DNA from: Bacillota bacterium
GTDB taxonomy: Bacteria; Bacillota; SHA-98; Ch115; JABLXJ01
Direction: 5' to 3'
NCBI GenBank assembly: GCA_012839815.1
Contig: DUMQ01000124.1
Coordinates: 5,933-69,932, forward strand
Length of the DNA: 64,000 nucleotides
Both the position numbers and the translations under genes were made by a program. The notes beneath the pieces were generated by a model. That model was not told the DNA's origin. It worked only from the letters and a program-made list of their open reading frames with translations, and did no database searches. Shown here piece after piece: positions 1-64,000 of the stretch. Numbering within the stretch: the stretch's first letter is position 1; the number at the start of each line of letters is the position of its first letter.

Positions 1-117
1 TTTCCTTATGGTCCCCTCAGCAACACCCAGCATTCCGGCGATCGCGGTGTAGGTCTCGCGCCCGTCTCTCTGGAGTATCTTCATGATGGCCCTATCAAGT
101 TCGTCCAGCGTGAACAC
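1..117 (-). CDS. Lrp/AsnC family transcriptional regulator (5' part; runs off the window start)
   Basis: Manual translation from GTG at 117 (GGAG 6 nt upstream): VFTLDELDRAIMKILQRDGRETYTAIAGMLGVAEGTIRK, a typical AsnC HTH. Not in the ORF track. Confidence 0.85.
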   Translation of the reverse strand, partial: MFTLDELDRAIMKILQRDGRETYTAIAGMLGVAEGTIRK

Positions 118-287
118 AGCGCGCTCCGGAGGCATTTACCTTCCCCCCGTCCTCTATCCTTGAGCCGTGGCCGCTCGTTTTCATGACGACCAAGTATATT
201 GTATTTCACTTTCCGTTCCATATCAAGCCGTAAAGAACGAATTTTGCACTGAATATGCATACCAAATGCGAACATTCAACGGAAAGA

Positions 288-2045
288 CTATACGAAGCAG
301 CTCCCACCGATGAACTCTCTCAAGAGCGAGTTGGCAGGCACATCCTTGGGATCCACCTCAAGGAAGTAATCTAGAAACTTGAGAAGCCGCTTCGCCTCGG
401 AATACTCCGGTACCGACCTGTCAATCTGCTCAAGGAGGGGCTCCGCGTATTTTTTCAGGACCGCAAGTTCATAGGCCAGCGCCGAATTAAACATAACGTC
501 AGCCTCCTCCTGGAACGGGAAAATGTTCTTCTCCTCCCCCTTGCGCACGCTCGGCCAGAGCCGGATCGTTTCGAGGGCATTGTGCGACCTGAACTGGCTA
601 TCCCTGACTATTCGCCTTAAAAGCCTGACATCCGTGGTTGGGATCCTGTTATGATCATCGATATTTAACTGCGTGAGGGCGCTTACGTATATCTTAAACT
701 TGCGGCTCTTGGGTATGGAGAGGGTGAGGCGGTCATTCAAACCATGAATCCCCTCGATAATGATAGGTTGGTCAGGCCTAATCCTGAGCCTGCGCCCTGA
801 AGACTCCCTCTTTCCTTTAAGGAAATTGAATGCCGGCAACTCTACTTCTTCGCCTTGGATGAGCCTGGCCAGGTGCTCATTGAATAGCTTAAGGTCTATG
901 GCTTCAAGGGCTTCGAAGTCGTAATTCCCCGCCTCATCCCGGGGGGTGTGTTCTCTATCCACGAAATAGTCGTCCAAGGATATCGATACAGGCTTCAAGC
1001 CGTTTACCCTTAGCTGGACCGCCAGCCGTTGGGCAAAAGTGGTCTTCCCTGAGGACGACGGCCCCGCTATAAGGATAAGTCTCAACCTGTCCTTGTTCTC
1101 CGTAATTAGATCAGCTATCTTCGCTATCTTCTTTTCGTGAAATGCCTCGGCCACCCGTATAATATCGCCGATATTGCCCTGTGATACGATGTCATTTAGA
1201 GAGGCCACATCCGAAACATTGAGCACCTGGCCCCACCTCTCCGCCTCAAAGAAGACGCTCGCGAGCTTTCCCTGCTCCACATACTCTGGTATCCTGGTAG
1301 GGTCGCTCCTTGATGGGAATTCGAGGATGAAGCCAGGCAGGTAAAACCTGAGGCGGAAAAGCCGCAGGTAGCCCGTGCTCGGCACCATATACCCATAGGA
1401 GTAATCACTGAACCAGTCGCAGGTATATATGTTGACCGTTGGGGCCTTGCGATACTTGAGAAGGCGAACCTTGTCATGCTGGCCGTCCCTCTCAAAAAGG
1501 GCTACGGCTTCCTCCTTTGGTATGGTCCTCTTGGCAAATGGAACATCCCTTTTGACTATCTCCTTCATCCTCGCCTCGATATTCTCGATATCTTTCTCAG
1601 TGACTGGCCGCTCCCAATATATCTCACCATACAGGCCATTGCCGAGCGAATGCTCCACGCTTACCCTGCAGCCTGCGAGGATCTCCCTGGCGGCCATAAC
1701 CAGGAGGGATACCAGGCTGCGCTGGTATATCCTCATCCCATCCTCCGTCTCAAGATCGAGAAACTCAACGGATGCGTCCTCATCGAGCTGGTATGTCAAT
1801 TCACGAAGCTCATTATTGACCCTGGCGGCCACGATTGGCGATGGTCTCGCGCCCCCGTGCTCCCGGGCCAGGGCCATGAGGGATATCCCCTTCGGGACCC
1901 TCTCCCTCTTCTTGCTCTCCCCCTCTTGCGCCGCCTGGCACCTTCTCGCGGGAGCGGTGGCGGGAGGGGTGATCGTCACCGTTATAAGATCATCACGAGC
2001 AAAATCATCACGAGTCACTTCGCATCCCAGCCTTTCTATCCCCAC
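288..2045 (-). CDS. Nucleoside (uridine) kinase family protein with N-terminal threonyl-tRNA-synthetase-like domain
   Basis: C-terminal P-loop AGPSSSGKTT, ISLDDYF, IIEGIHGL and TDVRLLRRIVRD. N-terminal region resembles the ThrRS N-terminal domains. True start may lie downstream of the ORF start. Confidence 0.85.
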   Translation of the reverse strand: MGIERLGCEVTRDDFARDDLITVTITPPATAPARRCQAAQEGESKKRERVPKGISLMALAREHGGARPSPIVAARVNNELRELTYQLDEDASVEFLDLETEDGMRIYQRSLVSLLVMAAREILAGCRVSVEHSLGNGLYGEIYWERPVTEKDIENIEARMKEIVKRDVPFAKRTIPKEEAVALFERDGQHDKVRLLKYRKAPTVNIYTCDWFSDYSYGYMVPSTGYLRLFRLRFYLPGFILEFPSRSDPTRIPEYVEQGKLASVFFEAERWGQVLNVSDVASLNDIVSQGNIGDIIRVAEAFHEKKIAKIADLITENKDRLRLILIAGPSSSGKTTFAQRLAVQLRVNGLKPVSISLDDYFVDREHTPRDEAGNYDFEALEAIDLKLFNEHLARLIQGEEVELPAFNFLKGKRESSGRRLRIRPDQPIIIEGIHGLNDRLTLSIPKSRKFKIYVSALTQLNIDDHNRIPTTDVRLLRRIVRDSQFRSHNALETIRLWPSVRKGEEKNIFPFQEEADVMFNSALAYELAVLKKYAEPLLEQIDRSVPEYSEAKRLLKFLDYFLEVDPKDVPANSLLREFIGGSCFV

Positions 2046-2208
2046 TACTTAGCTTATTCTATCCATTTTCGGCCCACCAGACAAGGGAACCTGCCGGAAT
2101 TACTACTATTTGACTCTACTATTTGACAGGCGCTAATTTTCCCGGCAAACCTGTGGAAAAATTAAGAGCAGGATTGAGACACAATAAAGATAAAGATAGG
2201 ATAAAGAG

Positions 2209-3384
2209 TTGGATAGAAAAGCGGGGGCGTTTGCCGTGAGACAGGGCCATGCGAATCCGGGTAGCATTACAGATTTAGGCGACTTGAAGAGACTAGCGGG
2301 ATTTATAGCGGACCTGGTTGTGTTCTTCAAGATCGTAACGAGGGTCTTCCCTGCAGTATCCGCGGAATTATCCAGGTGGACGGCCAAACTCGAGGCATGT
2401 GCGGACCCGGAGCTGAGGGCGCAAGCGCTTTCCAGCATTCGCCTTAAACGATTTCACGCCCAGGGAGGAAGCATGTATGCCCTCCTCCACCCAGTGTCCC
2501 CGAGAGCACGGCGCCGGGTCATAAACCTGATAGTCGCCTTTCAAACGATAAGCGATTACCTGGATAATCTCTGCGACTATATGGAGTGCTTCGATGAAGA
2601 AGCCTTCAGGTCCCTCCACCTTGCCATGATCGATGCGCTCGACCCCGGCCCCCACCCCGGCACGAAACGAGAAGATGACCCATATTACAGGGTCTTTCCC
2701 CATGGAAACGATGGGGGTTACCTTGCCGCTCTGGTGGGCGAGTGCCAGCGCAATGCACGGGACCTGCCGGCGTTTGAAGCGATCCGGAGCGAGGCGGCCC
2801 GCCTGACGAGCCTCTACTGCGACCTCCAGGTCTACAAGCACCTCGATCCAGCGGTCAGGGAGGCCCGTCTCATCAGGTGGTTCCAGCGCTACGAGCACCA
2901 GTTTCCCGGGATTTACTGGTGGGAATTTGCGGCCGCCGCAGGCTCCACCCTGTGCGTCTTTGCCTTGTTTAGCGCCGCCACCCGGGCCCGGAACCACCTC
3001 CTGGAAAATGAGGTCCGGGCCACGATCGAATCGTACTTCCCATGGATCTGCGGGCTTCATATCCTCCTGGATTATCTCATCGACCAGGGGGAGGATGAGG
3101 GTAGCGGGGCACTGAATTTTGTAAGGTGTTACCCCGACGATGAAACCAGAAATTCAAGGCTCAAGTTTTTTGTGGCCCAATCCCTCGCCAGGGCATCCCT
3201 CCTGCCCAACCCCGGGTTCCACAGGGCCGTTGTCAAGGGTCTCCTTGGCCTCTACCTGTCGGACCCCAAGGTCGAGGCTCAGGGCATGGGGCATCTTGCT
3301 GACGAGCTTCTCGCAATTGCCGGCCTGGAGGCAAGGGCTGCCCGCTGGCTCTGCGCCCAGCTCCGGCGCGCGGGGATAATCTAG
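2209..3384 (+). CDS. ytpB: Tetraprenyl-beta-curcumene synthase family (YtpB/DUF2600)
   Basis: Motifs RFHAQGG, FQTISDYLDNLCD, WWEFAAAAGSTL, LHILLDYLIDQ.ED and LYLSDPK. Start codon uncertain. Confidence 0.85.
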   Translation: MDRKAGAFAVRQGHANPGSITDLGDLKRLAGFIADLVVFFKIVTRVFPAVSAELSRWTAKLEACADPELRAQALSSIRLKRFHAQGGSMYALLHPVSPRARRRVINLIVAFQTISDYLDNLCDYMECFDEEAFRSLHLAMIDALDPGPHPGTKREDDPYYRVFPHGNDGGYLAALVGECQRNARDLPAFEAIRSEAARLTSLYCDLQVYKHLDPAVREARLIRWFQRYEHQFPGIYWWEFAAAAGSTLCVFALFSAATRARNHLLENEVRATIESYFPWICGLHILLDYLIDQGEDEGSGALNFVRCYPDDETRNSRLKFFVAQSLARASLLPNPGFHRAVVKGLLGLYLSDPKVEAQGMGHLADELLAIAGLEARAARWLCAQLRRAGII

Positions 3385-3423
3385 CGCACACCCCGTCCCT
3401 CTAGACGATCCGCTTCTACTTGT

Positions 3424-4467
3424 CTACCTGTCGCGAACCAGGACCCGGTCTGCGATGTCCTCCAGGCAGGCCCTTGAGGGCCCCTCGGGCATCTCAGCGA
3501 GGCAGGCTTTGGCCGCCTCCACGTGGTGCCTGGCCTTGCGGCGGGCATACTCCAGTGCGCCGCTCGAACTAACCCAGTCGCATATGGTCTTAACATCGTC
3601 CCGAGACGGCCGGCGTCCCGCCAGCATCCTCCTTATATCCGCCGAAAACCTTGCATCTCGCAGTATGTGGAGGATAGGGAGAGTCAGGATGCCAGATGAT
3701 AGATCGAGCCCGGCCGGCTTGCCGGTGACCCTCTCCTCGCCGGTGAAGTCGAGCAGGTCATCTGTTATCTGAAATGCGTAACCCAGTTCAAGCCCGTACC
3801 GCATCATGGCCCCTGCCTCTCTTTTGGATGCCCGCCCGATAACGGCACCGGCGTAACACGAAGCTGCCATGAGGTGGGCCGTCTTTTTGCGGATTTGCTC
3901 CATATAATCGGCCTCGGTAAGGTCGCAGTTAAAGGCCTGACACGCCTGCTCGATCTCTCCCTCGCACATGACCGTGATCGCCTCGGCCATTAGCCTCACG
4001 AGACCAAGCCGGTTCCTGTGGTCCATCCGGCTCAGGATGGTTAGAGCACGGGCAAATAGAAAATCGCCTGCCAGGACCGATGTGCGATTCCCCCATAGGG
4101 AGTTCACAGTTGCCCTGCCCCTCCTGGTGCGCGCGTTGTCTATAATGTCATCGTGGATCAGGGAGGCCATGTGGATCAACTCGGTAGCAACAGCTACGTC
4201 TATAGCTCCCTCGGGATCATGCCGGAAGGAGCGTGCACACAAGAGCACAAGCAAAGGCCTGATGCGCTTGCCTCCCCCGAAGATGAGGTAGTTGCACACG
4301 TCGCCGATGAGTTGGGAATGGGACGATGTCACCTCCTGGAGCCGCTCCTCGACTCGCTTCAGGTCGGCGGCGACACCCGACGCGGGAAGCTCTAGCGCCT
4401 CGAAGGTCCCTGGTCTCTCAATTGCCTGGATGCCCACTCTCAAAGATCCCCCTAACCATGGTCGCAA
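3424..4467 (-). CDS. Polyprenyl diphosphate synthase (heptaprenyl diphosphate synthase component II-like)
   Basis: GGKRIRP, first Asp-rich motif LIHDDIID..RRGR, KKTA, second motif FQITDDLLD. Confidence 0.9.
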   Translation of the reverse strand: MRPWLGGSLRVGIQAIERPGTFEALELPASGVAADLKRVEERLQEVTSSHSQLIGDVCNYLIFGGGKRIRPLLVLLCARSFRHDPEGAIDVAVATELIHMASLIHDDIIDNARTRRGRATVNSLWGNRTSVLAGDFLFARALTILSRMDHRNRLGLVRLMAEAITVMCEGEIEQACQAFNCDLTEADYMEQIRKKTAHLMAASCYAGAVIGRASKREAGAMMRYGLELGYAFQITDDLLDFTGEERVTGKPAGLDLSSGILTLPILHILRDARFSADIRRMLAGRRPSRDDVKTICDWVSSSGALEYARRKARHHVEAAKACLAEMPEGPSRACLEDIADRVLVRDR

Positions 4468-4596
4468 GATTAAGCCACAGACCTATAAGAGATATATGGC
4501 CTGCGGGCTCTACATTAGTGTGACCATTTTCCGCCGCGGGCAACCAGAGAAATACCACACACAACCACGCACAGGCGACGCCGCGCTCAGGCCTTA

Positions 4597-5601
4597 TTAC
4601 CTCGAAACACTCATCTGGTAGTCGTATACCATGCGCGATATCTCAGCTATATTGCCAAAACCCTGGTCTATATCGTAGATTCCCTTTGAAAGCACAACAA
4701 GAATATAGGGCCGCTGGGCGAATACTATACCGGCATCGTTGGCCACGCCCCAAACATCGCCCTCTTTGTGAGCCACCGTTACATCCTCCGGGAGTTTCCC
4801 CGGCAGGCCCACATGATATATGGGATGTGACATGTCATCGAGGAGACGCGCTCCAAGCTCTGGATGTCTCTTACTAAAGTCAAGCACGGCCTCCATATAA
4901 GCACCCATGTCGGCGGCCGTGGTGATGTTTGCGCCACCCGGGAATACCGTCCTGCCGCCGACCCTCTCCATGAACAGCTTTATGTTTTCCTTGCCGAGGT
5001 AACGCATGAGCATCCTATTAGCAACGTTATCACTTATGGTGATCGCCAGGTTGGCGAGCACCCTAAGCGAATACCGGTCGCCCTCGCGCGCCGTAAACTG
5101 CAATATTCCAGCTCCTTCCTGGTAATCGGTGTCCTTGTGATACGTGACACGATCATCCCAATCCAGCTTGCCCTGGGCTACGAGTTCATTCAGGTACAGG
5201 ACGACGGGGACCTTAACCGTGCTCGCGGCCGTTATCGGCTCCCCGGCGTTGATCTCCATAGTTGCCCCGGACTCGAGGTCTTTAAGGTAGACGCCGTAGG
5301 TCGCCCCGGTGGTCGCGATGTAGTCAATAAGCTGCTCCCGCAACGGCCCGTAATCAGGGAGGCTGGATGAGCTCCCGCGCCTGACGCCTTCCGTGGATCC
5401 AGGTCCGCTACCGGTATTCACGCCCTCACCCCCACCCTCCTTTGCCTCTGGAGTTACCTCTTGCGGGGTCCCACTTGCGTCAAAGGGCCAACCGCCCTGC
5501 CCGTGTCCCCCGGGCCCGCGCCCGAGGGCCTGAAACGAGAATGCTATAATCACGGCCGCCAAAATGACCGCCGTTATTATCCTAAATATTCTGCAAGGCA
5601 T
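4597..5601 (-). CDS. Exported class A beta-lactamase-like serine hydrolase
   Basis: N-terminal hydrophobic signal, Gly-rich linker, SxxK (ASTVK), SDN and HKEG (KTG-like) motifs. Confidence 0.8.
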   Translation of the reverse strand: MPCRIFRIITAVILAAVIIAFSFQALGRGPGGHGQGGWPFDASGTPQEVTPEAKEGGGEGVNTGSGPGSTEGVRRGSSSSLPDYGPLREQLIDYIATTGATYGVYLKDLESGATMEINAGEPITAASTVKVPVVLYLNELVAQGKLDWDDRVTYHKDTDYQEGAGILQFTAREGDRYSLRVLANLAITISDNVANRMLMRYLGKENIKLFMERVGGRTVFPGGANITTAADMGAYMEAVLDFSKRHPELGARLLDDMSHPIYHVGLPGKLPEDVTVAHKEGDVWGVANDAGIVFAQRPYILVVLSKGIYDIDQGFGNIAEISRMVYDYQMSVSR

Positions 5602-5872
5602 GATTTAATTCTCTCCCCTCCCAAAGTCTATACGAAAAATATTATATAGGAGACAATGCATCCCTGCATCAAGCAAATCTTGACACTTTTTCTCACTTGC
5701 CCTCATATCTTGAGAAGGATTATTTACATATCCGTCGAAGAAGAATTGCGGCAAAGCAATGTGGGTAAGACGCCAGGAAGCCGACGGAACGTGCAGAGTG
5801 CATGCAAGGCATAAGTAAGAAGGGATAGAACGGGTCAGCACCATATAATAGGATTGAGGGGGTTTGCCAGAC

Positions 5873-6130
5873 ATGGCGGGATTTCTATCCGGGCTTTTCG
5901 GGGGCAAAAAGGGCACAAAAAAATATGAGGACATATTCACGACCGCAAAGAAGATGGGCCAGAGTATCGAGTATGCTTTTAGGCAGGCCGTAGACGCCTC
6001 CGTGGCGGATAAGGTATTCAAAGACAAGAGCGAGGCTTGCGACAAGCTCCTGGAGGTTCTACTGCCAAAGGTTGATTCGGAACTACACCCTGCGCTCCGG
6101 AAGGCGTGCGAGCGCATAAAAGAGCTTTGA
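5873..6130 (+). CDS. Small hypothetical protein (85 aa)
   Basis: GAGGGGG about 10 nt before ATG 5873. Fills the gap, converging on the permease gene. Begins MAGFLSGLFGGKK. Confidence 0.6.
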   Translation: MAGFLSGLFGGKKGTKKYEDIFTTAKKMGQSIEYAFRQAVDASVADKVFKDKSEACDKLLEVLLPKVDSELHPALRKACERIKEL

Positions 6131-6149
6131 GGATCGTGTGCCTGGCCTA

Positions 6150-7154
6150 TCACACCGCCCCGCGTTCCCGCAGCCTGTCAAGGGCCACGGCCAGCAGGAG
6201 CACCGCGCCGCGCGCCACGTCCTGGTAAAAGGATGAGACGTTGAGCAGGACGAGGCCGTTATTGAGCGTGCCCAGTATGAGGGTGCCGAGGAGCGTACCC
6301 CATATGCTCCCTTTACCGCCCGAGAGGCTCGTGCCCCCCAGTATCACCGCGGCGATCACGGTGAGGGCCACACCCGTTGCCGCCTGGGGGGCGCTTGCTC
6401 CAAGCATCGAGGTGAGTAGCACCCCACTCCCAGCGGCAGCCGCGCCGGAAATCACGTAAACCAGCATAGTGATAAGGTCTATGTTGATGCCTGAGAGCCT
6501 CGCAGCCTCTGCATTGCCGCCGATCGCATAGATGGACCTGCCAAACGGCATATAGTTGAGCACAATAAACGCCAGCGCAAAGACAACGGCCATCATCAGG
6601 AGCGGAAAGGGAATCCCCGCAACGTCGCCCATGGCGATAAACCTGAACCCCGGGTGGAGGAGGCTCGATGTCAGCCCTCCGGTAAGGACGAAGGCGATTC
6701 CGCGCACTATCGACATGCTGCCGAGCGTCGTGATAAACGCGTTTATCTTGAGTCTGGTCACGCAGAGCCCGTTAGCCGCCCCGACCAGGGTCCCGAGGAT
6801 TATACTGACTATGACTCCGGTCCATATTCCTAAACCGGCCCTGTAGATAATGCCTATTATCACGCCCGAGATGGCGGCCACCGCTTCCACAGATAGATCG
6901 AGGCCCCCGGCAATGAGCACGAGGGTCGACCCCGCCGCCATTATCCCTATATAGGCCATGTTGGTCCCGATGTTCAGGAAGTTTCGTACATTAAGAAAAT
7001 ACGGGGAAACTACAGAAAAGAATATGATCATGCCCGCGTAAAAGGCAAGCAAGATCGCCGTTCCCGACCACTTTAACACCCCGGGAGTTCCCCGCACGGC
7101 CTGGGTGGTCTCGCGGATAGCCGCGTCGCCGGGTCTTCCGGTCCCAATCATCAT
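6150..7154 (-). CDS. Monosaccharide ABC transporter permease (RbsC-like)
   Basis: Multi-TM protein with GGLDLSV, FITTLG, GRSIYAIGGNAEAARLSGI and IAAVILGGTSLSGGKGS. Confidence 0.93.
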   Translation of the reverse strand: MMIGTGRPGDAAIRETTQAVRGTPGVLKWSGTAILLAFYAGMIIFFSVVSPYFLNVRNFLNIGTNMAYIGIMAAGSTLVLIAGGLDLSVEAVAAISGVIIGIIYRAGLGIWTGVIVSIILGTLVGAANGLCVTRLKINAFITTLGSMSIVRGIAFVLTGGLTSSLLHPGFRFIAMGDVAGIPFPLLMMAVVFALAFIVLNYMPFGRSIYAIGGNAEAARLSGINIDLITMLVYVISGAAAAGSGVLLTSMLGASAPQAATGVALTVIAAVILGGTSLSGGKGSIWGTLLGTLILGTLNNGLVLLNVSSFYQDVARGAVLLLAVALDRLRERGAV

Positions 7155-8716
7155 GACACTCCCCCCATGGCGCAGTAAAGCACCCTCTCCTGCGTTGCAT
7201 CTTCCCCGCTAAACTCGGCCATGACCCTGCCCTTGTAAAGCACGAGAATCCTGTTGCTGATCCTGAGGACCTCAGGTAGGTCCGAGGACAGGACCACGAT
7301 GGCCATCCCCTCTTCTGCGAGCCTCTTCAAGATCCCGTAGATGTCCTCCCTCGCCCCCACGTCCACGCCTCGCGTCGGCTCATCGATGACAAGCACCTTC
7401 ATGTGTCGGGCAAGCCACTTCGCCAGGAGCACCTTTTGCTGGTTGCCGCCGCTCAGGAATCTGGCCGGCTGGAAGAGGCTCCTGCACCTTATGCCGAGCC
7501 CATTCACCCACCTGCTTGCAACGGCGATCTTCTCGTCACGCCTCAAGAAGCCACCCCTCGTCAGCTTATCCATCGATGGCAGGGTGATGTTTTCCTCCAC
7601 GCTCATCTCCAATATGAGCCCCTCCGTCTTGCGATCGGCCGGGACAAGGCCGATCCCATGGATCTTGGCCTCGCCCGGGGATTTGAAGTGAACCGGCACC
7701 CCGTCCACGGCGATCGTCCCGCCATCCACCGGCACGGCACCAACCAGGGCTTTTGCCAGATAATCCGTGCCCGAACCCATGAGGCCAAAAAACGCCACTA
7801 CCTCGCCCGCCCTAACCTGGAATGATACATAATCGAGGCACCCTCGCCGCGACAGGTTCTCCACCGACAATATTGCGGGCCCGGCCGGACGGGCTGGAGC
7901 AAGGTGGCCCTGGACCAGGCTTCGCCCGACCATTGCACGCACGAGGTCCTGGTGCGTAAATCTATTGCGCTCAAATATCCCGGCATTCCTGCCGTCGCGG
8001 AGGACCATAACCCTATCCGCGATCCTGAATACCTCCTCGAGCCGGTGGGAGATATATATTATCCCGACGCCTTTGCTCTTGAGCCCCTCCACAACCTCGA
8101 ACAGCCTCTTTATTTCCCGGTCGGTAAGAGCCGCAGTCGGCTCATCCATTATGAGGATCTTCGCCTCGGCCGAGAGCGCCCTGGCTATCTCCACGATCTG
8201 CCGCTCGGCGACTGTAAGGCGCCCCACCTCCACATCGGGGTCGATCCTCACATCAAGCATATTCAGGACGCGCATAGCCTCCCGCCGCATCCCCTCGTAA
8301 TCCACTATAGGCACCCCGGAGCCCCTAGGCTTACGAAGCGGGAGCCTCCCGAGAAGTATATTCTCCGCCACCGATAACTCGGAGACTGTATTGGGCTCCT
8401 GATAAATAGCCCGGATCCCGCGAGCTATCGCATCCCGCGGGGTCTCCATCTCTACTCTCATTCCGTCGATGATGATCGTACCGGCGTCCTTCGTGTAATC
8501 GCCATTTAGAATCTTAATTAGCGTAGACTTGCCCGCCCCATTTTGCCCAAGCAGCGCCACGACCTCTCCGCGCCTCAGTGTGAGCTCCACATCATCGAGG
8601 ACCTTGACGCCCGAGAACGATTTGGTAATCCCATGCATCTCCAGGACATACGGTGAATGCTTCTCTTTTGCGCTAGCGTCTGCACCCCTCGCGGCCACGC
8701 CCATCGCCACCACCAT
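7151..8716 (-). CDS. Monosaccharide ABC transporter ATP-binding protein (two-domain, RbsA-like)
   Basis: GQNGAGKST, MDEPT, SHRLEE in domain 1. LSGGNQQK and IDEPTRGVDVGA in domain 2. Start set at ATG 8716 after a GGAGGAGAAGGGG RBS-like tract (ORF track starts at 8842). Confidence 0.93.
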   Translation of the reverse strand: MVVAMGVAARGADASAKEKHSPYVLEMHGITKSFSGVKVLDDVELTLRRGEVVALLGQNGAGKSTLIKILNGDYTKDAGTIIIDGMRVEMETPRDAIARGIRAIYQEPNTVSELSVAENILLGRLPLRKPRGSGVPIVDYEGMRREAMRVLNMLDVRIDPDVEVGRLTVAERQIVEIARALSAEAKILIMDEPTAALTDREIKRLFEVVEGLKSKGVGIIYISHRLEEVFRIADRVMVLRDGRNAGIFERNRFTHQDLVRAMVGRSLVQGHLAPARPAGPAILSVENLSRRGCLDYVSFQVRAGEVVAFFGLMGSGTDYLAKALVGAVPVDGGTIAVDGVPVHFKSPGEAKIHGIGLVPADRKTEGLILEMSVEENITLPSMDKLTRGGFLRRDEKIAVASRWVNGLGIRCRSLFQPARFLSGGNQQKVLLAKWLARHMKVLVIDEPTRGVDVGAREDIYGILKRLAEEGMAIVVLSSDLPEVLRISNRILVLYKGRVMAEFSGEDATQERVLYCAMGGVS

Positions 8717-8934
8717 TTCCCCTTCTCCTCCGGATATGCCGGGAGAAGGTCCCGGCACCATTAGCGCTTGCTGTTCTCTGGACAGCGGCAGGCTCGCCTC
8801 GCCGTGGGTCACCTCGCTGGGATGCGCGGCGAGCCTACCCATCCTTCTACCTCTTCCCCCGCTTTGCCCTCCGCTTTTCCTTTACCTTTTCGCTATTCAC
8901 CTATTCTATCCGCTTATCTATATTACCTACCCAC

Positions 8935-10002
8935 CTATTCACCAGGGTAGTACACCTTTACGTTGTCACGTGTAATGAAAACGTGATCCACAAACACCTC
9001 GCGAGGCACCTTCTCACCCGCAAGCATCTTGAGCGCCGTCGGGATGACCTTGTTGCCGTAGCGATCGGGGAAATGAGCAGTAGCCCCGATCAGACTCCCG
9101 TTTCTGATGCCTTCGCGGCCTAGTGGATCGGCCCCGAGCGCCACTATGAGGGCGTCAGATTTGCGCCGCGCGAAATCAAGGGCGGCAACTATTCCCATGG
9201 CAACCTCGTCGTTTATGCCAGTCCCCATGATAGGCGTCCCCTGGGGGATCCTCGCGAGAATATCAACCATCTGCTGCCGCGAGTAGTCGAGAGTATTCTT
9301 GCTATCAAATCGGATTATCTGCTTCTCGGGGAATCCCTTCAATATCTCGCGGAACCCGTCAACCACGCCCTGGATGCGCCTGGCCGGTATTTCACCGGAT
9401 TGCGGGAGCTCGCCAAGGACCAGGACCCCCTTTGGCGCTTTATCGCCCCACTTTTTGAGCGCGGCCTCTGCGAGGGCCTTGCCGGCGAGATAGCCGTCAA
9501 GATGGTTGTTTACGCCGAAGAATACCGCTCCGGGCATTGGTATATCGATGGCTATAACGGGGATCTTGGCCTTGTTGAACCGCTCCATGATCATGGGACC
9601 AAAGTTGACGTCGGTCTGGAATTCGATGACGAAATCGACGTTACGCGTCACAAAGTTGTCGGCGTTGGCCAGCGCTGTCGCACCGTCGAGCCTGTTGTCG
9701 GCGACGATGAGATCGATCCCTGCCGCCTCGCAATTCTTTTTGATGCTGTTTTCAACATCTATGCAAAAAGGTATATCGCGCTGGAGGTTGGCGAAGCCGA
9801 ATACATAACTCTTGCCGTTTCTCGGCGGCCTTACCTTCATGGCTTCGGATACCATCTTCTGGAGTTCCTGTTTGGAGAGCATCCCCATTATTTCGGCGCC
9901 CGCCATGAATTCAGAACCAACCATTGTAAAGAGGAACACCCCCAGGACGAACGCAACGATTAACGTTTTCAGCCTCCTAGACATGCCCGTTTCCCCCCTC
10001 AT
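8935..10002 (-). CDS. Sugar ABC transporter substrate-binding protein (RbsB-like)
   Basis: N-terminal signal peptide. KVIPVIAIDIP, GINDEVAMG and VALGAD motifs of type I periplasmic binding proteins. Lies directly upstream of the ATPase and permease genes. Confidence 0.88.
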   Translation of the reverse strand: MRGETGMSRRLKTLIVAFVLGVFLFTMVGSEFMAGAEIMGMLSKQELQKMVSEAMKVRPPRNGKSYVFGFANLQRDIPFCIDVENSIKKNCEAAGIDLIVADNRLDGATALANADNFVTRNVDFVIEFQTDVNFGPMIMERFNKAKIPVIAIDIPMPGAVFFGVNNHLDGYLAGKALAEAALKKWGDKAPKGVLVLGELPQSGEIPARRIQGVVDGFREILKGFPEKQIIRFDSKNTLDYSRQQMVDILARIPQGTPIMGTGINDEVAMGIVAALDFARRKSDALIVALGADPLGREGIRNGSLIGATAHFPDRYGNKVIPTALKMLAGEKVPREVFVDHVFITRDNVKVYYPGE

Positions 10003-10109
10003 GTTGATGGTCTAGCAGTCACCAACTCAATTCAAGACTCAGGGCTCGTGCCGGTACACCAGAAGTTCGCCGGGCGGCCAGAAACTTGCTGGGCCAGCTG
10101 ATTGGCAGC

Positions 10110-11207
10110 TTACCGGAAGCTGCCATAGGTTCTGACCGTCTCCCACATCTTGAGGACATTCTCCACCTTGCAGTCGGGGTGAATCTCAGTGCTCGACCCT
10201 ACGATCAACCCACCTCCCCTCCATCCTTCGTCAATGGCTCGCTTTACAGCAGCCTCGACTTCTTCCCCGGTCCCATAGGGCAGGAGCTGGCTCACGTCAA
10301 TCCCACCCATCATGGTCAGCCTGGGATATCTCCTGCGCAGTTCGCCGATATCCATGCCTGCCACGGGTTCAACGGGATTTATGCCATCTATCCCGGATGC
10401 TACAAAATCATCCATCACCTCCATGAGATACCCATCGGAATGGTAGATAACTTTGATCCCATGACTGTGCCATGCATCCACCACCTGCTTTAACCTGGGG
10501 AAAAACTCCTTGCGGAGAAAGGCGGGGGAGAAGATCAAGGAGCCCTTGAACGCAAGGTCCGAATAGACCAGCGCTACCGGCGATAGTTCAACGTCGGCTA
10601 CGTCGTGGATCCTCCTGACTTCGAAATCCGCGAGAGCCTGGAGCCACCTGGATATAAGCTCGGGGTCCTCGGCATAGGTGTAGATGAAAAGGTCGAGTCC
10701 GGCGCGTATCCAGGCCGTATCCAGGCCAACAGGGCTTTCGGCGGGGAAGAGCACGGTATCCCCCAGCTTCTCCTGTAACGCTAGGAACTGTTCCCGGGGG
10801 CTCGCGTCGGCCTGGCCCCAGACGTTTGCCTTGCCCGCAAAGGTCCAGATATCACCGGGGTGGTAGTCCTGGAGCTCATCGATGTTGCGCCGGATATATT
10901 CCTTCAACCCCGCGCTATCCTTGAACGGCCTCTCGATGAGCCACGTCGTCCACCACTCTTGTTTGTAGACGAAACCATCCTTGTCGGCAAAGATCTTTTC
11001 TTCGGCCGGCGGGGTGACGCCCCTTGTAGCGTCAAGGTTCATGCTGATCGTCCTGCAGAGAAGGTCGAAGGCGTTCTCGCGTGTTACCTTCTCCCCTGTA
11101 CACCGCTCCAGAAGCGCTATGTTATGAATCATGTCGAAAATAGGGATCCTATCAACAGGCTTGAATTCAATGGTGTTCACTACCCTCTCCCGCGCGGTCA
11201 TCGGCAT
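10110..11207 (-). CDS. Uroporphyrinogen decarboxylase (URO-D/CIMS) fold protein of unknown function
   Basis: MTARERV..TIEFKPVDRIP N-terminus, SP.FLRKEFFP, YHSDG, GIDG.NP.EP..GMD and GGIDV..LLP.GT.EEV. Confidence 0.85.
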   Translation of the reverse strand: MPMTARERVVNTIEFKPVDRIPIFDMIHNIALLERCTGEKVTRENAFDLLCRTISMNLDATRGVTPPAEEKIFADKDGFVYKQEWWTTWLIERPFKDSAGLKEYIRRNIDELQDYHPGDIWTFAGKANVWGQADASPREQFLALQEKLGDTVLFPAESPVGLDTAWIRAGLDLFIYTYAEDPELISRWLQALADFEVRRIHDVADVELSPVALVYSDLAFKGSLIFSPAFLRKEFFPRLKQVVDAWHSHGIKVIYHSDGYLMEVMDDFVASGIDGINPVEPVAGMDIGELRRRYPRLTMMGGIDVSQLLPYGTGEEVEAAVKRAIDEGWRGGGLIVGSSTEIHPDCKVENVLKMWETVRTYGSFR

Positions 11208-11247
11208 CGATCACACGCTCCCCTCTCCCTGAGATAAAACCACACCC

Positions 11248-11284
11248 AAAATAAAGGATGCCCTCAGAAACCAAAGGCATCCTT
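11248..11284 (-). terminator. Intrinsic terminator in the leader of the UroD-like/sugar ABC operon
   Basis: Minus strand reads AAGGATGCC-TTTGGTTTCTGAG-GGCATCCTT-TATTTT: perfect 9-bp stem then a U-rich tail, about 40 nt before the start codon at 11207. Confidence 0.85.
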
Positions 11285-11320
11285 GACCTTTTCCATATCC
11301 GCACGCCAACCATGAGCGCG
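11276..11320 (-). promoter_or_regulatory. Putative ANTAR-binding dual-hairpin RNA element
   Basis: Hairpin 1 CGCGC-TC[AUGGUU]G-GCGUG and hairpin 2 GGUC[AAGGAU]GCC. Both hexaloops have A1 and G4 and are closed by C-G. Hairpin 2 overlaps the terminator 5' arm. An ANTAR regulator gene is about 200 nt away. Confidence 0.7.
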
Positions 11321-11326
11321 GGATCA

Positions 11327-11372
11327 TTTAGTAAGATTTAGTAAAAATCATCCTGAAGATTTGGTTTAGTAA
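11327..11372. repeat. Three direct copies of TTTAGTAA (candidate operator)
   Basis: Copies at 11327, 11337 and 11365 in the AT-rich region upstream of the ANTAR element. Confidence 0.6.
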
Positions 11373-11521
11373 AATTCAATATCACTCAATGTTAAACTAT
11401 ATGCTTAATTATACGACAAATATCTCACAATTCCTGCCGGCAAACTCAAACATCTTACCATTCCACGTGTCGAGCCTGCAAGTATTTTTCCCGGTCCCGG
11501 TCGACCCCGACCGAGGGCAGG

Positions 11522-12103
11522 CTAGCTCAATATCTTATCGGCCTCGATTATCTGGCGGGCCATGTCCACAAGCTTCTTGTTTTGATCGCGGCTCTTCTTC
11601 TGAAGGAGCCTCATGGCCTCCGCCTCCCCGAGCCCCAGTCTATCCATTAATATCCCCTTTGCGCGCTCGACGAGCTTTCGCGCCTCAAGGGCCTCCCTGG
11701 CGCTCCGGGCCTCGGCCGCGAGGCGCCTCTCCTCGTCGAATCTCGCCAGCGCGACCTCGATGGCCGGCCCCAGGTCATGTTCATCAACAGGCTTTACAAG
11801 ATAAGCGAATACCCCGGCATCTGCTGCCCTCTCCACAAGCTCCCTGTCTGAGTACCCGGTGAGTATGACCACCGGCGTGGGGCACCTCTCGGAGATCGCC
11901 CTTGCAGCCTCCACCCCGTCCATTCGCGGCATATTTATGTCCATTATCACCACATCGGGCCTCACCCGCTCGCACAGAGAAACCGCCTCCGCGCCGTCAG
12001 CGGCCTCGCCCACCACCTCGTAGCCGAGGCTCTCGAGCTGGGCTCTAATACCCATGGCCACAAGGGATTCATCCTCCGCGATCAAGACCCTCAACGTTCC
12101 CAT
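11522..12103 (-). CDS. REC-ANTAR response regulator (PdtaR/EutV type)
   Basis: REC domain: IAEDE, DINMP, LTG, KP. C-terminal ANTAR: RKLVERAKGILM...EAEAMRLLQKKSRDQNKKLVDMARQII. Start placed at ATG 12103. Confidence 0.93.
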   Translation of the reverse strand: MGTLRVLIAEDESLVAMGIRAQLESLGYEVVGEAADGAEAVSLCERVRPDVVIMDINMPRMDGVEAARAISERCPTPVVILTGYSDRELVERAADAGVFAYLVKPVDEHDLGPAIEVALARFDEERRLAAEARSAREALEARKLVERAKGILMDRLGLGEAEAMRLLQKKSRDQNKKLVDMARQIIEADKILS

Positions 12104-12239
12104 AATGTGCCACCCCCATCGCGCTGGCCCTTCTACATCGGACATCCGACTGATATCTGAGTATCTTTCCCCCTCCTCGTGCCACCGCTTACACGCACAT
12201 AACATTTTCGTATATCCGTGCGGGGCGCGCGAAAACGGG

Positions 12240-14174
12240 TCAGACCCTGGGGATCCTTATCGTAGCACGCGTGCCGCCCGCCGGCCCGAGCCTTTCGATA
12301 GAAAAGTGCCCCTGCAGATCCTTGGATACAAGCATGTTTACGATAGACAACCCGAGGTGCGCCGAGGTCCGGGCATCAAACTCCGCAGGCAAACCCACGC
12401 CGTCGTCGAGCACCTCGATGATAATATCCGATTCGGTTTCATCCATAGAGACATTTATAGAACCCGCATCCCGACCGGGGAAGGCGTGCTTGAAGCAGTT
12501 GATTATAAGCTCATTTACGGCCAGGGCCAGCGACGTGGCGCGCCTGTAGGTCATCATGATATCCCTTCCCTCGAGCTCGACCTGAATAGATCTCGACAGG
12601 TTCCTCCCGCTCGCTAGCTCAATAACCTTCTTTACTATCTCCCTCGCATTAACGACGCCTATATCCTTCTCATCCTTGGACAGGAGATCATGGACCGCAG
12701 CGATCGCCTTTACCCGCGCAATACTCTCTCTCAACACGGCCTCGACGGGCCTGGACTCCTTAAAGAGCATCTGGAGCGAAAGCAGGCTTACAATCGATTG
12801 CAGGTTGTTCTTGATGCGATGATGGGCTTCCTTCAAAAGGGCCGATCTTCCCATGAGCCGGGTATTTTCGATGGCGATCGCAGCCTGGCTAGCAAAGGCC
12901 GAGAGAAGCTCGATCTCTTTCTGTGAATAAAGGTGGGGGCGCCTGTAAAAGACCTCTATTGCCCCGGCTATCCTCGTCCTCACCTTGATGGGCACGCAGA
13001 TAAGGGACCTGACAGAGGGCCTGGGCTCCTTGGCGTAGACGTCCGCAAACTCGCTCGCGCCGAGATCGGATACGAAAAAAGGGGATCCCCCGGAGATGAC
13101 CCTGCCCAGCATCTCCTTCTTGACGTCAACCTCTATCTCTTCCCCGCGGTTGAACCTCACCTTATTTACAACCGCCCTCGAATCTTCGTCGATAAGCTCA
13201 ATTACGCAGGAATCTGCGTTCATGATGTTAACGGCGCGCTCGGCGAGAAAGTTTAGCACGTCCTGCAGCTCATATTCGGAAGCCAGCAACTCGCTTGTGC
13301 GCAAAATGGCCTGGATCACCTCACCGGTCTCGCGGAGTATATCCTGGTCTTGCGCCCCATGCCCTCCCCAGCTCACGGCTTCACCCGTATTTGGAATTTC
13401 TCCTATGGGGTCATCGCGCCCCATCATCAGCCGAATGACCCTTTCAGGGGCTCTCCTGGCTGCAGTGCAGGATAAGGTCGCTCTCACCTCGCCGTCCTTC
13501 AAGATGGTTATTCTATCGGCGACCTGAAAGGCCTCTTCAAGGCGGTGTGAGAAATACAGGAAGCTAGTCCCCTGGCCAGCATAGCGCCTGATGATTCTGA
13601 AAACATCTGCGGCCGCAAGCTCTCCTAAATTGTCCACAGGCTCATCCATCACCACAATGCGCGGCCCGGTCGAAAAAGCCCTCGCTATGGCCGTCAACTG
13701 CCTCTCCTCAAGGTTGAGATTCTTTACAAGTTCTTTTACATCAATACGGATTCCCAGGTTCCGGAGCAGGGCCTCTGTCGAGGCGTACAACCCGGCCCAG
13801 TACACGAAGCGCGAGCGCCCCCGGGTGGGCAGGCGGCCGAGAAAGATATTCTCTGCGACGGATAGCTGCGGGAGGAGCTGGGGGTTCTGGTAGACGAAAC
13901 TCAACCCATTTCGCTGTGCATCGCCAGGTCCCCTCAAAGTAAGGGGCCTTCCGTAAAGGTTTACCACCCCCGAGCTTAAAGGGCACACACCGGCCAGCAC
14001 GCCAACGAGGCTTGATTTGCCTGCCCCATTTTCCCCTACTATCGCATGAACCTCGCCCTCATGCAGGTCCAGGCTGACGTGGTTTAGCACGGCAAAGCCG
14101 TTGGCCCGATACGTCGTAACACCGCGCATTTCCAGTATATTACCGGCACAGGTATGAGCATAAACCTGGTTCAC
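12240..14174 (-). CDS. Histidine kinase with N-terminal ABC ATPase domain (ABC NBD-GAF-HisKA_2-HATPase fusion)
   Basis: One uninterrupted 644-aa ORF. Residues ~13-253 are an RbsA-like NBD (GENGAGKSS, YQ, VMDEP, SHRLEE). Residues ~288-440 are GAF (ICVPIKV, FASQAAIAIENTRL). Then EAHHRIKNNLQ, NELIINCFKHAF, DDGVG and LGLSIV. Confidence 0.9.
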   Translation of the reverse strand: MNQVYAHTCAGNILEMRGVTTYRANGFAVLNHVSLDLHEGEVHAIVGENGAGKSSLVGVLAGVCPLSSGVVNLYGRPLTLRGPGDAQRNGLSFVYQNPQLLPQLSVAENIFLGRLPTRGRSRFVYWAGLYASTEALLRNLGIRIDVKELVKNLNLEERQLTAIARAFSTGPRIVVMDEPVDNLGELAAADVFRIIRRYAGQGTSFLYFSHRLEEAFQVADRITILKDGEVRATLSCTAARRAPERVIRLMMGRDDPIGEIPNTGEAVSWGGHGAQDQDILRETGEVIQAILRTSELLASEYELQDVLNFLAERAVNIMNADSCVIELIDEDSRAVVNKVRFNRGEEIEVDVKKEMLGRVISGGSPFFVSDLGASEFADVYAKEPRPSVRSLICVPIKVRTRIAGAIEVFYRRPHLYSQKEIELLSAFASQAAIAIENTRLMGRSALLKEAHHRIKNNLQSIVSLLSLQMLFKESRPVEAVLRESIARVKAIAAVHDLLSKDEKDIGVVNAREIVKKVIELASGRNLSRSIQVELEGRDIMMTYRRATSLALAVNELIINCFKHAFPGRDAGSINVSMDETESDIIIEVLDDGVGLPAEFDARTSAHLGLSIVNMLVSKDLQGHFSIERLGPAGGTRATIRIPRV

Positions 14175-14202
14175 TGCCCCGGCCCCCGTAGGATATTACC
14201 TA

Positions 14203-14234
14203 AATATTATGAGTTCGGCAATATTATGAGTTCG
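14203..14234. repeat. 15-bp direct repeat AATATTATGAGTTCG x2
   Basis: Exact copies at 14203-14217 and 14220-14234, in the divergent intergenic region just upstream of the kinase. Confidence 0.7.
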
Positions 14235-14386
14235 ACAGGAAGTCACAAATCCCTTCGCACACCCTGCATGATTCCACCTCATCCCGCGGTTACCCTGCGG
14301 TTATCCCGGCGAGTCATGCACCTCCCATGCCATTCGTATAATTTATTTAGAGAACGTATGCCGGAAGCATCCAGGAGGATGACCTT

Positions 14387-15379
14387 GTGAGACGAACGAA
14401 AGCCCTTAATAGACCGGTTATGCTTACCCTGGTAGCTCTGGCAGCCATGGTCGCTTTGGTCGTGAGCGGCGCCTACTCTACCATGCCCAGTGACGCTACC
14501 ACCGGCTCTGCAGGCTTCAGGGCCTGCCCCCTGCAGTGCGAGGTCGACAGGGAGCTCTATCTCAAGGACCCGCCGTTCCGGGGTCACGACGTAGTTGAGC
14601 TCCAGCAACGCCTCAAGCAGCTCAATATCTACAAGGGAAAGATTGATGGCATCTTTGGCAGGTCCACGGCCCAGTCCGTCAAAAAATTCCAGGCACAGGC
14701 CGGGCTTAGGCCGGACGGGGTCGTGCGAGGGGAGACATGGGATAAACTAGGCGAGGGCATCCACGTCCCGGCCAGCCAGGCCACAGTCCCACGCCCCCCT
14801 GGCAAGATCAAGCTCCTCGTAAACGTGGATGAATTGACCCTCACAGTCTACTCAGGCGACAAGCCATACAAGACATATCCCATCGCAATTGGTCAATGGA
14901 CAACGCCAACCCAGCTCGGCGAGTTCACGATAATAGACAAGGGCTACAACCCGGGCGGACCGTTCGGCACGAGGTGGCTCGGCCTCAATGTCCCCTGGGG
15001 GAGTTACGGTATCCACGGTACGAACCGGCCCTGGAGCATCGGTACGGCCGCGAGCCAGGGGTGTATCAGGATGTTTAACGAACACGTGGAGGAGATATTC
15101 GACTGGGTATCAATAGGTACAAAGGTTATCATAACCGGGCAGTATCTCGAAGAGGACCTGGTGACCGGCGTGGAACGCGAATTGAAGCCCGGTGACACGG
15201 GCAAGGATATTAGATATGTGCAATACCGCCTGCGCCAGGCGGGCTTCGACCCGGGGCCTGTCGACGGGTGGTTTGGCCCGGCGATGCAAAGCGCAGTCAG
15301 GCAGCTGCAGGATTTCTACGGGCTGCCCGCCACCGGCAAGGTAGGGTCAAATGAACTCTACGTCCTGGGCCTGCGATGA
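14387..15379 (+). CDS. L,D-transpeptidase (YkuD) with two peptidoglycan-binding domains
   Basis: PG_binding_1-like DVVELQQRLKQL...IDGIFG..T..SVKKFQ. Catalytic YGIHGT...SIG.AASQGCIRM. Second PG-binding repeat at the C-terminus. N-terminal TM segment. Confidence 0.9.
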   Translation: MRRTKALNRPVMLTLVALAAMVALVVSGAYSTMPSDATTGSAGFRACPLQCEVDRELYLKDPPFRGHDVVELQQRLKQLNIYKGKIDGIFGRSTAQSVKKFQAQAGLRPDGVVRGETWDKLGEGIHVPASQATVPRPPGKIKLLVNVDELTLTVYSGDKPYKTYPIAIGQWTTPTQLGEFTIIDKGYNPGGPFGTRWLGLNVPWGSYGIHGTNRPWSIGTAASQGCIRMFNEHVEEIFDWVSIGTKVIITGQYLEEDLVTGVERELKPGDTGKDIRYVQYRLRQAGFDPGPVDGWFGPAMQSAVRQLQDFYGLPATGKVGSNELYVLGLR

Positions 15380-15437
15380 CTAACACTTAAGAGCTACCAA
15401 GACTTAAGGCTCAAGGCTCAAGACAGGGGGTGCTACA

Positions 15438-17009
15438 TTGGCCAGGAGAATAGACCCCGGGAGCGGGCCGCCAGGTCCGGCCCGAATCTGGATAGGCTCC
15501 GGGATGAAAATAATAAAGATCATAAAGTGGGCTACAGTGGTCATTTTAGCCCTGGGCGCCTGCGCCGCGGTGGGTATCCCGCTCGCCCGCCCTGAGGTGC
15601 TGCCCCCGCATCGTTACCACCCCCGCGCCGTCTACTATAGGCTCCGGGGCATCAGAGTCCACCCCCTGGTGCCGATGGATCCCAACAAGCGATATGAGCT
15701 CGAGGTATGGGAAACCGACTGGCCTGTGCAGGCCACGGGAAAAGTGCCCTACCGTGAGTTCCTGAGGAAGCTGATCGCTGAATTTAGAGAGCGCCGCCCC
15801 AACGTCTCAATTGAGTGCACATTCCTGCCCTTCCACAGCGACCCGGGCGAGCGGCTCAAATCCGCCCTGGATGCAGCCAGTCCACCCGATATATATATTG
15901 GACCGTTCAACCCTCGCATCATGACAAGCGGGCTCGGCGTACCCCTAACTGTCTTTTTCGCAGACGAGCAACGGGCGGCTTTTGAGCCTGCAGCCATAAC
16001 TCTCACGACCCGCAGGGGCGATATCTGGGCCTGGCCTAGATGGCTTGAGCTCTGGGGGTGGGCCGGTAACGCGAAGCTCCTCCGGAAGGCGGGCATCGAA
16101 CCCGGCTATATAATCTCAAACGGTTGGACCTGGAGTGAATTCATCGAAATAGGGCGGAAGCTAACCCAAGGGAATGCCTTCACGAAACCTGAATGGAGGA
16201 TCTACGGGCTCACTCTTGACACAACACGCACCGACGCGTTTGAGCACCTTCTATTGAATGACGGGGCGGCCCCCCTGAACTGGACCAGAGCGCAGATAGC
16301 CGAGACGGCCGCCTTTCTTGAAGTGCTTGGCAACGAGGGCATACTGCCTCCCGAGCCAGATACGGCCTCCGGCGAACTCCTGGAGCTATTCTGGGAAGGG
16401 CGCACCGCGGTGATAGGGCCGGTCGGTCCCGCTCTCCTGCGCCACCTGTGGGAAAGGGGAGAACGTGTAAGACTTGGCCAGATCAACCCGGGCCCCGCAA
16501 ATCTCGCAACTTCAACTCTTGCCCCCGCACAAGTTGAGCCTGTGCTCCTCCCCATCCCCTCCAGAACGCGAGAATTGAGGGCGACACCCGCCGCGGCAGT
16601 GGCTTTCCATATCTTCCGGCGTCCTCGCCCTGGGGACAGCGCCAGCGCGGATGAGACGGCTCGCATCGCTGTAGAGCTGGCCCGACACCTGGCCTCGGGG
16701 CGCGGGGCCTGGCTTGCCGCGAGGTTGAAGGCCATCCCGGCCCTCAGGGCCGATCAGGCCTGGTGGGCCGATGATTTCCAGGTCGGCCTCCTTGCCGACC
16801 TTTTCATTCGAGAGAGTCTAAGATATGCCCGCTCAATCACGCCGGAGCTACCCGGAGACATTGAAAAGCTGAATGCTGTAAGGCAGAAAGTGCTTGCCCC
16901 GGCCCTGGCGCAATTCTGGCGCGGCCGGGTCACCGCCTCGCGGCTGGCGGAGGAGATTGACGCAGGCACAAGGAGCGTGCTTGGGTCACCCACGGCCGGG
17001 GATCAATGA
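15438..17009 (+). CDS. Extracellular solute-binding protein, family 1-like
   Basis: N-terminal TM anchor. EFRERRPNVSIE, SPPDIY, WAWPRW, GNAKLLRKAG, WTWSEF and ELFWEG match the SBP_bac_1 pattern. Start uncertain. Confidence 0.7.
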   Translation: MARRIDPGSGPPGPARIWIGSGMKIIKIIKWATVVILALGACAAVGIPLARPEVLPPHRYHPRAVYYRLRGIRVHPLVPMDPNKRYELEVWETDWPVQATGKVPYREFLRKLIAEFRERRPNVSIECTFLPFHSDPGERLKSALDAASPPDIYIGPFNPRIMTSGLGVPLTVFFADEQRAAFEPAAITLTTRRGDIWAWPRWLELWGWAGNAKLLRKAGIEPGYIISNGWTWSEFIEIGRKLTQGNAFTKPEWRIYGLTLDTTRTDAFEHLLLNDGAAPLNWTRAQIAETAAFLEVLGNEGILPPEPDTASGELLELFWEGRTAVIGPVGPALLRHLWERGERVRLGQINPGPANLATSTLAPAQVEPVLLPIPSRTRELRATPAAAVAFHIFRRPRPGDSASADETARIAVELARHLASGRGAWLAARLKAIPALRADQAWWADDFQVGLLADLFIRESLRYARSITPELPGDIEKLNAVRQKVLAPALAQFWRGRVTASRLAEEIDAGTRSVLGSPTAGDQ

Positions 17010-18352
17010 CCGGCGGCCGGTGAACGGTGACCTGCCGCCAGGAGCTCCGGCGCGCGCTGCACCAGGATCTCCAGGGCCTCCCTGTCATCCCTGGCGACGA
17101 TGACGGGCTTCTCCAGCAATTGCTCAAGCTTCCTGGTGCCCCGCCCGCCGGTGTAATCGCGCCGGCCCGCCCCGCGATCATTTATGACGATCACGAGTTT
17201 GCCGCTATCCGCTGCCTGTATGGCCGCCTCCAAGTTCTTAAGATTGCCGTTCCCGAAAGGGATATTTGCCAGAACGATAACGTCCGACCCTTTCACGGCC
17301 TCAAGATTCTGCAGATGCTCCTTCTCACCGATGTAGGAAAACGGAGGGGCCTCGACAACATCAATACCGAGGGTCCTGGCCATCTCCCAGTCGCTATCGC
17401 CGATATTCAGAACCCCTGTTGTCACCTGAAAGCCCATATTTACAAGACCCTCGAGGAGAGGCGCACCCATCCCCCCTCCTCCGATTACATGCACCCGGAC
17501 CCGGGACACGCGCCACCCCGCGGGCGGCGCCGGACCCGCAGCGGATCCCGGGCCGGAGCCCAAACCTTCACCCGAGAGGAGGACAACCTGTGGGCGCCCC
17601 GAAAGGATGTGACGGGTTATGAGAACCTCGCTCCCGTAGGCGGCCCGTATATTATCCTTGGTGATAACCTCGACGGGAGTCCCAAGGGCGAAGACCTTGC
17701 CGTCCTTTACAAGAATAAGCCGGTCGAAGTAAAGAGCGGCGAGATTCAGGTCGTGAAGCGCCGCTATGACGGTAAGTCCCCTGTCCTTGTTGAGCCTCTT
17801 CACCATATCCAGTATCTCTATCTGGTGCCCGATATCCAGGTGAGAGGTGGGCTCGTCCAAGAGGAGCACCTCCGGGTCCTGGGCAAGGGCCCTTGCGATC
17901 ATCACCCGCTGCCGTTCCCCGCCGGAGAGCTCTGTGACCGGGCGGCGGGCGAGACTCAGGGTGCCCGTCATCTCCAAGGCCTGCCTGACCTTTTCAAGGT
18001 CCCCCGGTTTCTCCCGTTCAAACCGCGAGAGATGAGGATAGCGGCCCATCATTACAATCTCTTCCACGGTGAAATCGAAATCGACGGGGTTCTCCTGGGA
18101 GACGACAGCCATGCGTCGCGCCAGGTCCACCTGTTTAAAGAGGGATAGATCTTGCCCATCCAGGAGTATCTCCCCCAGCTGGGGGCGGAGAACGCGGCTG
18201 ATCGTCCTTAAAAGGGTTGACTTGCCGGAGCCGTTCGGACCGATCAGACCGACAAAATCACCTCGCCTTATCTGAAAGGTAACGCCATCGAGGGCGATGT
18301 TAGAGCCGTATGAGCACGTAAGATCACAAATGGCCAGGTGTATCGATGCCAA
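17003..18352 (-). CDS. Iron-chelate/cobalamin-type ABC ATPase with extra C-terminal domain
   Basis: GPNGSGKST, LSGGERQRV, LLLDEPTSHLD and ALHDLNLA. About 170 extra residues beginning VHVIGGGG.G. Confidence 0.85.
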   Translation of the reverse strand: MASIHLAICDLTCSYGSNIALDGVTFQIRRGDFVGLIGPNGSGKSTLLRTISRVLRPQLGEILLDGQDLSLFKQVDLARRMAVVSQENPVDFDFTVEEIVMMGRYPHLSRFEREKPGDLEKVRQALEMTGTLSLARRPVTELSGGERQRVMIARALAQDPEVLLLDEPTSHLDIGHQIEILDMVKRLNKDRGLTVIAALHDLNLAALYFDRLILVKDGKVFALGTPVEVITKDNIRAAYGSEVLITRHILSGRPQVVLLSGEGLGSGPGSAAGPAPPAGWRVSRVRVHVIGGGGMGAPLLEGLVNMGFQVTTGVLNIGDSDWEMARTLGIDVVEAPPFSYIGEKEHLQNLEAVKGSDVIVLANIPFGNGNLKNLEAAIQAADSGKLVIVINDRGAGRRDYTGGRGTRKLEQLLEKPVIVARDDREALEILVQRAPELLAAGHRSPAAGH

Positions 18353-18593
18353 GGATGTTACAAACCTCCTGCGTTCAGGTTAGTGCATAAACGGAGCGCC
18401 TCTCTTTCACCCCTGCCCGGTGCAGTAACTACTATGCCGTCTCTACTGTGGAATTATACCACATTATACCTCCTGGTGCCACCGGCTGATTTTTTCAGGA
18501 CCTCGGGAGCACCTTAGAAGGATTCTAAAGGTTTAATATAGAATAAAAATTTTCATATATGCCATACACGATCGCGAGAAGAGGGGTGCGTAA

Positions 18594-19181
18594 ATGGTGG
18601 ACGAGAGAGTATATTCACTCAGGGAAATCGCGGATATGCTTCAAGTCCCTGAATCGACACTGCGGACATGGAGAGACCAGTTTGCCGAGTTTGTGCCGGC
18701 GCGCGGTTCCGGCAAGACGCGAAAGTATGGAAACCTGGCTCTTGAGGTATTTCGCCGCATCGCAGCATACCGCGAAAAGGGGTATCAAACGCAGGAGATC
18801 GCAGATGCCCTGAACCGGGAGTTCACTATGACCGTTGAAATCGCAGATACCGGCGAACGCGAGCGCGAGCGAATCGCGAACGCCGCCTCTAGCATGGAGC
18901 TTGTTACCAAACTCACAGAGGCCTGGAGTCAGGTGGCTGTGGCCCTCGAAAGCGTGGCCGATCAGAATATGAGGCTTGCGGGGCTGGAACAAAAGGTTGA
19001 GCAGGTCATAAACGATACCGAAGTCTCGGACCAGGAGCGCAGACAGGAGATCCAGGAACTCCGGCGGGCGGTCGAAAGACACGACAGAGAACTCGTTAGG
19101 ATGGCCCGGGAGCGGATGAATCTTCGTAAATCATGGTGGTCCAGGGTTTTTGGCGGCAACCAGCATAAAATCGCATATTGA
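18594..19181 (+). CDS. MerR-type HTH protein with coiled coil and C-terminal amphipathic helix (RacA-like architecture)
   Basis: YSLREIADMLQVPESTLRTW HTH, heptad-rich middle region, C-terminal KSWWSRVFGG. Confidence 0.75.
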   Translation: MVDERVYSLREIADMLQVPESTLRTWRDQFAEFVPARGSGKTRKYGNLALEVFRRIAAYREKGYQTQEIADALNREFTMTVEIADTGERERERIANAASSMELVTKLTEAWSQVAVALESVADQNMRLAGLEQKVEQVINDTEVSDQERRQEIQELRRAVERHDRELVRMARERMNLRKSWWSRVFGGNQHKIAY

Positions 19182-19206
19182 CCGCGCCAAGATACCATGC
19201 TATACT
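19178..19206 (+). promoter_or_regulatory. Sigma-A type promoter of the trp operon
   Basis: TTGACC-N17-TATACT with TG at the extended -10 position. The -35 overlaps the upstream stop codon. Confidence 0.8.
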
Positions 19207-19271
19207 ACAAGCAAATATATAGTTGATATGCCTTACGGCAAGGGCAATTTGCCCGGATAATTTTAAATAGC

Positions 19272-19689
19272 AAACGCGATGACCGGGACGAGTAAGTGCC
19301 AGGCCACGGTTCAGAGAGCAGGTACGATGTGGTGAGATACCGGCCCGATTGGCGGCAACTGAATGGCCCCGTGAGCTTGAAACCGAAATGCCATGCGACC
19401 CCATGCGATCGTGCCGTAGTTGTGTATCGCAATCCTGCAGGGGAAAATCCTGCAAGCGGGCAGAGTAGGCTTTCACGGAGCTTCCACCGTTAAAAGGGAG
19501 ACGGTATCGGATCATCGCTGCCAGGCGGTGATGAACCCATTATATAGGTGGTGGTCCCGTACCTGTAGAGATAGACGATCCACGCATTGCCTCCCTTACC
19601 GGGCTGGCGTGCAGGCATTCGTCCAATTAAGGTGGCACCGCGGAAGCTCAGCCTTTCGCCCTTATCCAGGGCGGAAGGCTTTTTATTTT
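19272..19689 (+). ncRNA. T-box riboswitch leader, Trp specifier
   Basis: Stem I motifs (GATGACCGGGACGAGTA, CAGAGAG, GTGGTGA). GAA-TGG specifier at 19364-19366. AGTAGG and CCGTTA boxes. T-box AATTAAGGTGGCACCGCG at 19625-19642. Terminator AGCCTTTCGCCC...GGGCGGAAGGCT-TTTTATTTT at 19650-19689. Confidence 0.92.
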
Positions 19690-19708
19690 GCCGAGGGGGT
19701 TTTAAGAT

Positions 19709-21367
19709 ATGCTCTATGACAGCATCAGCAACACCGGCATCTACCCGGACGAGGGCGAATTCATCAAACTGGCCCAAACCTATCGAGTCGTTCCTGTGTG
19801 GTGCGATATTCCAGCGGATATGGAGACGCCCATCTCGCTATACCTTAAACTCCGGAACTCCCCGACCTTCCAGGGCATGGACGGGCGACCACTGCCGTCG
19901 TTCCTGCTCGAGAGCGTAGAAGGCGGTGAGAGGCTCGCGCGTTATTCCTTTATCGGCATAGCGCCCAGGGCGGTGATCGCGTCAAAGGGGAATGCCATTA
20001 CCATAGAGGCTGCAGAACATACAGGCGCGTTGGATGACTTATTGGATGGCTTGAAAGATGCCGCCAACCCCCTCCAGTTCCTCCGCGGGCTCCTCTCAAT
20101 TTATCCGGCGGCGCCAGTTCGGGGCTTGCCTCGCTTTCACGGGGGACTGGTGGGCTACCTCGGCTATGATATCGTCAGGTTCATTGAAACCCTGCCCGGG
20201 GGACCGGAAGATGACGCAAACCTCCCCGATATGCTCCTGATGCTGAGCGACATGGTCATTGCCCTGGATCACGTTACATCCACGGCAAGGGTTATCGTGC
20301 TGGCGATCGCCGCCGGGGGTGACTGCTGCAAAGGAGGCATGAGCGGACCGGTGCCGGGCGAGCGGGTGCCAGGCGGAACGGCGAAGCTGCACGCCGCATA
20401 CACGCTGGCCCGCAGCCGGATCCAGCAGGTGCTCAGCATACTCCGGGGCCCGGGTGGATCCCAAGGGGCGGGGGTTGTGGGTGAGACAGGGATGAGATAT
20501 GCCGGCGATGACAAAGACGATGTGATCGAAACCAACATCGACCGCGATGAATTCGTCCATGCTGTAAAAAAGGCTAAGGAGCACATCGCGTGCGGCGATA
20601 TCTTTCAGGTGGTCCTGTCCCAGAGGCTGAAGACCAGACTAAATGTGGATCCATTCAGTGTCTACAGGACCCTCCGGCGCCTAAACCCATCTCCCTACCT
20701 CTATTTCCTCGATTTTGGGCGGGTCAAGCTCGTGGGGTCGTCCCCCGAGCTCCTGGTGAGGGTCGAGGATCGCATCGTGGAAACCAACCCGATCGCCGGC
20801 ACCCGCCCCCGTGGCCGCACCCCCGAAGAGGACGCCCGGCTCGAGAGGGAGCTACTGGCAGACGAAAAGGAAAGAGCCGAGCACGTCATGCTGGTCGACC
20901 TGGGCAGAAACGACATCGGTAAGGTGGCCCGCCCCGGCACGGTCAAGGTGGCGGATTTCATGCGGGTCGAACGCTATTCCCATGTCATGCACCTGGTCTC
21001 AACCGTTCGAGGGACCCTTGATGACGGCAAGACCGCACTCGACGCCTTTGAGGCTTGTTTCCCGGCCGGAACCCTGACAGGCGCCCCGAAGGTCCGCGCC
21101 ATGGAGATCATCGATGACCTCGAGCCCACGCGGCGTGGTCCCTATGGAGGCGCCGTCGGTTACCTGGGATTATCAGGGAATATGGACCTGTGCATCGGGA
21201 TACGGACGATCATCATTGACGGGGACGTAGCCTACGTCCAGTCGGGGGCCGGGATCGTAGCGGATTCCGATCCCGCCAGGGAATACGAGGAAAGCCTGAA
21301 TAAGGCAAAGGCGCTGATCGTGGCCATACGGGCCGCGGAAGAGTCTATGCAAAGGGAGGAAGCGTAG
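19709..21367 (+). CDS. trpE: Anthranilate synthase component I
   Basis: FLLESVEGGE..ARYS, GDIFQVVLSQR, KERAEHVMLVDLGRND, FPAGTLTGAPKVRAMEII. Confidence 0.95.
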   Translation: MLYDSISNTGIYPDEGEFIKLAQTYRVVPVWCDIPADMETPISLYLKLRNSPTFQGMDGRPLPSFLLESVEGGERLARYSFIGIAPRAVIASKGNAITIEAAEHTGALDDLLDGLKDAANPLQFLRGLLSIYPAAPVRGLPRFHGGLVGYLGYDIVRFIETLPGGPEDDANLPDMLLMLSDMVIALDHVTSTARVIVLAIAAGGDCCKGGMSGPVPGERVPGGTAKLHAAYTLARSRIQQVLSILRGPGGSQGAGVVGETGMRYAGDDKDDVIETNIDRDEFVHAVKKAKEHIACGDIFQVVLSQRLKTRLNVDPFSVYRTLRRLNPSPYLYFLDFGRVKLVGSSPELLVRVEDRIVETNPIAGTRPRGRTPEEDARLERELLADEKERAEHVMLVDLGRNDIGKVARPGTVKVADFMRVERYSHVMHLVSTVRGTLDDGKTALDAFEACFPAGTLTGAPKVRAMEIIDDLEPTRRGPYGGAVGYLGLSGNMDLCIGIRTIIIDGDVAYVQSGAGIVADSDPAREYEESLNKAKALIVAIRAAEESMQREEA

Positions 21368-22027
21368 ATGATCCTTGTAATCGACAACTACGATTCATTC
21401 ACGTATAACCTTGTTCAATACCTTGCAGAGATGGGCAGGGAGATAGCTGTCTTTAGAAACGATGCAATCACGCTATCCGAGGTGAGGACGCTCGCGCCCG
21501 AGGCTATCATTATATCCCCCGGCCCCGGCACGCCCGACGATGCGGGCATATCCGTCGAGCTCATTCGCGAGTTTGCCAGCACTACGCCCATTCTCGGAGT
21601 CTGCCTCGGCCACCAGGCGATTGGCCGGGCCTATTCGGCCGGGATCAAAAGGGCCCGTACGCTTATGCACGGTAAAACATCTGTCATAACCCACGATGGG
21701 CTCGGCATCTACAAGGGGTTGAGCAATCCCCTCGTCGGCGGGCGCTACCACTCCCTGGTGATAGATGAGAGTTCGCTGCCTTCCTGCCTGAAGGTAACGG
21801 CGAGGGCGGATGACGGGACCATCATGGGTGTTCGTCACAAGCTATACCCCGTCGAGGGGGTGCAGTTTCACCCTGAATCGGTTCTGACGCCGGCCGGCAA
21901 GTCAATCCTCCGCAACTTCGTGTCCCAGTGTGACTGCCGACGCGGCCGGCTCTATATTAACGATATTAACGGTGGTGTGCCTGGCGGAGAGATGCGAGAC
22001 ACCCCGGCCACTGTGCGGCACTGTTAG
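21368..22027 (+). CDS. trpG: Anthranilate synthase component II (glutamine amidotransferase)
   Basis: IDNYDSFTYNL, SPGPG, GVCLGHQ, GVQFHPES. C-terminal tail derived from a repeat element. Confidence 0.95.
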   Translation: MILVIDNYDSFTYNLVQYLAEMGREIAVFRNDAITLSEVRTLAPEAIIISPGPGTPDDAGISVELIREFASTTPILGVCLGHQAIGRAYSAGIKRARTLMHGKTSVITHDGLGIYKGLSNPLVGGRYHSLVIDESSLPSCLKVTARADDGTIMGVRHKLYPVEGVQFHPESVLTPAGKSILRNFVSQCDCRRGRLYINDINGGVPGGEMRDTPATVRHC

Positions 22028-22069
22028 CTGTTACCTGCGAAAGGTCTGGATATTTTTGCGCACTAACTT
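21981..22069. repeat. Partial copy of repeat family F1 (MITE-like)
   Basis: Closely matches the reverse complement of 47665-47755 and the segment 34346-34419. Ends in GCGCACTAACTT(A). Confidence 0.85.
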
Positions 22070-22121
22070 AGCAGAGCATCCTGGGGTAAATATAGGTCTT
22101 TATTAGAACGGAGGGATCGGC

Positions 22122-23168
22122 ATGATCAGGGAATTTATTGCCAAGGCTGCATCCAGGCAGAACCTCTCAGTTGAAGAGGCGGAAGCCGCTATGAATGAGG
22201 TGATGAGCGGGCTTGCGACGCCCGCCCAGATAGCGGGCTATCTCACAGCGCTCAAGGTAAAGGGCGAAACCTGCGAGGAGATAACGGGATCCGCCCGCGC
22301 GATGAGGTCGAAGGCCGTAAAGGTCAAGACGAAGCACCCCACAGTCATCGATACGTGCGGTACCGGCGGGGATGGGGCGCGGACCTTTAATATATCCACG
22401 GCTGCCGCGTTTGTCCTGGCTGGCGGGGGCGTGCCCGTGGCCAAACATGGCAACAGGTCGGTCTCCAGCATGAGCGGGAGCGCCGATGTCTTGGAGGCGT
22501 TGGGCATCAACATCAACCTCTCGCCCGAGCAGGTGGGCCTCTGCATGGATGAGACCGGGTTCGGGTTTCTATTCGCGCCCCACCTCCATACGGCGATGAA
22601 GCACGCGATTGGACCCAGGAGGGAGCTTGGGATTCCCACCATATTCAATATCCTGGGCCCGCTTACAAATCCAGCCTCTGCACAGTGCCAGGTGGTCGGC
22701 GTATTCAGCGAGGGGCTTGTCGAGACCATAGCCCGGGTCCTCGCAAACCTCGGCGTCCGGAGCGCCCTCGTCGTCCATGGACTCGATGGTCTGGATGAAA
22801 TATCCATTTCAGCCGGCACCAGGGTTGCACACCTTGCGGACGGGAACATCCGGAGCTATTATATAGAACCCGAGGACTTCGACCTGCCGCGCGCCTCCCT
22901 GGATGATGTAAGGGGTGGGACGCCATCTGAGAACGCCGCGATCATAATGGATGTCCTTGGTGGAGCCAGGGGCCCGCGCCGCGACATCGTGCTCCTGAAT
23001 GCTGCTGCTGCCTTCGTCGCTGCAGGAGCGGCAAGGGATATCGGCGAGGGCATCGGCCTCGCCAGGGAAGCCATAGATTCCGGCCGCGCCATGGAGAAGG
23101 TCGAGGAAGTAAGGAGATTTACAGGACGTTTTGCAAGTGCCGCATGCGCGCCTACACTCAGGGGGTGA
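22122..23168 (+). CDS. trpD: Anthranilate phosphoribosyltransferase
   Basis: DTCGTGGDG, FNIST, KHGNRSVSS, GSADVLEALG, GLDEIS. Confidence 0.95.
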   Translation: MIREFIAKAASRQNLSVEEAEAAMNEVMSGLATPAQIAGYLTALKVKGETCEEITGSARAMRSKAVKVKTKHPTVIDTCGTGGDGARTFNISTAAAFVLAGGGVPVAKHGNRSVSSMSGSADVLEALGININLSPEQVGLCMDETGFGFLFAPHLHTAMKHAIGPRRELGIPTIFNILGPLTNPASAQCQVVGVFSEGLVETIARVLANLGVRSALVVHGLDGLDEISISAGTRVAHLADGNIRSYYIEPEDFDLPRASLDDVRGGTPSENAAIIMDVLGGARGPRRDIVLLNAAAAFVAAGAARDIGEGIGLAREAIDSGRAMEKVEEVRRFTGRFASAACAPTLRG

Positions 23169-23174
23169 TATGCT

Positions 23175-24089
23175 ATGTTCCTGGACGAGATTGCAAGGTA
23201 TAAACGGGAGGAAGTGGCATTGTCGCGGCTGCGCCTGCCCCTCGACGCCCTCCTCTCCAGGGTCGGCAACGGCCCCTTCAATGGCACGAGACGCTTCACA
23301 AAGGCCCTCTCGGCGCCACCGCGTGATGGGCTCGTCCATATCATAGCAGAGATAAAACGTGCCTCACCATCCAGGGGGATGATACGGCCCGACCTGGATC
23401 CGGTCGATATGGCGAGATCCTACCAAACGCACGGAGCATCTGCCATATCGGTGCTGACGGAGACCAGGTATTTCCTGGGTGATCCGGGTTATATCGCCAA
23501 GGTCAAGGGCGCCGTTGACCTCCCGGTCCTCCGGAAGGACTTTATAGTTGACCCTTACCAGATTTTCGAATCCAAGCTGCTGGGGGCGGATGCCATCCTC
23601 ATCATCGCAAGGCTCGTCGGGAGAGAGCTGGAGGCATTCGTCACCCTTGCTCACGAGATCGGCCTCGAATGCCTCGTGGAGGTTCACTCAAAGGATGAGC
23701 TCCTGGCCGCCATCGACACCCCGGCCCGGGTCATAGGTATAAATAACCGCGACCTCGAAACGTTTTCAGTGGACCTGGCGGTAACATTTGAACTGGCGCC
23801 TCTTGTACCCAGGGACAGGGTCATCGTAAGCGAGAGTGGCATATGGACGAGTGAGCATGTGGAGATGGTGGCCAGGTCAGGCGTGAACGCCATCCTGGTG
23901 GGGGAGTCCCTGATGCGCGCGGCCGACGTAGGCAAGCAGATGAGAAGTTTGAAGGGCCTACCCGCTGCTCGTGGCATACCCGCTGCCAGTGGACCACCCG
24001 CCGCCGGTGGAAGGCCGCAGCGACATGAGCTGGACCCCGTCAAATGGGGAGAACCGGAGGAGGCCGGGGAACTCTATGAACACAGCTGA
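23175..24089 (+). CDS. trpC: Indole-3-glycerol phosphate synthase
   Basis: IAEIKRASPSRG, SVLTE, LRKDFI, GINNRDL, SESG, LVGESLM. Confidence 0.95.
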   Translation: MFLDEIARYKREEVALSRLRLPLDALLSRVGNGPFNGTRRFTKALSAPPRDGLVHIIAEIKRASPSRGMIRPDLDPVDMARSYQTHGASAISVLTETRYFLGDPGYIAKVKGAVDLPVLRKDFIVDPYQIFESKLLGADAILIIARLVGRELEAFVTLAHEIGLECLVEVHSKDELLAAIDTPARVIGINNRDLETFSVDLAVTFELAPLVPRDRVIVSESGIWTSEHVEMVARSGVNAILVGESLMRAADVGKQMRSLKGLPAARGIPAASGPPAAGGRPQRHELDPVKWGEPEEAGELYEHS

Positions 24090-24789
24090 GAAGGATATGC
24101 AGGGCACGTACGACTGCCAGATATGGGTCAAGATATGCGGGATAGCCGATATTGAAACGGCTCAAGCTGCAGTAAGATGCGGGGCAAGCGCCATTGGCTT
24201 CGTATTCGCCGAGAAGAGCCCGAGACGGGTATCACCCGAGACGGCCCGGCGGATATCTAATTCCCTGCCTCGCGGCATCGAGAAGGTGGGTGTTTTCGTA
24301 GATGAGGATCCGGGTAAGGTCGCCCAGATCGCCGGGTTTTGCGGGCTTGACCTCGTCCAACTCCATGGCAGGGAGAGCCCCGAGTACTGCCGGGCACTGG
24401 GCCTTCCGGTTATAAAGGCGTTCAGGGTCCGGGATGCCCGCGGCGCCCGTGACCTGGACGTGGAGGATCCTGCCGAGATCATGGAACGGTACGCCGCCGT
24501 GACCAATGTGGCCCGTTTCCTCCTTGACACCTACGTCGCCGGTAACCCGGGCGGGACCGGCAGGTCCTTCGACTGGGCAGTCGCCGCCTCGCTCGTGGCC
24601 CGGGCCCGCCGGCCGGTCATCCTGGCGGGCGGCCTGACACCCGAAAACGTCGCTCGCGCTATAAGCATCGCGCGGCCGTTTGGAGTGGATGTGTCCAGCG
24701 GGGTGGAATCCAATGGCAGGAAAGATGCAGGGTTGATACGGTTATTTCTCGAAAATGCCAATTCAGGGGAAGGAGAGCTACCGATATGA
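24076..24789 (+). CDS. trpF: Phosphoribosylanthranilate isomerase
   Basis: [40 protein letters not shown]. Start moved to ATG 24076. Confidence 0.93.
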
Positions 24790-25985
24790 CTAGTGCAAGA
24801 AATGCCCTCCCGGCCAGATTTGGATCGTTTGGGGGGCAGTACGTACCCGAGACCCTCATGCCGGCCCTGGACCAGCTCGAGGAGGCCTATCTGGCATCCA
24901 GAGCTGATGAGTCTTTCAGGCAGGAATTCGAATACTACCTGCGGTGCTATGCGGGGCGGCCAACGCCGCTATACTTTGCCGAGGGTCTGACGCGACATTA
25001 CGGGAGGGCCAAAATATACCTGAAGCGGGAGGACCTTGCCCATACCGGCGCTCATAAGATAAATAACGCCCTGGGCCAGGTGCTGCTCGCAAAGCGCATG
25101 GGTAAGACGAGGATCATAGCGGAGACCGGAGCCGGGCAGCACGGTGTAGCCACGGCGACAGCGTGCGCTAAATTCTCTATACCGTGCGCCGTCTACATGG
25201 GCGAGGAGGATATCGAACGCCAGAGGCTGAACGTTTTTAGGATGCGGCTGCTCGGCGCGGAGGTAATCTCCGTATCGCAGGGGAGTCGCACGCTCAAGGA
25301 TGCTATCAACGAAGCGATCCGCGATTGGGTGACAAACGTTGCCACAACTCACTACGTGATAGGATCGGTGGTTGGGCCTCACCCGTACCCGACAATGGTC
25401 CGGGATTTCCAGTCGGTCATCGGCATGGAAACCAGGGAACAGGTTCTCGCCGTCGAGGGGAGGCTGCCATCTTACCTGGTTGCCTGCGTGGGCGGGGGTA
25501 GCAATGCCATGGGGTTCTTTCACCCCTTCGTGGGCGACCCCACTGTCAGGTTCATAGGCGTCGAGGCCGCCGGGGCGGGCATCGAGACGGGCAGACACGC
25601 AGCCACGCTCACAGCCGGAAGCCCCGGTGTGCTGCACGGCGCCAAGAGCTTCCTCCTCCAGGACAATGACGGCCAGGTCCTGCCTGCCTACTCCATTTCA
25701 GCTGGTCTCGACTACCCGGGCGTCGGGCCCGAACACGCCTATTTTAAGGAAACCGGGCGGGCCACCTACGTTTCGGCCACCGATAAGGAAGCCTTGGATG
25801 CGTTCCTGATGCTCTCGGAGGTCGAGGGCATCATACCTGCGCTTGAGAGCGCGCACGCCATAGCGTATCTGGATAAGCTCCTGCCGCAGACAACACCCGA
25901 TGACATAGTTGTCGTTTGCCTCTCCGGGCGCGGCGACAAAGATGTTGAGACGGTGGAAAAAGTCCTGCAAGGGTGCATGAAATGA
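24786..25985 (+). CDS. trpB: Tryptophan synthase beta subunit
   Basis: [50 protein letters not shown]. Confidence 0.97.
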
Positions 25986-25992
25986 GGGCACC

Positions 25993-26913
25993 ATGAACAT
26001 GAAAGGGAGTGTTTGCATCATGAATGATCACATTATGAATACGAATGAGAACGCAGGCTCGCGCTCGAGGCTCCAGAAAAAATTCAGCGAGCTTCGCGCC
26101 CATAATAGGAAAGGACTCATCATATATATTTGTGCCGGCGACCCCGATATCCGCACAACATTCAACATGGCAAAGGCAATAGCAAAGGCTGGGGCCGACG
26201 TCATCGAGCTCGGGGTGCCCTTCTCGGACCCGCTCGCCGATGGCCCCGTGATCCAGGCGGCCTCCACGCGTGCCCTGGCCTCCGGCACGAACGTGAAGAA
26301 GATACTGGCCCTCGTTGACTCCCTGCGATACGAGGATGATTTCCCCAAGATTCCCCTCGTCCTGATGACGTATCTCAACCCGGTTTATCGTTACGGCCTC
26401 GCTGAATTCGTCAGGGATGCTGCAGCCGCCGGCGTCGACGGCCTCATAGTCCCGGATCTCCCCGCAGGCGAGGAGGAAAGCGCCGAACTTATAAATGCCA
26501 TGTCCGGCCCTGACATTTTTATGGATCTCATCCCCCTGGTGGCCCCGACCAGCACCGATGAGCGGATTCGCGCTGCGGCGGACATCGCCCGTAGCTTCAT
26601 ATATTGTGTATCGCTCACGGGGGTCACGGGTGCGAGGGATTCGCTTCCTGCCGGGCTCGAGGGCTTTATAGGCCGCGTAAGGAGCCTGACGGATAAGCCG
26701 GTGGCAGTTGGCTTCGGGATTTCCACGCCCGAGCACGCCCGCGAGGCAGCCCGCCACGCCGATGCAGTGATAGTGGGTAGTGCAATAGTCAAGACCATCC
26801 ACGACGTGACCACGAGCATGGGCACCGGGCCCGCAGCACTGGCCAGCGTCCGCGCGGTTGTGGAGGGTTTCAAAAACGCCATCACCGCCCGGCCAGCCTG
26901 CAGCGACTCCTGA
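25993..26913 (+). CDS. trpA: Tryptophan synthase alpha subunit
   Basis: IELGVPFSDPLADGPVIQ, LMTYLN, VSLTGVTGAR, VGFGIS, DAVIVGSA. Start may be a later ATG. Confidence 0.95.
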   Translation: MNMKGSVCIMNDHIMNTNENAGSRSRLQKKFSELRAHNRKGLIIYICAGDPDIRTTFNMAKAIAKAGADVIELGVPFSDPLADGPVIQAASTRALASGTNVKKILALVDSLRYEDDFPKIPLVLMTYLNPVYRYGLAEFVRDAAAAGVDGLIVPDLPAGEEESAELINAMSGPDIFMDLIPLVAPTSTDERIRAAADIARSFIYCVSLTGVTGARDSLPAGLEGFIGRVRSLTDKPVAVGFGISTPEHAREAARHADAVIVGSAIVKTIHDVTTSMGTGPAALASVRAVVEGFKNAITARPACSDS

Positions 26914-26920
26914 TATGGCT

Positions 26921-27859
26921 CTATACAAACGGCAGGGTTGTCTGGTGCTCGCTGCCGGTCTCACCGTCACCGGGCGGGGAACACGTTACAGAACGCCGCA
27001 CCCGTGACACCGCCTCCGCGAAATAGCCGGGGTCTATCTCAAAGCCGACGAAGGACTTCCCCAGCTTCGCGCAGGCGATGGCGGTGTTCCCGATCCCCAA
27101 AAACGGATCCATTACGAGGGCGCAACGTTCGAGCCCATGTAGCTTGATGCACATCTCCGGGAGCTTGGGCGGAAACGTTGCAGGGTGAGGGCGCTCGTCG
27201 TTGCGGCTGCGTATGGTTTCATACGGAATGAACCACGTATTGCCCCTGCACCTGAGGTCCCTCCCGCCGCCATTGCCGCTCCAGCGGGTTACGTTGGACT
27301 TATCTTGGTATGGGACGCCTATGGCGAGCCTGTCCAGCTCGACATCGCCCGACTTCGTCAGGTGGAATATATATTCATGGCAGTCGTTTAGGAACCGGTT
27401 GCTGTTGATGGGCTTGTAATGTCCCACGGATATGTCACATATGGCCCCGGGATAATTTCCCATATCCTCCCGGGCTATAGCTATTGACTTAATCCAGTGG
27501 ATTACATTCTGCAGGCAGAATATATCTCGCAGCGTGGTTATCACCTCAAAGGGTACCCAGGGATCCGTTGGCTTGGACCCTATGTTCAAGAAGAGCGACC
27601 CCTCCTCCGCCAGCACCCGTTTCACGGCAGAGGCCCATCTCCGCGTCCATGACAGGTACCTATCCCGATCAATCGTATCATCATACTTGCTGTATTTTAT
27701 CCCGAGGTTATAGGGCGGAGAGGTCACTACAACGTCAACCGACCCGGGGGCGAGGCGTTTAGCCATCCCTTCCAGGCAATCCTCCATAAAGAAGCTCAGG
27801 CTCGCGGTTGTGCCCGGGAGGGTTATTAGCTCCTCCTTGATCGCTTCCTCGTTACTCAC
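26921..27859 (-). CDS. Site-specific DNA methyltransferase (amino-MTase, beta order; N4-cytosine-like)
   Basis: Catalytic VVTSPPYN precedes the SAM-binding [15 protein letters not shown] and GFEIDPGY also present. Confidence 0.88.
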
Positions 27860-28419
27860 TGGTTCCCAGCCTCCAGATTCAAGGTCTCAAGGTTCAGAAG
27901 GAATCTCTTCAGATCGAGGCCACCGCCATAGCCAACAAGACTCCCGCCGGATCCTATAACGCGGTGACATGGAATTATGACCGGGACCGGGTTGGCCCCG
28001 CTCGCCGCGCCCACCGCCCGCGCGGCTCCCGGCCTCCCGATAGCGGCTGCGATCTCGCCATAGGTGGCAGTCGTGCCATAAGGGATCTCCGCTATCTTGC
28101 GCCATACGGCGCGCCTGAAATCCGTACCACGCATGTCGACCGGCACGGAAAAGGCCTTCAGCCTGCCCGAGAGGTAGGCGTTGATCTCGGCGATCGCCAG
28201 CTCGTTGATATCGTCGCCCGCTCCCGGATCATGTCGGATATTCTCATCGCCGAATACCCTGCGCAGCCAGGCAAAGAACTCCCCCTCGGGTTCTGCCGGA
28301 AGCAGGAGCCTTACGACCCCCTTCTCGGAGGAGGCCACCAGCATCCGGCCGATGCTCGTCTCAAATCCTACATATGAAACCAAGGCTCTTATCCCCTTCC
28401 TTTTCCTTCCTCCCGCCAT
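27856..28419 (-). CDS. ogt: Methylated-DNA-protein-cysteine methyltransferase
   Basis: [16 protein letters not shown]...[16 protein letters not shown]. Confidence 0.93.
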
Positions 28420-28545
28420 TCCCGCACGTCGGGCGGGCGAGCGAAAACCATGAGCCGAACATGGATATGCTAAACATCAAGAAGTCTTTATCCGGCGAGG
28501 AGCGACACTGGTATATGCGACACCCATGTATAACATATATAAAAA

Positions 28546-28923
28546 ATGGTGGTGACTGATTTGAACGGAGATAGATTCCCCTTCAAATTCTCCTTCCGCA
28601 CGCCAGCCTCTTTTGTGTTCGCGGTCATGGTCATCATGTTTTCAATTATAGTAGCCACGTCGAGGCTCGATGTGGCGGATCTCGGAGGGAAAGCCCCTGA
28701 CTTGAATTTATCACTCGATGCCAGGGAGTTCAATACTTACCCGTACTACGAGATATATGACCAGGATACCTTGGAATTTCTCATGGTAGTCGATTTCCCG
28801 GTCTATCCCGGTGATGAATTCCTGACTCCCGACAACCGGCTCTTTCATATTAATTACGTGGAGGAGAATAGGGCCTATGCGGCATTTGTAAGAAAGGTCA
28901 GGCTCATTAAACCACGTCATTGA
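28546..28923 (+). CDS. Small membrane-anchored protein resembling the N-terminal domain of clostridial SpoIIP
   Basis: TM segment, then YYEIYD...VYPGDEFLTPDNRLFHINYVEENRAYA. The family resemblance is from memory. Confidence 0.5.
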   Translation: MVVTDLNGDRFPFKFSFRTPASFVFAVMVIMFSIIVATSRLDVADLGGKAPDLNLSLDAREFNTYPYYEIYDQDTLEFLMVVDFPVYPGDEFLTPDNRLFHINYVEENRAYAAFVRKVRLIKPRH

Positions 28924-29115
28924 TTCCCTGATCTTTCCCATCTACTCCCACGGTACACATTCAGGACCCAGTAATATACTCTATAATAATTATTTTACAT
29001 TAAAGTGAATTTTTGTATCGAATATTCCCGAACCCTCTTGATTTACCTTATATATCCTATATAATGGAATATGTTGTAACAATTTATAAGTATTAATCTA
29101 AGAAAGGAGAATTAA

Positions 29116-29415
29116 TTGATGGAGTGCAATCCAAGCACCACGTCCGGAGAAGAGCAAAAACAGGAGAACTCAGGGAAGATCGCCATGGCAAAGGAGATAA
29201 TACGTATGCTCAGCAACGGGTCGATCGAGATACCGCCTCCCATAAGGGAAGGACTAGGCATCAGAGCATGGGATGATCTCGAGTTTACCATCGAAGGCGA
29301 TACCATTGTGATCGCCAAGGTGGCCACGACCCGGGCTGCCGAACCCCGCTCCTGCTACATTGGGGGCAAAATCCAGGATAGCGCTCACGTCGTCAGGGAT
29401 GAAGAAATGTACTGA
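29116..29415 (+). CDS. AbrB/MazE/SpoVT family DNA-binding protein
   Basis: IRMLSNGSIEIPPPIREGLGI...DLEFTIEGDTIVI swapped-hairpin pattern. Start may be the later ATG (MAKE). Confidence 0.75.
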   Translation: MMECNPSTTSGEEQKQENSGKIAMAKEIIRMLSNGSIEIPPPIREGLGIRAWDDLEFTIEGDTIVIAKVATTRAAEPRSCYIGGKIQDSAHVVRDEEMY

Positions 29416-29589
29416 TATTGTCAAATATAATAGTCTATGGGATTCTACCGAATATAGTAAAAAGTATGGCCTGAATATGGCGAGGCAAGCTATGGCCTAC
29501 CAGTCAGGAAAGCGGGGTACCCGCCCCGGGTGGAGCCTCATTGTAGCGCACCCGCCCGGCAGGCACCCCGCCTGGCACATAAATTCCTC

Positions 29590-30462
29590 CTAATATATCT
29601 CCCGCCCCTCGGAGCGCGTGAGCCTCCGGAACTCCTCAAGCAGCCTTGCAGTGACCGGCCCGCACTTACCGCTCCCGATCACCCGGCCATCGACCTTGGT
29701 AACCGCGATCAGCTCGGCCGCCGTGCCGGTCAGGAAGCACTCGTCCGCGCCATACACATTGAACAGGGTGATCTCCCTCTCCTGAAAAGGAATCCCAAGC
29801 CTGCTGCAGATGTCTATCACGCTCTGTCGCGTGATGCCATCCAATGCCCCTACATAGATGGGCGGGGTCATAACGATGCCGTTCTTGACAATGAATATAT
29901 TGTCCCCTGTGCACTCGCAGACAAGGCCGTGCTCATTCAGGAGCAACGCCTCCGGCACGCCGGCGTTGTTGGCTTCTATCTTGGCCAGGATGTTATTGAG
30001 ATAGTTCAGGGACTTTATCTGGGGATCGATGCTCGCAGGGCTGTTTCGACGCACCGACGAGGTTATTATGGACATTCCGTTCTCGTACATCTCGTCGGGA
30101 TACAAGGAAATGGAGTCTGCGATGATGACGATGGTCGGCCTGGGGCATTTCGTCGGGCTCAGCCCCAGGTCGCCTGCGCCGCGCGATACCACGAGCCGTA
30201 TGTAACAATCCCGGAGCTCGTTCCTGCGAATGGTCTCCAGCATGGCTTCGGTAAGTTCTTCCTTTGACATGGGAATCTCAAGGGCTATCGCCTTGGCAGA
30301 ATTATAGAGCCTGTCAATGTGCTCCCTGCACTTGAATACGCGCCCGTTGTACGCCCTTATGCCTTCGAAAACGCCGTCGCCGTAGAGATAACCGTGATCG
30401 AAAACAGAGATCTTAGCCTCGGCTTTAGGATAGAAGCTGCCATCAATATAGATCCACTGCAT
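29590..30462 (-). CDS. ilvE: Branched-chain amino acid aminotransferase
   Basis: YGDGVFEGIR, IKSLNYLNN, ECTGDNIF, LDGITR, FLTGTAAE. Confidence 0.95.
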   Translation of the reverse strand: MQWIYIDGSFYPKAEAKISVFDHGYLYGDGVFEGIRAYNGRVFKCREHIDRLYNSAKAIALEIPMSKEELTEAMLETIRRNELRDCYIRLVVSRGAGDLGLSPTKCPRPTIVIIADSISLYPDEMYENGMSIITSSVRRNSPASIDPQIKSLNYLNNILAKIEANNAGVPEALLLNEHGLVCECTGDNIFIVKNGIVMTPPIYVGALDGITRQSVIDICSRLGIPFQEREITLFNVYGADECFLTGTAAELIAVTKVDGRVIGSGKCGPVTARLLEEFRRLTRSEGREIY

Positions 30463-30568
30463 CTCGAAAATAGCTCCTCTCCTCGGGAATTAAATTTCAT
30501 GATACCACGGCACCGGGACGGTGTCAATGGATTAGCGGCCAATTTTCGGTCAATGACACCTTGATGGC

Positions 30569-32053
30569 TCAGTGGCATAATCTGAGAAACCGCTCGTAGG
30601 CATCGTCCCAGGCACCTTGCTCCGCCGCCACCGGGTCGTAGGTGCGGAGAGGGAAGGATCGGCGCACAATATTCCGAGCCTCGGCAATCGACTTCAAATA
30701 GCCAAGCGCCACCGCCTGCATCACCGAATTGCCGATGGCCGTCGCCTCGACGGGCCCGGCTATCACCGGCCGCCCCGTGGCGCTGGCCGTAAGCTGGCAG
30801 AGGAGCGTATTCTTCGTTCCGCCCCCGACGATGTGGATGACCGGAAGCCTTCTCTCCAGGATCGCCTCCAACTTTTCCACCACCCAGCGATACTTCAAGG
30901 CCAGGCTATCCAGCGCGCACCTCACGATCTCGCCCCTGGTCCGGGGCACGGGCTGACCTGTTTCCTCGCAGTAACGCTGGATCTCGGACGGCATATCCTC
31001 AGGGTTGAGGAAGCGGTCACAATCGGGGTCTATTATGGATGCCAGGGGCCTGGCCTGGCGCGCCATATCGGTGATCTGGTCATAGTTTAGCGCCTCGCCG
31101 GCCCTCTCCCAGGCGCGGCGGCACTGCTGGACCAGCCACAGCCCCGTGACGTTCTTGAGCAGGCGGAAGGTACCCGCGACACCCCCCTCGTTGGTAAAGT
31201 TCAACGCCAGGGTAAGCTCGTTGATTACTGGCCTGGATACCTCGACCCCCACCAGGGACCATGTGCCGGAGCTGATATACACGTAATCGCCCTGCTGAGC
31301 AGGCACCGCAGCCACGGCGCACGCCGTATCGTGACCGGCCGGGGCGATCACCGGGATCTCGCCCGTCCCCACCTCGCGAGCCACCCGGGGCTCCAGGGTC
31401 CCTATGATCGTGCCGGGAGGGATTATATCTGTAAATATGTGGCCCGGTAGGCCAAGGGCATCGATGATAGCCCGCGACCAGCCGCCCGCCACAGGGTCGT
31501 AGAGCTGCGACGTGGTAGCAATCGTAAACTCACTGGCCTTCCTGCCGGTGAAAAGGAAGTTGAATAGGTCGGGCATCATAAGGAGGGTCTCGGCAACCTC
31601 CAGGAGGGGCGAGCGTGATCTCTTCATGGCCCAGAGCTGGAAGATGGTATTTATTTGCATAAATTGAATCCCAGTTCTGTGAAAGATCTCATCGCGTGAC
31701 ACGATCTTGAATACCTCATCCGGCATCCCATCCGTCCGGCGATCCCGGTAGTGGTAAGGGTTACCCAGGAGGACATCACCGCGACCGAGGAGACCGAAAT
31801 CGACGCCCCAGGTATCGACGCCCAGCCCTCCAAGATCCTTCCCGTATTTTTGGATTGCCAGTGCAAGGCCGCGTTTCATCTCGTGGAACAGTCTCAGAAC
31901 ATCCCAGTGGAGCCCACCGGGGATGCGAACGGGTTCGTTAGGAAACCGGTGAACCTCTTCAAGGGAAAGGCTCTCGTCATCGAATTTACCGAGGACAGCG
32001 CGGCCGCTTTCTGCTCCCAGGTCGAGGGCCAAAACCTTAAGCACTGGAGACAT
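30569..32053 (-). CDS. Rhamnulokinase-family (FGGY) carbohydrate kinase
   Basis: LALDLGAESGR, GVDTWGVDFGLL, HYRD.RT, GHDTACAV, ISSGTWSL, KNVTGLW, GPVEATAIGN. Confidence 0.9.
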   Translation of the reverse strand: MSPVLKVLALDLGAESGRAVLGKFDDESLSLEEVHRFPNEPVRIPGGLHWDVLRLFHEMKRGLALAIQKYGKDLGGLGVDTWGVDFGLLGRGDVLLGNPYHYRDRRTDGMPDEVFKIVSRDEIFHRTGIQFMQINTIFQLWAMKRSRSPLLEVAETLLMMPDLFNFLFTGRKASEFTIATTSQLYDPVAGGWSRAIIDALGLPGHIFTDIIPPGTIIGTLEPRVAREVGTGEIPVIAPAGHDTACAVAAVPAQQGDYVYISSGTWSLVGVEVSRPVINELTLALNFTNEGGVAGTFRLLKNVTGLWLVQQCRRAWERAGEALNYDQITDMARQARPLASIIDPDCDRFLNPEDMPSEIQRYCEETGQPVPRTRGEIVRCALDSLALKYRWVVEKLEAILERRLPVIHIVGGGTKNTLLCQLTASATGRPVIAGPVEATAIGNSVMQAVALGYLKSIAEARNIVRRSFPLRTYDPVAAEQGAWDDAYERFLRLCH

Positions 32054-32103
32054 GACGCTGCAACACCCCTTCGCGAAAATTCCTCTTAGTATTTATCTTA
32101 GCC

Positions 32104-32541
32104 TTAACTTACCATTATAAATTTTGCGATAGCATCGGCCGCCACGGTGCCATCCGGCAGAACGAGACGAGCCTCAGCGTAAATCAAACGCCCCCTCACC
32201 TCCCGGACCCACCCCTCCGCGGTTGCGGTGCCGCCTGTAGGTACGGGGGCCTTGAATCGCACCTCCATGGAGGCGGTCACCGCGCCGATGCCTTGGGTGA
32301 TGATGGCACGGGCCATCGCCTCGTCCAGCACGGTGCTTATGATGCCGCCGTGGGTTATGCCGGCATAACCTTGGTGGTCGGCCTGGGGTGTAAAGCGACA
32401 CGCGACCCTGCCAGGTCCCTGTTCTTCGAACTCCAACTTGAGACCTATGGGGTTCTGGGCACCGCAAGCAAAGCATCTTCCATTATCGCGGAGCTGGAGC
32501 GGCAAAAAAACCCCTCCATACATACTCATATAAAGACGCAC
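32104..32541 (-). CDS. PaaI family (hotdog) thioesterase
   Basis: CFACG..NPIGL, HQGY.GITHGGIISTVLDEAM. Confidence 0.85.
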   Translation of the reverse strand: MRLYMSMYGGVFLPLQLRDNGRCFACGAQNPIGLKLEFEEQGPGRVACRFTPQADHQGYAGITHGGIISTVLDEAMARAIITQGIGAVTASMEVRFKAPVPTGGTATAEGWVREVRGRLIYAEARLVLPDGTVAADAIAKFIMVS

Positions 32542-32645
32542 CGATTTAGACGCACGAATGCACGAACATCCTATGAATGCACGAACGCCTCGCCTGGTAG
32601 AATTCTACCTCTCCTACCACTTCCATGTCAATAATGTGGGCCAGG

Positions 32646-33770
32646 TCATTTCACCTCGAGGAGCTTGTACTTCCTCGTGCCAAGCCCGATCCTCTCCCCG
32701 TGGATCAACTGGATGCGCCAGTCTACTCCGTGATGAATCGAGCCGAACTTATCATCGCTATCGAATGACTGGCCCAGCCTGGTGTTTGGCATGCCAGGCG
32801 CCGCGTTGACCAGGTCCACGCTAGCCTGGTCGATGGCAACAGGGTCGGTCGATGCCAGGATACCCTGGTTGGGGACTATAGGCGCGTCGTTCCAAGGGGC
32901 GCAATCGCAGTCAGGCGAGACGTTCATAACGAAATTCATGAACCCGCATTTCCCCTTCTTTGTGCTCACCACCGCGTAGGCGTATTCGGCCATGCGCTCC
33001 TGGAACCCGTTGATCTCGGCATCGGTCCAGTTTACCGCTATCGCTTCATCGAGACAGCTGATGGTGCACTCGGCGCACCCGATGCACTTCGAATGGTCGA
33101 TCCGAGCGGGGCGACCGGGCTCAAATGAGATCGCCCCTGCGGGACACCACTTGACGCAGCGCCCGCACATCCGGCACTTCGACTCATCAACCTCAGGCTT
33201 CACGCTCGAATGCTGTTCCTGCTTGCCGGCGCGCGACGCGGAGCCCATCCCCACATTCTTTATCGCCCCGCCGAAGCCCGATGCCTCGTGGCCCTTAAAA
33301 TGACTCAGAGCTATTATGACGTCCGCCTCGGCGATCGCAGCCCCGATGCGCGCCTCCTTCACCCTTGGCCCGTTTATGGGGATCTTGACTGTGCTGTGCC
33401 CGTGCAGCCCGTCAGCAACTACAAACGGCGCCCCTACCGTGGCGAAGCTGAAGCCATTCTGAATGGCGGATATAGCGTGGTCGACGGCATTGGAACGGCA
33501 CCCGACGTAAAGAGTGTTCGAATCCGTGAGGAAGGGCTTGCCGCCACTCGCCTTCACCTTCTCAACGATCACGCGAACCACCGGAGGCTGGATGTATGCC
33601 AAGTTTCCGGGCTCGCCCACGTGCAGTTTTATCGCAACAAAATCTCCTTTCTCAATAAGGCTCCCGAAGTTCGCGTGATCATACAGGGCGCTCACCTTGT
33701 CCAGGAGGTTCCTCCCGCTCCGGGTGCGCATATCCGAGAAATATACATTGCTGGCCATTCCCAAACTCAC
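32646..33770 (-). CDS. DUF362 family Fe-S protein with 2x[4Fe-4S] ferredoxin insert
   Basis: VAIKLHVGE, HFKGH...GFGGAIKNVGMG, CRMCGRCVKWCP, CIGCAEC...C, PDCDC, DPVAIDQA. Confidence 0.88.
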   Translation of the reverse strand: MSLGMASNVYFSDMRTRSGRNLLDKVSALYDHANFGSLIEKGDFVAIKLHVGEPGNLAYIQPPVVRVIVEKVKASGGKPFLTDSNTLYVGCRSNAVDHAISAIQNGFSFATVGAPFVVADGLHGHSTVKIPINGPRVKEARIGAAIAEADVIIALSHFKGHEASGFGGAIKNVGMGSASRAGKQEQHSSVKPEVDESKCRMCGRCVKWCPAGAISFEPGRPARIDHSKCIGCAECTISCLDEAIAVNWTDAEINGFQERMAEYAYAVVSTKKGKCGFMNFVMNVSPDCDCAPWNDAPIVPNQGILASTDPVAIDQASVDLVNAAPGMPNTRLGQSFDSDDKFGSIHHGVDWRIQLIHGERIGLGTRKYKLLEVK

Positions 33771-34011
33771 CTCTTGCTCTCCCCTTATGGCTCTTGTAGC
33801 TCTTGCTCCTGGTGTTATTCTTGAGATTTTTCAGGCTCAAGCTGTGCTGGGCCACCGACACCCCCTCCCGGCTTCACTCGATCAGCATGATCCTTGTAGT
33901 ATTCCAATTATTATATCATATCATGATGCCCCGCCTGATTCTGTAAAGTCCGAAACACTTTCAACAGACATAGTCAGGCTCCCTCCACACCCTTGATTGC
34001 GCTGGCCTTCT

Positions 34012-34419
34012 AAGTAGTGCGGAAAAGTCCCTGCCCTTTTGGGCACTCGCATAGGGAGTCTCGCATCTCTCCGCCCGGCGGCCTTGATCTCCGGCCCAAG
34101 AGCCCTCGGCCGGAGATTACGGAGCGGCCTGCTCGCCTAAGTGTAGGTTCCTTAATTTGTGCCAGTTTACCAACACGTCCCATGGGTTGCCGGTGCTTGC
34201 GTGACGGGGCCTTTTGAAATTTGGCAAGGCCCTCACGCCAAATTTCAACGGAGGCGCGCCGCAAGCGCGCCGTCCCCGGAACGCAACACCGGCAACCCCT
34301 GGAAAAACGTCTATAATCTTCGAACTCGCACTTAGCCGCGCCCGCCGGGCGGAGAGATGCGAGACTCCCCGGCCACTGTGCGGCACTTATAGATGTCACC
34401 TTCGAAAGGTCCGGATATT
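34012..34419. repeat. Expanded copy of repeat family F1 with a nested F2 element
   Basis: Ends match the reverse complement of 47665-47815. A perfect 28-bp inverted repeat (34054-34081 / 34342-34369) encloses a 10-bp hairpin (34087-34117) and the F2 copy. Confidence 0.8.
34138..34334. repeat. Repeat family F2 copy A (197 bp, MITE-like)
   Basis: Imperfect terminal IR TAAGTGTAGGTTC / GAACTCGCACTTA. Inner 17-bp IR at 34184-34201 / 34282-34298. Homologous to 49126-49321. Confidence 0.8.
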
Positions 34420-34468
34420 ATGGTTGTCCATCATACCATCTTGTGGTATGCTCATGGATAGGATAATC

Positions 34469-34526
34469 AAGTTAGTGCGCCAGCCCGGGGCAAGTCTAGA
34501 AGTGGCAAAGCCCTATGCGCTAACTT
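34469..34526. repeat. 58-bp mini-element with F1-type ends
   Basis: Begins AAGTTAGTGCGC and ends GCGCTAACTT(A). Lies directly before the RBS of the DUF763 gene. Confidence 0.65.
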
Positions 34527-34542
34527 AAGGAAGTGACCTGAC

Positions 34543-35640
34543 ATGAGAAGCGGTACGGCCAACCTGCCGCTACATTCCGGCAAGTGCCCCGCGTGGCTAT
34601 TTTCCCGGATGAAGTTGCTCGGGGCTGCGATAATCGAGATCATCGTCGAGGAGTTCGGCCCGCAAGAGGTCCTGCAGCGCCTTTCCGACCCCGTGTGGTT
34701 TCAAGCCCTCGGGTGCGTCCTCGGCTTCGACTGGCATTCATCTGGCATCACGACCACCGTCTGTGGGGCCCTCAAGGAGGGACTGCGCCCTCGCGAGGGA
34801 GACCTCGGCATCTTCTTCGCGGGCGGCAAGGGCGCAACATCCCGTAAGACGCCCCTGGAGATCTCGGATGCCTGCGAAAGGCACGGCCTCCCCTCGGAGC
34901 TCCTCGGCCTCCAGTATGCCAGCAAAATGGCGGCCAAGGTCGATTCCGCGGCCCTCCAGGATGGATATGACATATATCATCACCTGTTTGTTTTCACCGC
35001 GGATGGTAAATGGGCGGTGGTCCAGCAGGGCATGAATGAGGCGACGGGCTGGGCCAGGCGCTACCACTGGATTGGCCAGCTCTCACACGATTTTAGCTTC
35101 GTTTGCGAGCCGCATGCGGGTATCTCGTGCGATCACGTCCACGCCGGCAAAGTCCTCAACATGGTCGCCGCTGAAAGCGAGGAGGCGCGCAAGGCCTCGG
35201 CCTGGCTCGCCAGGGAAGAAACGAGCATGGTCCTCGGGGAGGTCCGGAAGGTATTGAGCCTGCCCGCAAGTCATGCAATCCCGGGAACAGCCCGGCTTGA
35301 AAAGACCCTCCGAGCGGCCTACGAACACCAGCCCGAGGACTTCGAAACGCTACTTTCTGTTCCGGGCGTCGGTCCGGCTACAATCAGGGCCCTCGCTATG
35401 GTCGCCGAGGTAGCTTATGGCGCCAGCCCGAGCCGCAGAGACCCTGTCAGGTACTCCTTTGCTCACGGTGGCAAGGATGGCCACCCGTTCCCCGTTAATA
35501 GAGCCAACTATGACCGGTCCATCCAGGTCCTTGAGGACGCGCTCCGGAGGGCAAGGCTGGGCCAGACAGATAAATTAAAGGCCCTCAGGCGCCTCGCGGC
35601 GTGGCGGGAAGGGGCTGAGGGGGGATACAGGGGATCATGA
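34543..35640 (+). CDS. DUF763 domain-containing protein
   Basis: ANLPLH.GKCPAWLF, GFDWHSSGITT, AKVDSAALQDGY, QQGMN, GVGPATIRAL, YSFAHGGKDGHPFPV. Confidence 0.9.
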   Translation: MRSGTANLPLHSGKCPAWLFSRMKLLGAAIIEIIVEEFGPQEVLQRLSDPVWFQALGCVLGFDWHSSGITTTVCGALKEGLRPREGDLGIFFAGGKGATSRKTPLEISDACERHGLPSELLGLQYASKMAAKVDSAALQDGYDIYHHLFVFTADGKWAVVQQGMNEATGWARRYHWIGQLSHDFSFVCEPHAGISCDHVHAGKVLNMVAAESEEARKASAWLAREETSMVLGEVRKVLSLPASHAIPGTARLEKTLRAAYEHQPEDFETLLSVPGVGPATIRALAMVAEVAYGASPSRRDPVRYSFAHGGKDGHPFPVNRANYDRSIQVLEDALRRARLGQTDKLKALRRLAAWREGAEGGYRGS

Positions 35641-38600
35641 GATTCATTGCTGATTTGCACATCCACTCACGCTACTCCAGGGCTACGAGCGGAGATTGCA
35701 CGCCCGAGGAACTCCACCGCTGGGCAGCGTGTAAGGGGCTCTCTCTCGTCGGCACAGGGGATTTTACCCACCCCGCGTGGCGCGAGGAGCTAAGGCAAAA
35801 ACTGGAGCCAGCAGGAGAAGCTTACGGGATCTATAGGCTCAAGGATGAATTTCGTAAGTCTGCAAGCCGTAGAGCGGCCGCCGAGGGCATCCCCTGGTTG
35901 GATACGCCCAGGGTCGGGTTCATCATCGCCGGCGAGATCAGCACGATATACAAGAAGGCTGGCGCAGTCCGGAAGATCCACCACCTCATTCTCCTCCCGA
36001 GCCTCGAGGCCGCAGATGAGTTGAGCAGGCGACTGGAGCAGGTCGGCAACATCCATTCGGATGGTCGGCCGATCCTAGGGCTTGACAGCCGCGTCCTCCT
36101 GGAGATCACCCTGGAGGCCTGCCCTGATGCCCTGTTTATACCTGCTCACATATGGACCCCGCACTTCTCGCTCTTCGGCGCAAACTCTGGATTCGATGCG
36201 ATCGAAGAGTGCTTCGACGATCTGACGGGGCATATTTATGCGGTCGAGACAGGCCTCTCATCCGACCCGCCAATGAACTGGCGGCTTTCGGCCCTCGATC
36301 GCTTCGCGCTGGTTTCCAACTCCGACGCCCATTCACCGGCCAACCTCGCTCGGGAGGCAAACATCTTTGATACTGAGCTGTCCTTTGATGCCATACGCAA
36401 AGCCCTAAGGGACCGCGATCCCGCGCGATTTATAGGGACACTGGAGTTCTTCCCGGAGGAGGGCAAGTATCATTACGATGGTCACAGGGCGTGCGGGGTC
36501 CGGTGGAAGCCGTCAGAGACCCGCGCCGCTGGAGGGGTTTGCCCTGTGTGCGGCCGCAAGGTCACCGTCGGGGTCCTGCACCGGGTCGAGGAGCTTGCCG
36601 ATAGACCCGAGGGGGCAAAACCCCCGGCCGCCCGGCATTTCGAAAGCCTGGTCCCCCTCGCCCAGGTCATTGCCTCGGCCCTCGGCGTAGGCGAATCCTC
36701 CAGGCAGGTGCGCGAGCAATACACCGCACTCATACGCGCCCTCGGCCCGGAGCTCGCCGTGCTGAGGGAATCATCCCTCGAGGACGTTAGATCCGCAGCC
36801 AGCCCGGCCGCAGGTGCGGCTATAGCCGAGGCTATTCGAAGGGTCAGGGCGGGTGAAATTGAGATTAAACCCGGTTTCGACGGCGAGTACGGGAGCATCG
36901 TCGTGATGCGCGACGAGGATAGGAAGCGTCTCCGGGGTCAGGGCAGCCTGTTTGGGTCCCTTTTTGCCGGGGCAGCTCCGGCATCGTGCGCGTCCCGTGA
37001 TCTCCACGGTAGCGCGGCCGCATCTGTTGCCGCTGTAGCCGCTCCTCGAATCAGCGAGCCGGGAGAGTCGAGGGAGCGAGGCATACCCATCGGGACGGGC
37101 GAACCGTCTAAATCGCCATCATCTGTATCGCCTGTACCTGGTGAACCGGTACGACCTACGGCATCAGCCGCGCCCCTTCCAGCGGACGGGCTCAACCGCG
37201 CCCAGCGCGAGGCGGTTATGGCCGAATCCGGTCCAATTATCGTGATCGCCGGGCCGGGCACCGGCAAGACCCGGACCCTGGCCCACCGTATCGCCTACCT
37301 GGTCGGGGAGCGTAATGTAAATCCCGCTCAGATCACAGCTGTCACCTTCACAAATAAGGCCGCCGCTGAAATGCGGGCGCGGGTCAAGGATCTCCTCAAC
37401 GACCCAGACCCCGATAGCGCCAATCAGGGCAGCCATGCAGGTCACCTGGAGGGCCTCACCATAGGGACGTTCCACAGCATCTGCCTGGACATGCTCAAAG
37501 CCTGCGCAGGCCACACCGGGTCTAAGACCATGATCATTCTCGATGAATTCGATGCCCGGTCGGTCCTGGAGGAGGTCCTGAAGGAATCCAGGGTTGGGAG
37601 GGGTATCAACGCGCGGGAAGCCCAGAGGCAAATCTCCCTCCTAAAAGGCCGCGGTATCCGGCCACCCGAGGCCGGAGCCCTCGTCCCGGGCGAACTCTCC
37701 CGGATCTACAGCGCCTACCAGGAAAGGCTGGCCCACTACATGGCCCTCGACTATGATGATATACTGCTGGAGACCGCGCACCTGATGCGACGGGAGAGGC
37801 GGCGAGAAGGCCGGGAGTCCTGCCTGCCGGAGGGGTGGCTCGACCGCTTCACCTATCTCCTGGTCGACGAGTTCCAGGACGTGAACCCCATTCAATATGA
37901 GCTCGTGAAACTCTGGGCCGGAGACGGCACCCGGCTCTTTGTCATCGGCGACCCGGACCAGGCCATTTACGGTTTCAGGGGGGCGGATCACAGGTTCTTC
38001 GAAAGGCTGCGGGAGGATTTCCCCGCCTCCAAAGTCTACAAGCTCACGATAAACTACCGCTCGACGCCCCAGATTCTGGGGGCAGCCTCGGCGCTCATAG
38101 CTCACAACCTCGACTGCGCTGGCCTCAAGCTTGAAGCCGCAAAAAGCAACGGGTTCAGGATTCGCCACATCGAGGTGCCCGGCGAGATTGCCGAGGGTAT
38201 CGCAATCGTGAGGGAGATCGGGCGCATGGTTGGGGGCGCAACCATGCTCCAGGCCCACCAGGCCAGTGGCCAGGGCGGCGGCTCAGACCCACGAGGCGGG
38301 CCCGCACCAGGGGAACCAGCGGCCACCAGCCTCCAGGATATAACCAGGAGCTTCTCGGATATCGCCGTGCTCTTCCGCACAGGGCGCCAGGGTGAGGTCC
38401 TGGAAGAGTGCTTCCTCAAGGAGGGCATCCCCTACCGCATCGTGGGGCGCGAGAGCTTCCTGGAAGACAGAGATGTGCGCGCAGCCCTCGACTTCCTGAG
38501 ATGCGTGGTGAACCCTGCGGATGAATTCCACTTCTCACGATGTCTTGTGTCGAATGCGAGTGCAGGAGGAGACCCGGAGGCTCTCAAGGCCCGGATCGAG

Positions 38601-39269
38601 GCATACAGGAACCTCAGCGTGTCCGAGCCGCCTGATCGACTGCTGGCACGGTGGATCGAGGAGGAGTCCGCCTGTAACCCTGGTTCCCGTGGCAATGAAG
38701 CCGTGAGACGGCTTATGAGGGTGGCCTCTCGTTTCGATAGCCTGGAGTCCTTCATAGTTGGAATCAACCTCGCCCGGGAAGCCGATCACGAAAGGCCCGG
38801 CCCCCGCGGACGAACGTCAGCATCACCGGCCACGGCAGCCACAGCGGCCTCTACAAGCGCGCCCGAGGCGGTAACTTTGATGACCATGCATGCAGCCAAA
38901 GGCCTGGAGTTCCCCGTGGTATTCATCGCCGGCGTTGAGGAGGGGATAATACCGCTCAAGGGTTCTCCAGGCGTTGACAGTACAGGCGCCACCGATACCG
39001 GCGAGGACAACGACCCAGAAATCTCGGAGGAGAGACGGCTGTTTTATGTCGGCATGACGCGCGCCATGGATGAGCTCATCCTCCTGTCGGCGCACAGGCG
39101 GGCACAATCCGGAACCAGCAGGCCAGCCACCCCGTCTCGCTTCCTCGATGAGATCCCTCCAGATTTCATACAGCGCGAAGTTCGATCCGCAAAGCCTAAA
39201 GGAGGCAAGGCGAATAAAGGGTGCGATGGGAGGCCAGACGGGCAGCTCAGCCTTTTCGCCCCAAGTTAG
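35637..39269 (+). CDS. Endonuclease Q (PHP/TIGR00375-type) fused to UvrD/PcrA-like superfamily 1 helicase
   Basis: N-terminal DLHIHS, GTGDFTHP, SNSDAHS, GKYHYDGHRAC, CPVCG, PGFDGEYG. Helicase motifs AGPGTGKT, TFTNKAA, VDEFQD, GDPDQAIYGFRGA, NYRS, TMHAAKGLEF, RRLFYVGMTRA. Confidence 0.9.
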   Translation: MRFIADLHIHSRYSRATSGDCTPEELHRWAACKGLSLVGTGDFTHPAWREELRQKLEPAGEAYGIYRLKDEFRKSASRRAAAEGIPWLDTPRVGFIIAGEISTIYKKAGAVRKIHHLILLPSLEAADELSRRLEQVGNIHSDGRPILGLDSRVLLEITLEACPDALFIPAHIWTPHFSLFGANSGFDAIEECFDDLTGHIYAVETGLSSDPPMNWRLSALDRFALVSNSDAHSPANLAREANIFDTELSFDAIRKALRDRDPARFIGTLEFFPEEGKYHYDGHRACGVRWKPSETRAAGGVCPVCGRKVTVGVLHRVEELADRPEGAKPPAARHFESLVPLAQVIASALGVGESSRQVREQYTALIRALGPELAVLRESSLEDVRSAASPAAGAAIAEAIRRVRAGEIEIKPGFDGEYGSIVVMRDEDRKRLRGQGSLFGSLFAGAAPASCASRDLHGSAAASVAAVAAPRISEPGESRERGIPIGTGEPSKSPSSVSPVPGEPVRPTASAAPLPADGLNRAQREAVMAESGPIIVIAGPGTGKTRTLAHRIAYLVGERNVNPAQITAVTFTNKAAAEMRARVKDLLNDPDPDSANQGSHAGHLEGLTIGTFHSICLDMLKACAGHTGSKTMIILDEFDARSVLEEVLKESRVGRGINAREAQRQISLLKGRGIRPPEAGALVPGELSRIYSAYQERLAHYMALDYDDILLETAHLMRRERRREGRESCLPEGWLDRFTYLLVDEFQDVNPIQYELVKLWAGDGTRLFVIGDPDQAIYGFRGADHRFFERLREDFPASKVYKLTINYRSTPQILGAASALIAHNLDCAGLKLEAAKSNGFRIRHIEVPGEIAEGIAIVREIGRMVGGATMLQAHQASGQGGGSDPRGGPAPGEPAATSLQDITRSFSDIAVLFRTGRQGEVLEECFLKEGIPYRIVGRESFLEDRDVRAALDFLRCVVNPADEFHFSRCLVSNASAGGDPEALKARIEAYRNLSVSEPPDRLLARWIEEESACNPGSRGNEAVRRLMRVASRFDSLESFIVGINLAREADHERPGPRGRTSASPATAATAASTSAPEAVTLMTMHAAKGLEFPVVFIAGVEEGIIPLKGSPGVDSTGATDTGEDNDPEISEERRLFYVGMTRAMDELILLSAHRRAQSGTSRPATPSRFLDEIPPDFIQREVRSAKPKGGKANKGCDGRPDGQLSLFAPS

Positions 39270-40225
39270 CCCGCCCGGGGCGGGATCAATGTCCAGACCC
39301 GCGGGTCCTCCTGGCCGAGCTCCCAGATGGCGACACCGGGTATCCCGTGCTCCCGCACCAGCGCCAGTTTCCAGTCGACAGATTCAAAGCACTGATACCA
39401 GACCACATGCCATCTCCCCGAATCGGTACCAGGGGCGAGGTAGACCAGTGTGCACTCGCGCGACACGGGATCGAATACCAGCGGGGCATTATACGTTTCC
39501 GATATCCTTACTACATCCCTGAACGTTACAGTCGCAGCTGGCTCGACGGGAGCGAGGGGCCAGTCGTAGCCGTAGACCCCTATGGCCATAAACAGCTTCC
39601 TGAGAGGCACTTGCGAAAGCGCGAAATTCATTACCGTCCTGTACCAATTGTAGGATGCGATCGGGCCCGGGGGTCCTGTGAACGAGTGCTCCTCATATGC
39701 CAGGATAACGAGCCAATCCACATACCGCGAGAGTGCGGCGTAATCGAACCCGCCCGACCAGGGGTGCCTGGGGTCTTCCTCGGTCTTCCCCGGAACGGCC
39801 TGTGTCACCAGTATGCGATACGGTCCCGAGGTCAGGTAGAGTTCCCTCATAAAGCTAGTCAGCGCCTGGCGATCCTCAGGGTCCACATTCTCGAGATCTA
39901 TGTGCACCCCGTCCAATCTGAAGCGCCGGGCTGCCGCTATGATATTATCAATAGCTCTTCTTTTTGCCATGGGGTTCACGAGCACGGCGTGGGCTATCTC
40001 TCGTATGAACCTTCCTTCAAGAAAGTTGTGAAAGGTCCCCATGACCCTCAGGCCTCTAGACCGCGCAAATTCATACGCCTCCATATCTGGAGAGCCGGTT
40101 ACATCGCCCTCCGAGGTCAGGCGAAACCACCAGCCCGAGATCCCCGTCATATGGCGATAAAATCGCCTCAAGGATGGCATCGATTCACCACCATAATAGC
40201 CCCAGACCTGCAGTCTCATCGGCAT
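39266..40225 (-). CDS. GH18 family glycoside hydrolase (spore SleL/YdhD-like, no LysM)
   Basis: DGVHIDLENV catalytic motif variant, GGFDYAAL, AYEEH, GPIAS, GVAIWELGQED. Confidence 0.8.
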   Translation of the reverse strand: MPMRLQVWGYYGGESMPSLRRFYRHMTGISGWWFRLTSEGDVTGSPDMEAYEFARSRGLRVMGTFHNFLEGRFIREIAHAVLVNPMAKRRAIDNIIAAARRFRLDGVHIDLENVDPEDRQALTSFMRELYLTSGPYRILVTQAVPGKTEEDPRHPWSGGFDYAALSRYVDWLVILAYEEHSFTGPPGPIASYNWYRTVMNFALSQVPLRKLFMAIGVYGYDWPLAPVEPAATVTFRDVVRISETYNAPLVFDPVSRECTLVYLAPGTDSGRWHVVWYQCFESVDWKLALVREHGIPGVAIWELGQEDPRVWTLIPPRAG

Positions 40226-40425
40226 GCACCTCGATTCATCATCGATCTCGATTCGTTCCCGATGGTGACAGCCCTCTGATCTAATCCACCTGATCTAATA
40301 TATGGCAGGTAGCCCAGATTGCTGCGGGTCCTGGGCATATATAAACGATTGACAAGAGAAAAGGTTTTGTTATCCTTGGTGATGGAGTGGAGTATAATCT
40401 GGGAGAGGAGAGCCGCAGGTAAACC

Positions 40426-41340
40426 GTGAAGCTCAAAAGACTTACCGCTAAACCCATCCTATCCCCCATCGCCGATCATGACTGGGAGAGGACGGCAGTC
40501 TTCAACTGCGCCGCCATCTACGATGACGGCCTGTTTCATCTCTTCTACCGTGCGACAGACCGGCCCTTTGGCGATTTCACTGTAAGATTCGTATCCAGCA
40601 TAGGCTATGCCGTGAGCGAGGACGGGATCCATTTCACACGATTTGAAAAGCCTATTTACACCGGCCTCGGGCCGCAGGAGGACTGGGGCGTCGAGGACCC
40701 GAGAATCACGAAGATCGAAGACACCTATTATATGCTCTATACAGCCTTCGGTGGCCGCAGCCTCGATGACGTGCGCATCTCCATGGCATCGACAAAGAAG
40801 CTCGGGCCCGAGGGCTCCGGCGCCTGCCCGTGGATGTGGATGAGGCACGGGGTCGTCCTCGACGAGCCAAACAAAGACGCCGCCCTCTTCCCGGAGAAAA
40901 TCCAGGGGCGCTACGCCATGCTGCACAGGCGTCCACCGGGCATTTGGATCGCCTTTTCGGATGATCTCAAAACCTGGATCGACCATCAAAAGATCATGGA
41001 TGTGGTCCCCGGCAACTGGGACTCATACAAGATAGGGGCGGCCGGGCCCCCCATCAAGACACCCGGAGGGTGGCTCCTCATGTACCACGGCGTCGACGAG
41101 AAACGCGTCTACCGCCTTGGCGCCGCCCTTTTAGACCTGAAGGATCCCACAAGGGTGCTGGCGCGACGGCCCGAGCCGATCCTTGAGCCCGAGCTTGACT
41201 GGGAGATAAACGGGCTCGTCCCAAATGTGGTATTCAGCTGCGGTGCGGCCGAGACCGATGATGCCTATTTCGTGTACTATGGAGCCGCCGACACCTGCAT
41301 CGGCGTTGCCGCCATGCGAAAGGATGAAGTGAAGTTTTAA
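40426..41340 (+). CDS. GH130-like glycosidase/glycoside phosphorylase
   Basis: VFNCAA, GVEDPRIT, NKDAALFPEKI.G.YAMLHR, KIGAAGPPI, YHGV, NVVFSCG, YYGAADT. Confidence 0.88.
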   Translation: MKLKRLTAKPILSPIADHDWERTAVFNCAAIYDDGLFHLFYRATDRPFGDFTVRFVSSIGYAVSEDGIHFTRFEKPIYTGLGPQEDWGVEDPRITKIEDTYYMLYTAFGGRSLDDVRISMASTKKLGPEGSGACPWMWMRHGVVLDEPNKDAALFPEKIQGRYAMLHRRPPGIWIAFSDDLKTWIDHQKIMDVVPGNWDSYKIGAAGPPIKTPGGWLLMYHGVDEKRVYRLGAALLDLKDPTRVLARRPEPILEPELDWEINGLVPNVVFSCGAAETDDAYFVYYGAADTCIGVAAMRKDEVKF

Positions 41341-41364
41341 GGTTCTGGGCTCCGACTCAGAGGA

Positions 41365-42339
41365 TCAAGAGAACAAGCGCCGCGCGGAGTTCCTCACGGG
41401 GTTGGTGAGCGTGCCCACCCTCTCGATCTCGACGGTTACTACGTCACCGTCCTCCAGGAAGACGGGCGGCTTTCGCTTGAACCCGACGCCCGACGGGGTC
41501 CCTGTGGCTATAATGTCACCGGGTTCGAGCGTCATCAAGCTCGATAGGTAAGCGATCAATTGCCTTACCCCGAAAATGAGTTGCGAGGTGCTGGAGTCCT
41601 GCATGACCACACCGTTTAGATGAAGCCTGATCGCGAGGTTTTCGGGGTCAGGGACCTCGTCACTCGTTATGAGGTACGGTCCCATGGGGGCGAAGGTGTC
41701 AAGCGTCTTGCCCTTGATCCACTGGCCATCCCTGAATTGCAGGTCACGCGCGCTCACATCGTTAAAGGCCGTGTACCCCGCGATGTGATCCATCGCGCGG
41801 TCGGCAGGGATGTCCCTGCCCCGCTTCCCGATGACCACCGCCAGCTCGGCCTCGTAATCTACTTGCTTTGTAACAGGCGGTATGATTATGGGCTCGCCCG
41901 GGCCTATTACGGCGTTGGCGAACTTCGAAAACAACACCGGCTCGCCCGGCAGGTCTGCACCGATCTCCGCGGCGTGATCCCGGTAATTGAGCCCGATGCA
42001 TATGATCTTCCCTGGCCGCGCCACCGGAGCGAGGGTTCTGAGCTCGTCCATGGAATGGATAATGCCGGTCTCACCCGTCATAGTCATCGCGAATTCCACC
42101 GCCTGCGCCGCAGCCTCCAGGCTTCGACTGCCGCCCTCCAGAAATGCCACCATATCATCAGGCACCAGGGCATCGGCGAGGCGCCCCGCGCACGGTTCGC
42201 CCTCTGCAGCGAGGCGCGCGCGATAGGCTGCATTCAAGTGAATCACTCTTGAGCCGGGCTCAGCTCCAGCCTCGGAGCCGGGGCCGGCCACGACCCCGAC
42301 AAAACTACGTCCATTATACAAAAAAGTCCCCAACTTCAA
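41365..42339 (-). CDS. Fumarylacetoacetate hydrolase family protein
   Basis: KIICIGLNYRDH, DYEAELAVVIG, NDVSARD, GKTLDTF, LEPGDIIATGTPSGVG. Confidence 0.92.
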   Translation of the reverse strand: MKLGTFLYNGRSFVGVVAGPGSEAGAEPGSRVIHLNAAYRARLAAEGEPCAGRLADALVPDDMVAFLEGGSRSLEAAAQAVEFAMTMTGETGIIHSMDELRTLAPVARPGKIICIGLNYRDHAAEIGADLPGEPVLFSKFANAVIGPGEPIIIPPVTKQVDYEAELAVVIGKRGRDIPADRAMDHIAGYTAFNDVSARDLQFRDGQWIKGKTLDTFAPMGPYLITSDEVPDPENLAIRLHLNGVVMQDSSTSQLIFGVRQLIAYLSSLMTLEPGDIIATGTPSGVGFKRKPPVFLEDGDVVTVEIERVGTLTNPVRNSARRLFS

Positions 42340-42493
42340 GGGTCAAGTCACTCCCGCTTTTATGATTACGCTTCCACTTAAGAACTAGACATTCATCCCG
42401 TGCCGGTCTGCCTTTAAGTCGTTCATATACACAGCTTCTTCATCCGACTGCTATCGCCTCCAGAGGTGGCATATGTAGCTATTGCACAAGGCT

Positions 42494-43696
42494 TCATTCA
42501 TAGCGCAGGGCCTGGATCGGGTCCAGATTTGCGGCTTTATAGGCGGGGTAAACCCCGAATATGAGGCCAACAAGCGAGCTCGAGGCAAAGGCCACAGCCA
42601 CTGCCAGGGGTGATACGCTAGCGGGAATTGGGGAGACGGCAGCGATCAGATGGGCCCCAAGGGCTCCAAATATTATCCCGATAATGCCACCTGTAAGGCA
42701 CAACATTACCGCCTCAGTAACAAACTGCCGCAAGATGTCCCCTTTCCTGGCCCCGACCGCCTTCCTTATCCCGATCTCCCGGGTGCGCTCGGTCACGGTA
42801 ACCAGCATGATGTTCATTACGCCTATTCCGCCCACAAGCAGGGATATACCCCCTATCCCGCCGAGGATCGCAGTGAAGATCCCCAGGATCACCCTGGCGG
42901 ATTCAAGAAAGGACTCGGAACTCTGGGTGAGAAACCTGTTATCTTCGCCATAGCGCCGCCTTAAGAAGCCATTAACCTCATCCACCGCCAGCCTCACCGA
43001 CTCAACATCAGTCGCCTGCGCCATGATGAAACTCACCCTGTCAAATCCGGTGATCCTCCGCGCGATGCTCGCCGGGAGGTAAACGTAGGAATCCTCCGTG
43101 TTCATGCCGCTAAACAGGCCGCTCTGTCCCCTCCGCTTCATTATACCGATAACAGTGCAGCTGAGATCATTGATCCTGATCGTCTCGCCAATGGGATCTC
43201 CGGGCCCGAAGAGCTTGTCAGCTATATCCCGGCCGAGAACCGCCACGAAGCGCCTTCCGCGGATGTCAGACTCGGAGAAGAACCTCCCCGCATCCATGCT
43301 GAAACCCTGCATCCATGCAAATTCATCGTTTACGCAGACTACGGTCGTCCCTTCATCCTCGCGCCCATATTTTACGGTTCCCCTCGCATTGATGTAGGGA
43401 CTCACGTAGAGAAGATGAGGGCATGCGGCCTTCAGGAGATCAACCTCTTCAAATGATAAATACGGGATGTCTCCCATCCTCACGTCCTCATTGTGATAGT
43501 TCGGCTGGATGAACACCATATTGGAGCCCATACCCTCGAGCTCCCCGGTTACCTCGACGCGCGCACCCTCGCCGATCGAAACCATTGTTATAACAGACGC
43601 AACGCCGATGACGATACCGAGCAGGGTAAGCGCGGACCGGAGTTTATTTGCCATGATGCTGGCGATAGCCAGGCTGACATATTCCCTAAATCCCAT
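42494..43696 (-). CDS. MacB/FtsX-type ABC permease (YknZ-like)
   Basis: NKLRS.LTLLGIVIGV, VGGIGVMNIMLVTVTERTREIGIRKAVGA, YPAYKAANLDPIQALRYE. No N-terminal ATPase domain. Confidence 0.92.
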   Translation of the reverse strand: MGFREYVSLAIASIMANKLRSALTLLGIVIGVASVITMVSIGEGARVEVTGELEGMGSNMVFIQPNYHNEDVRMGDIPYLSFEEVDLLKAACPHLLYVSPYINARGTVKYGREDEGTTVVCVNDEFAWMQGFSMDAGRFFSESDIRGRRFVAVLGRDIADKLFGPGDPIGETIRINDLSCTVIGIMKRRGQSGLFSGMNTEDSYVYLPASIARRITGFDRVSFIMAQATDVESVRLAVDEVNGFLRRRYGEDNRFLTQSSESFLESARVILGIFTAILGGIGGISLLVGGIGVMNIMLVTVTERTREIGIRKAVGARKGDILRQFVTEAVMLCLTGGIIGIIFGALGAHLIAAVSPIPASVSPLAVAVAFASSSLVGLIFGVYPAYKAANLDPIQALRYE

Positions 43697-43783
43697 ACCA
43701 ATCCATTATCCTCCAAGCGCTTTTCGCAAATGATCATCCTTATCCTCCAAGAAGCGTTTCTCGCGATCCCCTCAGCGTTTTCT

Positions 43784-45331
43784 TCAGCGTTTCTTCCCTT
43801 CATGCGTTCCAGCCGCCGTGCTCGCTATCTCTACCCTTACGACATCTCCCTCCTTCAAGGTTTTCAGGGCCTGGTAGCTCCCGACAACCACCTCATCGCC
43901 AGGCTTGATGCCGCTCAGGATCTCCGTATCCGTGGGGGTTTCCATCCCCGTCTCGACCTCGACCTCGCGGGCCTTCCCGTCCCTTACAACAAACACGACG
44001 CTGCGGGACTTTCGAGCGCCCGGCTCTTGGCTAGTGCCTGTAGCGCCTGTTGCCTCACGCTCGACAACGGCCTGGCTCGGGATGGATACAACCTTCTCCC
44101 TGTCATACACAACTATCCGGGCATCAGCGGTCATGCCCGGGCGCAGGATGCCGTCCCCATTCTCCACGGATATCTCCACGGTAAACTTGGGGACCGACCC
44201 ATCCAGCGTCGCCTGCGGGGCGATCCTCTCAACCCTCCCCGCGAATTCGCGCGACAAAGCCGCATCGCAGGAGACCTTAACCGCCTGCCCCACCTTCACC
44301 TTGGCGATGTCCACCTCATCGACCTTTGCCTTCATAATGATGCGATCAAGGTCGAGGATAGCCATGAGCAGCGTGCCTTCCTGCACGGCCCCTCCCTCTT
44401 TCGCATTGACTCCGGCTACGACCCCTGAAATGGCAGCCTTCACATCTTTATCTGCAAGCTGTCTCTCCGCCCTTGCACAGGCAGCCTCAGCCTGCTGTAT
44501 CCTTAGCTCAAGGGCCCTCCTGCGCTCCAACTGCGACCTGGCAGCATTAATCGCGAGCTCCAGGCCGATCTCGGCATCCTTGACCTCCGAGCGGGCCACG
44601 ATGAGTTGGGATTCGGTTGGGCCCTCGATAATAGCATCATACTGCTTCCTGGCGGACTCATAGCGCGCCCGCGCGATCTTCTCCTGGGTAACCGCCTCGT
44701 TGAACGCGTTCTTGGAGACAGCGCCCGCCTCAAACAGGGAACGCATCTTTGAAAGATTCACCTCGGCATCGCGCAACGTCACACCGGCCTCGTCCAGGGC
44801 CGCCTTCGCCTGGGCGACCTCGGCATCATCGGGCCCGGCTTCGAGCTCCGCCAGGCGCGCCCTCGCCGCCTCGAGCCGCGCTCGCGCCTGGGCGACCTTG
44901 GGGTCCTTGCCAGGATCATCGCGGGCCAAGGAGTTGCTTCCGGCTGAGGCATTGAGCTCCGCAAGATCAGCCCTTGCCGCCGCCAGAGCCGCCCTGGCCT
45001 CATCAAGCTGCAACTTGAGATCGGATGAATCAAATGACACAAGAACCTGGCCGCGGTCCACCCTATCCCCGTCCTTGACGTAGACGCGCTCGACCAGCCC
45101 TGAAATCGGGCTCCTGACCTCATATGAGCGGGAGGACTCTATAACGCCCGAGCCAGGCACCGTGGCCGTAAACCTTCCCTCCCGCGCAACGGCCGTCTCC
45201 ACGGATTTCCCGGGCGGGCTTAACACACCCTTTTTCTTTGCAACGACGCCGATCCCCAGGCTCACCACCACAACAACAAGGAGCCCGATAAGCCCGAACA
45301 ACGCCTTCCTGCGGGATGATCTCAGGGACAA
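43784..45331 (-). CDS. Periplasmic adaptor / membrane fusion protein (YknX/MacA-like)
   Basis: N-terminal TM, lipoyl-like SPISG.V..V.VKDGDRV..GQ, long coiled coil, VDEVDIAKVKVGQ, LRPGMT. Confidence 0.9.
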   Translation of the reverse strand: MSLRSSRRKALFGLIGLLVVVVVSLGIGVVAKKKGVLSPPGKSVETAVAREGRFTATVPGSGVIESSRSYEVRSPISGLVERVYVKDGDRVDRGQVLVSFDSSDLKLQLDEARAALAAARADLAELNASAGSNSLARDDPGKDPKVAQARARLEAARARLAELEAGPDDAEVAQAKAALDEAGVTLRDAEVNLSKMRSLFEAGAVSKNAFNEAVTQEKIARARYESARKQYDAIIEGPTESQLIVARSEVKDAEIGLELAINAARSQLERRRALELRIQQAEAACARAERQLADKDVKAAISGVVAGVNAKEGGAVQEGTLLMAILDLDRIIMKAKVDEVDIAKVKVGQAVKVSCDAALSREFAGRVERIAPQATLDGSVPKFTVEISVENGDGILRPGMTADARIVVYDREKVVSIPSQAVVEREATGATGTSQEPGARKSRSVVFVVRDGKAREVEVETGMETPTDTEILSGIKPGDEVVVGSYQALKTLKEGDVVRVEIASTAAGTHEGKKR

Positions 45332-45634
45332 TTTGTGTCACCTCGCCTTAGCTGGCGCCTTATATGGCCAAATCCGCAATGGGGAGTCAGTGTTCCAATG
45401 TAGTCGATACTCCAAGTTTTTAACGTTCTTCTTTTTTCCTGTATATCCTGCCGGGCCCATCATAATTTTGCAATAGGAGCAGGTAATTCATGAAGGAAAA
45501 CGGCTGGTGCGCCCGAAGTATTAAGGAGGATCGGCTGGTTCGATAGATCATGCCCGATGGATCATAGGACAGCGTAATATCACCGTCACGGATATCATTA
45601 TATAACATATTATACGGAAGGAGCGTGATTTCCT

Positions 45635-46324
45635 ATGGTTTCTGAAATAAATCCGGGGATGGAGGGAAATGGCGAGGAGAATAAGCGCCGACCCGACCCT
45701 GTCGAGCGGTTTCTTACCATTATGATCGATCCTGCAGGGACATTCAAGGATATAGTCGAGCGCCCGGACTTCGCGATCCCTGTTGTCCTGGCGGTCCTCA
45801 CGGCGCTTCTGGGCATTCCCGTCGCGATGCATTCGGTCAAGAACCTGCCCCCGCAACCCGGCATGCCGCCAGCTCTGATGAGCCCCGCCCTTGCCGGAGG
45901 TATCGCGGCTGTATCGGCCCTCGTGATGCTCCTCATCTGGTGGCCGGTGCGGGCGCTCATATTCATGGGCCTCGGCGCCGCGCTCGGTTCGCGCGTTGAT
46001 TTCAAGAAAAGCCTCGCGGTGGCGGGCTATCTCAATTACTCCGCGTTTATCTCTTCGCTGATCTCGGCCATAACCGTGCTCGCCCTGGGATCCCCCGTGA
46101 TGCCCGGCCTGGGAATGGGCCTATCGCCGGAGCAGCTTGCGACGCCCAGGGGGGTGTTGCTCACAAACCTGAACATAACCTCCCTTATTTACATCTTCCT
46201 GAGTACATTCAGCCTCTCCGAGCTGTGGAGGACGTCCCGCGCACGGGCCCTGGCAGCCACCGTTATAATGTGGGCGCTTGTCCTCGCAGCCAGCGCGGGC
46301 CTGGCAAAGCTGGGGGCTAAATAA
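45635..46324 (+). CDS. Yip1 domain membrane protein (YknW-like)
   Basis: IDP..TFKDIVERP at the N-terminus followed by about five hydrophobic segments. Confidence 0.7.
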   Translation: MVSEINPGMEGNGEENKRRPDPVERFLTIMIDPAGTFKDIVERPDFAIPVVLAVLTALLGIPVAMHSVKNLPPQPGMPPALMSPALAGGIAAVSALVMLLIWWPVRALIFMGLGAALGSRVDFKKSLAVAGYLNYSAFISSLISAITVLALGSPVMPGLGMGLSPEQLATPRGVLLTNLNITSLIYIFLSTFSLSELWRTSRARALAATVIMWALVLAASAGLAKLGAK

Positions 46325-47579
46325 CCTCTATCTTGCCGTACTCGCCGTCGAAGCCGGGGGTGATACTGATCTCTCCCGCCCTCACCCGGCGGACGGCCTC
46401 AGCGACCTCCGGCCCGGCAACGCGCGCCAGGTCGTCGATGCTAACGTGGCGCAGGATCGAAAGCTCCGGGCCGAGCTCCCTGAGCAGGGCGTAATAGCGC
46501 GTCTGGACCTTCTTCGTTGATTCGCCGACCCCAAGAGCAGAGGCGATGATCTCAGATAACGGGACCAAGCTCTCGAAACGCCGGGCGGCCGGGGGTTTTG
46601 CCCCCTCGGGTCTATCAGCGAGTTCCTCGACCCGGTGCAGGACCCCGACGGTGACCTTGCGGCCGCACACAGGGCAGACCCCTCCAGCGGCGCGGGTCTC
46701 TGACGGCTTCCACCGGACACCGCACGCCCTGTGACCATCGTAATGATACTTGCCCTCCTCCGGGAAGAACTCGATGGTCCCGATAAACCTATCCGGGTCG
46801 CGCCTCCGGAGCGCCTCCCTTATAGCTGTAAACGACAGCTCCGTATCAAAGATGTTGGCTTCGCGGGCCAGCTTACGCGGCGAATGGGCATCGGAGTTGG
46901 ATGTGAGGGCAAACCGGTCGAGTGCCGAAAGCCGCCAGTTCATGGGCGGGTCGGACGAAAGCCCGGTTTCAACCGTATAGATATGTTCCACCAGGTCCCC
47001 GTAACACTCGTCGATGCTGTCAAATCCCGAGTGGGCGCCAAAAACCGAGAAATGGGGCGTCCAGATATGGGCGGGGACGAATAACGCCTCCGGGCATACA
47101 TCAAGCGTCATTTGAAGGAGTTCACGGCTATCGATCCCGAGGACCGGACGGCCGTCAGCGCTGAGATTCCCTATCCCATCCAGGCGCCGGCTCAGCTCAT
47201 CGGCGGCATCGAAACCGGGCAATAATATGAGGTTGTGAATCTTCCGGGTTCTTCCGGCCTTCTTGTATATAGTGCTGATCTCGCCCGAGAGCATAAACCT
47301 GACCTGCACACTGTCCAGCCAGGGGATCCCCTCGGCAGAGGCTTCGCCCGCGACCGTTCTGCGGAATTCATCTTTAAGTATGTAGGTTCCATCGCCGTCT
47401 CCGGCAGGCTCCAACTTTTGCCGGAGTTCCTCCCGCCACGCGGGGTGGGTGAAATCTCCCGTTCCGACGAGAGCGACGCCCTTGTAGGCTGCCCAACGGT
47501 AGAGCCCCTCGGGCACGCAATCCTTGCTCGTGGCCCGGGAGTAGTGTGAGTGAATGTGTAGATCGGCGATAAACCTCAT
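46317..47579 (-). CDS. Stand-alone Endonuclease Q family protein (PHP, TIGR00375-type)
   Basis: DLHIHSHYSRAT, GTGDFTHP, SNSDAHS, GKYHYDGHRAC, CPVCG, PGFDGEYG. Paralogue of the N-terminus of 35637-39269. Confidence 0.9.
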   Translation of the reverse strand: MRFIADLHIHSHYSRATSKDCVPEGLYRWAAYKGVALVGTGDFTHPAWREELRQKLEPAGDGDGTYILKDEFRRTVAGEASAEGIPWLDSVQVRFMLSGEISTIYKKAGRTRKIHNLILLPGFDAADELSRRLDGIGNLSADGRPVLGIDSRELLQMTLDVCPEALFVPAHIWTPHFSVFGAHSGFDSIDECYGDLVEHIYTVETGLSSDPPMNWRLSALDRFALTSNSDAHSPRKLAREANIFDTELSFTAIREALRRRDPDRFIGTIEFFPEEGKYHYDGHRACGVRWKPSETRAAGGVCPVCGRKVTVGVLHRVEELADRPEGAKPPAARRFESLVPLSEIIASALGVGESTKKVQTRYYALLRELGPELSILRHVSIDDLARVAGPEVAEAVRRVRAGEISITPGFDGEYGKIEVI

Positions 47580-47664
47580 GCGAATAGCGCGACCTCCATG
47601 CCGGCAATTGTGGTTGTATGGTTGCAGGTAGTAGTTTGCCCATATACGTTCTCTTCATTACGGT

Positions 47665-47815
47665 AAGTTAGTGCGCAAAAATACCCGGACCTTTCTCAGG
47701 TAACAGCTACCAGTAGTTCACATTAGCCGGGGTGTCTCGCATCTCTCCGCCGGGTGGCGAGATGCGAGACACCGTATGCGAGTGCCAAAAAGGCAGAGAT
47801 CTTTGCGACTAACTT
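47665..47815. repeat. Repeat family F1 complete copy (151 bp, MITE-like)
   Basis: Terminal IR AAGTTAGTGCGCAAA / TTTGCGACTAACTT. Internal perfect 15-bp palindrome at 47731-47745 / 47759-47773. Confidence 0.85.
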
Positions 47816-49140
47816 TGGTCTAGAGCCGCCACAATCTCCTCCTTCACGCGAGCATCATCCTCTCTCCGGTAACGGTCCTCAAGATACCTCCTGCCTCTCG
47901 TGCCGCCGACGGTCCCAAGAGACCAGGCAGCATGCCCCCTGATTACAGGCCGCGGGTCATCCAGACACGCCTTTAAGATCGGGATCGCTACGTCTATACC
48001 ATGATCATCCCTCAGATTCCCCAGGGCGATCACGGCGTTACGCTGCAGGACCGTCCTCCCTCTCCAGCCTGCTGCCGTGAGGCCATATACTTCCTTGAAT
48101 CTGGAATTAGACATGGTCAGGACATCCAGAAGGTCGGGGGCCACATCATCCCGGCTCCGTGGCCGGAAGGCGTCAAGCCCGGCGGGGGCAACCCTCTCAT
48201 TCCTCGGACAGACCTCCTGGCACGTATCGCACCCGTAAAGACGAAATCCCATCTTCGTCCGCATATCGCGCGGCACGAAACCCCGCACCTGCGTGATATA
48301 CGAAAGACATATATTTGCATTAGTAACGTAAGGCCGGCGCGGGTCCAGGGCGCCCGTGGGACATGCCCTTAGACATATGTCGCAATCACCACAACCATCC
48401 TCGCCGCCCTCATAGCGTTCACCTGCCGCCGGTTCGGGAGATCCGGCCCCGGCCCAGGGTGTGTCAGGTTCGAGTTCGAGGTCAGTCAGGATTTCACCCA
48501 GGAAAACCCATGACCCGTATTTACGCGTGAATATGCTGCAATTCTTCCCATACCAGCCTATTCCCGCCCGCCAGGCAATGGCTCGATCCACTAACTGGCC
48601 CGTATCTACAAAGCTTGCGAGCCGCACAGGCCGTGGGGAATTCTGAGTCAGGAAATCGCTGAGCTGCTGCAGGATCGACCCTACAACCACATGATAATCC
48701 CTACCCCAACTAGACATGGATATCCGCCCCCTGGGTCTCCCGCGTGGATCCTGACTTGTTTCCTGCTCTGGATTCTGCGCGTCGAAACCGGGTTTCCCTG
48801 CGTTCCCTGCAAATGGGGCGGCACCCGGGCCCGCACTCGTAGCGTATGGCACCGCTATAGCGATGATCGAGCGCGCCCCCGGCATAACCCTGCCCGGGTC
48901 ACACCTCAGCCCTACATCCCTCTCTTCAAAAGGGGATCTATAGCCATCCCTGTCCCGCTCTCTCAACACATCATCTAGCCGCATAAATGGGGACGCATGG
49001 GTGACACCTATAACCTCAATGCCTATCGACCTGCTAAAATCCTTTAGTTTAGATTTAAGATCCTTAAATGAACTATCCCTGGCGGCAGGCAATTCCGCAA
49101 TCACCCTTTCCGCTTCTGCTCCGGCTAAGAATAAGTTCAA
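47809..49140 (-). CDS. queG: Epoxyqueuosine reductase
   Basis: WGRDYH, VDTG..VDRAIA.RAGIGWYGKN, FLGEILTD, CGDCDICLRACPTGA, YGCDTCQEVCP.N, RNAVIALGN. Start uncertain because it overlaps the F2 element. Confidence 0.92.
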   Translation of the reverse strand: MNLFLAGAEAERVIAELPAARDSSFKDLKSKLKDFSRSIGIEVIGVTHASPFMRLDDVLRERDRDGYRSPFEERDVGLRCDPGRVMPGARSIIAIAVPYATSAGPGAAPFAGNAGKPGFDAQNPEQETSQDPRGRPRGRISMSSWGRDYHVVVGSILQQLSDFLTQNSPRPVRLASFVDTGQLVDRAIAWRAGIGWYGKNCSIFTRKYGSWVFLGEILTDLELEPDTPWAGAGSPEPAAGERYEGGEDGCGDCDICLRACPTGALDPRRPYVTNANICLSYITQVRGFVPRDMRTKMGFRLYGCDTCQEVCPRNERVAPAGLDAFRPRSRDDVAPDLLDVLTMSNSRFKEVYGLTAAGWRGRTVLQRNAVIALGNLRDDHGIDVAIPILKACLDDPRPVIRGHAAWSLGTVGGTRGRRYLEDRYRREDDARVKEEIVAALDQS

Positions 49141-49321
49141 AGATTACCGCCACTTTTCCCGGGATTGCCGGTGATTGCGCGACGAGGCCTTTGAAATCTG
49201 GCAAAGCCCTTGCGCCGAATTTCAACGGAGGCGCGCCGGAAGCGCGCCGTTCCCGGAGCGCAACACCATAAGTCCTGGGACGTGCTGGTAAACTGGCGCA
49301 AATTAAGGAACTTACACTTAG
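49126..49321. repeat. Repeat family F2 copy B
   Basis: Flanks match copy A in reverse complement, while the ~80-bp core matches copy A in forward orientation. Ends TAAG... and ...CACTTA. Confidence 0.8.
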
Positions 49322-49671
49322 TATTACAGGCGCCAGAAGTCATGGTTGCCATAACAAATATTAATTCTCCCGCCCGCGGGCGTCAACACGCCCGCACGAA
49401 ATAGGATAAAACGAAGAAATAGGGTAAAACGAGATACGACGAAATAGGGTAGCAGCGGGGCAAAAAGGAGAGATGAAGATGGGACGCCAAAAATTAGTTT
49501 AGAAGGAATTGTAGGCCTGCGTGTAGAAGAAATTCTGGCCGGATATTCACGGAGCCCTGCGAATCCCTATTATATGGTCATGAGTAGTTTGAAGCGGAAT
49601 AGTTGTTCTAGCCGGCATCCGGGTCGCGTATCTTTAGGACAGGGTGCAAGTTTTAGAAAGGGGGAAGAACC

Positions 49672-49743
49672 ATGCTGGAGTTGATCGGTCTCGTGGTCGT
49701 TGTATGGTTTATCATCCATCTTCTTGAAAAGAATATAAAATAG
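49672..49743 (+). CDS. Putative 23-aa single-TM small protein
   Basis: AAAGGGGG RBS-like tract before ATG. Sequence MLELIGLVVVVWFIIHLLEKNIK. A terminator follows. Below the ORF-track length cutoff. Confidence 0.55.
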   Translation: MLELIGLVVVVWFIIHLLEKNIK

Positions 49744-49787
49744 GGGTGCAGCCGGGCCAGAGGGGTACCGGCGCCTGTGTGATTGTG

Positions 49788-49814
49788 AGGGAGGTCACCG
49801 GCCTCCCTTATTTT
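49788..49814 (+). terminator. Probable intrinsic terminator after the small ORF
   Basis: AGGGAGGTC-ACC-GGCCTCCCT stem followed by TATTTT. Confidence 0.6.
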
Positions 49815-49870
49815 CGCCGCCCTCCCGCAGGGGGCCACTATACTAAAAAGGGTGATCGGGGGAATGACGC

Positions 49871-50728
49871 GTGAATCCAATCCGCGTGGTGACTGATAGC
49901 ACCGCCTACCTTCCCAAAGACTGGCTCGAGGCTCATGGCGTAACAGTTGTCCCTTTATCCATAACCATGAATTCCTCAACCTACAGGGAAGGGTTCGACA
50001 TAACAAACAGCGAATTTTATGCCAGGCTCAGGCAGGCTAAGGAGCCGCCGACGACATCCCAGCCATCCGCGGGCGAATTCCTGGAAACATATAAAAGCCT
50101 CATTGACGCTGGTGCCAAGACGATTATCTCAATCCACATCTCCGGCGGCATCAGCGGCACTATCAATTCGGCCCAAAGCGCTGCGGGGATGCTCATGGGT
50201 GCAGATATTACAGTAGTCGATTCAAAATGCACGGGTCCCGCTCTCGGCTTTATCATCCAGGAGGCCGTATCGCTCGTCGAATCTGGCGAAAGCAAGGATA
50301 CCATCATGCGGCGACTGGATTACCTGATTGCAAACATGCGGACTCTTTTCGTCGTGACGGACCTGATGTATCTTCACAAGGGCGGACGTCTATCGGGGGT
50401 CCAGGCCATAATCGGGTCGATCTTACAGATCAAGCCCGTCCTCCACTTCGTCGACGGGCGCATCGAAGTCCTGGAAAAGGTCCGGACGGAGCGCCGTGCG
50501 CTCGACAGGATAACGGAATTGATGAGGCAGGCCGGCGGCGGAGGCAGTAGCGACCTTCCAACGCGACTTGCCATTGCATATGCGGATAATAAGGAGAAGG
50601 CAGAGGGGGTCGCCCGGGACCTCGAGAACCGGTTCCCCGGCTTCCGAGTCGAAAGCGTAGAGGTCGGGCCCGTTATAGGGACCCATGTAGGGCCAGGGCT
50701 TATCGGGTTCCAATTCTACTACGGCTAG
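49871..50728 (+). CDS. DegV family fatty-acid-binding protein
   Basis: IRVVTDST, TTSQPS, HISGGISGT, VVDS, L.YLHKGGR, IKP.L, GPVIGTHVGPG. Confidence 0.93.
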   Translation: MNPIRVVTDSTAYLPKDWLEAHGVTVVPLSITMNSSTYREGFDITNSEFYARLRQAKEPPTTSQPSAGEFLETYKSLIDAGAKTIISIHISGGISGTINSAQSAAGMLMGADITVVDSKCTGPALGFIIQEAVSLVESGESKDTIMRRLDYLIANMRTLFVVTDLMYLHKGGRLSGVQAIIGSILQIKPVLHFVDGRIEVLEKVRTERRALDRITELMRQAGGGGSSDLPTRLAIAYADNKEKAEGVARDLENRFPGFRVESVEVGPVIGTHVGPGLIGFQFYYG

Positions 50729-51840
50729 AACAGGATTTTTTGCCTTCGCATATGCACATTTAAAACAATGCCGATTGCGATAAGATCAGCGAGCATGGCG
50801 CTACCCCCGTAGCTCAAGAAAGGAAGAGGTATCCCCGTTACCGGCATGACGCTCATCGTCATGCCGATATTTATCAACACATGGAATAGCAACATCGAAG
50901 CCACCCCGGCGGCAAGCAGGGAGCCGTACTTGTCCTTTGCCTGCCAGGAGGCCTGCAGGCAGCGCCAGATGATGAAGAAGTAAACCAGGAGGACAATAAC
51001 CGCCCCGATAAACCCCAGCTCCTCGCCGACAACCGAAAAGATGAAGTCTGTGTGATGGGCCGGGAGGAAATTGAGCTTGGCCTGGGTGCCTCCGAAGAGG
51101 CCCTTGCCAAAGAGCCGCCCGGAGCCGATGGCGATAGTTGACTGGATAACGTTATACCCATCACCCATCGGGTCCCGGTAAGGATTGAGGAAAATCAATA
51201 ACCTGGCCCGCTGGTAGGGTTTCAAAAGGAAGAAATATATAAAGGGTGAGAGCGCGCCCAGCCCCCCGGCTATCACGGCAAGATCTCGCGTCCTGGCGCC
51301 GGCCACATACACCATGCCCAGGACGATAGCGCCGAACACCAAAACGGTCCCGAGATCATTCTGTAGCAGGATCAATGCCATAGGGATGCCCGCGTGAACA
51401 AAGGGGGGTATCAAACCCCAAAACGAATCTATGTCATCCCTTTTCACCAGATGATCCGCCAGGGTGATTATCACGGCGACTTTGGCGAGCTCTGAAGGCT
51501 GCAGAGCCAGAGGCCCCAGCCTGAACCAGCTCTGAGCGCCTGAGATTCTCTGCCCCGCTACAAGGACGGCGGCCAGCAAAGCGATGTTCCCAAAGTAAAT
51601 CGGACTTCTTATGCGCTCAAAAAGCCGGTAATCGATGTTGAGTATAATAAAGAGGGCTAGCACCCCGAGCACTGCCGCGAGCGCCTGCCTTTTCACAAAA
51701 TAAAATGGATCCCCCAGGTTTTCACCCTTATTAGCGTAAGTTGCGCTATATATTATGATAATGCCGAAAACCACCAACGCAAGCGTGGCGAATAACAGCC
51801 CGTAATCAAGATTCCTCGCAAGACGCCTGTCTACTAGCAT
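50725..51840 (-). CDS. rodA: Rod shape-determining SEDS protein
   Basis: QPSELAK, QNDLGT, YQRARL, GYNVIQS.IAIGSG, HTDFIFSV.GEE.GF, GIPLPF.SYGGS. Confidence 0.93.
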   Translation of the reverse strand: MLVDRRLARNLDYGLLFATLALVVFGIIIIYSATYANKGENLGDPFYFVKRQALAAVLGVLALFIILNIDYRLFERIRSPIYFGNIALLAAVLVAGQRISGAQSWFRLGPLALQPSELAKVAVIITLADHLVKRDDIDSFWGLIPPFVHAGIPMALILLQNDLGTVLVFGAIVLGMVYVAGARTRDLAVIAGGLGALSPFIYFFLLKPYQRARLLIFLNPYRDPMGDGYNVIQSTIAIGSGRLFGKGLFGGTQAKLNFLPAHHTDFIFSVVGEELGFIGAVIVLLVYFFIIWRCLQASWQAKDKYGSLLAAGVASMLLFHVLINIGMTMSVMPVTGIPLPFLSYGGSAMLADLIAIGIVLNVHMRRQKILF

Positions 51841-51902
51841 GTCCTCGTATCACCGTGCCCCCGTCCAGGGCCGGCATAGAAAGCCAGCGGTTATCATGAC
51901 CC

Positions 51903-52181
51903 TCATCCTTGCCCGGCCGTCCTTTTCACGCAAATGACCGGGATGCTCGCAACTAAGGCCACTGAATCCTTGGACGAATCCAATTCGACGCTCGTCCCTG
52001 CCTCGTCGATATCCATATATTTTGAAATGACCCTTATAAGGTCTGACTTCAAACTCTCAAAAACCTGCGGCGAGACGTCAGCCCTATCATGGATCAGCAC
52101 AAGCCGAAGCCTTTCCCTTGCAAGATCCTTACTGCGCATTTCCTCCTCTTTTTTGAAAAGACGACGCAGCAGCTCAAACAC
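51903..52181 (-). CDS. minE: Cell division topological specificity factor
   Basis: SKDLARERLRLVLIHDR, ALVASIP. Start placed at GTG 52181, 7 nt after AAGGAGG. Confidence 0.9.
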   Translation of the reverse strand: MFELLRRLFKKEEEMRSKDLARERLRLVLIHDRADVSPQVFESLKSDLIRVISKYMDIDEAGTSVELDSSKDSVALVASIPVICVKRTAGQG

Positions 52182-52245
52182 CGACACTCCTCCTTCCGGG
52201 GCCTGTAGCACCTGTAGCGATGCCATCCTGGGGACAAAGGGACGA

Positions 52246-53046
52246 TCATCTAGCCAAACCCATGAGGCGTTTTATGAACGCTATGAAGCCATTGCCCGGC
52301 TCGAGCGACATAAAAGGAACTTCCTCCCCCTCGAGCCGCCTCGTTATGTTGCGGAACGCCTGGCTTGCCCTTGACCCATCATCCAGGATAACAGGCTCGC
52401 CCCTGTTGGTCGATACGATGATGTTTTCGTCCTCCGGCACAATCCCCAGGAGCTCTATGGACAAGATGTCCAGGATATCCCTGATATCCAGCATATCGCC
52501 TCGCCTGACCATATCTATCTTTACCCTGTTTACGATAAGTCTCGGGTCGGGCAGGTCTGACGCCTCGAGCAGCCCAACTATCCTATCCGCATCGCGGACG
52601 GCCGAGACCTCCGGAGTCGTAACTATAATAGCCTTATCAGCGCCGGCGATCGCGTTCTTAAAGCCCCCTTCAATCCCGGCCGGACAATCGATCAATATGT
52701 AATCAAATTCCTTCTTCAGCTCCGTCAACAGGGCCTTCATCTGATCAGGGGTGACCGCATCCTTATCCCGGGACTGCGCAGCCGGCAGGAGAAAAAGATT
52801 GTCGAATCGTTTATCGCGTATGAGTGCTTGCCTGATCTTACACTTACCCTCGGTTACGTTGACTATGTCATAGACAATCCTGTTTTCCAGCCCCATCACT
52901 ATATCGAGATTTCGTAGACCTATGTCCGCATCTACCATGACCACCTGTCTACCTAGCATCGCCAACCCGATTCCAAGATTCGCGACGGTCGTGGTCTTTC
53001 CTACACCACCTTTCCCTGAAGTGATGACAAGTGCTCTCCCTTCCAT
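52246..53046 (-). CDS. minD: Septum site-determining ATPase
   Basis: TSGKGGVGKTT, DADIGLRNLD, DCPAGIE, VRDADR, C-terminal amphipathic FIAFIKRLMG. Confidence 0.96.
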   Translation of the reverse strand: MEGRALVITSGKGGVGKTTTVANLGIGLAMLGRQVVMVDADIGLRNLDIVMGLENRIVYDIVNVTEGKCKIRQALIRDKRFDNLFLLPAAQSRDKDAVTPDQMKALLTELKKEFDYILIDCPAGIEGGFKNAIAGADKAIIVTTPEVSAVRDADRIVGLLEASDLPDPRLIVNRVKIDMVRRGDMLDIRDILDILSIELLGIVPEDENIIVSTNRGEPVILDDGSRASQAFRNITRRLEGEEVPFMSLEPGNGFIAFIKRLMGLAR

Positions 53047-53077
53047 CCCGCTACCTCCTCGCAACCTGCGGCCAGGA

Positions 53078-53764
53078 CTAGAATCCCACCTTGCCGCCTG
53101 GTGTGAGATATGACTCTATAACGATCATCCCATCGCGAATTCGCGCAACCTCGGGTGTGTTAGGACTTTTTGACCTTTCATCGGGGGCCCGGGCGATCAC
53201 GTTCGCAACCCGCAGCTGAGTGGGTAGTAGCCGCAAAGCTACAACTATAGCACCCTCGTTGCCTGTGACCCCCGCATGAGCTACACCCCGCAGGGTCCCC
53301 ATTACGATGATATCGCCGCCGGCAATAACCTCGGCGCCAGGATTCACGTCCCCCAGTACCACGACATTGCCGGGATGGTTTATCCCCTGGCCCGAACGCA
53401 AGGTTCGTTTAACAAGCAAGGTATTCCCGGCGGCGATCGCGGGGGAGGCTACAGGCTCACACGACTGGCTCTGCGAGGGCAGATCGGTGTCGGCTCCGCC
53501 AACGAGCCTGACCCCAAATGGCCCTACAACCTTAAGCACCGTGAGCCCGCGCCGTTCAACGATATCTATGAGCTCGGAGATCATCTTCTCGCTCGCCCAA
53601 CGATCCCCGAGATCAATGATGACGCGTCCCCCATCAAAGAACCGGCCTGTCCCGCCCAGTTTCTCGTCCAGACGCCGCTTTATATCTTCAAATTCACGTC
53701 GTTTGGGAATGACGATAAGCATCCCGTCTCTGGTTCCCTTAAAGACTACATCGTCAATCCGCAT
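53078..53764 (-). CDS. minC: Septum site-determining protein
   Basis: FKGTRDG, LRSGQ, GDVNPGAEVIAGGDIIVMGTLRGVAHAG, LRVA. Confidence 0.95.
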   Translation of the reverse strand: MRIDDVVFKGTRDGMLIVIPKRREFEDIKRRLDEKLGGTGRFFDGGRVIIDLGDRWASEKMISELIDIVERRGLTVLKVVGPFGVRLVGGADTDLPSQSQSCEPVASPAIAAGNTLLVKRTLRSGQGINHPGNVVVLGDVNPGAEVIAGGDIIVMGTLRGVAHAGVTGNEGAIVVALRLLPTQLRVANVIARAPDERSKSPNTPEVARIRDGMIVIESYLTPGGKVGF

Positions 53765-53837
53765 ATATATACCCCAGCTTCACCCACCACCGGAGATACG
53801 CACCTAAACAGTCGTTCAAAAGCTCTCACGGTAGAGA

Positions 53838-55826
53838 TTAATTCACCATACCCTGCTCGAATCCTTCACTTGTACCAACTTTTTCGTCAATATTCGTCTT
53901 CTGATTCTCTTTTTGTTCGTTTTCAGCTTTGGATTTGAAATAGGCATCGAGAACCTTCCGGGCCACGGGAGCAGCCGCTAAAGCGCCTGACGTCCCGTGT
54001 TCCACGAAGACAAGGACTACGATCTCCGGCTTATCAACCGGTGCAAATGCAGCAAACCAACCGTGGCTATCATGGGGAGGATTCTCAGCAGTCCCCGTTT
54101 TGCCCGCCACCGGGATCGAAAATCCTCGAAACGAGCCGGCAGCAGTCCCTTTTTGTACCACCGCCGCCAGTCCCTCCTTGACTGTAGCAAGGGTTGACTC
54201 CGATATGTCTACATGGCCTGTAATTTCCGGCCCAAACGACCTCACCACTGTTCCATCGGGCGATAATATCTCCCGCACCACGAAAGGCCTGTAGAAGGTG
54301 CCACCATTTGCGAGAGCCACATAGACGTTTGCCAGCTGCAAAGGCGTCACGCTCAGCGCACCCTGTCCAATAGCAACGTCAAGTGTCTCAATGGGGTACC
54401 ATCTCCGATTCGAACCCTTGAAATTCCGCCGCTTCCAATCGCGGTCCGGCACAAGGCCCACTCTTTCCCCTGGGGGCAACTCGATACCCGTGGCGGCACC
54501 GAGGCCGAAGCGCTTCGCCCAGGCCGATAACGAATCGATACCAACACGCCTACCGAGCTCATAGAAGACTATGTTACATGAGTTCTGGATACCGCCGACA
54601 AGGTTCAGGCGCCCGTGCCCTTGATGCTTGCTCGACCAAATCCAGCACGCCTTCTTTGATATGGGGTCGCGTCCTCTACACACGAACTCCTCGTCTGGCG
54701 TGACCTTCTTACCCTCCAGAGCTGCGATGGCCGTAATGACCTTGAACGTTGACCCCGGGGGGTAGGTGGCATTGATCACCCTGTTGGTCAAGGGGTTGAG
54801 TGGGTTATTCAACTCCCTCCAACGCTCGGGGGTAATGCCCCCCACAAAGTAGTTGGGGTCATAGCCTGGCTTGCTTACCATGGCGAGGATCTCGCCATTT
54901 CGCGGGTCAATTGCGATGACAGCCCCAGCGCGTGCATTCTTCGTCTTCCGGGATTTTGAAAGCAGTTCCAACTCCTCGCTGAGGGCGCGCTCCGCAGCCG
55001 CCTGGACGTTTGCATCTATGGTCAGGACTATATCATCACCTGGAATGGGATCCTTCGATCCGAGCACCCTTATCGGCCTTCCGATGCTGTTAACCTCGAC
55101 CTGCTCGCCGCCATCCTCACCGTGCAGGAACTCTTCATACATCTTTTCAAGCCCGGTCTTGCCCACGATATCGCCCGGTCGATACCCCCTATCCTGATAC
55201 TTTTTCAACTCCCCCATGTCGATCTCGCCTATATACCCAAACAGGTGGGCCGCAAATTCTCCATTGATATAGTCGCGGACGGGTATCTCCTCTATCATAA
55301 CCCCTGGCAGGTCCAGGCGATGTTCCTCGATCTCAATAACAGTACGAGGATCTACGTTGGTCTGGAGCCTGACGGGCTCGAAAGGACGCCGGCCCGGGGC
55401 ATTTATTTTATCATAAATCATCTTTTCATCAATACCCAGTATTCTGGCGAGCTTTCCCGCTACATCAGCTATATCCGGCGTGGCCTGGGGCACAATTGAC
55501 ACGCTAAAGGCCATCCGGCTCGCAACGAGCGGCACCCCGTTTCGATCCAGGAATCTACCACGTGGCGCCATAACCCGTATTAAGCGCACCCTGTTTCCCT
55601 CGGCCAGGGCAGCATATGAATCCCCCTTGATGATCTGGAGCTGCCACAGCCGCGCCGCAAGTAAGATAAATATAATCGTAACAATCGTGCCGAAGACCTT
55701 ATACCTACGTTCGAGTTCCTTGGGGGCCAATGAGGAAGCCACCTCCAGGAAGCAAGCGCCTTGAAGGCTTAAATGCCCCGATACCTGGGAAGTCGTTCCT
55801 CTCCCAAGTACCGGTTCAACCTGCAT
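53838..55826 (-). CDS. mrdA: Penicillin-binding protein 2
   Basis: APRGRFLDRNG, GKTGLE, YPPGSTFK (SxxK), SCN (SxN), KTGTAE. Confidence 0.93.
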   Translation of the reverse strand: MQVEPVLGRGTTSQVSGHLSLQGACFLEVASSLAPKELERRYKVFGTIVTIIFILLAARLWQLQIIKGDSYAALAEGNRVRLIRVMAPRGRFLDRNGVPLVASRMAFSVSIVPQATPDIADVAGKLARILGIDEKMIYDKINAPGRRPFEPVRLQTNVDPRTVIEIEEHRLDLPGVMIEEIPVRDYINGEFAAHLFGYIGEIDMGELKKYQDRGYRPGDIVGKTGLEKMYEEFLHGEDGGEQVEVNSIGRPIRVLGSKDPIPGDDIVLTIDANVQAAAERALSEELELLSKSRKTKNARAGAVIAIDPRNGEILAMVSKPGYDPNYFVGGITPERWRELNNPLNPLTNRVINATYPPGSTFKVITAIAALEGKKVTPDEEFVCRGRDPISKKACWIWSSKHQGHGRLNLVGGIQNSCNIVFYELGRRVGIDSLSAWAKRFGLGAATGIELPPGERVGLVPDRDWKRRNFKGSNRRWYPIETLDVAIGQGALSVTPLQLANVYVALANGGTFYRPFVVREILSPDGTVVRSFGPEITGHVDISESTLATVKEGLAAVVQKGTAAGSFRGFSIPVAGKTGTAENPPHDSHGWFAAFAPVDKPEIVVLVFVEHGTSGALAAAPVARKVLDAYFKSKAENEQKENQKTNIDEKVGTSEGFEQGMVN

Positions 55827-56281
55827 GTCAATCTGTACAGGACACCAGTAACCAAAACGTCATATACGGCGCGAGGAAGGATTATATGCCTGAGACTCGC
55901 CAGGAAATCACCCAGCAGGCCAAATGAGCTGCCAACTCCAAAATATATAACCCCATCTATCAAGGCTCCGATAAAAACGAAAACCAGAGGTACGATGGAG
56001 TTCCCCTTGAAAACCTTCTCCCCCACGCGCCCCGCCATGTAACCAACAATCATCTTGGAGAGGCCGGAAAGCCCAAGGGCACGCCCCGTCACTGCATCCT
56101 CCAGCAACCCTCCGGCGAGCCCGACAAGAGCCCCGCACACATGACCGCGGAAGAACCCGGCCAGGACGGCGGCTATGAGGATGAGGCTGGGACCTGCGCC
56201 CCCCAATGGGAGGTACGGAAAAAACGCGGCCTCTAACACCACGCACGCCGCAAGGATCAAAAAAATGAGCAAAACCTTCAT
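55769..56281 (-). CDS. mreD: Rod shape-determining protein
   Basis: Hydrophobic 170-aa protein (PSLILI, GLLEDAV) between mreC and pbp2. Confidence 0.88.
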   Translation of the reverse strand: MKVLLIFLILAACVVLEAAFFPYLPLGGAGPSLILIAAVLAGFFRGHVCGALVGLAGGLLEDAVTGRALGLSGLSKMIVGYMAGRVGEKVFKGNSIVPLVFVFIGALIDGVIYFGVGSSFGLLGDFLASLRHIILPRAVYDVLVTGVLYRLTCRLNRYLGEERLPRYRGI

Positions 56282-57099
56282 TTGCCTGTGATGACCAGAA
56301 CCTCCTCAAGCCTGGCAAAATCCACAGCGGGCTCAGCCACGGCTCTCTTCGACACTCTATACTTCCCCTCGGATATCGAGCTGATCCTGCCTATCATTAT
56401 CCCCTTCGGGAAGATGCCCCCGTACCCAGAGGAGATAACGCTGTCACCAACCCTTATGTCCACATCGGACGTGAGCGCCTTTACGCTCAGAAGCCCCGGA
56501 TCCATCGTCTGGCCCTCGACGAGCACCAGGTCTCTCGACCTATCAAGCACCCCACCCACGGCGCTCTTAGGGTCCGTTATCAAAAGAACCGTGGCCGTAG
56601 TGTTGGTTACTGAAATGATCCGGCCCACAAGGCCTTCAAAGGTAACCACAGCCATGTTCCGTTGTATGCCGTTTTTCTTCCCCTTGTTGATTATGAGCAC
56701 CGAAAGCCAGTTTGCCGGATCACGGCCTATTACCCGCGCGGCCATCATCTTATAAGGGGCCTGAGCATCAAAATCGAGGAGCTTCCGCAGCCTCTCGTTC
56801 TCCCTCTGGTATTCCTTAAGCTGGAGGATCTCTGCCTGCAGCCGCGCAAGCTCCATGCGGAGCTCCTCATTCTCGGCCCGGAGCGATCCGGCGTGGAGCA
56901 ATGCACCTATGGCATCCCTGCAACCCCGGGTGGATTCTGCTACAAACGAGATCACTGGCGACAGTGCATCCCTGAGAATACACTCCGCGCTCGTCAGCCT
57001 TGTGCGATCCCGCGACGTTACAAAGCTTAAAGAGATGAGAGCAAGGATAACAAAAACGCCCCCCAGGACTTTCCTATTCGTAAAGACCTCGCGCCTCAC
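56278..57099 (-). CDS. mreC: Rod shape-determining protein
   Basis: TM, coiled coil ENERLRKLL, ARVIGRDP, GLVGRI, GDSVISSG.GGIFPKGI.IG. Confidence 0.93.
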   Translation of the reverse strand: MRREVFTNRKVLGGVFVILALISLSFVTSRDRTRLTSAECILRDALSPVISFVAESTRGCRDAIGALLHAGSLRAENEELRMELARLQAEILQLKEYQRENERLRKLLDFDAQAPYKMMAARVIGRDPANWLSVLIINKGKKNGIQRNMAVVTFEGLVGRIISVTNTTATVLLITDPKSAVGGVLDRSRDLVLVEGQTMDPGLLSVKALTSDVDIRVGDSVISSGYGGIFPKGIMIGRISSISEGKYRVSKRAVAEPAVDFARLEEVLVITGK

Positions 57100-57104
57100 C
57101 GAAC

Positions 57105-58151
57105 TCAGCTCTCTTTGGGTGTCATTAAGACTCTCCTGTAAGTATCCAGGCTTTCGAGCGCTATTCCCGTTCCCAGTGCCACACAGCTCAAAGGATCCTC
57201 AGTTCGCTGAACAGGCATGCTGGTCTCCTCAGCAAGGAGCCGGTCAAGCCCCCTTAAGAGCGAACCGCCGCCGGTCATGACAATGCCCTTGTCCATTATA
57301 TCCGCAGCAAGCTCGGGCGGGGTCTTCTCCAGGGTCAGCCTCACAGCATCGACAATCGCCGCCACGGGTTCAGCCAGCGCCTGCCGTATCTCCCTGGCCG
57401 AAACCTTCACAGTCTTGGGGAGGCCCGTGACCATATCGCGTCCCTTGATCTCCATGGTCTCGTCATTATCCTGGTCATCCTGAGGATACGCCGACCCGAT
57501 CTGCTTCTTGACCTCCTCCGCCGTCCTCTCGCCGATCATGAGGTTATAGCTTCGCTTAACATGTTGGGCTACAGCCTCATCCATTTCATCACCGGCTATG
57601 CGGATCGATTTGCTGGCGACGATTCCACCCAGGGAGATCACGGCAATCTCAGTTGTCCCCCCGCCTACATCAACAATCATGTTACCAGTCGGCTCGTGCA
57701 CAGGCAGACCGGCACCTATAGCCGCAGCCATGGGTTCCTCAATTAAATAGGCCTCGCGCGCGCCTGCCTGGAGAGCCGCATCGATCACGGCGCGTTTCTC
57801 GACCTCGGTCACACCGGACGGAACCCCGATGACGACCCGCGGCCGGAAAAAACCCCTGCCCCTGTGAGCCTTGGAGATGAAATGGCGTATCATGGTCTCA
57901 GTAACGTCGAAATCCGCGATAACCCCGTCCTTCATCGGTCTGACGACAACGATATTGCCAGGGGTCCTCCCCACCATCCGGTTGGCCTCATTGCCTACAG
58001 CCAGGACCTCATCCGTATCGCGGCGGATGGCGACAACCGAGGGCTCCTGCAGCACTATCCCCCTGCCCCTGACGTAAACCAGGGTGTTGGCCGTACCAAG
58101 GTCAATTCCCATGTCCTTTGAAAAGAGGCCCAAAATAGGGTCAAGTATCAT
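57105..58151 (-). CDS. mreB: Actin-like rod shape protein
   Basis: [54 protein letters not shown]. Confidence 0.97.
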
Positions 58152-58846
58152 GAAATTGCGCTCCCTTCCAGCAAACCCTTCTCTCGCATACTGAAGTACT
58201 TATTATCGCCAAGTATGATATGGTCGAGCACATCTATACCGAGAATCTTCCCCGCCTGTATCAAGCGTTCGGTTATCTTGACATCATCGACGCTCGGCGT
58301 GGGATCACCGCTCGGGTGATTATGGACCAGTATGATTCCGGCGCTACTGCGCCGGATAGCCTCCTTAAAAACCTCTCGAGGATGGCCAAGGGCCGTGTCA
58401 AGGCTGCCGACCGATATCGTGATTATATTAAGGACTTGATTTCGGGTATTGAGAAGCACTACCTTGAGGTATTCGCGGTCCAGATGGCGAGCCTCCGGCA
58501 TCAAGACCCTGACCACGTCCACGGGGCTTGACACAGTGAACCGCTCCTGCGGGTTTAATACTGCAACCCGCCGCCCGAGCTCGAGAGCCGCCTTCAATTG
58601 GATGGCCTTTGCGAGACCGATCCCCTTTACCCGGGCGAGTTCCTCGGGCGCGGCCTCCGCAAGGCCCCTCAACCCCCCACAGGTTTTCATGAGCTCGTGT
58701 GCTACCTCTACAACATTTCCCTCCCGCGAGCCTGTCCGCAGCACTATAGCCACGAGCTCGGCAGTCAAGAGCGCAGCGGCACCATGCTTCATTAGCCGCT
58801 CCCTCGGGCGGTCCTCCCGGGGAATGTCCTTGATACGAACGTGCAC
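58148..58846 (-). CDS. radC: RadC family JAB-domain protein
   Basis: [31 protein letters not shown]. Confidence 0.95.
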
Positions 58847-58900
58847 TTTGCGTTTAGGTCTTGCGATGTCACATCCCCCCGAGCTCCTCCTGGACTGCCG

Positions 58901-59500
58901 TCAGATGGGTTGGAAGAGCTCTACACCGAAATTCTTTAGTATGTCGCTGAGCTTTCTTATGGGAAGGCCGACGACGTTAAAATAACACCCGTCTATACCA
59001 TCGATAATCAGTGCGCCCCGGCCCTGTATGGCGTATGCGCCTGCCTTGCCAAGGGGTTCCCCGGTCTGTACATATTTTTCGATGACATCAGGAGGGATAT
59101 CACGCACCCTGACCGTTGTAACATCATAAGCTACCTGGTATCTCCGGCTCACGGTTTCCACAACCGCAACTCCTGATATGACTTGGTGCGCCCTCCCTGC
59201 CAGCTTCCTCAGCATACTCCTTGCATCTTCCAAGTCGCTGGGCTTACCAATAATCTCTCCATCCAGCACGACAACGGTATCAGAACCAATGACGAGAGCG
59301 TCCTCCCCCGGACCAATCCTTGCGGCCACGTCTTTCCCCTTCGCAAGCGATAGCTTCGAGACCAGCTCAACCGGGTCGGCCGTGGCAAACCTCTCTTCAT
59401 CCACGCAGCTGGGCACCACATCGAATTTCAGGCCAAGCTGTTCAAGAACCCACTTCCTCCCTTGCGAAGCGGATGCCAGTATCAATCTCCTCTCTTTCAT
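58901..59500 (-). CDS. maf: Maf family nucleoside triphosphate pyrophosphatase
   Basis: LILASAS, GSDTVV, GKP, EPLGKAGAYAIQG, NVVGLP. Confidence 0.95.
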   Translation of the reverse strand: MKERRLILASASQGRKWVLEQLGLKFDVVPSCVDEERFATADPVELVSKLSLAKGKDVAARIGPGEDALVIGSDTVVVLDGEIIGKPSDLEDARSMLRKLAGRAHQVISGVAVVETVSRRYQVAYDVTTVRVRDIPPDVIEKYVQTGEPLGKAGAYAIQGRGALIIDGIDGCYFNVVGLPIRKLSDILKNFGVELFQPI

Positions 59501-59586
59501 CGACCGTATCCCGGGTTCTCCACGCGCACACCCATGTCCATAAGATTCTCCCCCGTACTATCCATATCTGGCATGCCTATACCTGA

Positions 59587-60384
59587 CTACACCCGGTCAC
59601 GACCCAGTCCTAGCTCATCCAGGCCCGGGATCGCAGGTAGTGATCTCTTGTGCTCACTCCGTCTTGCAAGCTCCCGGACGCGCGCCGCCACCTCAGGCGA
59701 CGCCTGGCCAGTCAGGATATACCTGTCAAGCTCCTCATAGGATATCCCCATTTCGCCTTCATCGGTTTGACCCTTCCAGAGACCGGCTGTCGGGGGTTTA
59801 ATGCGTATGTGCTCGGGTATCCCCAGAAATTCCGCCAGCTTCCTGACCTGGGTCTTTACGAGGCTACCGATGGGCAGGAGGTCCACCCCGCCGTCACCGT
59901 GCTTGGTGAAATAGCCCACCGTGAGCTCACTCCTGTTGCCAGTACCCGCCACGAGGTAATTTAGCTTGGATGCAAAATAATACAAGGTGATCATCCGCAG
60001 GCGCGGCTTGATATTGGCGGCTGCAAGATCGGTGGGATTACACAACGACTCCCCCATGCCTCCCCCTGCTCCATCCTCGCTCCCTGCGGGAACCGACGAA
60101 AGAACGGGCAAGAGGGCGTCATACACCGGGGTAAGATCAATCCTTCGCGTGGGGATCCCAAAGACACCGGCAACCTCCAGGGCGTCCTTCACATCCTCAG
60201 GATCGCTGTGACAAGGCATTATGAGGCCCAGGACGCCCTCGGGGAACGCCCGTTTAGCGAGGGCTGCCACGACCGCCGAGTCTATGCCCCCGCTCAAGCC
60301 CACGACCACGCCCCTCGCGCCCGCGTCTCTCACTTTCGACACAAGCCATTTGATGATCCTCGCCGAGACTTCTCCCGGATCCAC
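59587..60384 (-). CDS. nadE: NH3-dependent NAD+ synthetase
   Basis: GLSGGIDSAV, NIKPRLRM, GTGNRSE, GYFTKHGDGG, KPPTAGLW.GQTDE, SEHKR. Confidence 0.95.
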   Translation of the reverse strand: MDPGEVSARIIKWLVSKVRDAGARGVVVGLSGGIDSAVVAALAKRAFPEGVLGLIMPCHSDPEDVKDALEVAGVFGIPTRRIDLTPVYDALLPVLSSVPAGSEDGAGGGMGESLCNPTDLAAANIKPRLRMITLYYFASKLNYLVAGTGNRSELTVGYFTKHGDGGVDLLPIGSLVKTQVRKLAEFLGIPEHIRIKPPTAGLWKGQTDEGEMGISYEELDRYILTGQASPEVAARVRELARRSEHKRSLPAIPGLDELGLGRDRV

Positions 60385-60465
60385 CAGCCGTCACTCCCAA
60401 TTTACAACTTATCCATCTACTACTGTTATATCATCTACTACTTTTACTTCGATTTCCACTTTCGT

Positions 60466-61368
60466 CTACTTCGCGACGCAGCACCCTGCGGAATCCTCAT
60501 TCCTCGTCGAGGGCCTCCCACTGGCGCCCACGCCAGCTTCCACCGCGACACGCGAGTCACTTTCATTTGCCATTGTTATGCATTTGGTTGGACACTTCTC
60601 AATGCACTTCCCACAGTTATCACATTTATCAGGGATAATTCGAGCCAGGTTATCCTCGAGTACGATAGCGGAATTCGGGCATGTCTTAACACAAATCCCG
60701 CAGCCTATACACCCGACCTTGCATACCTTCCTGACCTCGGCCCCCCGTGCATGCGACCTGCAAAGCACGTGAGTCCTCTTGGACACGGGCACAAGGGCTA
60801 TAATGCCCCGCGGGCAGGCCGCGATACACTTGCCGCAACCCGTACACTTTATCTCGTCGATAACCGGGAGTCCATCCGACCCCATCTCTATGGCTCCAAA
60901 CGGGCACGCCTTCACGCATGTTCCAAAGCCAAGGCAGCCAAATGTACACGCCTTTGGCCCCCCGCTCACGAGTTCAGCAGCCCTGCAATCCTTTATGCCT
61001 ATATAGGCAAACCTGCTCGAGGCCTTATCTGCGCCGCCGCCGCACATAACCCTGGCGACCTGGCGCTCCCTGGCATGGACAGCCTGGATACCCATGATCC
61101 CGGCTATCTTGTCAGCCACCGCCTGGCCACCGACGGGACACCCGTCAACAGGGGCCGAACCGCCTACAATGGCCGACGCGAGCCCGCTGCAGCCCGGGTA
61201 ACCGCACCCGCCGCAATTCGCGCCGGGCAGGACCCCGGTGATCTTCTCGATCCTGGGATCCGATTCAACCGCGAACTTCTTCGCCGCAAGGCCGAGCATA
61301 ATCCCAAATACAGCCCCCAGCCCCGCAAGACTCAAAATAGCCTTGAGGTATATCATTCCAGTCGCCAC
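60466..61368 (-). CDS. rnfB: Rnf electron transport complex subunit B
   Basis: LPGANCGGCGYPGC, CPVGG, CTFGCLGFGTCVKACPF, multiple ferredoxin motifs. Confidence 0.93.
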   Translation of the reverse strand: MATGMIYLKAILSLAGLGAVFGIMLGLAAKKFAVESDPRIEKITGVLPGANCGGCGYPGCSGLASAIVGGSAPVDGCPVGGQAVADKIAGIMGIQAVHARERQVARVMCGGGADKASSRFAYIGIKDCRAAELVSGGPKACTFGCLGFGTCVKACPFGAIEMGSDGLPVIDEIKCTGCGKCIAACPRGIIALVPVSKRTHVLCRSHARGAEVRKVCKVGCIGCGICVKTCPNSAIVLEDNLARIIPDKCDNCGKCIEKCPTKCITMANESDSRVAVEAGVGASGRPSTRNEDSAGCCVAK

Positions 61369-61437
61369 TCTCCTCTCCTCACGTCCCTTGAACCTTGCGT
61401 CCTATGCCTGCGCCACCCATATGCATACGTCCCGCCC

Positions 61438-62043
61438 TCATAGGCCGAACAGGGCCGCCAGCTTGAAGCCGGTGAATCCCAGAAAAGCAATGGACATGAG
61501 GCCCGCCGTTATCAAGGCCAGCGGGAACCCCTTTAACGCCTCAGGGATCGGCGCGAAATCAAGCCTTTCGCGTATTCCGGCGAACAGGATTATAGCGAGC
61601 GTGAAACCCGCCGCGCCTGCTATACCATTCACGGCAGTCTGGATGATATCATAGTTCTCGCGTATATTTATAATAGCTACACCCAGCACCGCGCAATTCG
61701 TGGTGATGAGCGGGAGATAAATGCCGAGCGCCTGGTATAACGTCGGGCTCACCTTCAAGATCACCATCTCGACGAGCTGGACAAGGGCGGCTATAACCAG
61801 GATAAAGGCGATCGTCTGCAGGTACCCCAGGTCGAGCGGGACCAGGATATAATACTGGACCGCCCAGGTAATCACCGAGGCCACCGCCATTACAAAGATG
61901 ACCGCCATTCCCATACCCGCCGCAGTCTCTATCCGCTTGGATACACCTATAAACGGGCAGATACCTAAAAATCTCGACAGGATAAAGTTATTGAGAAGAA
62001 CTCCTGCAAAGAATATAACCAGGAGCTCTCGCATTGTCCTCAC
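61438..62043 (-). CDS. rnfA: Rnf complex subunit A
   Basis: NNFILSRFLGICPF, LGIYLPLITTNCAVLG, AGIRERL. Confidence 0.95.
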   Translation of the reverse strand: MRTMRELLVIFFAGVLLNNFILSRFLGICPFIGVSKRIETAAGMGMAVIFVMAVASVITWAVQYYILVPLDLGYLQTIAFILVIAALVQLVEMVILKVSPTLYQALGIYLPLITTNCAVLGVAIINIRENYDIIQTAVNGIAGAAGFTLAIILFAGIRERLDFAPIPEALKGFPLALITAGLMSIAFLGFTGFKLAALFGL

Positions 62044-62166
62044 TCTCCTCTGATCATAGCTGAAACAAACGCGAAATGCAACTACACTTAGGTATTACTT
62101 CCATCCAACCAAACCATTATTTACCGCCCCGTTCCCTCACGTCCTGCGCTACGCTGCGATGGCCTA

Positions 62167-62781
62167 CTACGCCTTACGCCTGGTGAGCGTGTTTATCAAT
62201 CCTATGAGCAAGCCCAGAGTTATAAACGCGCCAGGCGGGAGCAGCATCATGACCGGAGCGAAGTCCTTATTAAAGATGTGGATGCCGGGAAAGCCGAAAT
62301 CGGGCGCCGCAAGAATGGTGCCCGTCCCAAGTAGCTCCCTGATCGCGCTCAGGAGCGTGAGTGCCAGCGTAAACCCAAGCCCCATGCCGAGCCCGTCGGC
62401 TAGCGAGTTCACAACGGGGTTCTTGGAGGCAAAGGCCTCTGCCCTTGCCAGGATGATGCAGTTGACAACGATCAACGGGATGAATATCCCGAGTACCTTA
62501 TGAAGCCCCGGGGTGAAGGCCGCCATCACGAGATCCACAATGGTTACGAATGAGGCTATGACAACTACGAAGCATGGTATCCTGATCTTTGGAGGAATGA
62601 ACGACCTGAGCAGCGAGACTATGACATTCGACCCAACCAGAACGAAGGTTGCCGCTATCCCCATACCTATCCCGTTTGTAACGGCCAGGCTCGTGGCAAG
62701 AACCGGGCACATGCCGATCAAGAGTCGGAAAGTCGGGTTCTCATTACCCAGCCCATTCTTGAAATCCGAGAAGACACTCAT
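62167..62781 (-). CDS. rnfE: Rnf complex subunit E
   Basis: NENPTF...GMCP.LA, LGIFIPLIVVNCIILARAE, LPPGAF. Confidence 0.95.
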   Translation of the reverse strand: MSVFSDFKNGLGNENPTFRLLIGMCPVLATSLAVTNGIGMGIAATFVLVGSNVIVSLLRSFIPPKIRIPCFVVVIASFVTIVDLVMAAFTPGLHKVLGIFIPLIVVNCIILARAEAFASKNPVVNSLADGLGMGLGFTLALTLLSAIRELLGTGTILAAPDFGFPGIHIFNKDFAPVMMLLPPGAFITLGLLIGLINTLTRRKA

Positions 62782-63362
62782 TTCGCCAAAACCCCCTTGG
62801 AGAGCATCAATTGGAAAGTGCGAAGCGCCGCTTCGACTCCCTTTGCGACCGCCCGGGACGATATCGTCGCCCCCGTAAGGCCCTGTATATCCCCGCCATC
62901 CTTCGTAAGCTTCACAGGAGAACCGGCGACCTTGCCCTTGAATCTTCCCTCAAAATCCGGGCTCGCCACGTTCGCCCCGAGCCCCGGGGTTTCCTGCTGG
63001 CTGATAACCGTCACACCTTGAACGACACCATCCGACGATATCCCGACGATGCTCTCGATCGGCCCCCCATAACCGGCAGGGGCCACGCGGACCGCTACCC
63101 CGACGGGCTTCCCACCGGAGTAACCTACATAGATGCCTCGAACGATGGATGAGTCGGGTCCGGTGAGATAGGATTTCATCTTCCCTGTCTCATCTCGGAA
63201 ATCCTTTGCTGACGCGAGGACGCTCTGCAGCGCATGCTCCTCCTCGAGGGCCTTCTGGGCGGCTATGCGGTCCTCGGTGATGTCATTTACATAAGCGAGA
63301 ACGGCAGCAGCAACACCGCATATTAACAACAATATGACGCCAAGCCTTATAACATCACGCAC
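62778..63362 (-). CDS. rnfG: Rnf complex subunit G
   Basis: GYGGPI, ETPGLG, FMN-attachment motif LTGATISS. Confidence 0.93.
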   Translation of the reverse strand: MRDVIRLGVILLLICGVAAAVLAYVNDITEDRIAAQKALEEEHALQSVLASAKDFRDETGKMKSYLTGPDSSIVRGIYVGYSGGKPVGVAVRVAPAGYGGPIESIVGISSDGVVQGVTVISQQETPGLGANVASPDFEGRFKGKVAGSPVKLTKDGGDIQGLTGATISSRAVAKGVEAALRTFQLMLSKGVLAK

Positions 63363-64000
63363 TCCGCCTCACCTCCCCAAATCTTCTCGGCCTCGTAAAT
63401 TTATCGAGCACAGCCGTAGCCGCATCCATTATAAGGATCGCGTAACATACCCCTTCCGGGTAGCCGCCGAAGAGCCTGATCATTACGGTGAGGACGCCGC
63501 ACCCGATGCCAAAAAGGGCTTGCCCTCTCGGCGTCACAGGTGTGCTCACGTAGTCAGTGGCCATAAAGAAGGCGCCCAGCATGAGTCCGCCAGCCAAGAC
63601 ATGGAATAACGGGTCCTGCCTGAAGAGAGCAGACAGCACGGCAACCGTGCCGATGAAATAGCCTGGTATCCTGAGAGTTATGTGACCACGCCATATGAGG
63701 TAGAGCGCACCCAAGAGTATGGCAGGGACCGATGTTTCACCGATGCATCCCGCGACATTCCCGAAGAAAAGGGCCGCATACGGGGTCTTGATCCCTGATA
63801 GCTTGAGCAGCGCGAGCGGCGTCGCCGTGGTAAGGGCATCAAATCCTTGCATCCAGGGTGCCTGGCTTACAGGCCACACCCACCGGGTCATCAGCACCGG
63901 CCAGGATGCGAGAAGCACGGCCCTACCTATGAGGGCCGGGTTGAAAGGGTTTTGCCCTAGCCCGCCGAAGACATGCTTTGCAATCCCGATTGCCACGATC
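63355..64000 (-). CDS. rnfD: Rnf complex subunit D (3' part; runs off the window end)
   Basis: KHVFGGLGQNPFNPAL, TTATPL, G.IGETS, AFFMATDY, GGYPEG. Confidence 0.93.
   Translation of the reverse strand, partial: IVAIGIAKHVFGGLGQNPFNPALIGRAVLLASWPVLMTRWVWPVSQAPWMQGFDALTTATPLALLKLSGIKTPYAALFFGNVAGCIGETSVPAILLGALYLIWRGHITLRIPGYFIGTVAVLSALFRQDPLFHVLAGGLMLGAFFMATDYVSTPVTPRGQALFGIGCGVLTVMIRLFGGYPEGVCYAILIMDAATAVLDKFTRPRRFGEVRRSA

What the first reader, a model, noticed from the sequence alone, without database searches (positions are those of the whole stretch)
11248..11320. ANTAR-type dual hairpin overlapping a leader terminator identifies the likely target of the fusion-kinase system
Seen on the minus strand upstream of the UroD-like gene: hairpin 1 with loop AUGGUU, a ~14-nt linker, and hairpin 2 with loop AAGGAU. 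Hairpin 2 uses the nucleotides that form the 5' arm (AAGGAUGCC) of a 9-bp terminator with a UAUUUU tail, so the two structures are mutually exclusive. Known: phosphorylated ANTAR dimers bind paired hexaloops with A1/G4 and block terminator formation (eut system). Inference: sensor, regulator, cis element and regulated transporter all lie within about 8 kb. Hairpin 2 has a weak stem, so the call depends partly on context.
Basis: partly seen in the sequence, partly recalled or inferred. Interest (0 to 1): 0.72.

Follow-up and report, generated by a model that had tools for sequence, protein, structure and literature searches.

The report
ANTAR antitermination leader of sugar-transporter operon
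A short RNA switch sits just upstream of a sugar-uptake operon: two small hairpins compete with a transcription stop signal, and the RNA-binding regulator encoded next door most likely controls it; the mechanism is already known, but this sensor, regulator, RNA and transporter module recurs in many bacteria and I found no description of it.

Summary
On the minus strand, hairpin P1 (11321-11299, loop AUGGUU), a 7-nt linker and hairpin P2 (11291-11273, loop AAGGAU) precede an intrinsic terminator (11284-11254, tail UAUUUU 11253-11248). The terminator's 5' arm re-uses the P2 loop and 3' arm.

P2 is better than described (6 pairs). The linker is 7 nt, not about 14.

The pattern alone is not above chance: about 0.7 such patterns occur per shuffled window. 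The support comes from context and conservation:
- The element lies in the 313-nt leader directly after a REC-ANTAR response regulator gene.
- I recognised the same architecture (hairpin(s) with A-N-G-G/A loops, P2 overlapped by a terminator) in all 18 other loci examined that carry a homologous kinase or the matching RR-leader-transporter context. These are from Bacilli, Clostridia, Halanaerobiales, Hydrogenispora and Petrotoga.
- P1 shows strong covariation.
- A model trained without the window returns this site as its only hit in the window.

The interpretation (ANTAR-dependent antitermination of the downstream URO-D-like/CUT2 ABC-transporter operon) is supported by inference. There is no transcript or binding evidence. 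I class the element as a new member of a known kind; it belongs to a conserved module that I did not find in Rfam or in the searchable literature.

The parts
12240..14174 (-). Cytoplasmic sensor histidine kinase with an N-terminal ABC nucleotide-binding domain: ABC_tran, GAF, HisKA_2, HATPase_c (644 aa).
   Evidence: Pfam. Walker A, Q-loop, Walker B and H-loop are intact. The nucleotide-binding domain is 37% identical to the N-terminal half of the operon's own ATPase. At least 120 full-length homologues were found.
11522..12103 (-). REC-ANTAR response regulator. The likely start is M35 of the ORF that extends to 12205.
   Evidence: Pfam Response_reg 1e-29 and ANTAR 4.6e-20. About 50% identical to the regulators of the Bacillus/Fredinandcohnia loci. 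Closest solved structures are Rv1626/PdtaR (1s8n, E 1.5e-49) and EutV (6wsh, E 6e-37).
11208..11521 (-). Leader (intergenic region) between the regulator gene and the URO-D-like gene. Its upstream part is AT-rich. The promoter is not assigned.
   Evidence: The consensus scan finds no sigma-70 site here. A perfect TATAAT at 11413-11408 with a poor -35 was seen by eye only.
11299..11321 (-). Hairpin P1. Loop AUGGUU at 11313-11308 (A1, G4). Eight pairs with one bulged C, or six continuous pairs closing the 7-nt loop CAUGGUU.
   Evidence: -10.4 kcal/mol. The homologous helix covaries across 18 sequences: 89.6% of cells paired, 7 of 8 pairs changed on both sides, 0 of 500 shuffles reach this.
11292..11298 (-). 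Linker AUAUGGA (7 nt).
   Evidence: It lies within the 5-12 nt range of the E. faecalis eut leaders (PMC3369931).
11273..11291 (-). Hairpin P2, the antiterminator. Loop AAGGAU at 11284-11279 (A1, G4). Stem AAAGG(U)C/GCCUUU.
   Evidence: -2.4 to -3.2 kcal/mol. The core GG-Y...G-CC is invariant in 15 homologous leaders. The Petrotoga leader carries an identical 18-nt P2.
11248..11284 (-). Intrinsic terminator. The 14-pair stem spans 11284-11254, with the U-rich tail UAUUUU at 11253-11248. The 5' arm re-uses the P2 loop and P2 3' arm.
   Evidence: -18.5 kcal/mol. A terminator that overlaps the P2 3' arm was found by script in the window and in 17 of the 18 other loci, and by eye in L100.
10110..11207 (-). 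First regulated gene: a URO-D-family protein, distantly MtaA/CmuA-like. A purine-rich ribosome-binding site (GGGAGAGGGGAG) lies at about 11229-11218, downstream of the terminator.
   Evidence: Pfam URO-D 2e-17. NCBIfam hits are far below their cut-offs. Sequence.
6150..10002 (-). CUT2-type ABC importer: Peripla_BP_4 binding protein (8935-10002), double-domain ATPase (7151-8842) and BPD_transp_2 permease (6150-7154).
   Evidence: Pfam. The binding protein is weakly RbsB-like. The ATPase and permease are 41-43% identical to those of the Bacillus loci.

Best explanation
The leader at 11208-11521(-) is a transcription attenuator controlled by the adjacent REC-ANTAR regulator.

Proposed mechanism:
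1. RNA polymerase first makes P1, then the weak P2, then the 3' arm of a much stronger terminator that needs the P2 loop and P2 3' arm.
2. Without the regulator the terminator wins (-18.5 against about -3 kcal/mol), and transcription stops at the U-tract near 11248, 41 nt before the URO-D-like start codon.
3. When the ABC_tran-GAF-HisKA_2 kinase phosphorylates the regulator, the ANTAR dimer binds the A-N-G-G loops of P1 and P2 and holds P2 closed. The terminator's 5' arm is then unavailable, and polymerase reads into the operon.
4. The operon comprises the URO-D-like gene, the binding protein, the ATPase and the permease, and possibly the two genes that follow them.

Shown here: the structures, their mutual exclusivity, the gene neighbourhood, conservation of the whole arrangement in homologous loci, and covariation of P1.

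Inferred from the EutV, NasR and AmiR paradigm: binding by the regulator, dependence on phosphorylation, the direction of the effect, and the inducing signal.
For: - Anatomy and energetics.
- ANTAR regulator immediately upstream. Closest solved relatives are PdtaR and EutV.
- Motif definition from PMC3369931 and the EutV-RNA structure paper PMC8934654.
- Conserved synteny of kinase, REC-ANTAR regulator, leader and CUT2 transporter: six Bacillus/Fredinandcohnia genomes, metagenome loci L011 and L060, and ten further loci.
- The same P1-linker-P2-terminator element occurs in those leaders.
- P1 helix covariation, with slid controls at 38-51% paired against 89.6%.
- P2 core and loop positions A and G are invariant.
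- Model R2, built without the window sequence, returns 11270-11324(-) as the only hit in 128 kb with filters off.
- Models R1 and R2 hit none of the 78 loci that hold ANTAR regulators but no fusion kinase.
Against: - No transcript, 3'-end or binding data exist for the window. Two metatranscriptomes of the same study hold nothing from it.
- The leave-one-out hit scores only 13 bits, E about 2.4.
- The pattern alone occurs about 0.7 times per shuffled window.
- P2 is supported by sequence conservation only, not by covariation. Its conservation could partly reflect its second role as a terminator arm.
- In some homologues loop position 4 is A rather than G, the loop has 5 or 7 nt, or P1 is not evident (L091).
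- The comparison segments for searches were chosen by eye.
- The promoter is not assigned.
Confidence: 0.8

Rival explanations
1. The hairpin and U-tract at 11284-11248 are simply the constitutive intrinsic terminator of the upstream kinase-regulator transcription unit. P1 and P2 are incidental, and the URO-D-like operon has its own, differently regulated promoter downstream or is read through at a fixed level.
For: No other terminator-like site lies between the regulator's stop codon and this hairpin. Motif-only matches are expected about 0.7 times per window. RNA contigs in a Bacillus homologue run from the regulator gene into the leader as far as P2, so the leader terminator probably also ends regulator transcripts.
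Against: P1 and P2, with the same loop letters and the same overlap with the terminator, recur in the 18 other loci examined, down to 33-47% kinase identity. P1 covaries. Only 41 nt separate the U-tract from the start codon, which leaves little room for a separate promoter. Most homologous leaders have a clear TTGAC-N17-TATAAT promoter upstream of P1, so the element lies inside the 5' UTR there (by eye).
Confidence: 0.06
2. The conserved leader is a switch, but it is not operated by the ANTAR regulator. It would be a ligand-sensing riboswitch or the target of another RNA-binding protein.
For: No binding data exist. P2 is highly conserved in sequence, as riboswitch cores are.
Against: No Rfam family matches at E up to 10 in the window leader, and the Bacillus leader gives only spurious hits far below threshold. 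The element is only about 50 nt of two simple hairpins, with no multi-helix junction or pocket. It co-occurs with the ANTAR gene wherever the regulator's position lies inside the fetched locus. Its loops fit the ANTAR A1/G4 rule. No CAT/PRD antiterminator is encoded nearby.
Confidence: 0.05
3. The ANTAR regulator does bind P1 and P2, but the output differs from classical antitermination. It could control translation or mRNA stability, as proposed for actinobacterial ANTAR RNAs, or binding could favour termination.
For: Actinobacterial ANTAR targets are reported to act on translation (abstracts of PMC8164766 and bioRxiv 10.1101/660928). The closest solved relative of the regulator is mycobacterial PdtaR.
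Against: P2 overlaps a canonical terminator with a U-tract and not the ribosome-binding site or start codon, which lie 20-40 nt further downstream. The same P2-terminator overlap is found in every locus examined. Holding P2 closed can only remove the terminator's 5' arm.
Confidence: 0.07

Closest known systems
EutV/EutW and the eut leader RNAs of Enterococcus faecalis (ANTAR antitermination; PMC3369931, PMC8934654)
   Same: A REC-ANTAR regulator paired with a histidine kinase. Two short hairpins with A1/G4 hexaloops and a linker within 5-12 nt. P2 overlaps the 5' arm of an intrinsic terminator, so the default state is termination.
   Different: The target is a sugar-type (CUT2) ABC importer operon, not ethanolamine utilisation or nitrogen metabolism. 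There is one site per locus rather than four. The family loop consensus is A-N-G-G/A with G3 invariant. The stems can be drawn either with a bulge and a hexaloop or as a continuous helix with a 7-nt loop. The sensor is a soluble kinase with a fused ABC nucleotide-binding domain, not EutW. The regulator scores higher against PdtaR than against EutV.
PdtaS/PdtaR (Rv3220c/Rv1626) of mycobacteria
   Same: A soluble GAF-containing HisKA_2 kinase paired with a REC-ANTAR regulator. The regulator matches Rv1626 (1s8n) at E 1.5e-49 over its full length.
   Different: PdtaS has GAF and PAS sensor domains and no ABC nucleotide-binding domain (from my own knowledge of PdtaS). Here the two-component genes are adjacent to a leader and transporter that they presumably control. 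The RNA here is a terminator-overlapping attenuator, whereas actinobacterial ANTAR RNAs are reported to act at translation.
NasR/nasF and AmiR/amiE leaders
   Same: An ANTAR protein binds a hexaloop hairpin upstream of a terminator and promotes read-through.
   Different: Those regulators sense the ligand directly or through a partner protein and are not phosphorylated response regulators. They control nitrate and amide metabolism.
BglG/SacY/LicT with RAT RNA (sugar-operon antitermination)
   Same: The logic is the same: a protein-stabilised antiterminator hairpin overlaps a leader terminator in front of sugar-utilisation genes, and activity is coupled to the transporter.
   Different: The RNA-binding domain is unrelated (CAT versus ANTAR). 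The RNA is a single roughly 30-nt RAT hairpin. Control is through PTS phosphorylation, not a two-component system. No CAT/PRD protein is encoded here.

Membership tests
ANTAR-target RNA (dual-hairpin antiterminator, Ramesh et al. 2012) | Two tandem hairpins, each with a stem of at least 3 pairs and a six-nucleotide terminal loop | tested here: met
   P1 has 8 pairs (one bulge) with loop AUGGUU. P2 has 6 pairs (one bulge) with loop AAGGAU. Both can alternatively be drawn as continuous helices with 7-nt loops.
ANTAR-target RNA (dual-hairpin antiterminator, Ramesh et al. 2012) | Adenine at loop position 1 and guanine at loop position 4 in both loops | tested here: met
   AUGGUU and AAGGAU. Across homologous leaders A1 and G3 are invariant, while position 4 is G in most and A in some.
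ANTAR-target RNA (dual-hairpin antiterminator, Ramesh et al. 2012) | Short linker between the hairpins (5-12 nt in the eut leaders; 3 or 14 nt abolished induction) | tested here: met
   7 nt, AUAUGGA (range). The homologues have 2-9 nt, except Petrotoga with about 25 nt.
ANTAR-target RNA (dual-hairpin antiterminator, Ramesh et al. 2012) | The 3' part of P2 overlaps the 5' arm of an intrinsic terminator | tested here: met
   Nucleotides 11284-11273 are shared. The terminator has 14 pairs and the tail UAUUUU. The same overlap occurs in the homologous loci.
ANTAR-target RNA (dual-hairpin antiterminator, Ramesh et al. 2012) | An ANTAR-domain protein is encoded in the genome, typically nearby | tested here: met
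   A REC-ANTAR gene ends 201 nt upstream of P1 (stop codon ends at 11522, P1 starts at 11321).
ANTAR-target RNA (dual-hairpin antiterminator, Ramesh et al. 2012) | Specific binding by the ANTAR protein, and regulator-dependent read-through | not testable with these tools
   This needs EMSA or SPR, in vitro transcription, or reporter fusions. No RNA-seq covers the window.
ANTAR-target RNA (dual-hairpin antiterminator, Ramesh et al. 2012) | Match to a curated covariance model | tested here: inconclusive
   No match in Rfam 15 at E up to 10. I did not find an ANTAR-target family among the matches, so this says little. My own leave-one-out model places its single hit here, but at only 13 bits.
REC-ANTAR response regulators (PdtaR/EutV type) | Receiver domain with a phospho-acceptor Asp and acidic pocket, followed by a coiled-coil linker and the three-helix ANTAR domain | tested here: met
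   Pfam Response_reg 103 bits and ANTAR 71.6 bits, both above their cut-offs. AEDE, MDINMP and KP motifs are conserved in the alignment. Full-length match to 1s8n and 6wsh.

The most novel reading that the evidence does not exclude
The element may be the output stage of an undescribed 'transporter-coupled' sensing module.

In this reading, a soluble PdtaS-like kinase carries an N-terminal domain that is a paralogue of the N-terminal nucleotide-binding domain of the CUT2 ATPase. The kinase would dock onto the permease of the very transporter it regulates, or otherwise read that transporter's or the cell's ATP state. It would then convert transport activity into ANTAR-mediated antitermination of the transporter operon.

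Three observations fit a docking or sensing role rather than ATP hydrolysis:
- The ATPase motifs are intact in the window's protein.
- Those motifs are poorly conserved across 119 family members, while the kinase motifs are about 100% conserved.
- The kinase is strictly linked to CUT2 transporters.

The leader RNA would then define a distinct, sequence-conserved subfamily of ANTAR targets (P2 core GG-Y-[N]A-N-G-R-N-N-GCC) that is specific to this module.
Probability: 0.3. Interest if true: 0.8.

Novelty: new member of a known kind. Interest (0 to 1): 0.5.

Why it matters
Characterised ANTAR systems control ethanolamine, amide and nitrogen metabolism. This leader would extend terminator-overlapping ANTAR control to carbohydrate-type ABC importers.

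It also gives a concrete cis target for a widespread family of kinases. More than 120 full-length homologues were listed, and several carry source names such as 'ribose transport system ATP-binding protein'.

The module is compact (about 8 kb) and conserved from Bacilli to Petrotoga. That makes it a tractable system for asking how an ABC nucleotide-binding domain can serve as a sensor input to a two-component system.

The alignment of leaders could seed an RNA family model for genome annotation.

Tried and rejected
- Rfam scan of the window leader and of a Bacillus leader. There were no hits for the window, and only spurious miRNA and sRNA hits far below threshold on the long AU-rich terminator of L001.
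- Motif-only statistics. The dual-hairpin-plus-terminator descriptor is not rarer than in shuffles, so I did not rest the case on it.
- Metagenome scan with an alignment of the regulators. It returned 80 loci, but 78 hold ordinary GAF-HisKA_2 kinases or none and lack the RNA element. They served only as a negative set.
- RNA evidence. Metatranscriptomes of the same biogas study contain nothing from the window. The runs X4 and X7 gave only fragments and no informative variants in the hairpins. RNA contigs for Bacillus L001 cover the regulator gene down to position 8805 (inside P2) and, separately, the body of the binding-protein gene. Contigs cannot show 3' ends, so this is inconclusive.
- MAFFT alignment of whole P1-P2 segments put several P2 hairpins one column out of register. 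I therefore analysed P1 and P2 separately on fixed-length segments.
- Promoter. The consensus scan found none in the leader, and candidates seen by eye (TATAAT at 11413-11408; TTGCAG-18-TAAGAT) are weak, so no promoter is assigned.
- Literature searches for the fusion kinase or an ANTAR-controlled sugar transporter found nothing relevant. The supplementary tables of Ramesh et al. 2012 list no such hit.
- A CAT/RAT (BglG-type) mechanism was rejected because no CAT/PRD protein is encoded nearby.

Full report
**1. What is in the sequence**

The minus strand between the stop codon of the regulator gene (11522) and the start codon of the URO-D-like gene (11207) reads as follows:
- P1: CCGCGCUC[AUGGUU]GG(C)GUGCGG, 11321-11299.
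- Linker: AUAUGGA, 11298-11292.
- P2: AAAGG(U)C[AAGGAU]GCCUUU, 11291-11273.
- Terminator: AAGGAUGCCUUUGG-UUU-CUGAGGGCAUCCUU, 11284-11254, then UAUUUU, 11253-11248.

RNAfold of 11235-11335(-) gives P1 plus the terminator as the minimum-energy fold (-34.9 kcal/mol). The z-score against dinucleotide shuffles is -3.3. The terminator scan lists the same hairpin with 14 pairs.

If only the RNA made before the terminator's 3' arm is folded, P1 and P2 both form. P2 is worth about -2.4 to -3.2 kcal/mol and the terminator -18.5 kcal/mol. The two share 11284-11273, so they exclude each other.

Three details need changing: the terminator has 14 pairs rather than 9, the linker is 7 nt rather than about 14, and P2 is a better hairpin than stated. 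Both hairpins can be drawn in two ways: a hexaloop closed by a Y-G pair with a one-nucleotide bulge below it, or a continuous helix closing a 7-nt loop (C)AUGGUU / (C)AAGGAU.

**2. Is it more than chance?**

Not from the pattern alone.
- A loose descriptor (A..G.. hexaloops, stems of at least 4 pairs, linker 3-16) matches 34 times on the two strands of the window. Only this site has an overlapping terminator.
- With a slightly laxer terminator rule, dinucleotide-preserving shuffles give 0.7 such sites per window, and half of the shuffles have at least one.

The weight comes from position and comparison. The site lies in a 313-nt leader, about 0.25% of the searched space, directly after an ANTAR gene.

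**3. Neighbourhood**

Pfam gives the following on the minus strand:
- ABC_tran-GAF-HisKA_2-HATPase_c kinase, 12240-14174.
- Response_reg-ANTAR regulator, 11522-12205 (probable start at 12103).
- The leader.
- URO-D-family protein, 10110-11207.
- Peripla_BP_4 binding protein, 8935-10002.
- ATPase with two ABC_tran domains, 7151-8842.
- BPD_transp_2 permease, 6150-7154.
- A 182-aa ORF with no family match, 5605-6153.
- A Beta-lactamase2-family protein, 4597-5601.

The last two overlap their upstream neighbours by a few bases, so they may belong to the same operon.

The regulator's best solved relatives are Rv1626/PdtaR (E 1.5e-49) and EutV (E 6e-37).

**4. Comparative evidence**

*Genomes.* A scan of species-representative genomes with the kinase found six Bacillus/Fredinandcohnia loci with full-length matches at 33-35% identity. 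There the ANTAR regulator is transcribed divergently from the kinase. It is followed by a 370-500 nt leader and a Peripla_BP_4/ABC/permease operon.

*Their leaders.* All six contain a P1 hairpin with loop A[C/U]G[G/A]CU and a 2-4 nt linker. All six also contain a P2 with the sequence GGCUAUG[G/A]GUGCC, and a long terminator whose 5' arm starts inside P2.

*Protein database.* A search returned at least 120 full-length homologues. They come from Halanaerobiales, Clostridia, Bacilli, Hydrogenispora, Paenibacillus and Petrotoga. Several carry source names such as 'ribose transport system ATP-binding protein'.

*Contexts.* Ten contexts were fetched. Nine show kinase, REC-ANTAR regulator, a 230-700 nt leader and a CUT2 transporter. 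In Petrotoga (L095) the binding-protein gene lies upstream and a transposase sits downstream of the regulator.

*Model searches.* A covariance model built from the window plus the six Bacillus-type leaders (R1) hits leaders of L060, L011, L097, L094 (twice), L098, L093, L096, L095 and L099. The Petrotoga P2 (AAAGGUCAAGGAUGCCUU) is identical to the window's over 18 nt. L092, L099 and L100 carry a variant P2 (GGYG-AWGAW-CGCC). In L091, the closest kinase homologue at 47% identity, P2 and the terminator (GGAUGCC...GGCAUCC-UUUUAUUUUU) resemble the window's, but I could not find a P1.

*Terminators.* A script found a terminator that begins within P2, at or before its 3' GCC, in the window and in 17 of the 18 other loci tested. 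L100 was missed only because I mistyped the search string; it shows the same arrangement by eye.

**5. Structure support**

- P1: on 18 fixed-length P1 segments, 89.6% of cells pair and 7 of 8 pairs show changes on both sides. The window and L092 are GC-rich where the Bacilli are AU-rich. No shuffle of 500 reaches the observed score, and sliding the partner by 1-3 columns drops pairing to 38-51%.
- P2: the three inner pairs (G-C, G-C, Y-G) never vary, and the outer pairs show only a few compensatory changes. P2 is therefore supported by conservation, not covariation.
- Loops: A at position 1 and G at position 3 are invariant. Position 4 is G in most sequences and A in some.
- Caveat: I chose the segments by eye, which favours the structure. 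The slid controls are less affected by that choice.

**6. Independent test**

Model R2 was built from 13 leaders without the window sequence. It was run over the whole window on both strands with filters off. It returned one hit, 11270-11324(-), at 13 bits and E about 2.4. The score is weak on its own, but it is the only hit and it falls exactly on the element. R1 and R2 found nothing in the 78 loci that hold ANTAR regulators without the fusion kinase. Within detection limits, this RNA form goes with the fusion-kinase module.

**7. Mechanism**

The anatomy is that of the eut, nasF and amiE leaders. Those have two A1/G4 hexaloop hairpins and a short linker, and P2 overlaps a terminator. An activated ANTAR dimer stabilises P2 so that the terminator cannot form.

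In the EutV-RNA structure a single loop base at position 3 or 4 flips out to contact the protein. That is compatible with the invariant G3 and frequent G4 seen here.

I therefore conclude, with about 0.8 confidence, that the leader terminates transcription by default and that the phosphorylated regulator causes read-through into the URO-D-like/ABC-transporter operon. Binding, phosphorylation dependence and the inducer are all inferred. The terminator probably also ends transcripts that come from the kinase-regulator genes, because no other terminator lies between them.

**8. The sensor**

- The window kinase has intact Walker A (GENGAGKSS), Q-loop, Walker B (VVMDEP) and H-loop (FSHR) motifs.
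- Its nucleotide-binding domain is 37% identical to the N-terminal half of the operon's own ATPase and 29% identical to the C-terminal half.
- Across 119 family members the kinase H-box, N-box and G1 motifs are about 100% conserved.
- In the same alignment the Walker A lysine is the commonest residue in only 57% of sequences. The Walker B aspartate and the H-loop histidine are not the commonest residues at their columns (automatic alignment, so approximate).

This suggests the domain serves as a sensing or docking module rather than an obligatory ATPase. Whether it contacts the permease is speculation (see the novel case).

**9. Transcript evidence**

There is none for the window. DNA runs place the window in a biogas-fermenter/anaerobic-digester organism. 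For Bacillus L001, RNA-seq contigs cover the regulator gene and run on to position 8805, inside P2. Separate contigs cover the binding-protein gene. This is compatible with attenuation, but contigs cannot show 3' ends.

**10. Comparison and novelty**

The element meets every sequence-testable criterion of an ANTAR target RNA. Binding is untested. No match to an ANTAR-target family came up in Rfam 15. A 2025 review lists AmiR and NasR among the characterised ANTAR antiterminators in the part of its table that I read. The tables of Ramesh et al. contain no sugar-transporter hit of this kind, and my literature searches found no description of the fusion kinase or of this leader.

I class the cis element as a new member of a known kind. 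The module it belongs to (a PdtaS-like kinase with a fused nucleotide-binding domain, a PdtaR-like regulator, this leader and a CUT2 importer) looks like an undescribed variant and is worth testing experimentally.

Noticed in passing
L003 about 9008-8986(-), with equivalents in L004-L006; L094 7665-7717; L098 about 7690-7712; L097 about 4156-4134(-): Several homologous leaders carry an extra P1-like hairpin (for example CUAUACU[CAUGUGU]GGUAUAG) 60-100 nt upstream of the P1-P2 pair, so there are three ANTAR-type loops in a row. The window's leader has no such third hairpin.
   Followed up: partly
window 12240-14174(-) and homologues P0001-P0120: The ATPase motifs of the kinase's N-terminal ABC domain are intact in the window's protein. 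Across 119 homologues they are poorly conserved (Walker A Lys about 57%; Walker B Asp and H-loop His are not the majority residues), while the histidine-kinase motifs are about 100% conserved.
   Followed up: partly
window 4597-5601(-) and 5605-6153(-): A Beta-lactamase2-family protein (Pfam E 8.5e-52, but far below the NCBIfam class A cut-off) and a 182-aa ORF with no family match follow the permease gene, overlapping their upstream neighbours by a few bases. They may be co-transcribed with the transporter. Their role in a sugar-type uptake operon is unexplained.
   Followed up: no
window 10110-11207(-): The first gene after the leader is a URO-D-family protein with only distant similarity to MtaA/CmuA methyltransferases (about 43 bits against cut-offs above 235). 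None of the homologous loci examined has such a gene in this position; there the first gene encodes the binding protein or the ATPase. The window's binding protein also has no detectable similarity to those of the Bacillus loci. The substrate here is probably different.
   Followed up: partly
window 11325-11420(-): The upstream part of the leader is strikingly AT-rich for a 57% GC window. It contains three copies of UUACUAAA within about 45 nt (11370-11326). This could be a promoter UP element or a protein-binding site. It was not analysed.
   Followed up: no
window 12104-12239(-): There is a 136-nt gap between the kinase stop codon and the probable regulator start (M35). The longer ORF from 12205 adds 34 residues that are not conserved in homologues, where the gap between kinase and regulator is only 13-90 nt.
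   Followed up: no
window 14387-15379(+): An L,D-transpeptidase (two PG_binding_1 repeats plus a YkuD domain) is encoded divergently, upstream of the kinase gene.
   Followed up: no
L095 (Petrotoga halophila), 3803-5000(-) and 8707-9699(+): In Petrotoga the P1-P2-terminator element lies about 950 nt upstream of a binding-protein gene that is divergent from the kinase. The linker is about 25 nt, and a Transposase_31 gene sits downstream of the regulator. The module appears rearranged there.
   Followed up: no

Follow-up and report, generated by a model that had tools for sequence, protein, structure and literature searches.

A family of soluble histidine kinases with an RbsA-like ABC domain, REC-ANTAR partners and a proposed link to CUT2 sugar importers

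The 64-kb stretch of DNA analysed here (the window) encodes, at 12240–14174 (−), a genuine soluble sensor histidine kinase that belongs to a conserved, uncharacterised family. Members of this family consist of an ABC nucleotide-binding domain (NBD) derived from the first NBD (NBD1) of CUT2 sugar importer ATPases, a variable linker of ~25–40 residues, a GAF domain, a HisKA_2 domain and a HATPase_c domain. The partner of the kinase is the REC-ANTAR response regulator encoded next to it. The NBD is probably a pseudo-ATPase in most of the family and would most likely plug the kinase into the CUT2 transporter. The explanation as a whole, a kinase–ANTAR–RNA switch acting on the CUT2 operon with the NBD as its transporter-docking input, stands in our judgement at about an even chance of being correct.

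The ORF listing gives a single stop-free frame of 644 amino acids with a GTG start, and Pfam finds in it ABC_tran (residues 30–180, 1.4e-23; PF00005, 84.5 bits, with the cut-off at 25), GAF/GAF_2 (302–436), HisKA_2 (449–519; PF07568, 68 bits) and HATPase_c (547–643; PF02518, 43.6 bits), which confirms the single ORF and the domain composition of the original prediction. The NBD (residues ~10–253, 13416–14147 (−)), defined by Pfam, NCBIfam, AF2 and Foldseek, is modelled by AF2 with a pLDDT of 90–97, and its Foldseek TM values to LptB, FtsE and MJ1267 are 0.8–0.88. The linker (residues 254–294, 13293–13415 (−)), delimited by AF2 and the family alignment, is acidic or polar and variable; it is 41 residues long in the window's copy, with a family median of 24.5, and its residues 256–282 have a low-confidence structure prediction. 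The GAF domain (residues 295–440, 12855–13292 (−); Pfam and family alignment) starts with a family-invariant helix, ELLASEYELQDVL, and S299, E302 and D305 are invariant. The HisKA_2 dimerisation and phospho-acceptor domain (residues 441–520, 12615–12854 (−)) contains the invariant EAHHRIKNNLQ, and the HATPase_c catalytic domain (residues 521–644, 12243–12614 (−)) the family-invariant N box, G1 box and G608. The protein has both hallmarks of a HisKA_2-type kinase, the DHp H-box HHRIKNNLQ and the catalytic N and G boxes, and H451/H452, N554/E555/N559, D590/G592/G594 and G608 do not vary among 120 family sequences. No transmembrane helix was found in the kinase, as had been claimed earlier: its top 19-residue Kyte–Doolittle window scores 1.67 and lies within the NBD fold, compared with 2.69 for the peak window of the permease.

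In NCBIfam, residues 12–254 align to positions ~1–244 of the ~500 in the AraG, RbsA, YtfR and MglA models (1e-50 to 4e-53), i.e. to the first NBD only. The scores of 167–181 bits are far under the whole-protein cut-offs of 689–850, and the kinase is not a CUT2 ATPase equivalog, a class defined by tandem NBD1–NBD2 organisation, a length of ~500 aa and a score over the cut-off. The neighbouring ORF at 7151–8842 matches the tandem profile end to end (positions 6–497 of 504), and its AraG score of 520 bits is also below the equivalog cut-off of 689. This ORF contains the strings LSVAENILLGRLP, SHRLEEVFRIADR, LTVAERQ and PTAAL, which the original prediction had cited from an RbsA paralogue. The close resemblance of the kinase NBD to that paralogue, claimed at the same time, did not hold up: the two are 36.6% identical, on a par with the 33–38% found for the RbsA NBD1 of unrelated organisms, the nearest kinase NBD is 43% identical, and the transporter NBD1s are monophyletic in 98/100. 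Kinase NBDs are consistently nearer to NBD1 (35% identity) than to NBD2 (24.5%) and form a single clade with transporter NBD1 in 100/100 bootstraps of an NJ tree. Monophyly of the kinase NBDs themselves is poorly supported in the NJ tree (34/100), so the NBD alone cannot tell a single fusion event from several; the end-to-end alignment and a shared linker-proximal helix favour one fusion origin.

The motifs read earlier are all present in the ORF: Walker A GENGAGKSS (K53), the Q-loop glutamine (Q96), Walker B VVMDE (D177/E178), the H-switch SHRLEE (H210), the signature LNLEERQ and the D-loop PVDNL. The window's copy therefore possesses the Walker A, Q-loop Gln, Walker B and H-switch His by which an ABC NBD is recognised. 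The canonical signature LSGGQ is replaced by LNLEERQ, in which L153 and E156 are family-conserved, and CUT2 transporter NBD1s likewise do not have LSGGQ (LTVAERQ in the neighbouring RbsA-type ATPase). Across the family, 70 of the 120 members have neither the Walker A Lys nor the Walker B Asp, the Q-loop Gln is retained in 65 and the A-loop aromatic position in 0%. The H-switch His is kept in one sequence of the 120, the window's copy, which is also the only one to combine Walker A, Walker B and the H-switch, and which keeps 49 of the 70 transporter-NBD1-invariant positions, the family maximum. The best-conserved stretch of the NBD is the VAEN segment after the Q-loop (E108 in 118/120), which in ABC importers borders the coupling-helix groove. 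Family-specific residues have been gained at W126, E156, P171, W212 and AKxNP, and conservation at such positions reaches 99% for P243, 91% for P171 and 86% for E156. Mean column conservation is 0.56 in the GAF domain vs 0.46 in the NBD.

There are 119 full-length homologues with the same Pfam set and 32–47% identity, in hosts that include Hydrogenispora, Halocella, Halanaerobium, C. aceticum, Paenibacillus, Fredinandcohnia and Petrotoga, and some of them are found in complete genomes of 4 Mb. About 103 of the best 150 clusters (50% identity) are end-to-end fusions, and the family is thus widespread, with at least ~100 clusters in Bacillota and Petrotoga; the fusion, which the original prediction had wanted traced in relatives, recurs in all these diverged clusters. 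The single-protein scan of genome contigs contributed only six full-length loci, and most loci come from the family-alignment scan of metagenomes. A search of the literature and the PDB returned no characterised kinase with the ABC-NBD, GAF, HisKA_2 and HATPase architecture, in agreement with the original prediction.

An assembly chimera at the NBD–GAF junction (nt ~13277–13412), or half of an RbsA gene joined to a GAF kinase gene by a frameshift, would also produce such an ORF. Run X1, the second of two metagenome runs, has a contig break at 13300–13306, inside the linker, and two rare relatives appear to be split (L060, and L100, where the NBD ORF overlaps the kinase ORF). Against such an artefact, an independent biogas-metagenome contig covers 13212–13485 at 100% identity and spans the junction, neither metagenome run contains an alternative join there, X1 included, the family alignment is unbroken through the linker, and more than 100 independent full-length homologues have the same architecture, among them those in complete genomes. 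The chance of an artefact is, therefore, negligible.

The REC-ANTAR regulator gene (11522–12205 (−), longest ORF 227 aa) is identified by Pfam (Response_reg, 103 bits; ANTAR, 71.6 bits) and by partner synteny. Its true start is likely M35 at 12103, which is preceded by GGGGGTG and gives a protein of 193 aa, in line with relatives (185–196 aa). The regulated operon, assigned by family searches, begins with a gene for a URO-D or MtaA-CmuA-like protein (10110–11207 (−)) and comprises genes for a CUT2-type periplasmic sugar-binding protein (Peripla_BP_4, 8935–10002 (−)), the RbsA/AraG-type tandem-NBD ATPase (7151–8842 (−), also supported by the NBD comparison) and a CUT2 permease (BPD_transp_2, AraH/RbsC-like, 6150–7154 (−)), the proposed docking partner. 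The start of the ATPase is probably downstream of 8842, because its NBDs begin near residue 65. A nominal 182-aa ORF at 5605–6153 has a low-complexity translation and no family match and is probably not a gene.

This arrangement recurs throughout the family. A REC-ANTAR gene lies no more than 700 bp from the kinase gene in 41 of 41 non-redundant loci, a CUT2 (RbsA-type) ATPase and permease lie within 7 kb in 22 of 24, and all seven annotated contexts agree on the synteny. The pairing of a soluble GAF–HisKA_2 kinase with a REC-ANTAR regulator, here adjoining at 11522–12103/12205, and the co-occurrence with sugar ABC operons that was to be looked for are both borne out by these counts. An "orphan" permease that accompanies the kinase in locus L013 is not general across loci. 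The sole clean NBD-less member of the kinase subfamily, L064 (n = 1), has an ANTAR partner; its neighbourhood contains ara-like genes and, in place of a CUT2 system, a CUT1 importer (two BPD_transp_1 and one SBP_bac_1). Two further NBD-less candidates were set aside: P0159 counts as split or frameshifted and not as NBD-less, since a degenerate NBD ORF lies directly upstream, and P0141, at a contig edge, is uninformative.

Between the regulator gene and the operon's first gene lies a leader (11208–11521 (−)) with a perfect TATAAT at 11413–11408 (−), a candidate promoter. Folding and covariance models place in this leader a hairpin P1 (11297–11324 (−)) with the loop AUGGUU at 11313–11308, carrying A1 and G4. 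A second hairpin, P2 (11274–11290 (−), AAGGU-CAAGGAU-GCCUU), has the hexaloop AAGGAU at 11284–11279 and would be the antiterminator. An intrinsic terminator (11244–11284 (−)) consists of a 14-bp stem at 11284–11254 followed by a U-tract. The loop and 3' arm of P2 double as the terminator's 5' arm, and the two structures are mutually exclusive. Covariance model R2, trained on other organisms only and with the window's sequence excluded, has a single match on both strands of the window, at 11273–11327 (−) (30.9 bits, E about 4e-5), where model R1, built from five foreign leaders, also has its best match. The weaker second match of R1, at 57710–57724, is inside an MreB-like coding ORF, is not recovered by R2 and was treated as a chance match. 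In the leader alignment 96.7% of cells are paired, compared with 35–50% in slid controls, 15 of 18 pairs show compensatory changes, and in 30 of 31 leaders the arm of P2 also takes part in the stem of a U-tailed terminator. The dual-hairpin motif occurs in ~29 fusion loci vs 0/6 NBD-less kinase loci. An Rfam scan of 4000–15000 at permissive thresholds gave zero family matches. A strict contiguous-stem hexaloop scan was uninformative because real hairpins carry bulges or 7-nt loops, and it was replaced by a bulge-tolerant listing and the covariance models. Published ANTAR targets are dual hairpins whose hexaloops carry A1 and G4 and whose P2 competes with a terminator (PMC3369931). The leader at 11327–11273 (−) has two hexaloop hairpins with A1 and G4, the second overlapping the terminator, and is a strong candidate for the RNA target of the regulator. 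RNA antitermination of the transporter's own operon, the output proposed originally, is very probably correct.

We consider it probable that the phosphorylated regulator binds the dual-hairpin RNA at 11327–11273 (−) and steadies P2 against the overlapping terminator (11284–11254), and that transcription then continues into the operon, from the URO-D-like gene through those for the sugar-binding protein and the RbsA-type ATPase to the permease gene. Upstream of these steps, the NBD may serve as a transporter-docking input module that is catalytically dead in most family members. The kinase dimer would offer two NBD1-like domains to occupy the places of the NBDs on the CUT2 permease, replacing or competing with RbsA, and transporter occupancy, or movements driven by the binding protein or substrate, could set kinase vs phosphatase output. 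The transporter would thereby become a co-sensor for its own induction. A non-catalytic role of the NBD is suggested by motifs that decay while the fold is retained, by the exceptional conservation of VAEN and by the variability of the linker, and a tie to CUT2 specifically by the NBD-less L064, which sits with a CUT1 importer. A linker so variable, and modelled with such low confidence, makes rigid allosteric transmission unlikely, and the retention of the Q-loop Gln in only 65 of 120 members also speaks against docking.

A more specific form of this proposal has the kinase dimer replace RbsA on the CUT2 permease, giving an ATPase-dead "sensor version" of the importer (binding protein, permease and two pseudo-NBDs) in which extracellular substrate binding would determine kinase output and hence antitermination through an ANTAR leader subclass of its own. 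We regard this form as tenable, if rather more likely wrong than right. If true, signal input through a fused transporter motor domain would form a new class, and a kinase that has no membrane segment would be signalling across the membrane in a new way.

The docking proposal has to be weighed against readings that leave the transporter aside or change the partner of the NBD. The GAF domain could be the real sensor, of internalised substrate or a metabolite, with the NBD an accessory dimerisation or scaffold domain, or a relic, that makes no transporter contact. The GAF domain is better conserved than the NBD, and N-terminal domains of related kinases take small ligands (the GAF/PAS domains of PdtaS and the sensor domain of EutW). 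The existence of L064, with its ANTAR partner and sugar genes alongside, indicates that the GAF–kinase core can work alone. A mirror-tree comparison of 37 loci gives a partial correlation between NBD and permease of 0.02 with the kinase core controlled for, a crude measure because NBD distances are near saturation, against 0.74–0.80 for RbsA and permease; this missing signal counts against docking and also favours the GAF domain. However, the NBD fold has been selectively kept in ~100 diverged clusters, down to individual positions such as P243, P171 and E156, whereas a relic would be expected to be lost or truncated more often, and the NBD occurs with CUT2 genes in nearly all loci while the lone NBD-less relative has a CUT1 system beside it. 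A pure GAF sensor is, in our view, unlikely, though it carries the most weight among these alternatives.

Alternatively, the NBD1-like domain could pair with another NBD, either as a homodimer within the kinase or with RbsA, whose NBD2 has the signature LSGGNQQK, and read the state of ATPase activity. Kinase-specific residues line the NBD–NBD interface at E156 (signature), S184 (D-loop) and Q211/W212 (H-switch), and suit such pairing no less well than docking on the permease. The window's copy combines an intact Walker A, Walker B and H-switch with the degenerate LNLEERQ, and to form a catalytic site it would need an NBD2-type signature, such as RbsA could supply. The NBD2 of RbsA is, however, covalently paired with its own NBD1, and the partial correlation of the kinase NBD with RbsA NBD1 or NBD2 is just 0.12. 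Most family members cannot bind ATP, and ATP-sandwich pairing is therefore not general, which makes this reading less probable again. The canonical K53, Q96, D177/E178 and H210 and the many retained NBD1-invariant positions of the window's copy would also suit an ATP/ADP (energy-charge) sensor that gates the kinase, an option raised in the original prediction. The decay of the Walker motifs and the H-switch, together with the universal loss of the A-loop aromatic, makes ATP/ADP sensing unlikely as a conserved role of the family, and it leaves the strict linkage to CUT2 unexplained; we give it the smallest share of the three. Because the nucleotide site is intact in the window's copy, ATP binding may yet modulate docking or NBD pairing there.

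Transporter docking, the reading we prefer, has partial parallels in known systems. The NBD is most similar in sequence to NBD1 of the CUT2 ATPases (RbsA, AraG, MglA, XylG and YtfR), with the same fold and a naturally degenerate signature, but these proteins have tandem NBDs where the kinase has one, and the catalytic motifs decay in the kinase family. PdtaS of Mycobacterium tuberculosis is a soluble GAF-PAS HisKA_2/HATPase_c kinase with the REC-ANTAR partner PdtaR; it shares the GAF domain, the kinase type and the partner with the fusion kinases and differs from them in having neither an NBD nor a linkage to a transporter. KdpD, which regulates a transporter operon, combines a histidine kinase with a cytoplasmic P-loop domain (Walker A/B) at its N terminus. 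Unlike the fusion kinase, in which Pfam detects ABC_tran and not the KdpD domain, KdpD has an N-terminal domain that is not an ABC-type NBD, is membrane-anchored and acts through an OmpR-type DNA-binding regulator. Transporter-dependent sensing by histidine kinases occurs in BceS–BceAB, PhoR–PhoU–PstSCAB and DcuS–DctA; there, as synteny suggests here, the kinase reads the transporter and the output is transporter expression. In those systems the kinase is membrane-bound and separate from the transporter, whereas the fusion kinase is soluble, carries a copy of the motor domain itself and would act through RNA antitermination instead of DNA binding. EutW/EutV of Enterococcus faecalis likewise combine a soluble cytoplasmic kinase with a REC-ANTAR regulator and act by antitermination on leaders whose two hairpins have hexaloops with A1 and G4, the downstream hairpin being set against an intrinsic terminator (PMC3369931). 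EutW differs in its own N-terminal ethanolamine-sensing domain, the lack of an ABC domain and its eut targets in place of an ABC importer, and the leaders described here have their own consensus, YUAUGGYU-GG and GGYUAUGGGUGCC, with no Rfam match in the scan of positions 4000–15000 of the window.

A fused copy of a motor domain with a decayed catalytic site is, judging from the sequences, the mark of a domain kept for binding and not for catalysis. To our knowledge, regulators that sense ABC importer traffic are few (MalK–MalT, PstB–PhoU–PhoR, BceAB–BceS), and all are separate proteins. If docking is true, the family would offer a compact and tractable model of transporter-coupled signalling, with relatives in Paenibacillus, Bacillus/Fredinandcohnia and Clostridium aceticum. 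It would also offer a natural series of pseudo-ATPases, from the fully canonical window's copy to fully degenerate ones, for hydrolysis-free coupling of NBD and permease, and a portable sugar-responsive kinase/ANTAR/RNA switch. The assignment also corrects database names: the fusion members stand in public databases under automatic names, many of them as "ribose transport system ATP-binding protein".

The fusion kinase is the product of one stop-free minus-strand ORF in the window (12240–14174, GTG start, 644 aa). It consists of a nucleotide-binding domain (NBD) matched by Pfam ABC_tran (residues 30–180), a linker, a GAF domain (residues 302–436), a HisKA_2 domain (residues 449–519) and a C-terminal HATPase_c domain (residues 547–643). 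Residues 12–254 align solely to the first half (~1–244 of ~500 residues) of the tandem-NBD ATPases of CUT2 (RbsA/AraG-type) sugar transporters in NCBIfam (AraG, RbsA, YtfR, MglA, XylG; E = 1e-50 to 4e-53). At ~180 bits the matches are far under the cut-offs of these families, and with such scores and a single NBD the input half lies outside the RbsA/AraG family. The NBD carries Walker A GENGAGKSS (K53), Q96, the signature LNLEERQ, Walker B VVMDE (D177/E178), the D-loop PVDNL and the H-switch SHRLEE (H210). There is no membrane helix in the protein, as its top 19-residue hydrophobicity window reaches 1.67 and lies within the NBD fold, compared to 2.69 in the permease. The ORF, the domains, every motif quoted for the NBD and the lack of a membrane helix are all as described in the original prediction.

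In an AlphaFold2 model built on a 120-sequence alignment, a canonical NBD is predicted confidently at residues 10–250 (pLDDT 90–97), as are the GAF and catalytic domains, residues 256–282 have low confidence, and the monomer pTM of 0.49 corresponds to no fixed inter-domain arrangement. Foldseek retrieves only generic NBDs (LptB, FtsE, MJ1267 and MalK, TM 0.8–0.88), and the whole architecture was not found among solved structures. Both the sequence of the linker (column conservation 0.26, with many D, E, N, K and S residues) and its length (18–41 aa, median 24.5) vary, and the window copy has the longest. The helix that comes after it, LTSEYELxDVL, is striking for its invariance, with S299, E302 and D305 invariant. 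An NBD-less kinase from this subfamily has the helix too, which makes it part of the kinase core.

The window DNA at the fusion locus is also present in several biogas-fermenter, hot-spring and digester metagenomes. An independent contig is 100% identical over 13212–13485, which spans the NBD–GAF junction (nt ~13277–13412), a contig of a second metagenome run simply breaks at 13300–13306, and the metagenome contigs matching the window DNA display no alternative joins at the junction. More decisive is the recurrence of the architecture. Among the best 120 matches in a search of 5.8 billion proteins there are 119 full-length relatives (603–680 aa, 32–47% identity, 92–100% coverage), all with ABC_tran, HisKA_2 and HATPase_c and nearly all with an annotated GAF. 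Their sources are Hydrogenispora, Halocella, Iocasia, Halanaerobium, Clostridium aceticum, Halalkalibacter, Fredinandcohnia, Evansella, Paenibacillus and Petrotoga. When 1.84 billion representatives were searched exhaustively with a profile, ~103 clusters in the top 150 were end-to-end fusions, and below them the list passes into ordinary ~500-aa RbsA-type ATPases. The assembly chimera flagged as a risk in the original prediction is thus countered both by the spanning contig and by the relatives, and the chance that the fusion is an artefact is practically nil. Fusion kinases form a widespread, apparently uncharacterised family, whose database names are merely automatic ('ATP-binding cassette domain-containing protein', 'ribose transport system ATP-binding protein'). 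The freely accessible literature on ANTAR, ABC/sugar, HisKA_2, RbsA and co-sensor topics yielded no description of the architecture, and ABC-coupled systems are absent from a 2025 review of RNA-binding antiterminators. In rare loci the fusion is split into two overlapping ORFs (L100, 3–614 and 601–1740, where the ORF of a degenerate NBD overlaps that of the GAF-kinase; L060, 572–1960 and 1924–2385); the genes may be truly split there, or the split may come from frameshift errors in the sequence of low-coverage contigs.

The kinase NBD has a mean identity of 35% to the first NBDs (NBD1s) of transporter ATPases vs 24.5% to the second (NBD2s), and kinase NBDs form a clade with NBD1s, against NBD2s, in 100/100 bootstraps. 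On these comparisons the kinase NBD is NBD1-derived. It is no recent copy of the neighbouring RbsA: its identity to NBD1 of that protein is 36.6% (33–38% to foreign RbsAs), transporter NBD1s are monophyletic (98/100), and the NBD most similar to it belongs to the nearest kinase, P0001 (43%). These values weaken the earlier description of the two as close paralogues. Among 120 family members, only the window copy combines Walker A GK[ST], Walker B DE and the H-switch His; 28 have Walker A and Walker B without the His, 21 have Walker A alone, and 70 retain neither the Walker A Lys nor the Walker B Asp (e.g. KNSSEQK, IMHEP, TKQWEE). The window copy is therefore atypical, and of 70 positions near-invariant in transporter NBD1s it keeps 49, the maximum, vs 30 in the median member and a minimum of 18. 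Losses cluster at nucleotide-contacting positions (the A-loop aromatic is kept in 0%, H210 in 1%). The motifs are lost in the order H-switch, Walker B, Walker A, suggesting that hydrolysis became dispensable before nucleotide binding did. The fold is kept, as are the VAEN segment after the Q-loop (E108 in 118/120), L153, P179 and L183, together with the family-specific residues W126, E156, P171, Q211/W212 and an AKxNP motif with P243 at 99%. Thus, the family NBD is in all likelihood a pseudo-ATPase retained for a structural role.

The genes from the kinase to the permease all run on the minus strand, with the kinase first. It is followed by a REC-ANTAR regulator (11522–12205; its true start is probably M35 at 12103, after a GGGGGTG ribosome-binding site), a 314-bp leader, and the operon predicted to be ANTAR-controlled, which begins with a URO-D/MtaA-CmuA-like protein (10110–11207; PF01208, C-terminal half only), an unusual cargo for a sugar ABC operon. 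Further down are a Peripla_BP_4 binding protein (8935–10002), a tandem-NBD RbsA/AraG-type ATPase (7151–8842) and a BPD_transp_2 permease (6150–7154). The ATPase ORF carries a ~60-residue N-terminal extension; family matches begin at residues 58–67, and translation probably starts downstream of the ORF start. An adjacent ANTAR gene and a CUT2 operon are present in 7/7 annotated contexts from different genera, where, in place of a URO-D-like gene, zinc-ADH, FGGY kinase, class II aldolase and HAD genes are frequent members of the operons and hint at pentitol or pentose use. Across 55 non-redundant fusion loci, scored where the flank was long enough, an ANTAR gene lies ≤700 bp from the kinase in 41/41, and a CUT2 ATPase and permease lie within 7 kb in 22/24; in the two exceptions the transporter is 7.5 kb away or a binding-protein gene is adjacent.

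A strong intrinsic terminator (14-bp stem, 11284–11254 (-), then a U-tract) closes the leader. Directly upstream are two hairpins, P1 (11324–11297 (-), loop AUGGUU) and P2 (11290–11274 (-), loop (C)AAGGAU), and the terminator 5' arm is made up of the P2 loop and 3' arm. This fits the published ANTAR target, in which two hairpins have hexaloops with A at 1 and G at 4 and the second competes with the terminator (PMC3369931). Leaders of other organisms contain this element too, and an identical 19-mer, AAAAGGTCAAGGATGCCTT, stands beside the terminator in Petrotoga. Covariance models were trained exclusively on foreign leaders to avoid circularity. Over both strands of the whole window, R1, from five leaders, has its top match at 11272–11327 (-) (13.7 bits, E = 0.36), and R2, from 21 foreign hits, has a single match, at 11273–11327 (-) (30.9 bits, E about 4e-5). 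In the foreign alignment, whose fitting to the model favours structure, 96.7% of cells are paired vs 35–50% with partners slid, and 15/18 pairs show compensatory changes. The R2 motif is present in ~29 fusion loci and in 0/6 NBD-less kinase loci, and 30/31 leaders allow pairing of the P2 arm into a terminator with a U-tail. Control of the transporter operon by antitermination therefore appears well supported. This part of the original interpretation is borne out, with the RNA element now located; the close paralogy and the ATP/ADP sensor have lost ground. A P2-like CGGCUAUAGGUGCCG at 57710–57724 (-), with a weak R1 score and no R2 match, lies inside an MreB-like ORF (57105–58151) and was judged a chance occurrence. 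The window has one copy of the dual-hairpin element, and the loci of some relatives have two: L020 (6877–6923, 9484–9529), L025 (6870–6917, 9511–9562), L030 (9665–9714, 9742–9793) and L022 (9820–9869, 9889–9940). In two of them one copy is directly upstream of the kinase gene, suggesting autoregulation, and in two the copies are in tandem.

Architecture, family, synteny and leader RNA are the established part of the account. We strongly infer a chain in which the kinase would signal to the adjacent REC-ANTAR regulator, the regulator would stabilise P1/P2, and polymerase would then read through the terminator into the transporter operon. With its partner regulator and RNA target features, the output half belongs to the ANTAR two-component class (EutVW, PdtaSR). 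The NBD may be a tethered docking module linking the kinase to the CUT2 transporter, a reading to which we give roughly even chances. It would explain a motor-domain fold kept without its chemistry and the near-perfect co-occurrence of the NBD with CUT2 transporters, and a kinase dimer would present as many NBD1-like domains, two, as the permease dimer has NBD sites. A natural control is locus L064 (6980–8715 and flanks). Its kinase (374 aa) is of the same subfamily but lacks the NBD, has an ANTAR partner and sits between araA/araB/araD-like genes and a CUT1-type importer (two BPD_transp_1 and SBP_bac_1), which uses a different ATPase class from CUT2; the R2 motif is absent there. Such a function would be most like transporter-dependent sensing by BceS–BceAB or PhoR–PhoU–PstB, but unlike in these systems, the transporter-like part is fused to a soluble kinase.

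Against docking, the NBD shows no extra correlation to the permease (partial r = 0.02) or RbsA (0.12) in a mirror-tree analysis of 37 loci, in which it co-varies with its own kinase core (r = 0.87) and RbsA–permease co-variation is strong (0.74–0.80). The variable, low-confidence linker also gives no defined coupling step. A sensor centred on the GAF domain, with the NBD as an accessory, is unlikely. Several family-specific residues lie on the NBD–NBD face, which counts against docking; pairing of the NBD with another NBD or with RbsA is rather improbable. Nucleotide sensing, proposed originally and in keeping with the intact motifs of the window copy, is weakened by their decay across the 120-member family and is very improbable.

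Several features accompany these loci. In Hydrogenispora (L013, 16633–18749) an extra permease and binding-protein pair without its own ATPase gene follows the regulated transporter, an arrangement not general across loci. In the window, a 182-aa ORF overlapping the permease stop (5605–6153 (-)) has a serine-rich low-complexity translation and no family match; it is probably not a gene, so that a stretch of ~550 bp from the permease to the next gene is unaccounted for. The latter (4597–5601 (-)) encodes a class A beta-lactamase-fold protein (PF13354, 176 bits) that scores far under every NCBIfam beta-lactamase cut-off and could lie either inside or outside the regulated operon. The divergent neighbour of the kinase gene (14387–15379 (+)) encodes a YkuD L,D-transpeptidase that carries two PG_binding_1 domains. 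A DUF2600 protein (404 bits), of the YtpB tetraprenyl-beta-curcumene synthase family, adjoins a heptaprenyl/polyprenyl diphosphate synthase (2209–3384 (+) and 3424–4467 (-)), and the pair may produce C35 sesquarterpenes.

Follow-up and report, generated by a model that had tools for sequence, protein, structure and literature searches.

The window, i.e. the whole stretch of 64,000 nucleotides that was analysed, belongs to the genome of an uncultured biogas-reactor bacterium and contains two copies of a small repeated element, F2, of which about 100 copies are present in that genome. Copy A (34138-34334) and copy B (49126-49320) were both found where an earlier note had placed them, except that the right end of copy B, set by that note at 49321, is 49320 when the element is delimited by its TA duplications; without these duplications the element proper corresponds to 34140-34332 and 49128-49318, respectively. 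Two unlike terminal arms, X and Y, enclose a cassette, in which a 78-nt asymmetric core is flanked by a near-perfect inner inverted repeat of 19-20 bp (table 1). Copy A is, furthermore, inserted in the CTAG of a second MITE of the same genome, here named H (family F1 of the earlier note).

Table 1. Features of F2 copies A and B and of element H in the window, with strand and remarks or supporting evidence.
Feature	Position	Strand	Remarks/evidence
Partial H copy: stem and arm P, end ..GCGCACTAACTTAG	21979..22070	+	
H, left part: end CTAAGTAGTGCGG.., arm Q, 27-28-bp stem, core up to CTAG of copy A	34010..34136	+	
Copy A, left TA target-site duplication	34138..34139	.	empty ...GCTCGAC-TA-GCCGCG vs filled ...GCTCGAC-TA-[AGTG..CACT]-TA-GCCGCG
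Copy A, arm X: terminal inverted repeat and subterminal part	34140..34182	+	CTAAGT..C..TTT pattern, as in the ends of one IS630-family element
Copy A, left inner stem, TGGGTTGCCGGTGCTTGCGT, with unpaired C	34183..34202	+	
Copy A, asymmetric core	34203..34280	+	folds, covariation
Copy A, core hairpin 1	34214..34248		fold
Copy A, core hairpin 2, loop CGCAA	34253..34271		fold
Copy A, right inner stem, ACGCAACACCGGCAACCCC	34281..34299	+	
Copy A, arm Y: terminal inverted repeat, private variant	34300..34332	-	core 3' junction on 108-nt Logan contig
Copy A, right TA duplication	34333..34334	.	
H, right part: remaining core, stem, arm P, outer end truncated	34335..34419	+	
H copy with short loop, without F2 insertion (comparison)	47664..47793	-	
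Copy B, left TA	49126..49127	.	
Copy B, arm Y, diverged variant Y3	49128..49160	+	
Copy B, left inner stem	49161..49180	+	
Copy B, core, loop CGGAA, directed as copy A core	49181..49257	+	87.5% identity; Logan contigs X1, X2
Copy B, right inner stem, other stem allele CACCATAAGTCC	49258..49275	+	
Copy B, arm X	49276..49318	-	93.5% identity to reverse complement of copy A arm X
Copy B, right TA	49319..49320	.	

The earlier note had proposed that the core runs in the same direction in the two copies while the outer arms are swapped and inverted, and formal comparison bears this out. A mechanical repeat finder returns the core as a direct repeat (34213-34290 and 49190-49267, 90% identity) and the flank as an inverted one (34137-34182 and 49276-49321, 93%). 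Upon global alignment, core A is identical to core B at 70 of 80 positions (87.5%) in the forward direction and at 50% after reverse complementation, which is the level of chance (shuffled sequences: mean 54%, maximum 64%). The core aligns with its own reverse complement at only 57.5%; therefore, self-complementarity does not explain the shared direction, and this candidate explanation is ruled out, the reverse identities of 50-57.5% being those of shuffled sequences. As to the arms, the left flank of copy A is 93.5% identical to the reverse complement of the right flank of copy B, as opposed to 54% for the left flank of copy B. The value for the right flank of copy A and the reverse complement of the left flank of copy B is only 64% because copy B carries a diverged variant of this arm, the two being clearly of one type when compared family-wide.

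The bracketing of the core by an inner inverted repeat with an extra base, also described before, is real in copies A and B and in the family as a whole. The extra base is an unpaired C, found nearly always on the upstream stem in core-oriented frames, independently of the adjoining arm; thus, it travels with the core, as had been claimed, across the whole F2 family, and the exchange points must therefore lie either in the outer portion of the inner stems or farther out. The two hairpins reported for the core are recovered in the predicted fold as hairpins 1 and 2: together with the inner stems, the core is predicted to form a three-way junction (z -6.6 as DNA, -7.6 as RNA), and the whole element, as a single strand, a long stem topped by this two-hairpin three-way junction. 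Compensatory double changes are found in 15 of 43 pairs, as compared with 7.3 +/- 1.6 in shuffles (0/500). Conservation of the cassette across two families of the bacterial class is 80-86%, which exceeds that of the transposon ends, and its details include the unpaired stem C (usually present), a tandem GA/GA internal loop and an almost invariant hairpin 2 with a C-G-N-R-A loop. The same cassette is present between unrelated arm pairs, namely X/Y in this genus and M/N and X-like/Y-like in family f3. A search of Rfam 15 with the whole window gave no match at gathering score, and one with 34000-34450 only chance-level matches (E above 1). Among the RNA contigs over F2, which carry no direction, one of 96 nt covers the core at a depth of 115, the depth of the unique flanks being 0.

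F2 is indeed the small non-autonomous element that had been suggested, being 193 bp long, with no ORF, a duplicated TA and IS630-like ends. It is non-coding and multi-copy (approx. 100 copies in 2.8 Mb), and most of its insertion sites are not common to it and the sister species. The target is the TA of CTAG, which is duplicated upon insertion, as seen by comparing three empty H sites (GCTCGA-CTAG-CCGCG) with approximately 45 filled ones (CTA[AGTG..CACT]TAG), and nearly all copies are bounded by CTAAGT or CTAGGT on one side and ACTTAG on the other. Arms X and Y, of approximately 34-43 nt each, are terminal and have CTAAGTGTARGTTC in common at their tips; their likeness is limited to the first 14 nt or so, a common pattern being discernible over approximately 34 nt, and they are the predicted transposase-binding ends. 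In a sister genome (G001), a 1143-bp IS630-family element (L148:883-2025), bounded by CTA-AGTTAGTG...CATTAACT-TAG, encodes HTH_29/23/32 and DDE_3. Its ends (CTAAGTTAGTG..TTTGCCACTTTGCC) share nine invariant columns and the overall pattern with the X, Y and H arms, from which they are too distant for BLAST detection, and fit the H arms better than those of F2. On the basis of its ends and target, F2 is likely a non-autonomous MITE of the IS630/Tc1-mariner type, for which the IS630-family element of G001 is the likely, putative partner; its movement would depend on an IS630-family transposase acting in trans, such as the one that the sister species has. No IS630-family transposase (DDE_3) was found in the genome under study, so that the recent burst would be hard to account for without loss of the partner or its omission from the bin. 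The search for an autonomous partner in this genome ended in rejection of the candidates, DDE_3 being absent: long pairs of F2/H ends enclose ordinary genes, and a candidate end on contig C41 comes without a transposase. The IS630 loci of relatives contain no cassette-like sequence.

The genome contains 157 core matches, and the F2 forms found are X-core-Y (form A, as in copy A; approx. 43), Y-core-X (form B, as in copy B; approx. 60) and X-X (two); approximately 95 F2 copies are cut by contig ends and their locus-specific form is thus half known. In the initial tabulation of the 157 core matches, one further copy was scored as Y-Y. The sister genome (50 contigs of up to 435 kb) has mostly Y-core-X, with X-core-Y at two loci (L020 and L022), and in the genomes of family f3 the direction of the cassette is nearly fixed (71:1 and 9:0). 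Form is strongly associated with context: the composites in which F2 is nested in H (Hc-X) comprise 17 of form A and 8 of form B, and complete stand-alone copies 1 and 17, respectively (Fisher p = 3.6e-5). Forms A and B are not differentiated in sequence (permutation p = 0.32 for arm X, 0.99 for arm Y and 0.90 for the cassette), in a test of low power; short-read metagenome assembly can, moreover, scramble variants in a near-identical cassette of 120 bp. The lack of differentiation is less easily reconciled with a few old events than with recent, repeated flipping or with gene conversion on a large scale. Two old, diverged subfamilies were rejected as the whole story, since distances within forms equal those between forms, but the link with context shows that particular configurations have been amplified. 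Among 20 loci of G001 that were compared, one filled locus is common to G000 and G001 (L021 and C127, respectively for G001 and G000). Here the core direction is identical and flanks and arms are approximately 98-100% identical, and what differs is concentrated in the two inner stems, where the changes are complementary to each other, as the result of a concerted replacement of both stems in situ. At C78/L002, where the two genomes were compared for an empty site, the sequences are too diverged for a clean alignment.

Within H, arm X of F2 always adjoins GCTCGA. This constant placement suggests one founding insertion, and that, therefore, the eight flipped composites arose later. The core of H itself is also found in both directions (27:10), which may reflect a process of a more systematic kind in the genus.

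Taken as a whole, F2 is probably an IS630-type MITE the cassette of which was turned a few times across the inner inverted repeat, after which both forms were transposed, with no regulated switch involved. It is proposed that a small number of such events, each a recombination across the element's own inner inverted repeat, would explain why the cassette is found in either direction between X and Y. The turning may have occurred by intramolecular crossover, by a template switch during replication or by gene conversion in inverted register from another copy, with exchange points that lie beyond the unpaired stem C; X-core-Y and Y-core-X would then have multiplied by transposition, the former mainly as a passenger of H and the latter mainly alone. 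The recombination mechanism, the mobilization in trans and the small number of events are what we infer. As to the 'invertible or modularly swapped cassette' of the earlier note, inversion or swapping has taken place several times, both directions being present among approximately 100 copies and in the sister genome too, whereas ongoing regulated switching was not seen and several of the results speak against it. If, instead, the cassette were inverting frequently at all loci, be it through recombination or a template switch at the inner stems or through snap-back copying of a hairpin, the genome would be a snapshot of a mixed population, and the situation would be similar to the flip and flop forms of parvovirus terminal hairpins. 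The near balance of the total counts (43:60), the arm and cassette polymorphisms common to both forms, the T-shaped predicted fold, topologically like a parvovirus terminal repeat, the two core directions of the H family (27:10), the many contigs that break within the cassette and the concerted evolution of the two stems all speak for it. However, form is strongly tied to context, the counts are 71:1 and 9:0 in the f3 genomes, where stems and fold are the same, and a repeat of 200 bp at 95-99% identity would break contigs in any case. Moreover, copy B is identical in the contigs of two samples (runs X1 and X2), with no alternative strand-changing joint among these Logan contigs, which drop rare variants. 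Continuous flip-flop is, therefore, regarded as unlikely. An assembly error at copies A and B is also unlikely, and the wider notion of an artefact, in which the near-identical cassette was threaded the wrong way at one copy or junctions of different strains were joined, is scarcely credible. It is true that the bin is a short-read metagenome assembly of 163 contigs, many of them ending in the repeat, and that the X-X copy with which contig C7 ends resembles a snap-back artefact; but a stretch of only about 31 nt covers an arm-to-core junction, so that these junctions must exist in reads. In addition, another assembler recovered copy B, which is diverged throughout by private substitutions, with 0 differences in each of two runs, the junction of the 3' side of the copy A core with its private Y-arm variant is present on a 108-nt Logan contig, and G001, an independent genome with long contigs, has both forms as well.

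Other explanations assign a role of its own to the cassette. It might be a separate, smaller mobile element with ends GGGTTGCCGGTG..., inserted either way into carrier MITEs that consist of arms only; its presence between the unrelated arm pairs (X/Y; M/N and X-like/Y-like in f3) and its better conservation than that of the arms across the class would agree with this. Yet arm pairs that lack a cassette (X-Y, X-X or Y-Y) are absent from this genome, the position between the arms is always constant, no target duplication flanks the cassette, the bases next to it rather continuing the palindrome, and the direction is almost fixed in f3, which makes such an origin very unlikely. The cassette is, furthermore, a segment bounded by inverted repeats and found in two directions, as expected for a phase-variation switch (inverton), in which an invertase encoded elsewhere would flip it at the inner repeats and change the expression of neighbouring genes, and recombinase matches (1 serine and 12 tyrosine) are present elsewhere in the genome. 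Nevertheless, no promoter-like (sigma-70-like) or terminator-like site was found within copies A and B, and core direction bears no relation to neighbouring genes (36:41 and 39:41) or to the gene-majority strand (28:33). The absence of a recombinase from the window, stated earlier, holds for its entire contig (C112), on which Resolvase, Phage_integrase and DDE_3 are all without a match; form tracks context, and the second form of copy B was not seen in the two samples. A switch of this kind is extremely improbable. Finally, the cassette may be a selected module instead of filler, a three-way junction of single-stranded DNA or RNA recognized by a protein of the element or the host, perhaps for snap-back copying, a possibility that is considered quite doubtful. 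If so, the flip and flop forms would be a by-product of the mechanism, as at parvovirus termini, and the module would be common to MITE lineages that have exchanged their transposase-binding arms.

Several known systems resemble F2 in part. The terminal hairpins of parvoviruses (AAV) consist of a stem and two small hairpins, with an asymmetric tip that occurs in flip and flop forms between unchanged stem arms; these forms are generated by hairpin transfer at each replication round at the ends of a linear ssDNA genome, and are approximately equimolar. The predicted fold of F2 shares this T/Y topology of a hairpin with an asymmetric tip, but F2 is chromosomal and internal, and its form is bound to context, reaching 71:1 in related genomes. 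Correia elements of Neisseria (CREE) are flanked by a TA duplication; to our knowledge they have neither a sequence relation with F2 nor an established transposase partner. Like F2, they belong to the MITEs, measure 100-200 bp and number more than 100 copies, and their terminal inverted repeat variants (PMC9778887) give mixed subtypes around a conserved core. The Correia MITE 'can undergo inversion' (review: PMC10969869), a precedent for the turning proposed here for F2. However, it flips as a whole between its terminal repeats, whereas in F2 the unlike arms keep their place and an internal cassette is turned between the inner repeats; also, promoters arise from Correia ends, which have an IHF site as well, whereas no promoter-like site was found in F2.

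The RUP element of Streptococcus pneumoniae is linked to IS630-Spn1 and has a TA duplication. With this and other IS630-mobilized MITEs (e.g. Nezha), F2 shares the small size, the lack of coding capacity, the terminal inverted repeats and the target duplications; a long, near-perfect internal inverted repeat, a class-wide three-way-junction core, unlike arms and two cassette directions distinguish it from RUP, for which we know of no description of these features. RUP is listed as a classic MITE (PMC3184786). The BIMEs/REP mosaics of enterobacteria are abundant intergenic palindromic units, mosaic and in alternating orientations (PMC2817692, PMC3184786), in which they are similar to F2. REPs are, however, hairpins of 20-40 nt associated with RAYT (Y1) transposases, with no TA duplications or IS630-like ends. 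Invertons have in common with F2 a segment that lies in two directions between short inverted repeats, but they carry a promoter, have a dedicated invertase and occur as a mixture of both directions at one locus of a population; none of these traits was found for F2.

As a MITE, F2 is ordinary biology. Less ordinary are an internal cassette that is conserved beyond the transposon ends, with compensatory changes that keep the three-way junction, its presence in both directions (approx. 40:60) between unlike arms in a genome whose relatives show essentially a single form, and the nesting of two MITE families in one genome, both with flipped cores. F2 and H offer a natural system for measuring recombination between short inverted repeats and gene conversion among dispersed repeats, and could serve to test whether bacterial MITEs make use of hairpin intermediates. 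From a practical point of view, such elements break the short-read assembly of this genome at approximately 95 contig ends, which is relevant to the binning and closing of such genomes.

The repeat family F2 is probably an IS630-type MITE, in which the internal cassette (stem-core-stem) would have been turned a few times, by inversion or by conversion in inverted register across the inner repeat, with amplification of both forms following; the interpretation of the earlier note, a small non-autonomous element with an invertible or swapped cassette, is supported. When oriented by the core, the flanks of F2 are of two unlike types, arm X (CTAAGTGTAGGTTCCTTAATTTGTGCCAGTTTACCAGCACGTCCCA) and arm Y (CTAAGTGTAAGTTCGAAGATTACTGACGTTTTTCCA, plus variants), which are alike at their tips only. 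An inner inverted repeat of 19-20 bp (GGGTTGCCGGTGCTTGCGT / ACGCAA(G)CACCGGCAACCC; second allele, GGACTTACGGTG / CACCGTAAGTCC) separates each arm from the core, and elements read either X-core-Y (form A) or Y-core-X (form B).

The flipped core noticed between copies A and B is confirmed by repeat search, alignments and Logan contigs (contig assemblies of sequencing runs), both copies being found where expected (see the table). A mechanical repeat search returned the core as a direct repeat and the flank as an inverted one, as had been claimed. By global alignment, the two cores are 87.5% identical in the forward direction, core A matches the reverse complement of core B at 50% (shuffles: mean 54%, maximum 64%) and its own reverse complement at 57.5%, while the reverse complement of the right flank of B matches the left flank of A at 93.5% and the left flank of B does so at only 54%. 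A self-complementary core mimicking a shared direction, the alternative raised in the earlier note itself, is therefore ruled out. An assembly error behind the flip is unlikely: private substitutions occur along the whole of copy B, which independent Logan contigs from two sequencing runs span with 0 differences, and in copy A the 3' side of the core is joined to a private arm variant on a single 108-nt Logan contig.

Positions of F2, of the second MITE family H and of associated features (window coordinates unless a contig or locus is named)
Feature	Position	Detail
F2 copy A	34138-34334	
F2 copy B	49126-49320	
Core of A / core of B	34213-34290 / 49190-49267	direct repeat, 90%
Flank of A / flank of B	34137-34182 / 49276-49321	inverted repeat, 93%
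H	34010-34136 + 34335-34419	
H	47664-47793	
H	21979-22070	
Half-composites	C105:7382-7580; C51:43346-43649	this genome, outside the window
Third nested repeat type	C40:8570-8740	this genome; about 150-170 bp
F2 relative	C61:5338-5473	this genome; 136 bp
F2 locus shared with sister genome	C127:20909-21419	L021 in the sister genome
IS630-family element	L148:883-2025	sister genome, contig C12; 152-aa HTH ORF + 184-aa DDE_3 ORF, transposase split
UvrD-like helicase gene	35637-39269	1210 aa
Helicase-duplication repeat	35636-36754 vs 46462-47580	inverted, 77% nucleotide identity
ORF holding the duplicate	46317-47579	420 aa; no Pfam match

The genome (2.8 Mb in 163 contigs, scored 99.7% complete) gives 157 BLAST hits to the core, about 95 of them cut by contig ends; about 43 copies are of form A and about 60 of form B, with two X-X copies and one scored Y-Y. 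Of the two X-X copies, the one that closes contig C7 resembles an assembly artefact of the snap-back type. The sister genome, which was assembled independently and has contigs as long as 435 kb, carries mostly Y-core-X, with X-core-Y at two loci (L020 and L022). There, the 116-nt stem-core-stem unit shows 97% identity; in genomes belonging to another family of the same class it shows 80-86%, and the richest of these yield 138-328 first-pass candidate hits each before scoring. None of the 19 genomes sampled in other classes of the phylum has it. In that other family the cassette is flanked by different arms and its direction is nearly fixed (71:1 with the arm pair M/N, 9:0 with X-like/Y-like arms); the frequent two-form state is therefore a property of this genus and not of the cassette as such.

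The form of F2 tracks its context: 17 copies nested in H are of form A and 8 of form B, whereas complete stand-alone copies number 1 and 17, respectively (Fisher's exact test, p = 3.6e-5). Within H, arm X always adjoins GCTCGA, which implies that the composite was founded by a single insertion and then spread, so that the 8 flipped composites arose later. A small number of inversions, with amplification after each, fits these observations. Counting against such a pattern are the lack of sequence differentiation between the forms (arm X p = 0.32, arm Y p = 0.99, cassette p = 0.90, by permutation tests of low power, on a short-read assembly that may scramble cassette variants) and the occurrence of the H core, too, in either direction between its arms P and Q (27 copies reading arm P-stem-core vs 10 reading arm Q-stem-core in this genome). 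Ongoing flip-flop of the cassette seems to us rather improbable, and a few turns followed by amplification is the more probable reading. The unpaired C is almost always found in the upstream stem of core-oriented copies, whichever arm adjoins, so the exchanges lie outside it, where the earlier note had placed the crossover. Furthermore, at a locus common to this genome and its sister, identity is about 98-100% over the flanks and both arms, and what differs is concentrated in the two inner stems, with mutually complementary changes; this amounts to replacement in situ, and in concert, of both stems or the entire cassette.

The insertion site of F2 within H reads ...GCTCGA-CTAG-CCGCGTCC. It is empty in 3 copies and filled as C-TA-[AGTG...F2...CACT]-TA-G in about 45, so the target is CTAG and the duplication TA; an H variant with CCTGG replacing ACTAG is never an F2 carrier. 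The absence of a recombinase stated in the earlier note extends to the whole contig bearing the window, with no DDE_3, Resolvase or Phage_integrase match, and no DDE_3 transposase was found in this genome. The sister genome does encode DDE_3 transposases, one copy being a 1143-bp element bounded by CTA-AGTTAGTG...CATTAACT-TAG and encoding HTH_29/23/32 and DDE_3 in two ORFs, a split that could reflect a frameshifted pseudogene or programmed frameshifting. Its ends align with the X, Y and H arms and with the other family's arms, a common pattern extending over about 34 nt; the match is too weak for this element to be named as F2's own partner. RUP of Streptococcus pneumoniae belongs to a type presumed to depend on an IS630-family transposase for its movement, and is linked to IS630-Spn1.

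H is built like F2: it has two unlike arms with shared tips (CTAAGTTAGTGCGCAAAAAT), an inner stem of 27 bp and an asymmetric core. Half-composites, bounded by an H end on one side and an F2 end on the other (P-stem-Y-core-X and P-stem-H core-X-core-Y), occur in several copies, suggesting that joint mobilization is possible for any pair of compatible ends. One F2 copy has, in its Y arm at GTTCGA, an insertion of a third kind of nested repeat, whose ends read GAGACTGTTGA / TCAACAGTCTC.

The part of F2 meriting most attention is the conserved cassette. Single-stranded F2 is predicted to fold into a long stem that ends in a three-way junction bearing two hairpins (z-score -6.6 as DNA, -7.6 as RNA). 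In an alignment of 83 distinct cassettes, drawn from at least 10 genomes, the paired share of cells is 92.2% (33-44% with partners slid), and both sides have changed in 15 of 43 pairs (shuffles 7.3 +/- 1.6; 0/500). Hairpin 2 is paired in 98.8% of cells with no both-side change, and its loop (CGCAA 207 times, CGCGA 37, CGTAA and CGGAA once each) keeps a G-N-R-A pattern in every case. Such covariation shows co-evolution of the arms and does not necessarily imply RNA function, because a recombining inverted repeat homogenizes its own arms. No Rfam family matches F2. One diverged-arm F2 relative has a core with hairpin 2 and without hairpin 1.

A role of the cassette as a switch was rejected: the core has no preferred direction relative to that of adjacent genes (36:41 for those upstream, 39:41 for those downstream) or to the gene-majority strand (28:33), and no promoter-like or terminator-like site lies inside copy A or copy B. 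Metatranscriptome contigs from the same study cover F2, one of 96 nt at depth 115 with unique flanks at depth 0; this is only a hint of transcription, the depth being summed over about 100 copies and DNA carry-over being possible.

Of the known systems, the Correia element of Neisseria comes nearest to F2: this MITE has a core enclosed by terminal repeats of variant form, and its inversion has been reported (PMC10969869; PMC9778887); RUP is a textbook MITE (PMC3184786). F2 differs from both in that the flip affects an internal cassette between inner repeats, in that this cassette is more strongly conserved class-wide than the ends, and in its T-shaped topology, as in parvovirus terminal hairpins. 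The latter exist in flip and flop forms, formally the same rearrangement.

The runs containing this genome are biogas-fermenter metagenomes, and the named relatives that share the cassette are bins of uncultured 'Bacillota bacterium'. In one run (X2), the summed contig depth over 34244-34311 (hairpin 2 and right stem) is 5000-8700, compared with 300-1100 elsewhere in F2; this most conserved part is therefore carried by many other organisms of the community. The cassette is also found on 2 contigs (L108, L134) of JBLNCC01, 'Betaproteobacteria bacterium MAG135', a bin whose study also yielded several Bacillota bins, probably through a binning error rather than transfer.

The window genes near F2 are ordinary (DUF362, DUF763, UvrD-like helicase, QueG, DegV). 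The first ~370 codons of the helicase gene are duplicated in inverted orientation as part of a separate ORF, and a copy of H lies upstream both of the helicase operon (34342-34419) and of that ORF (47680-47757).
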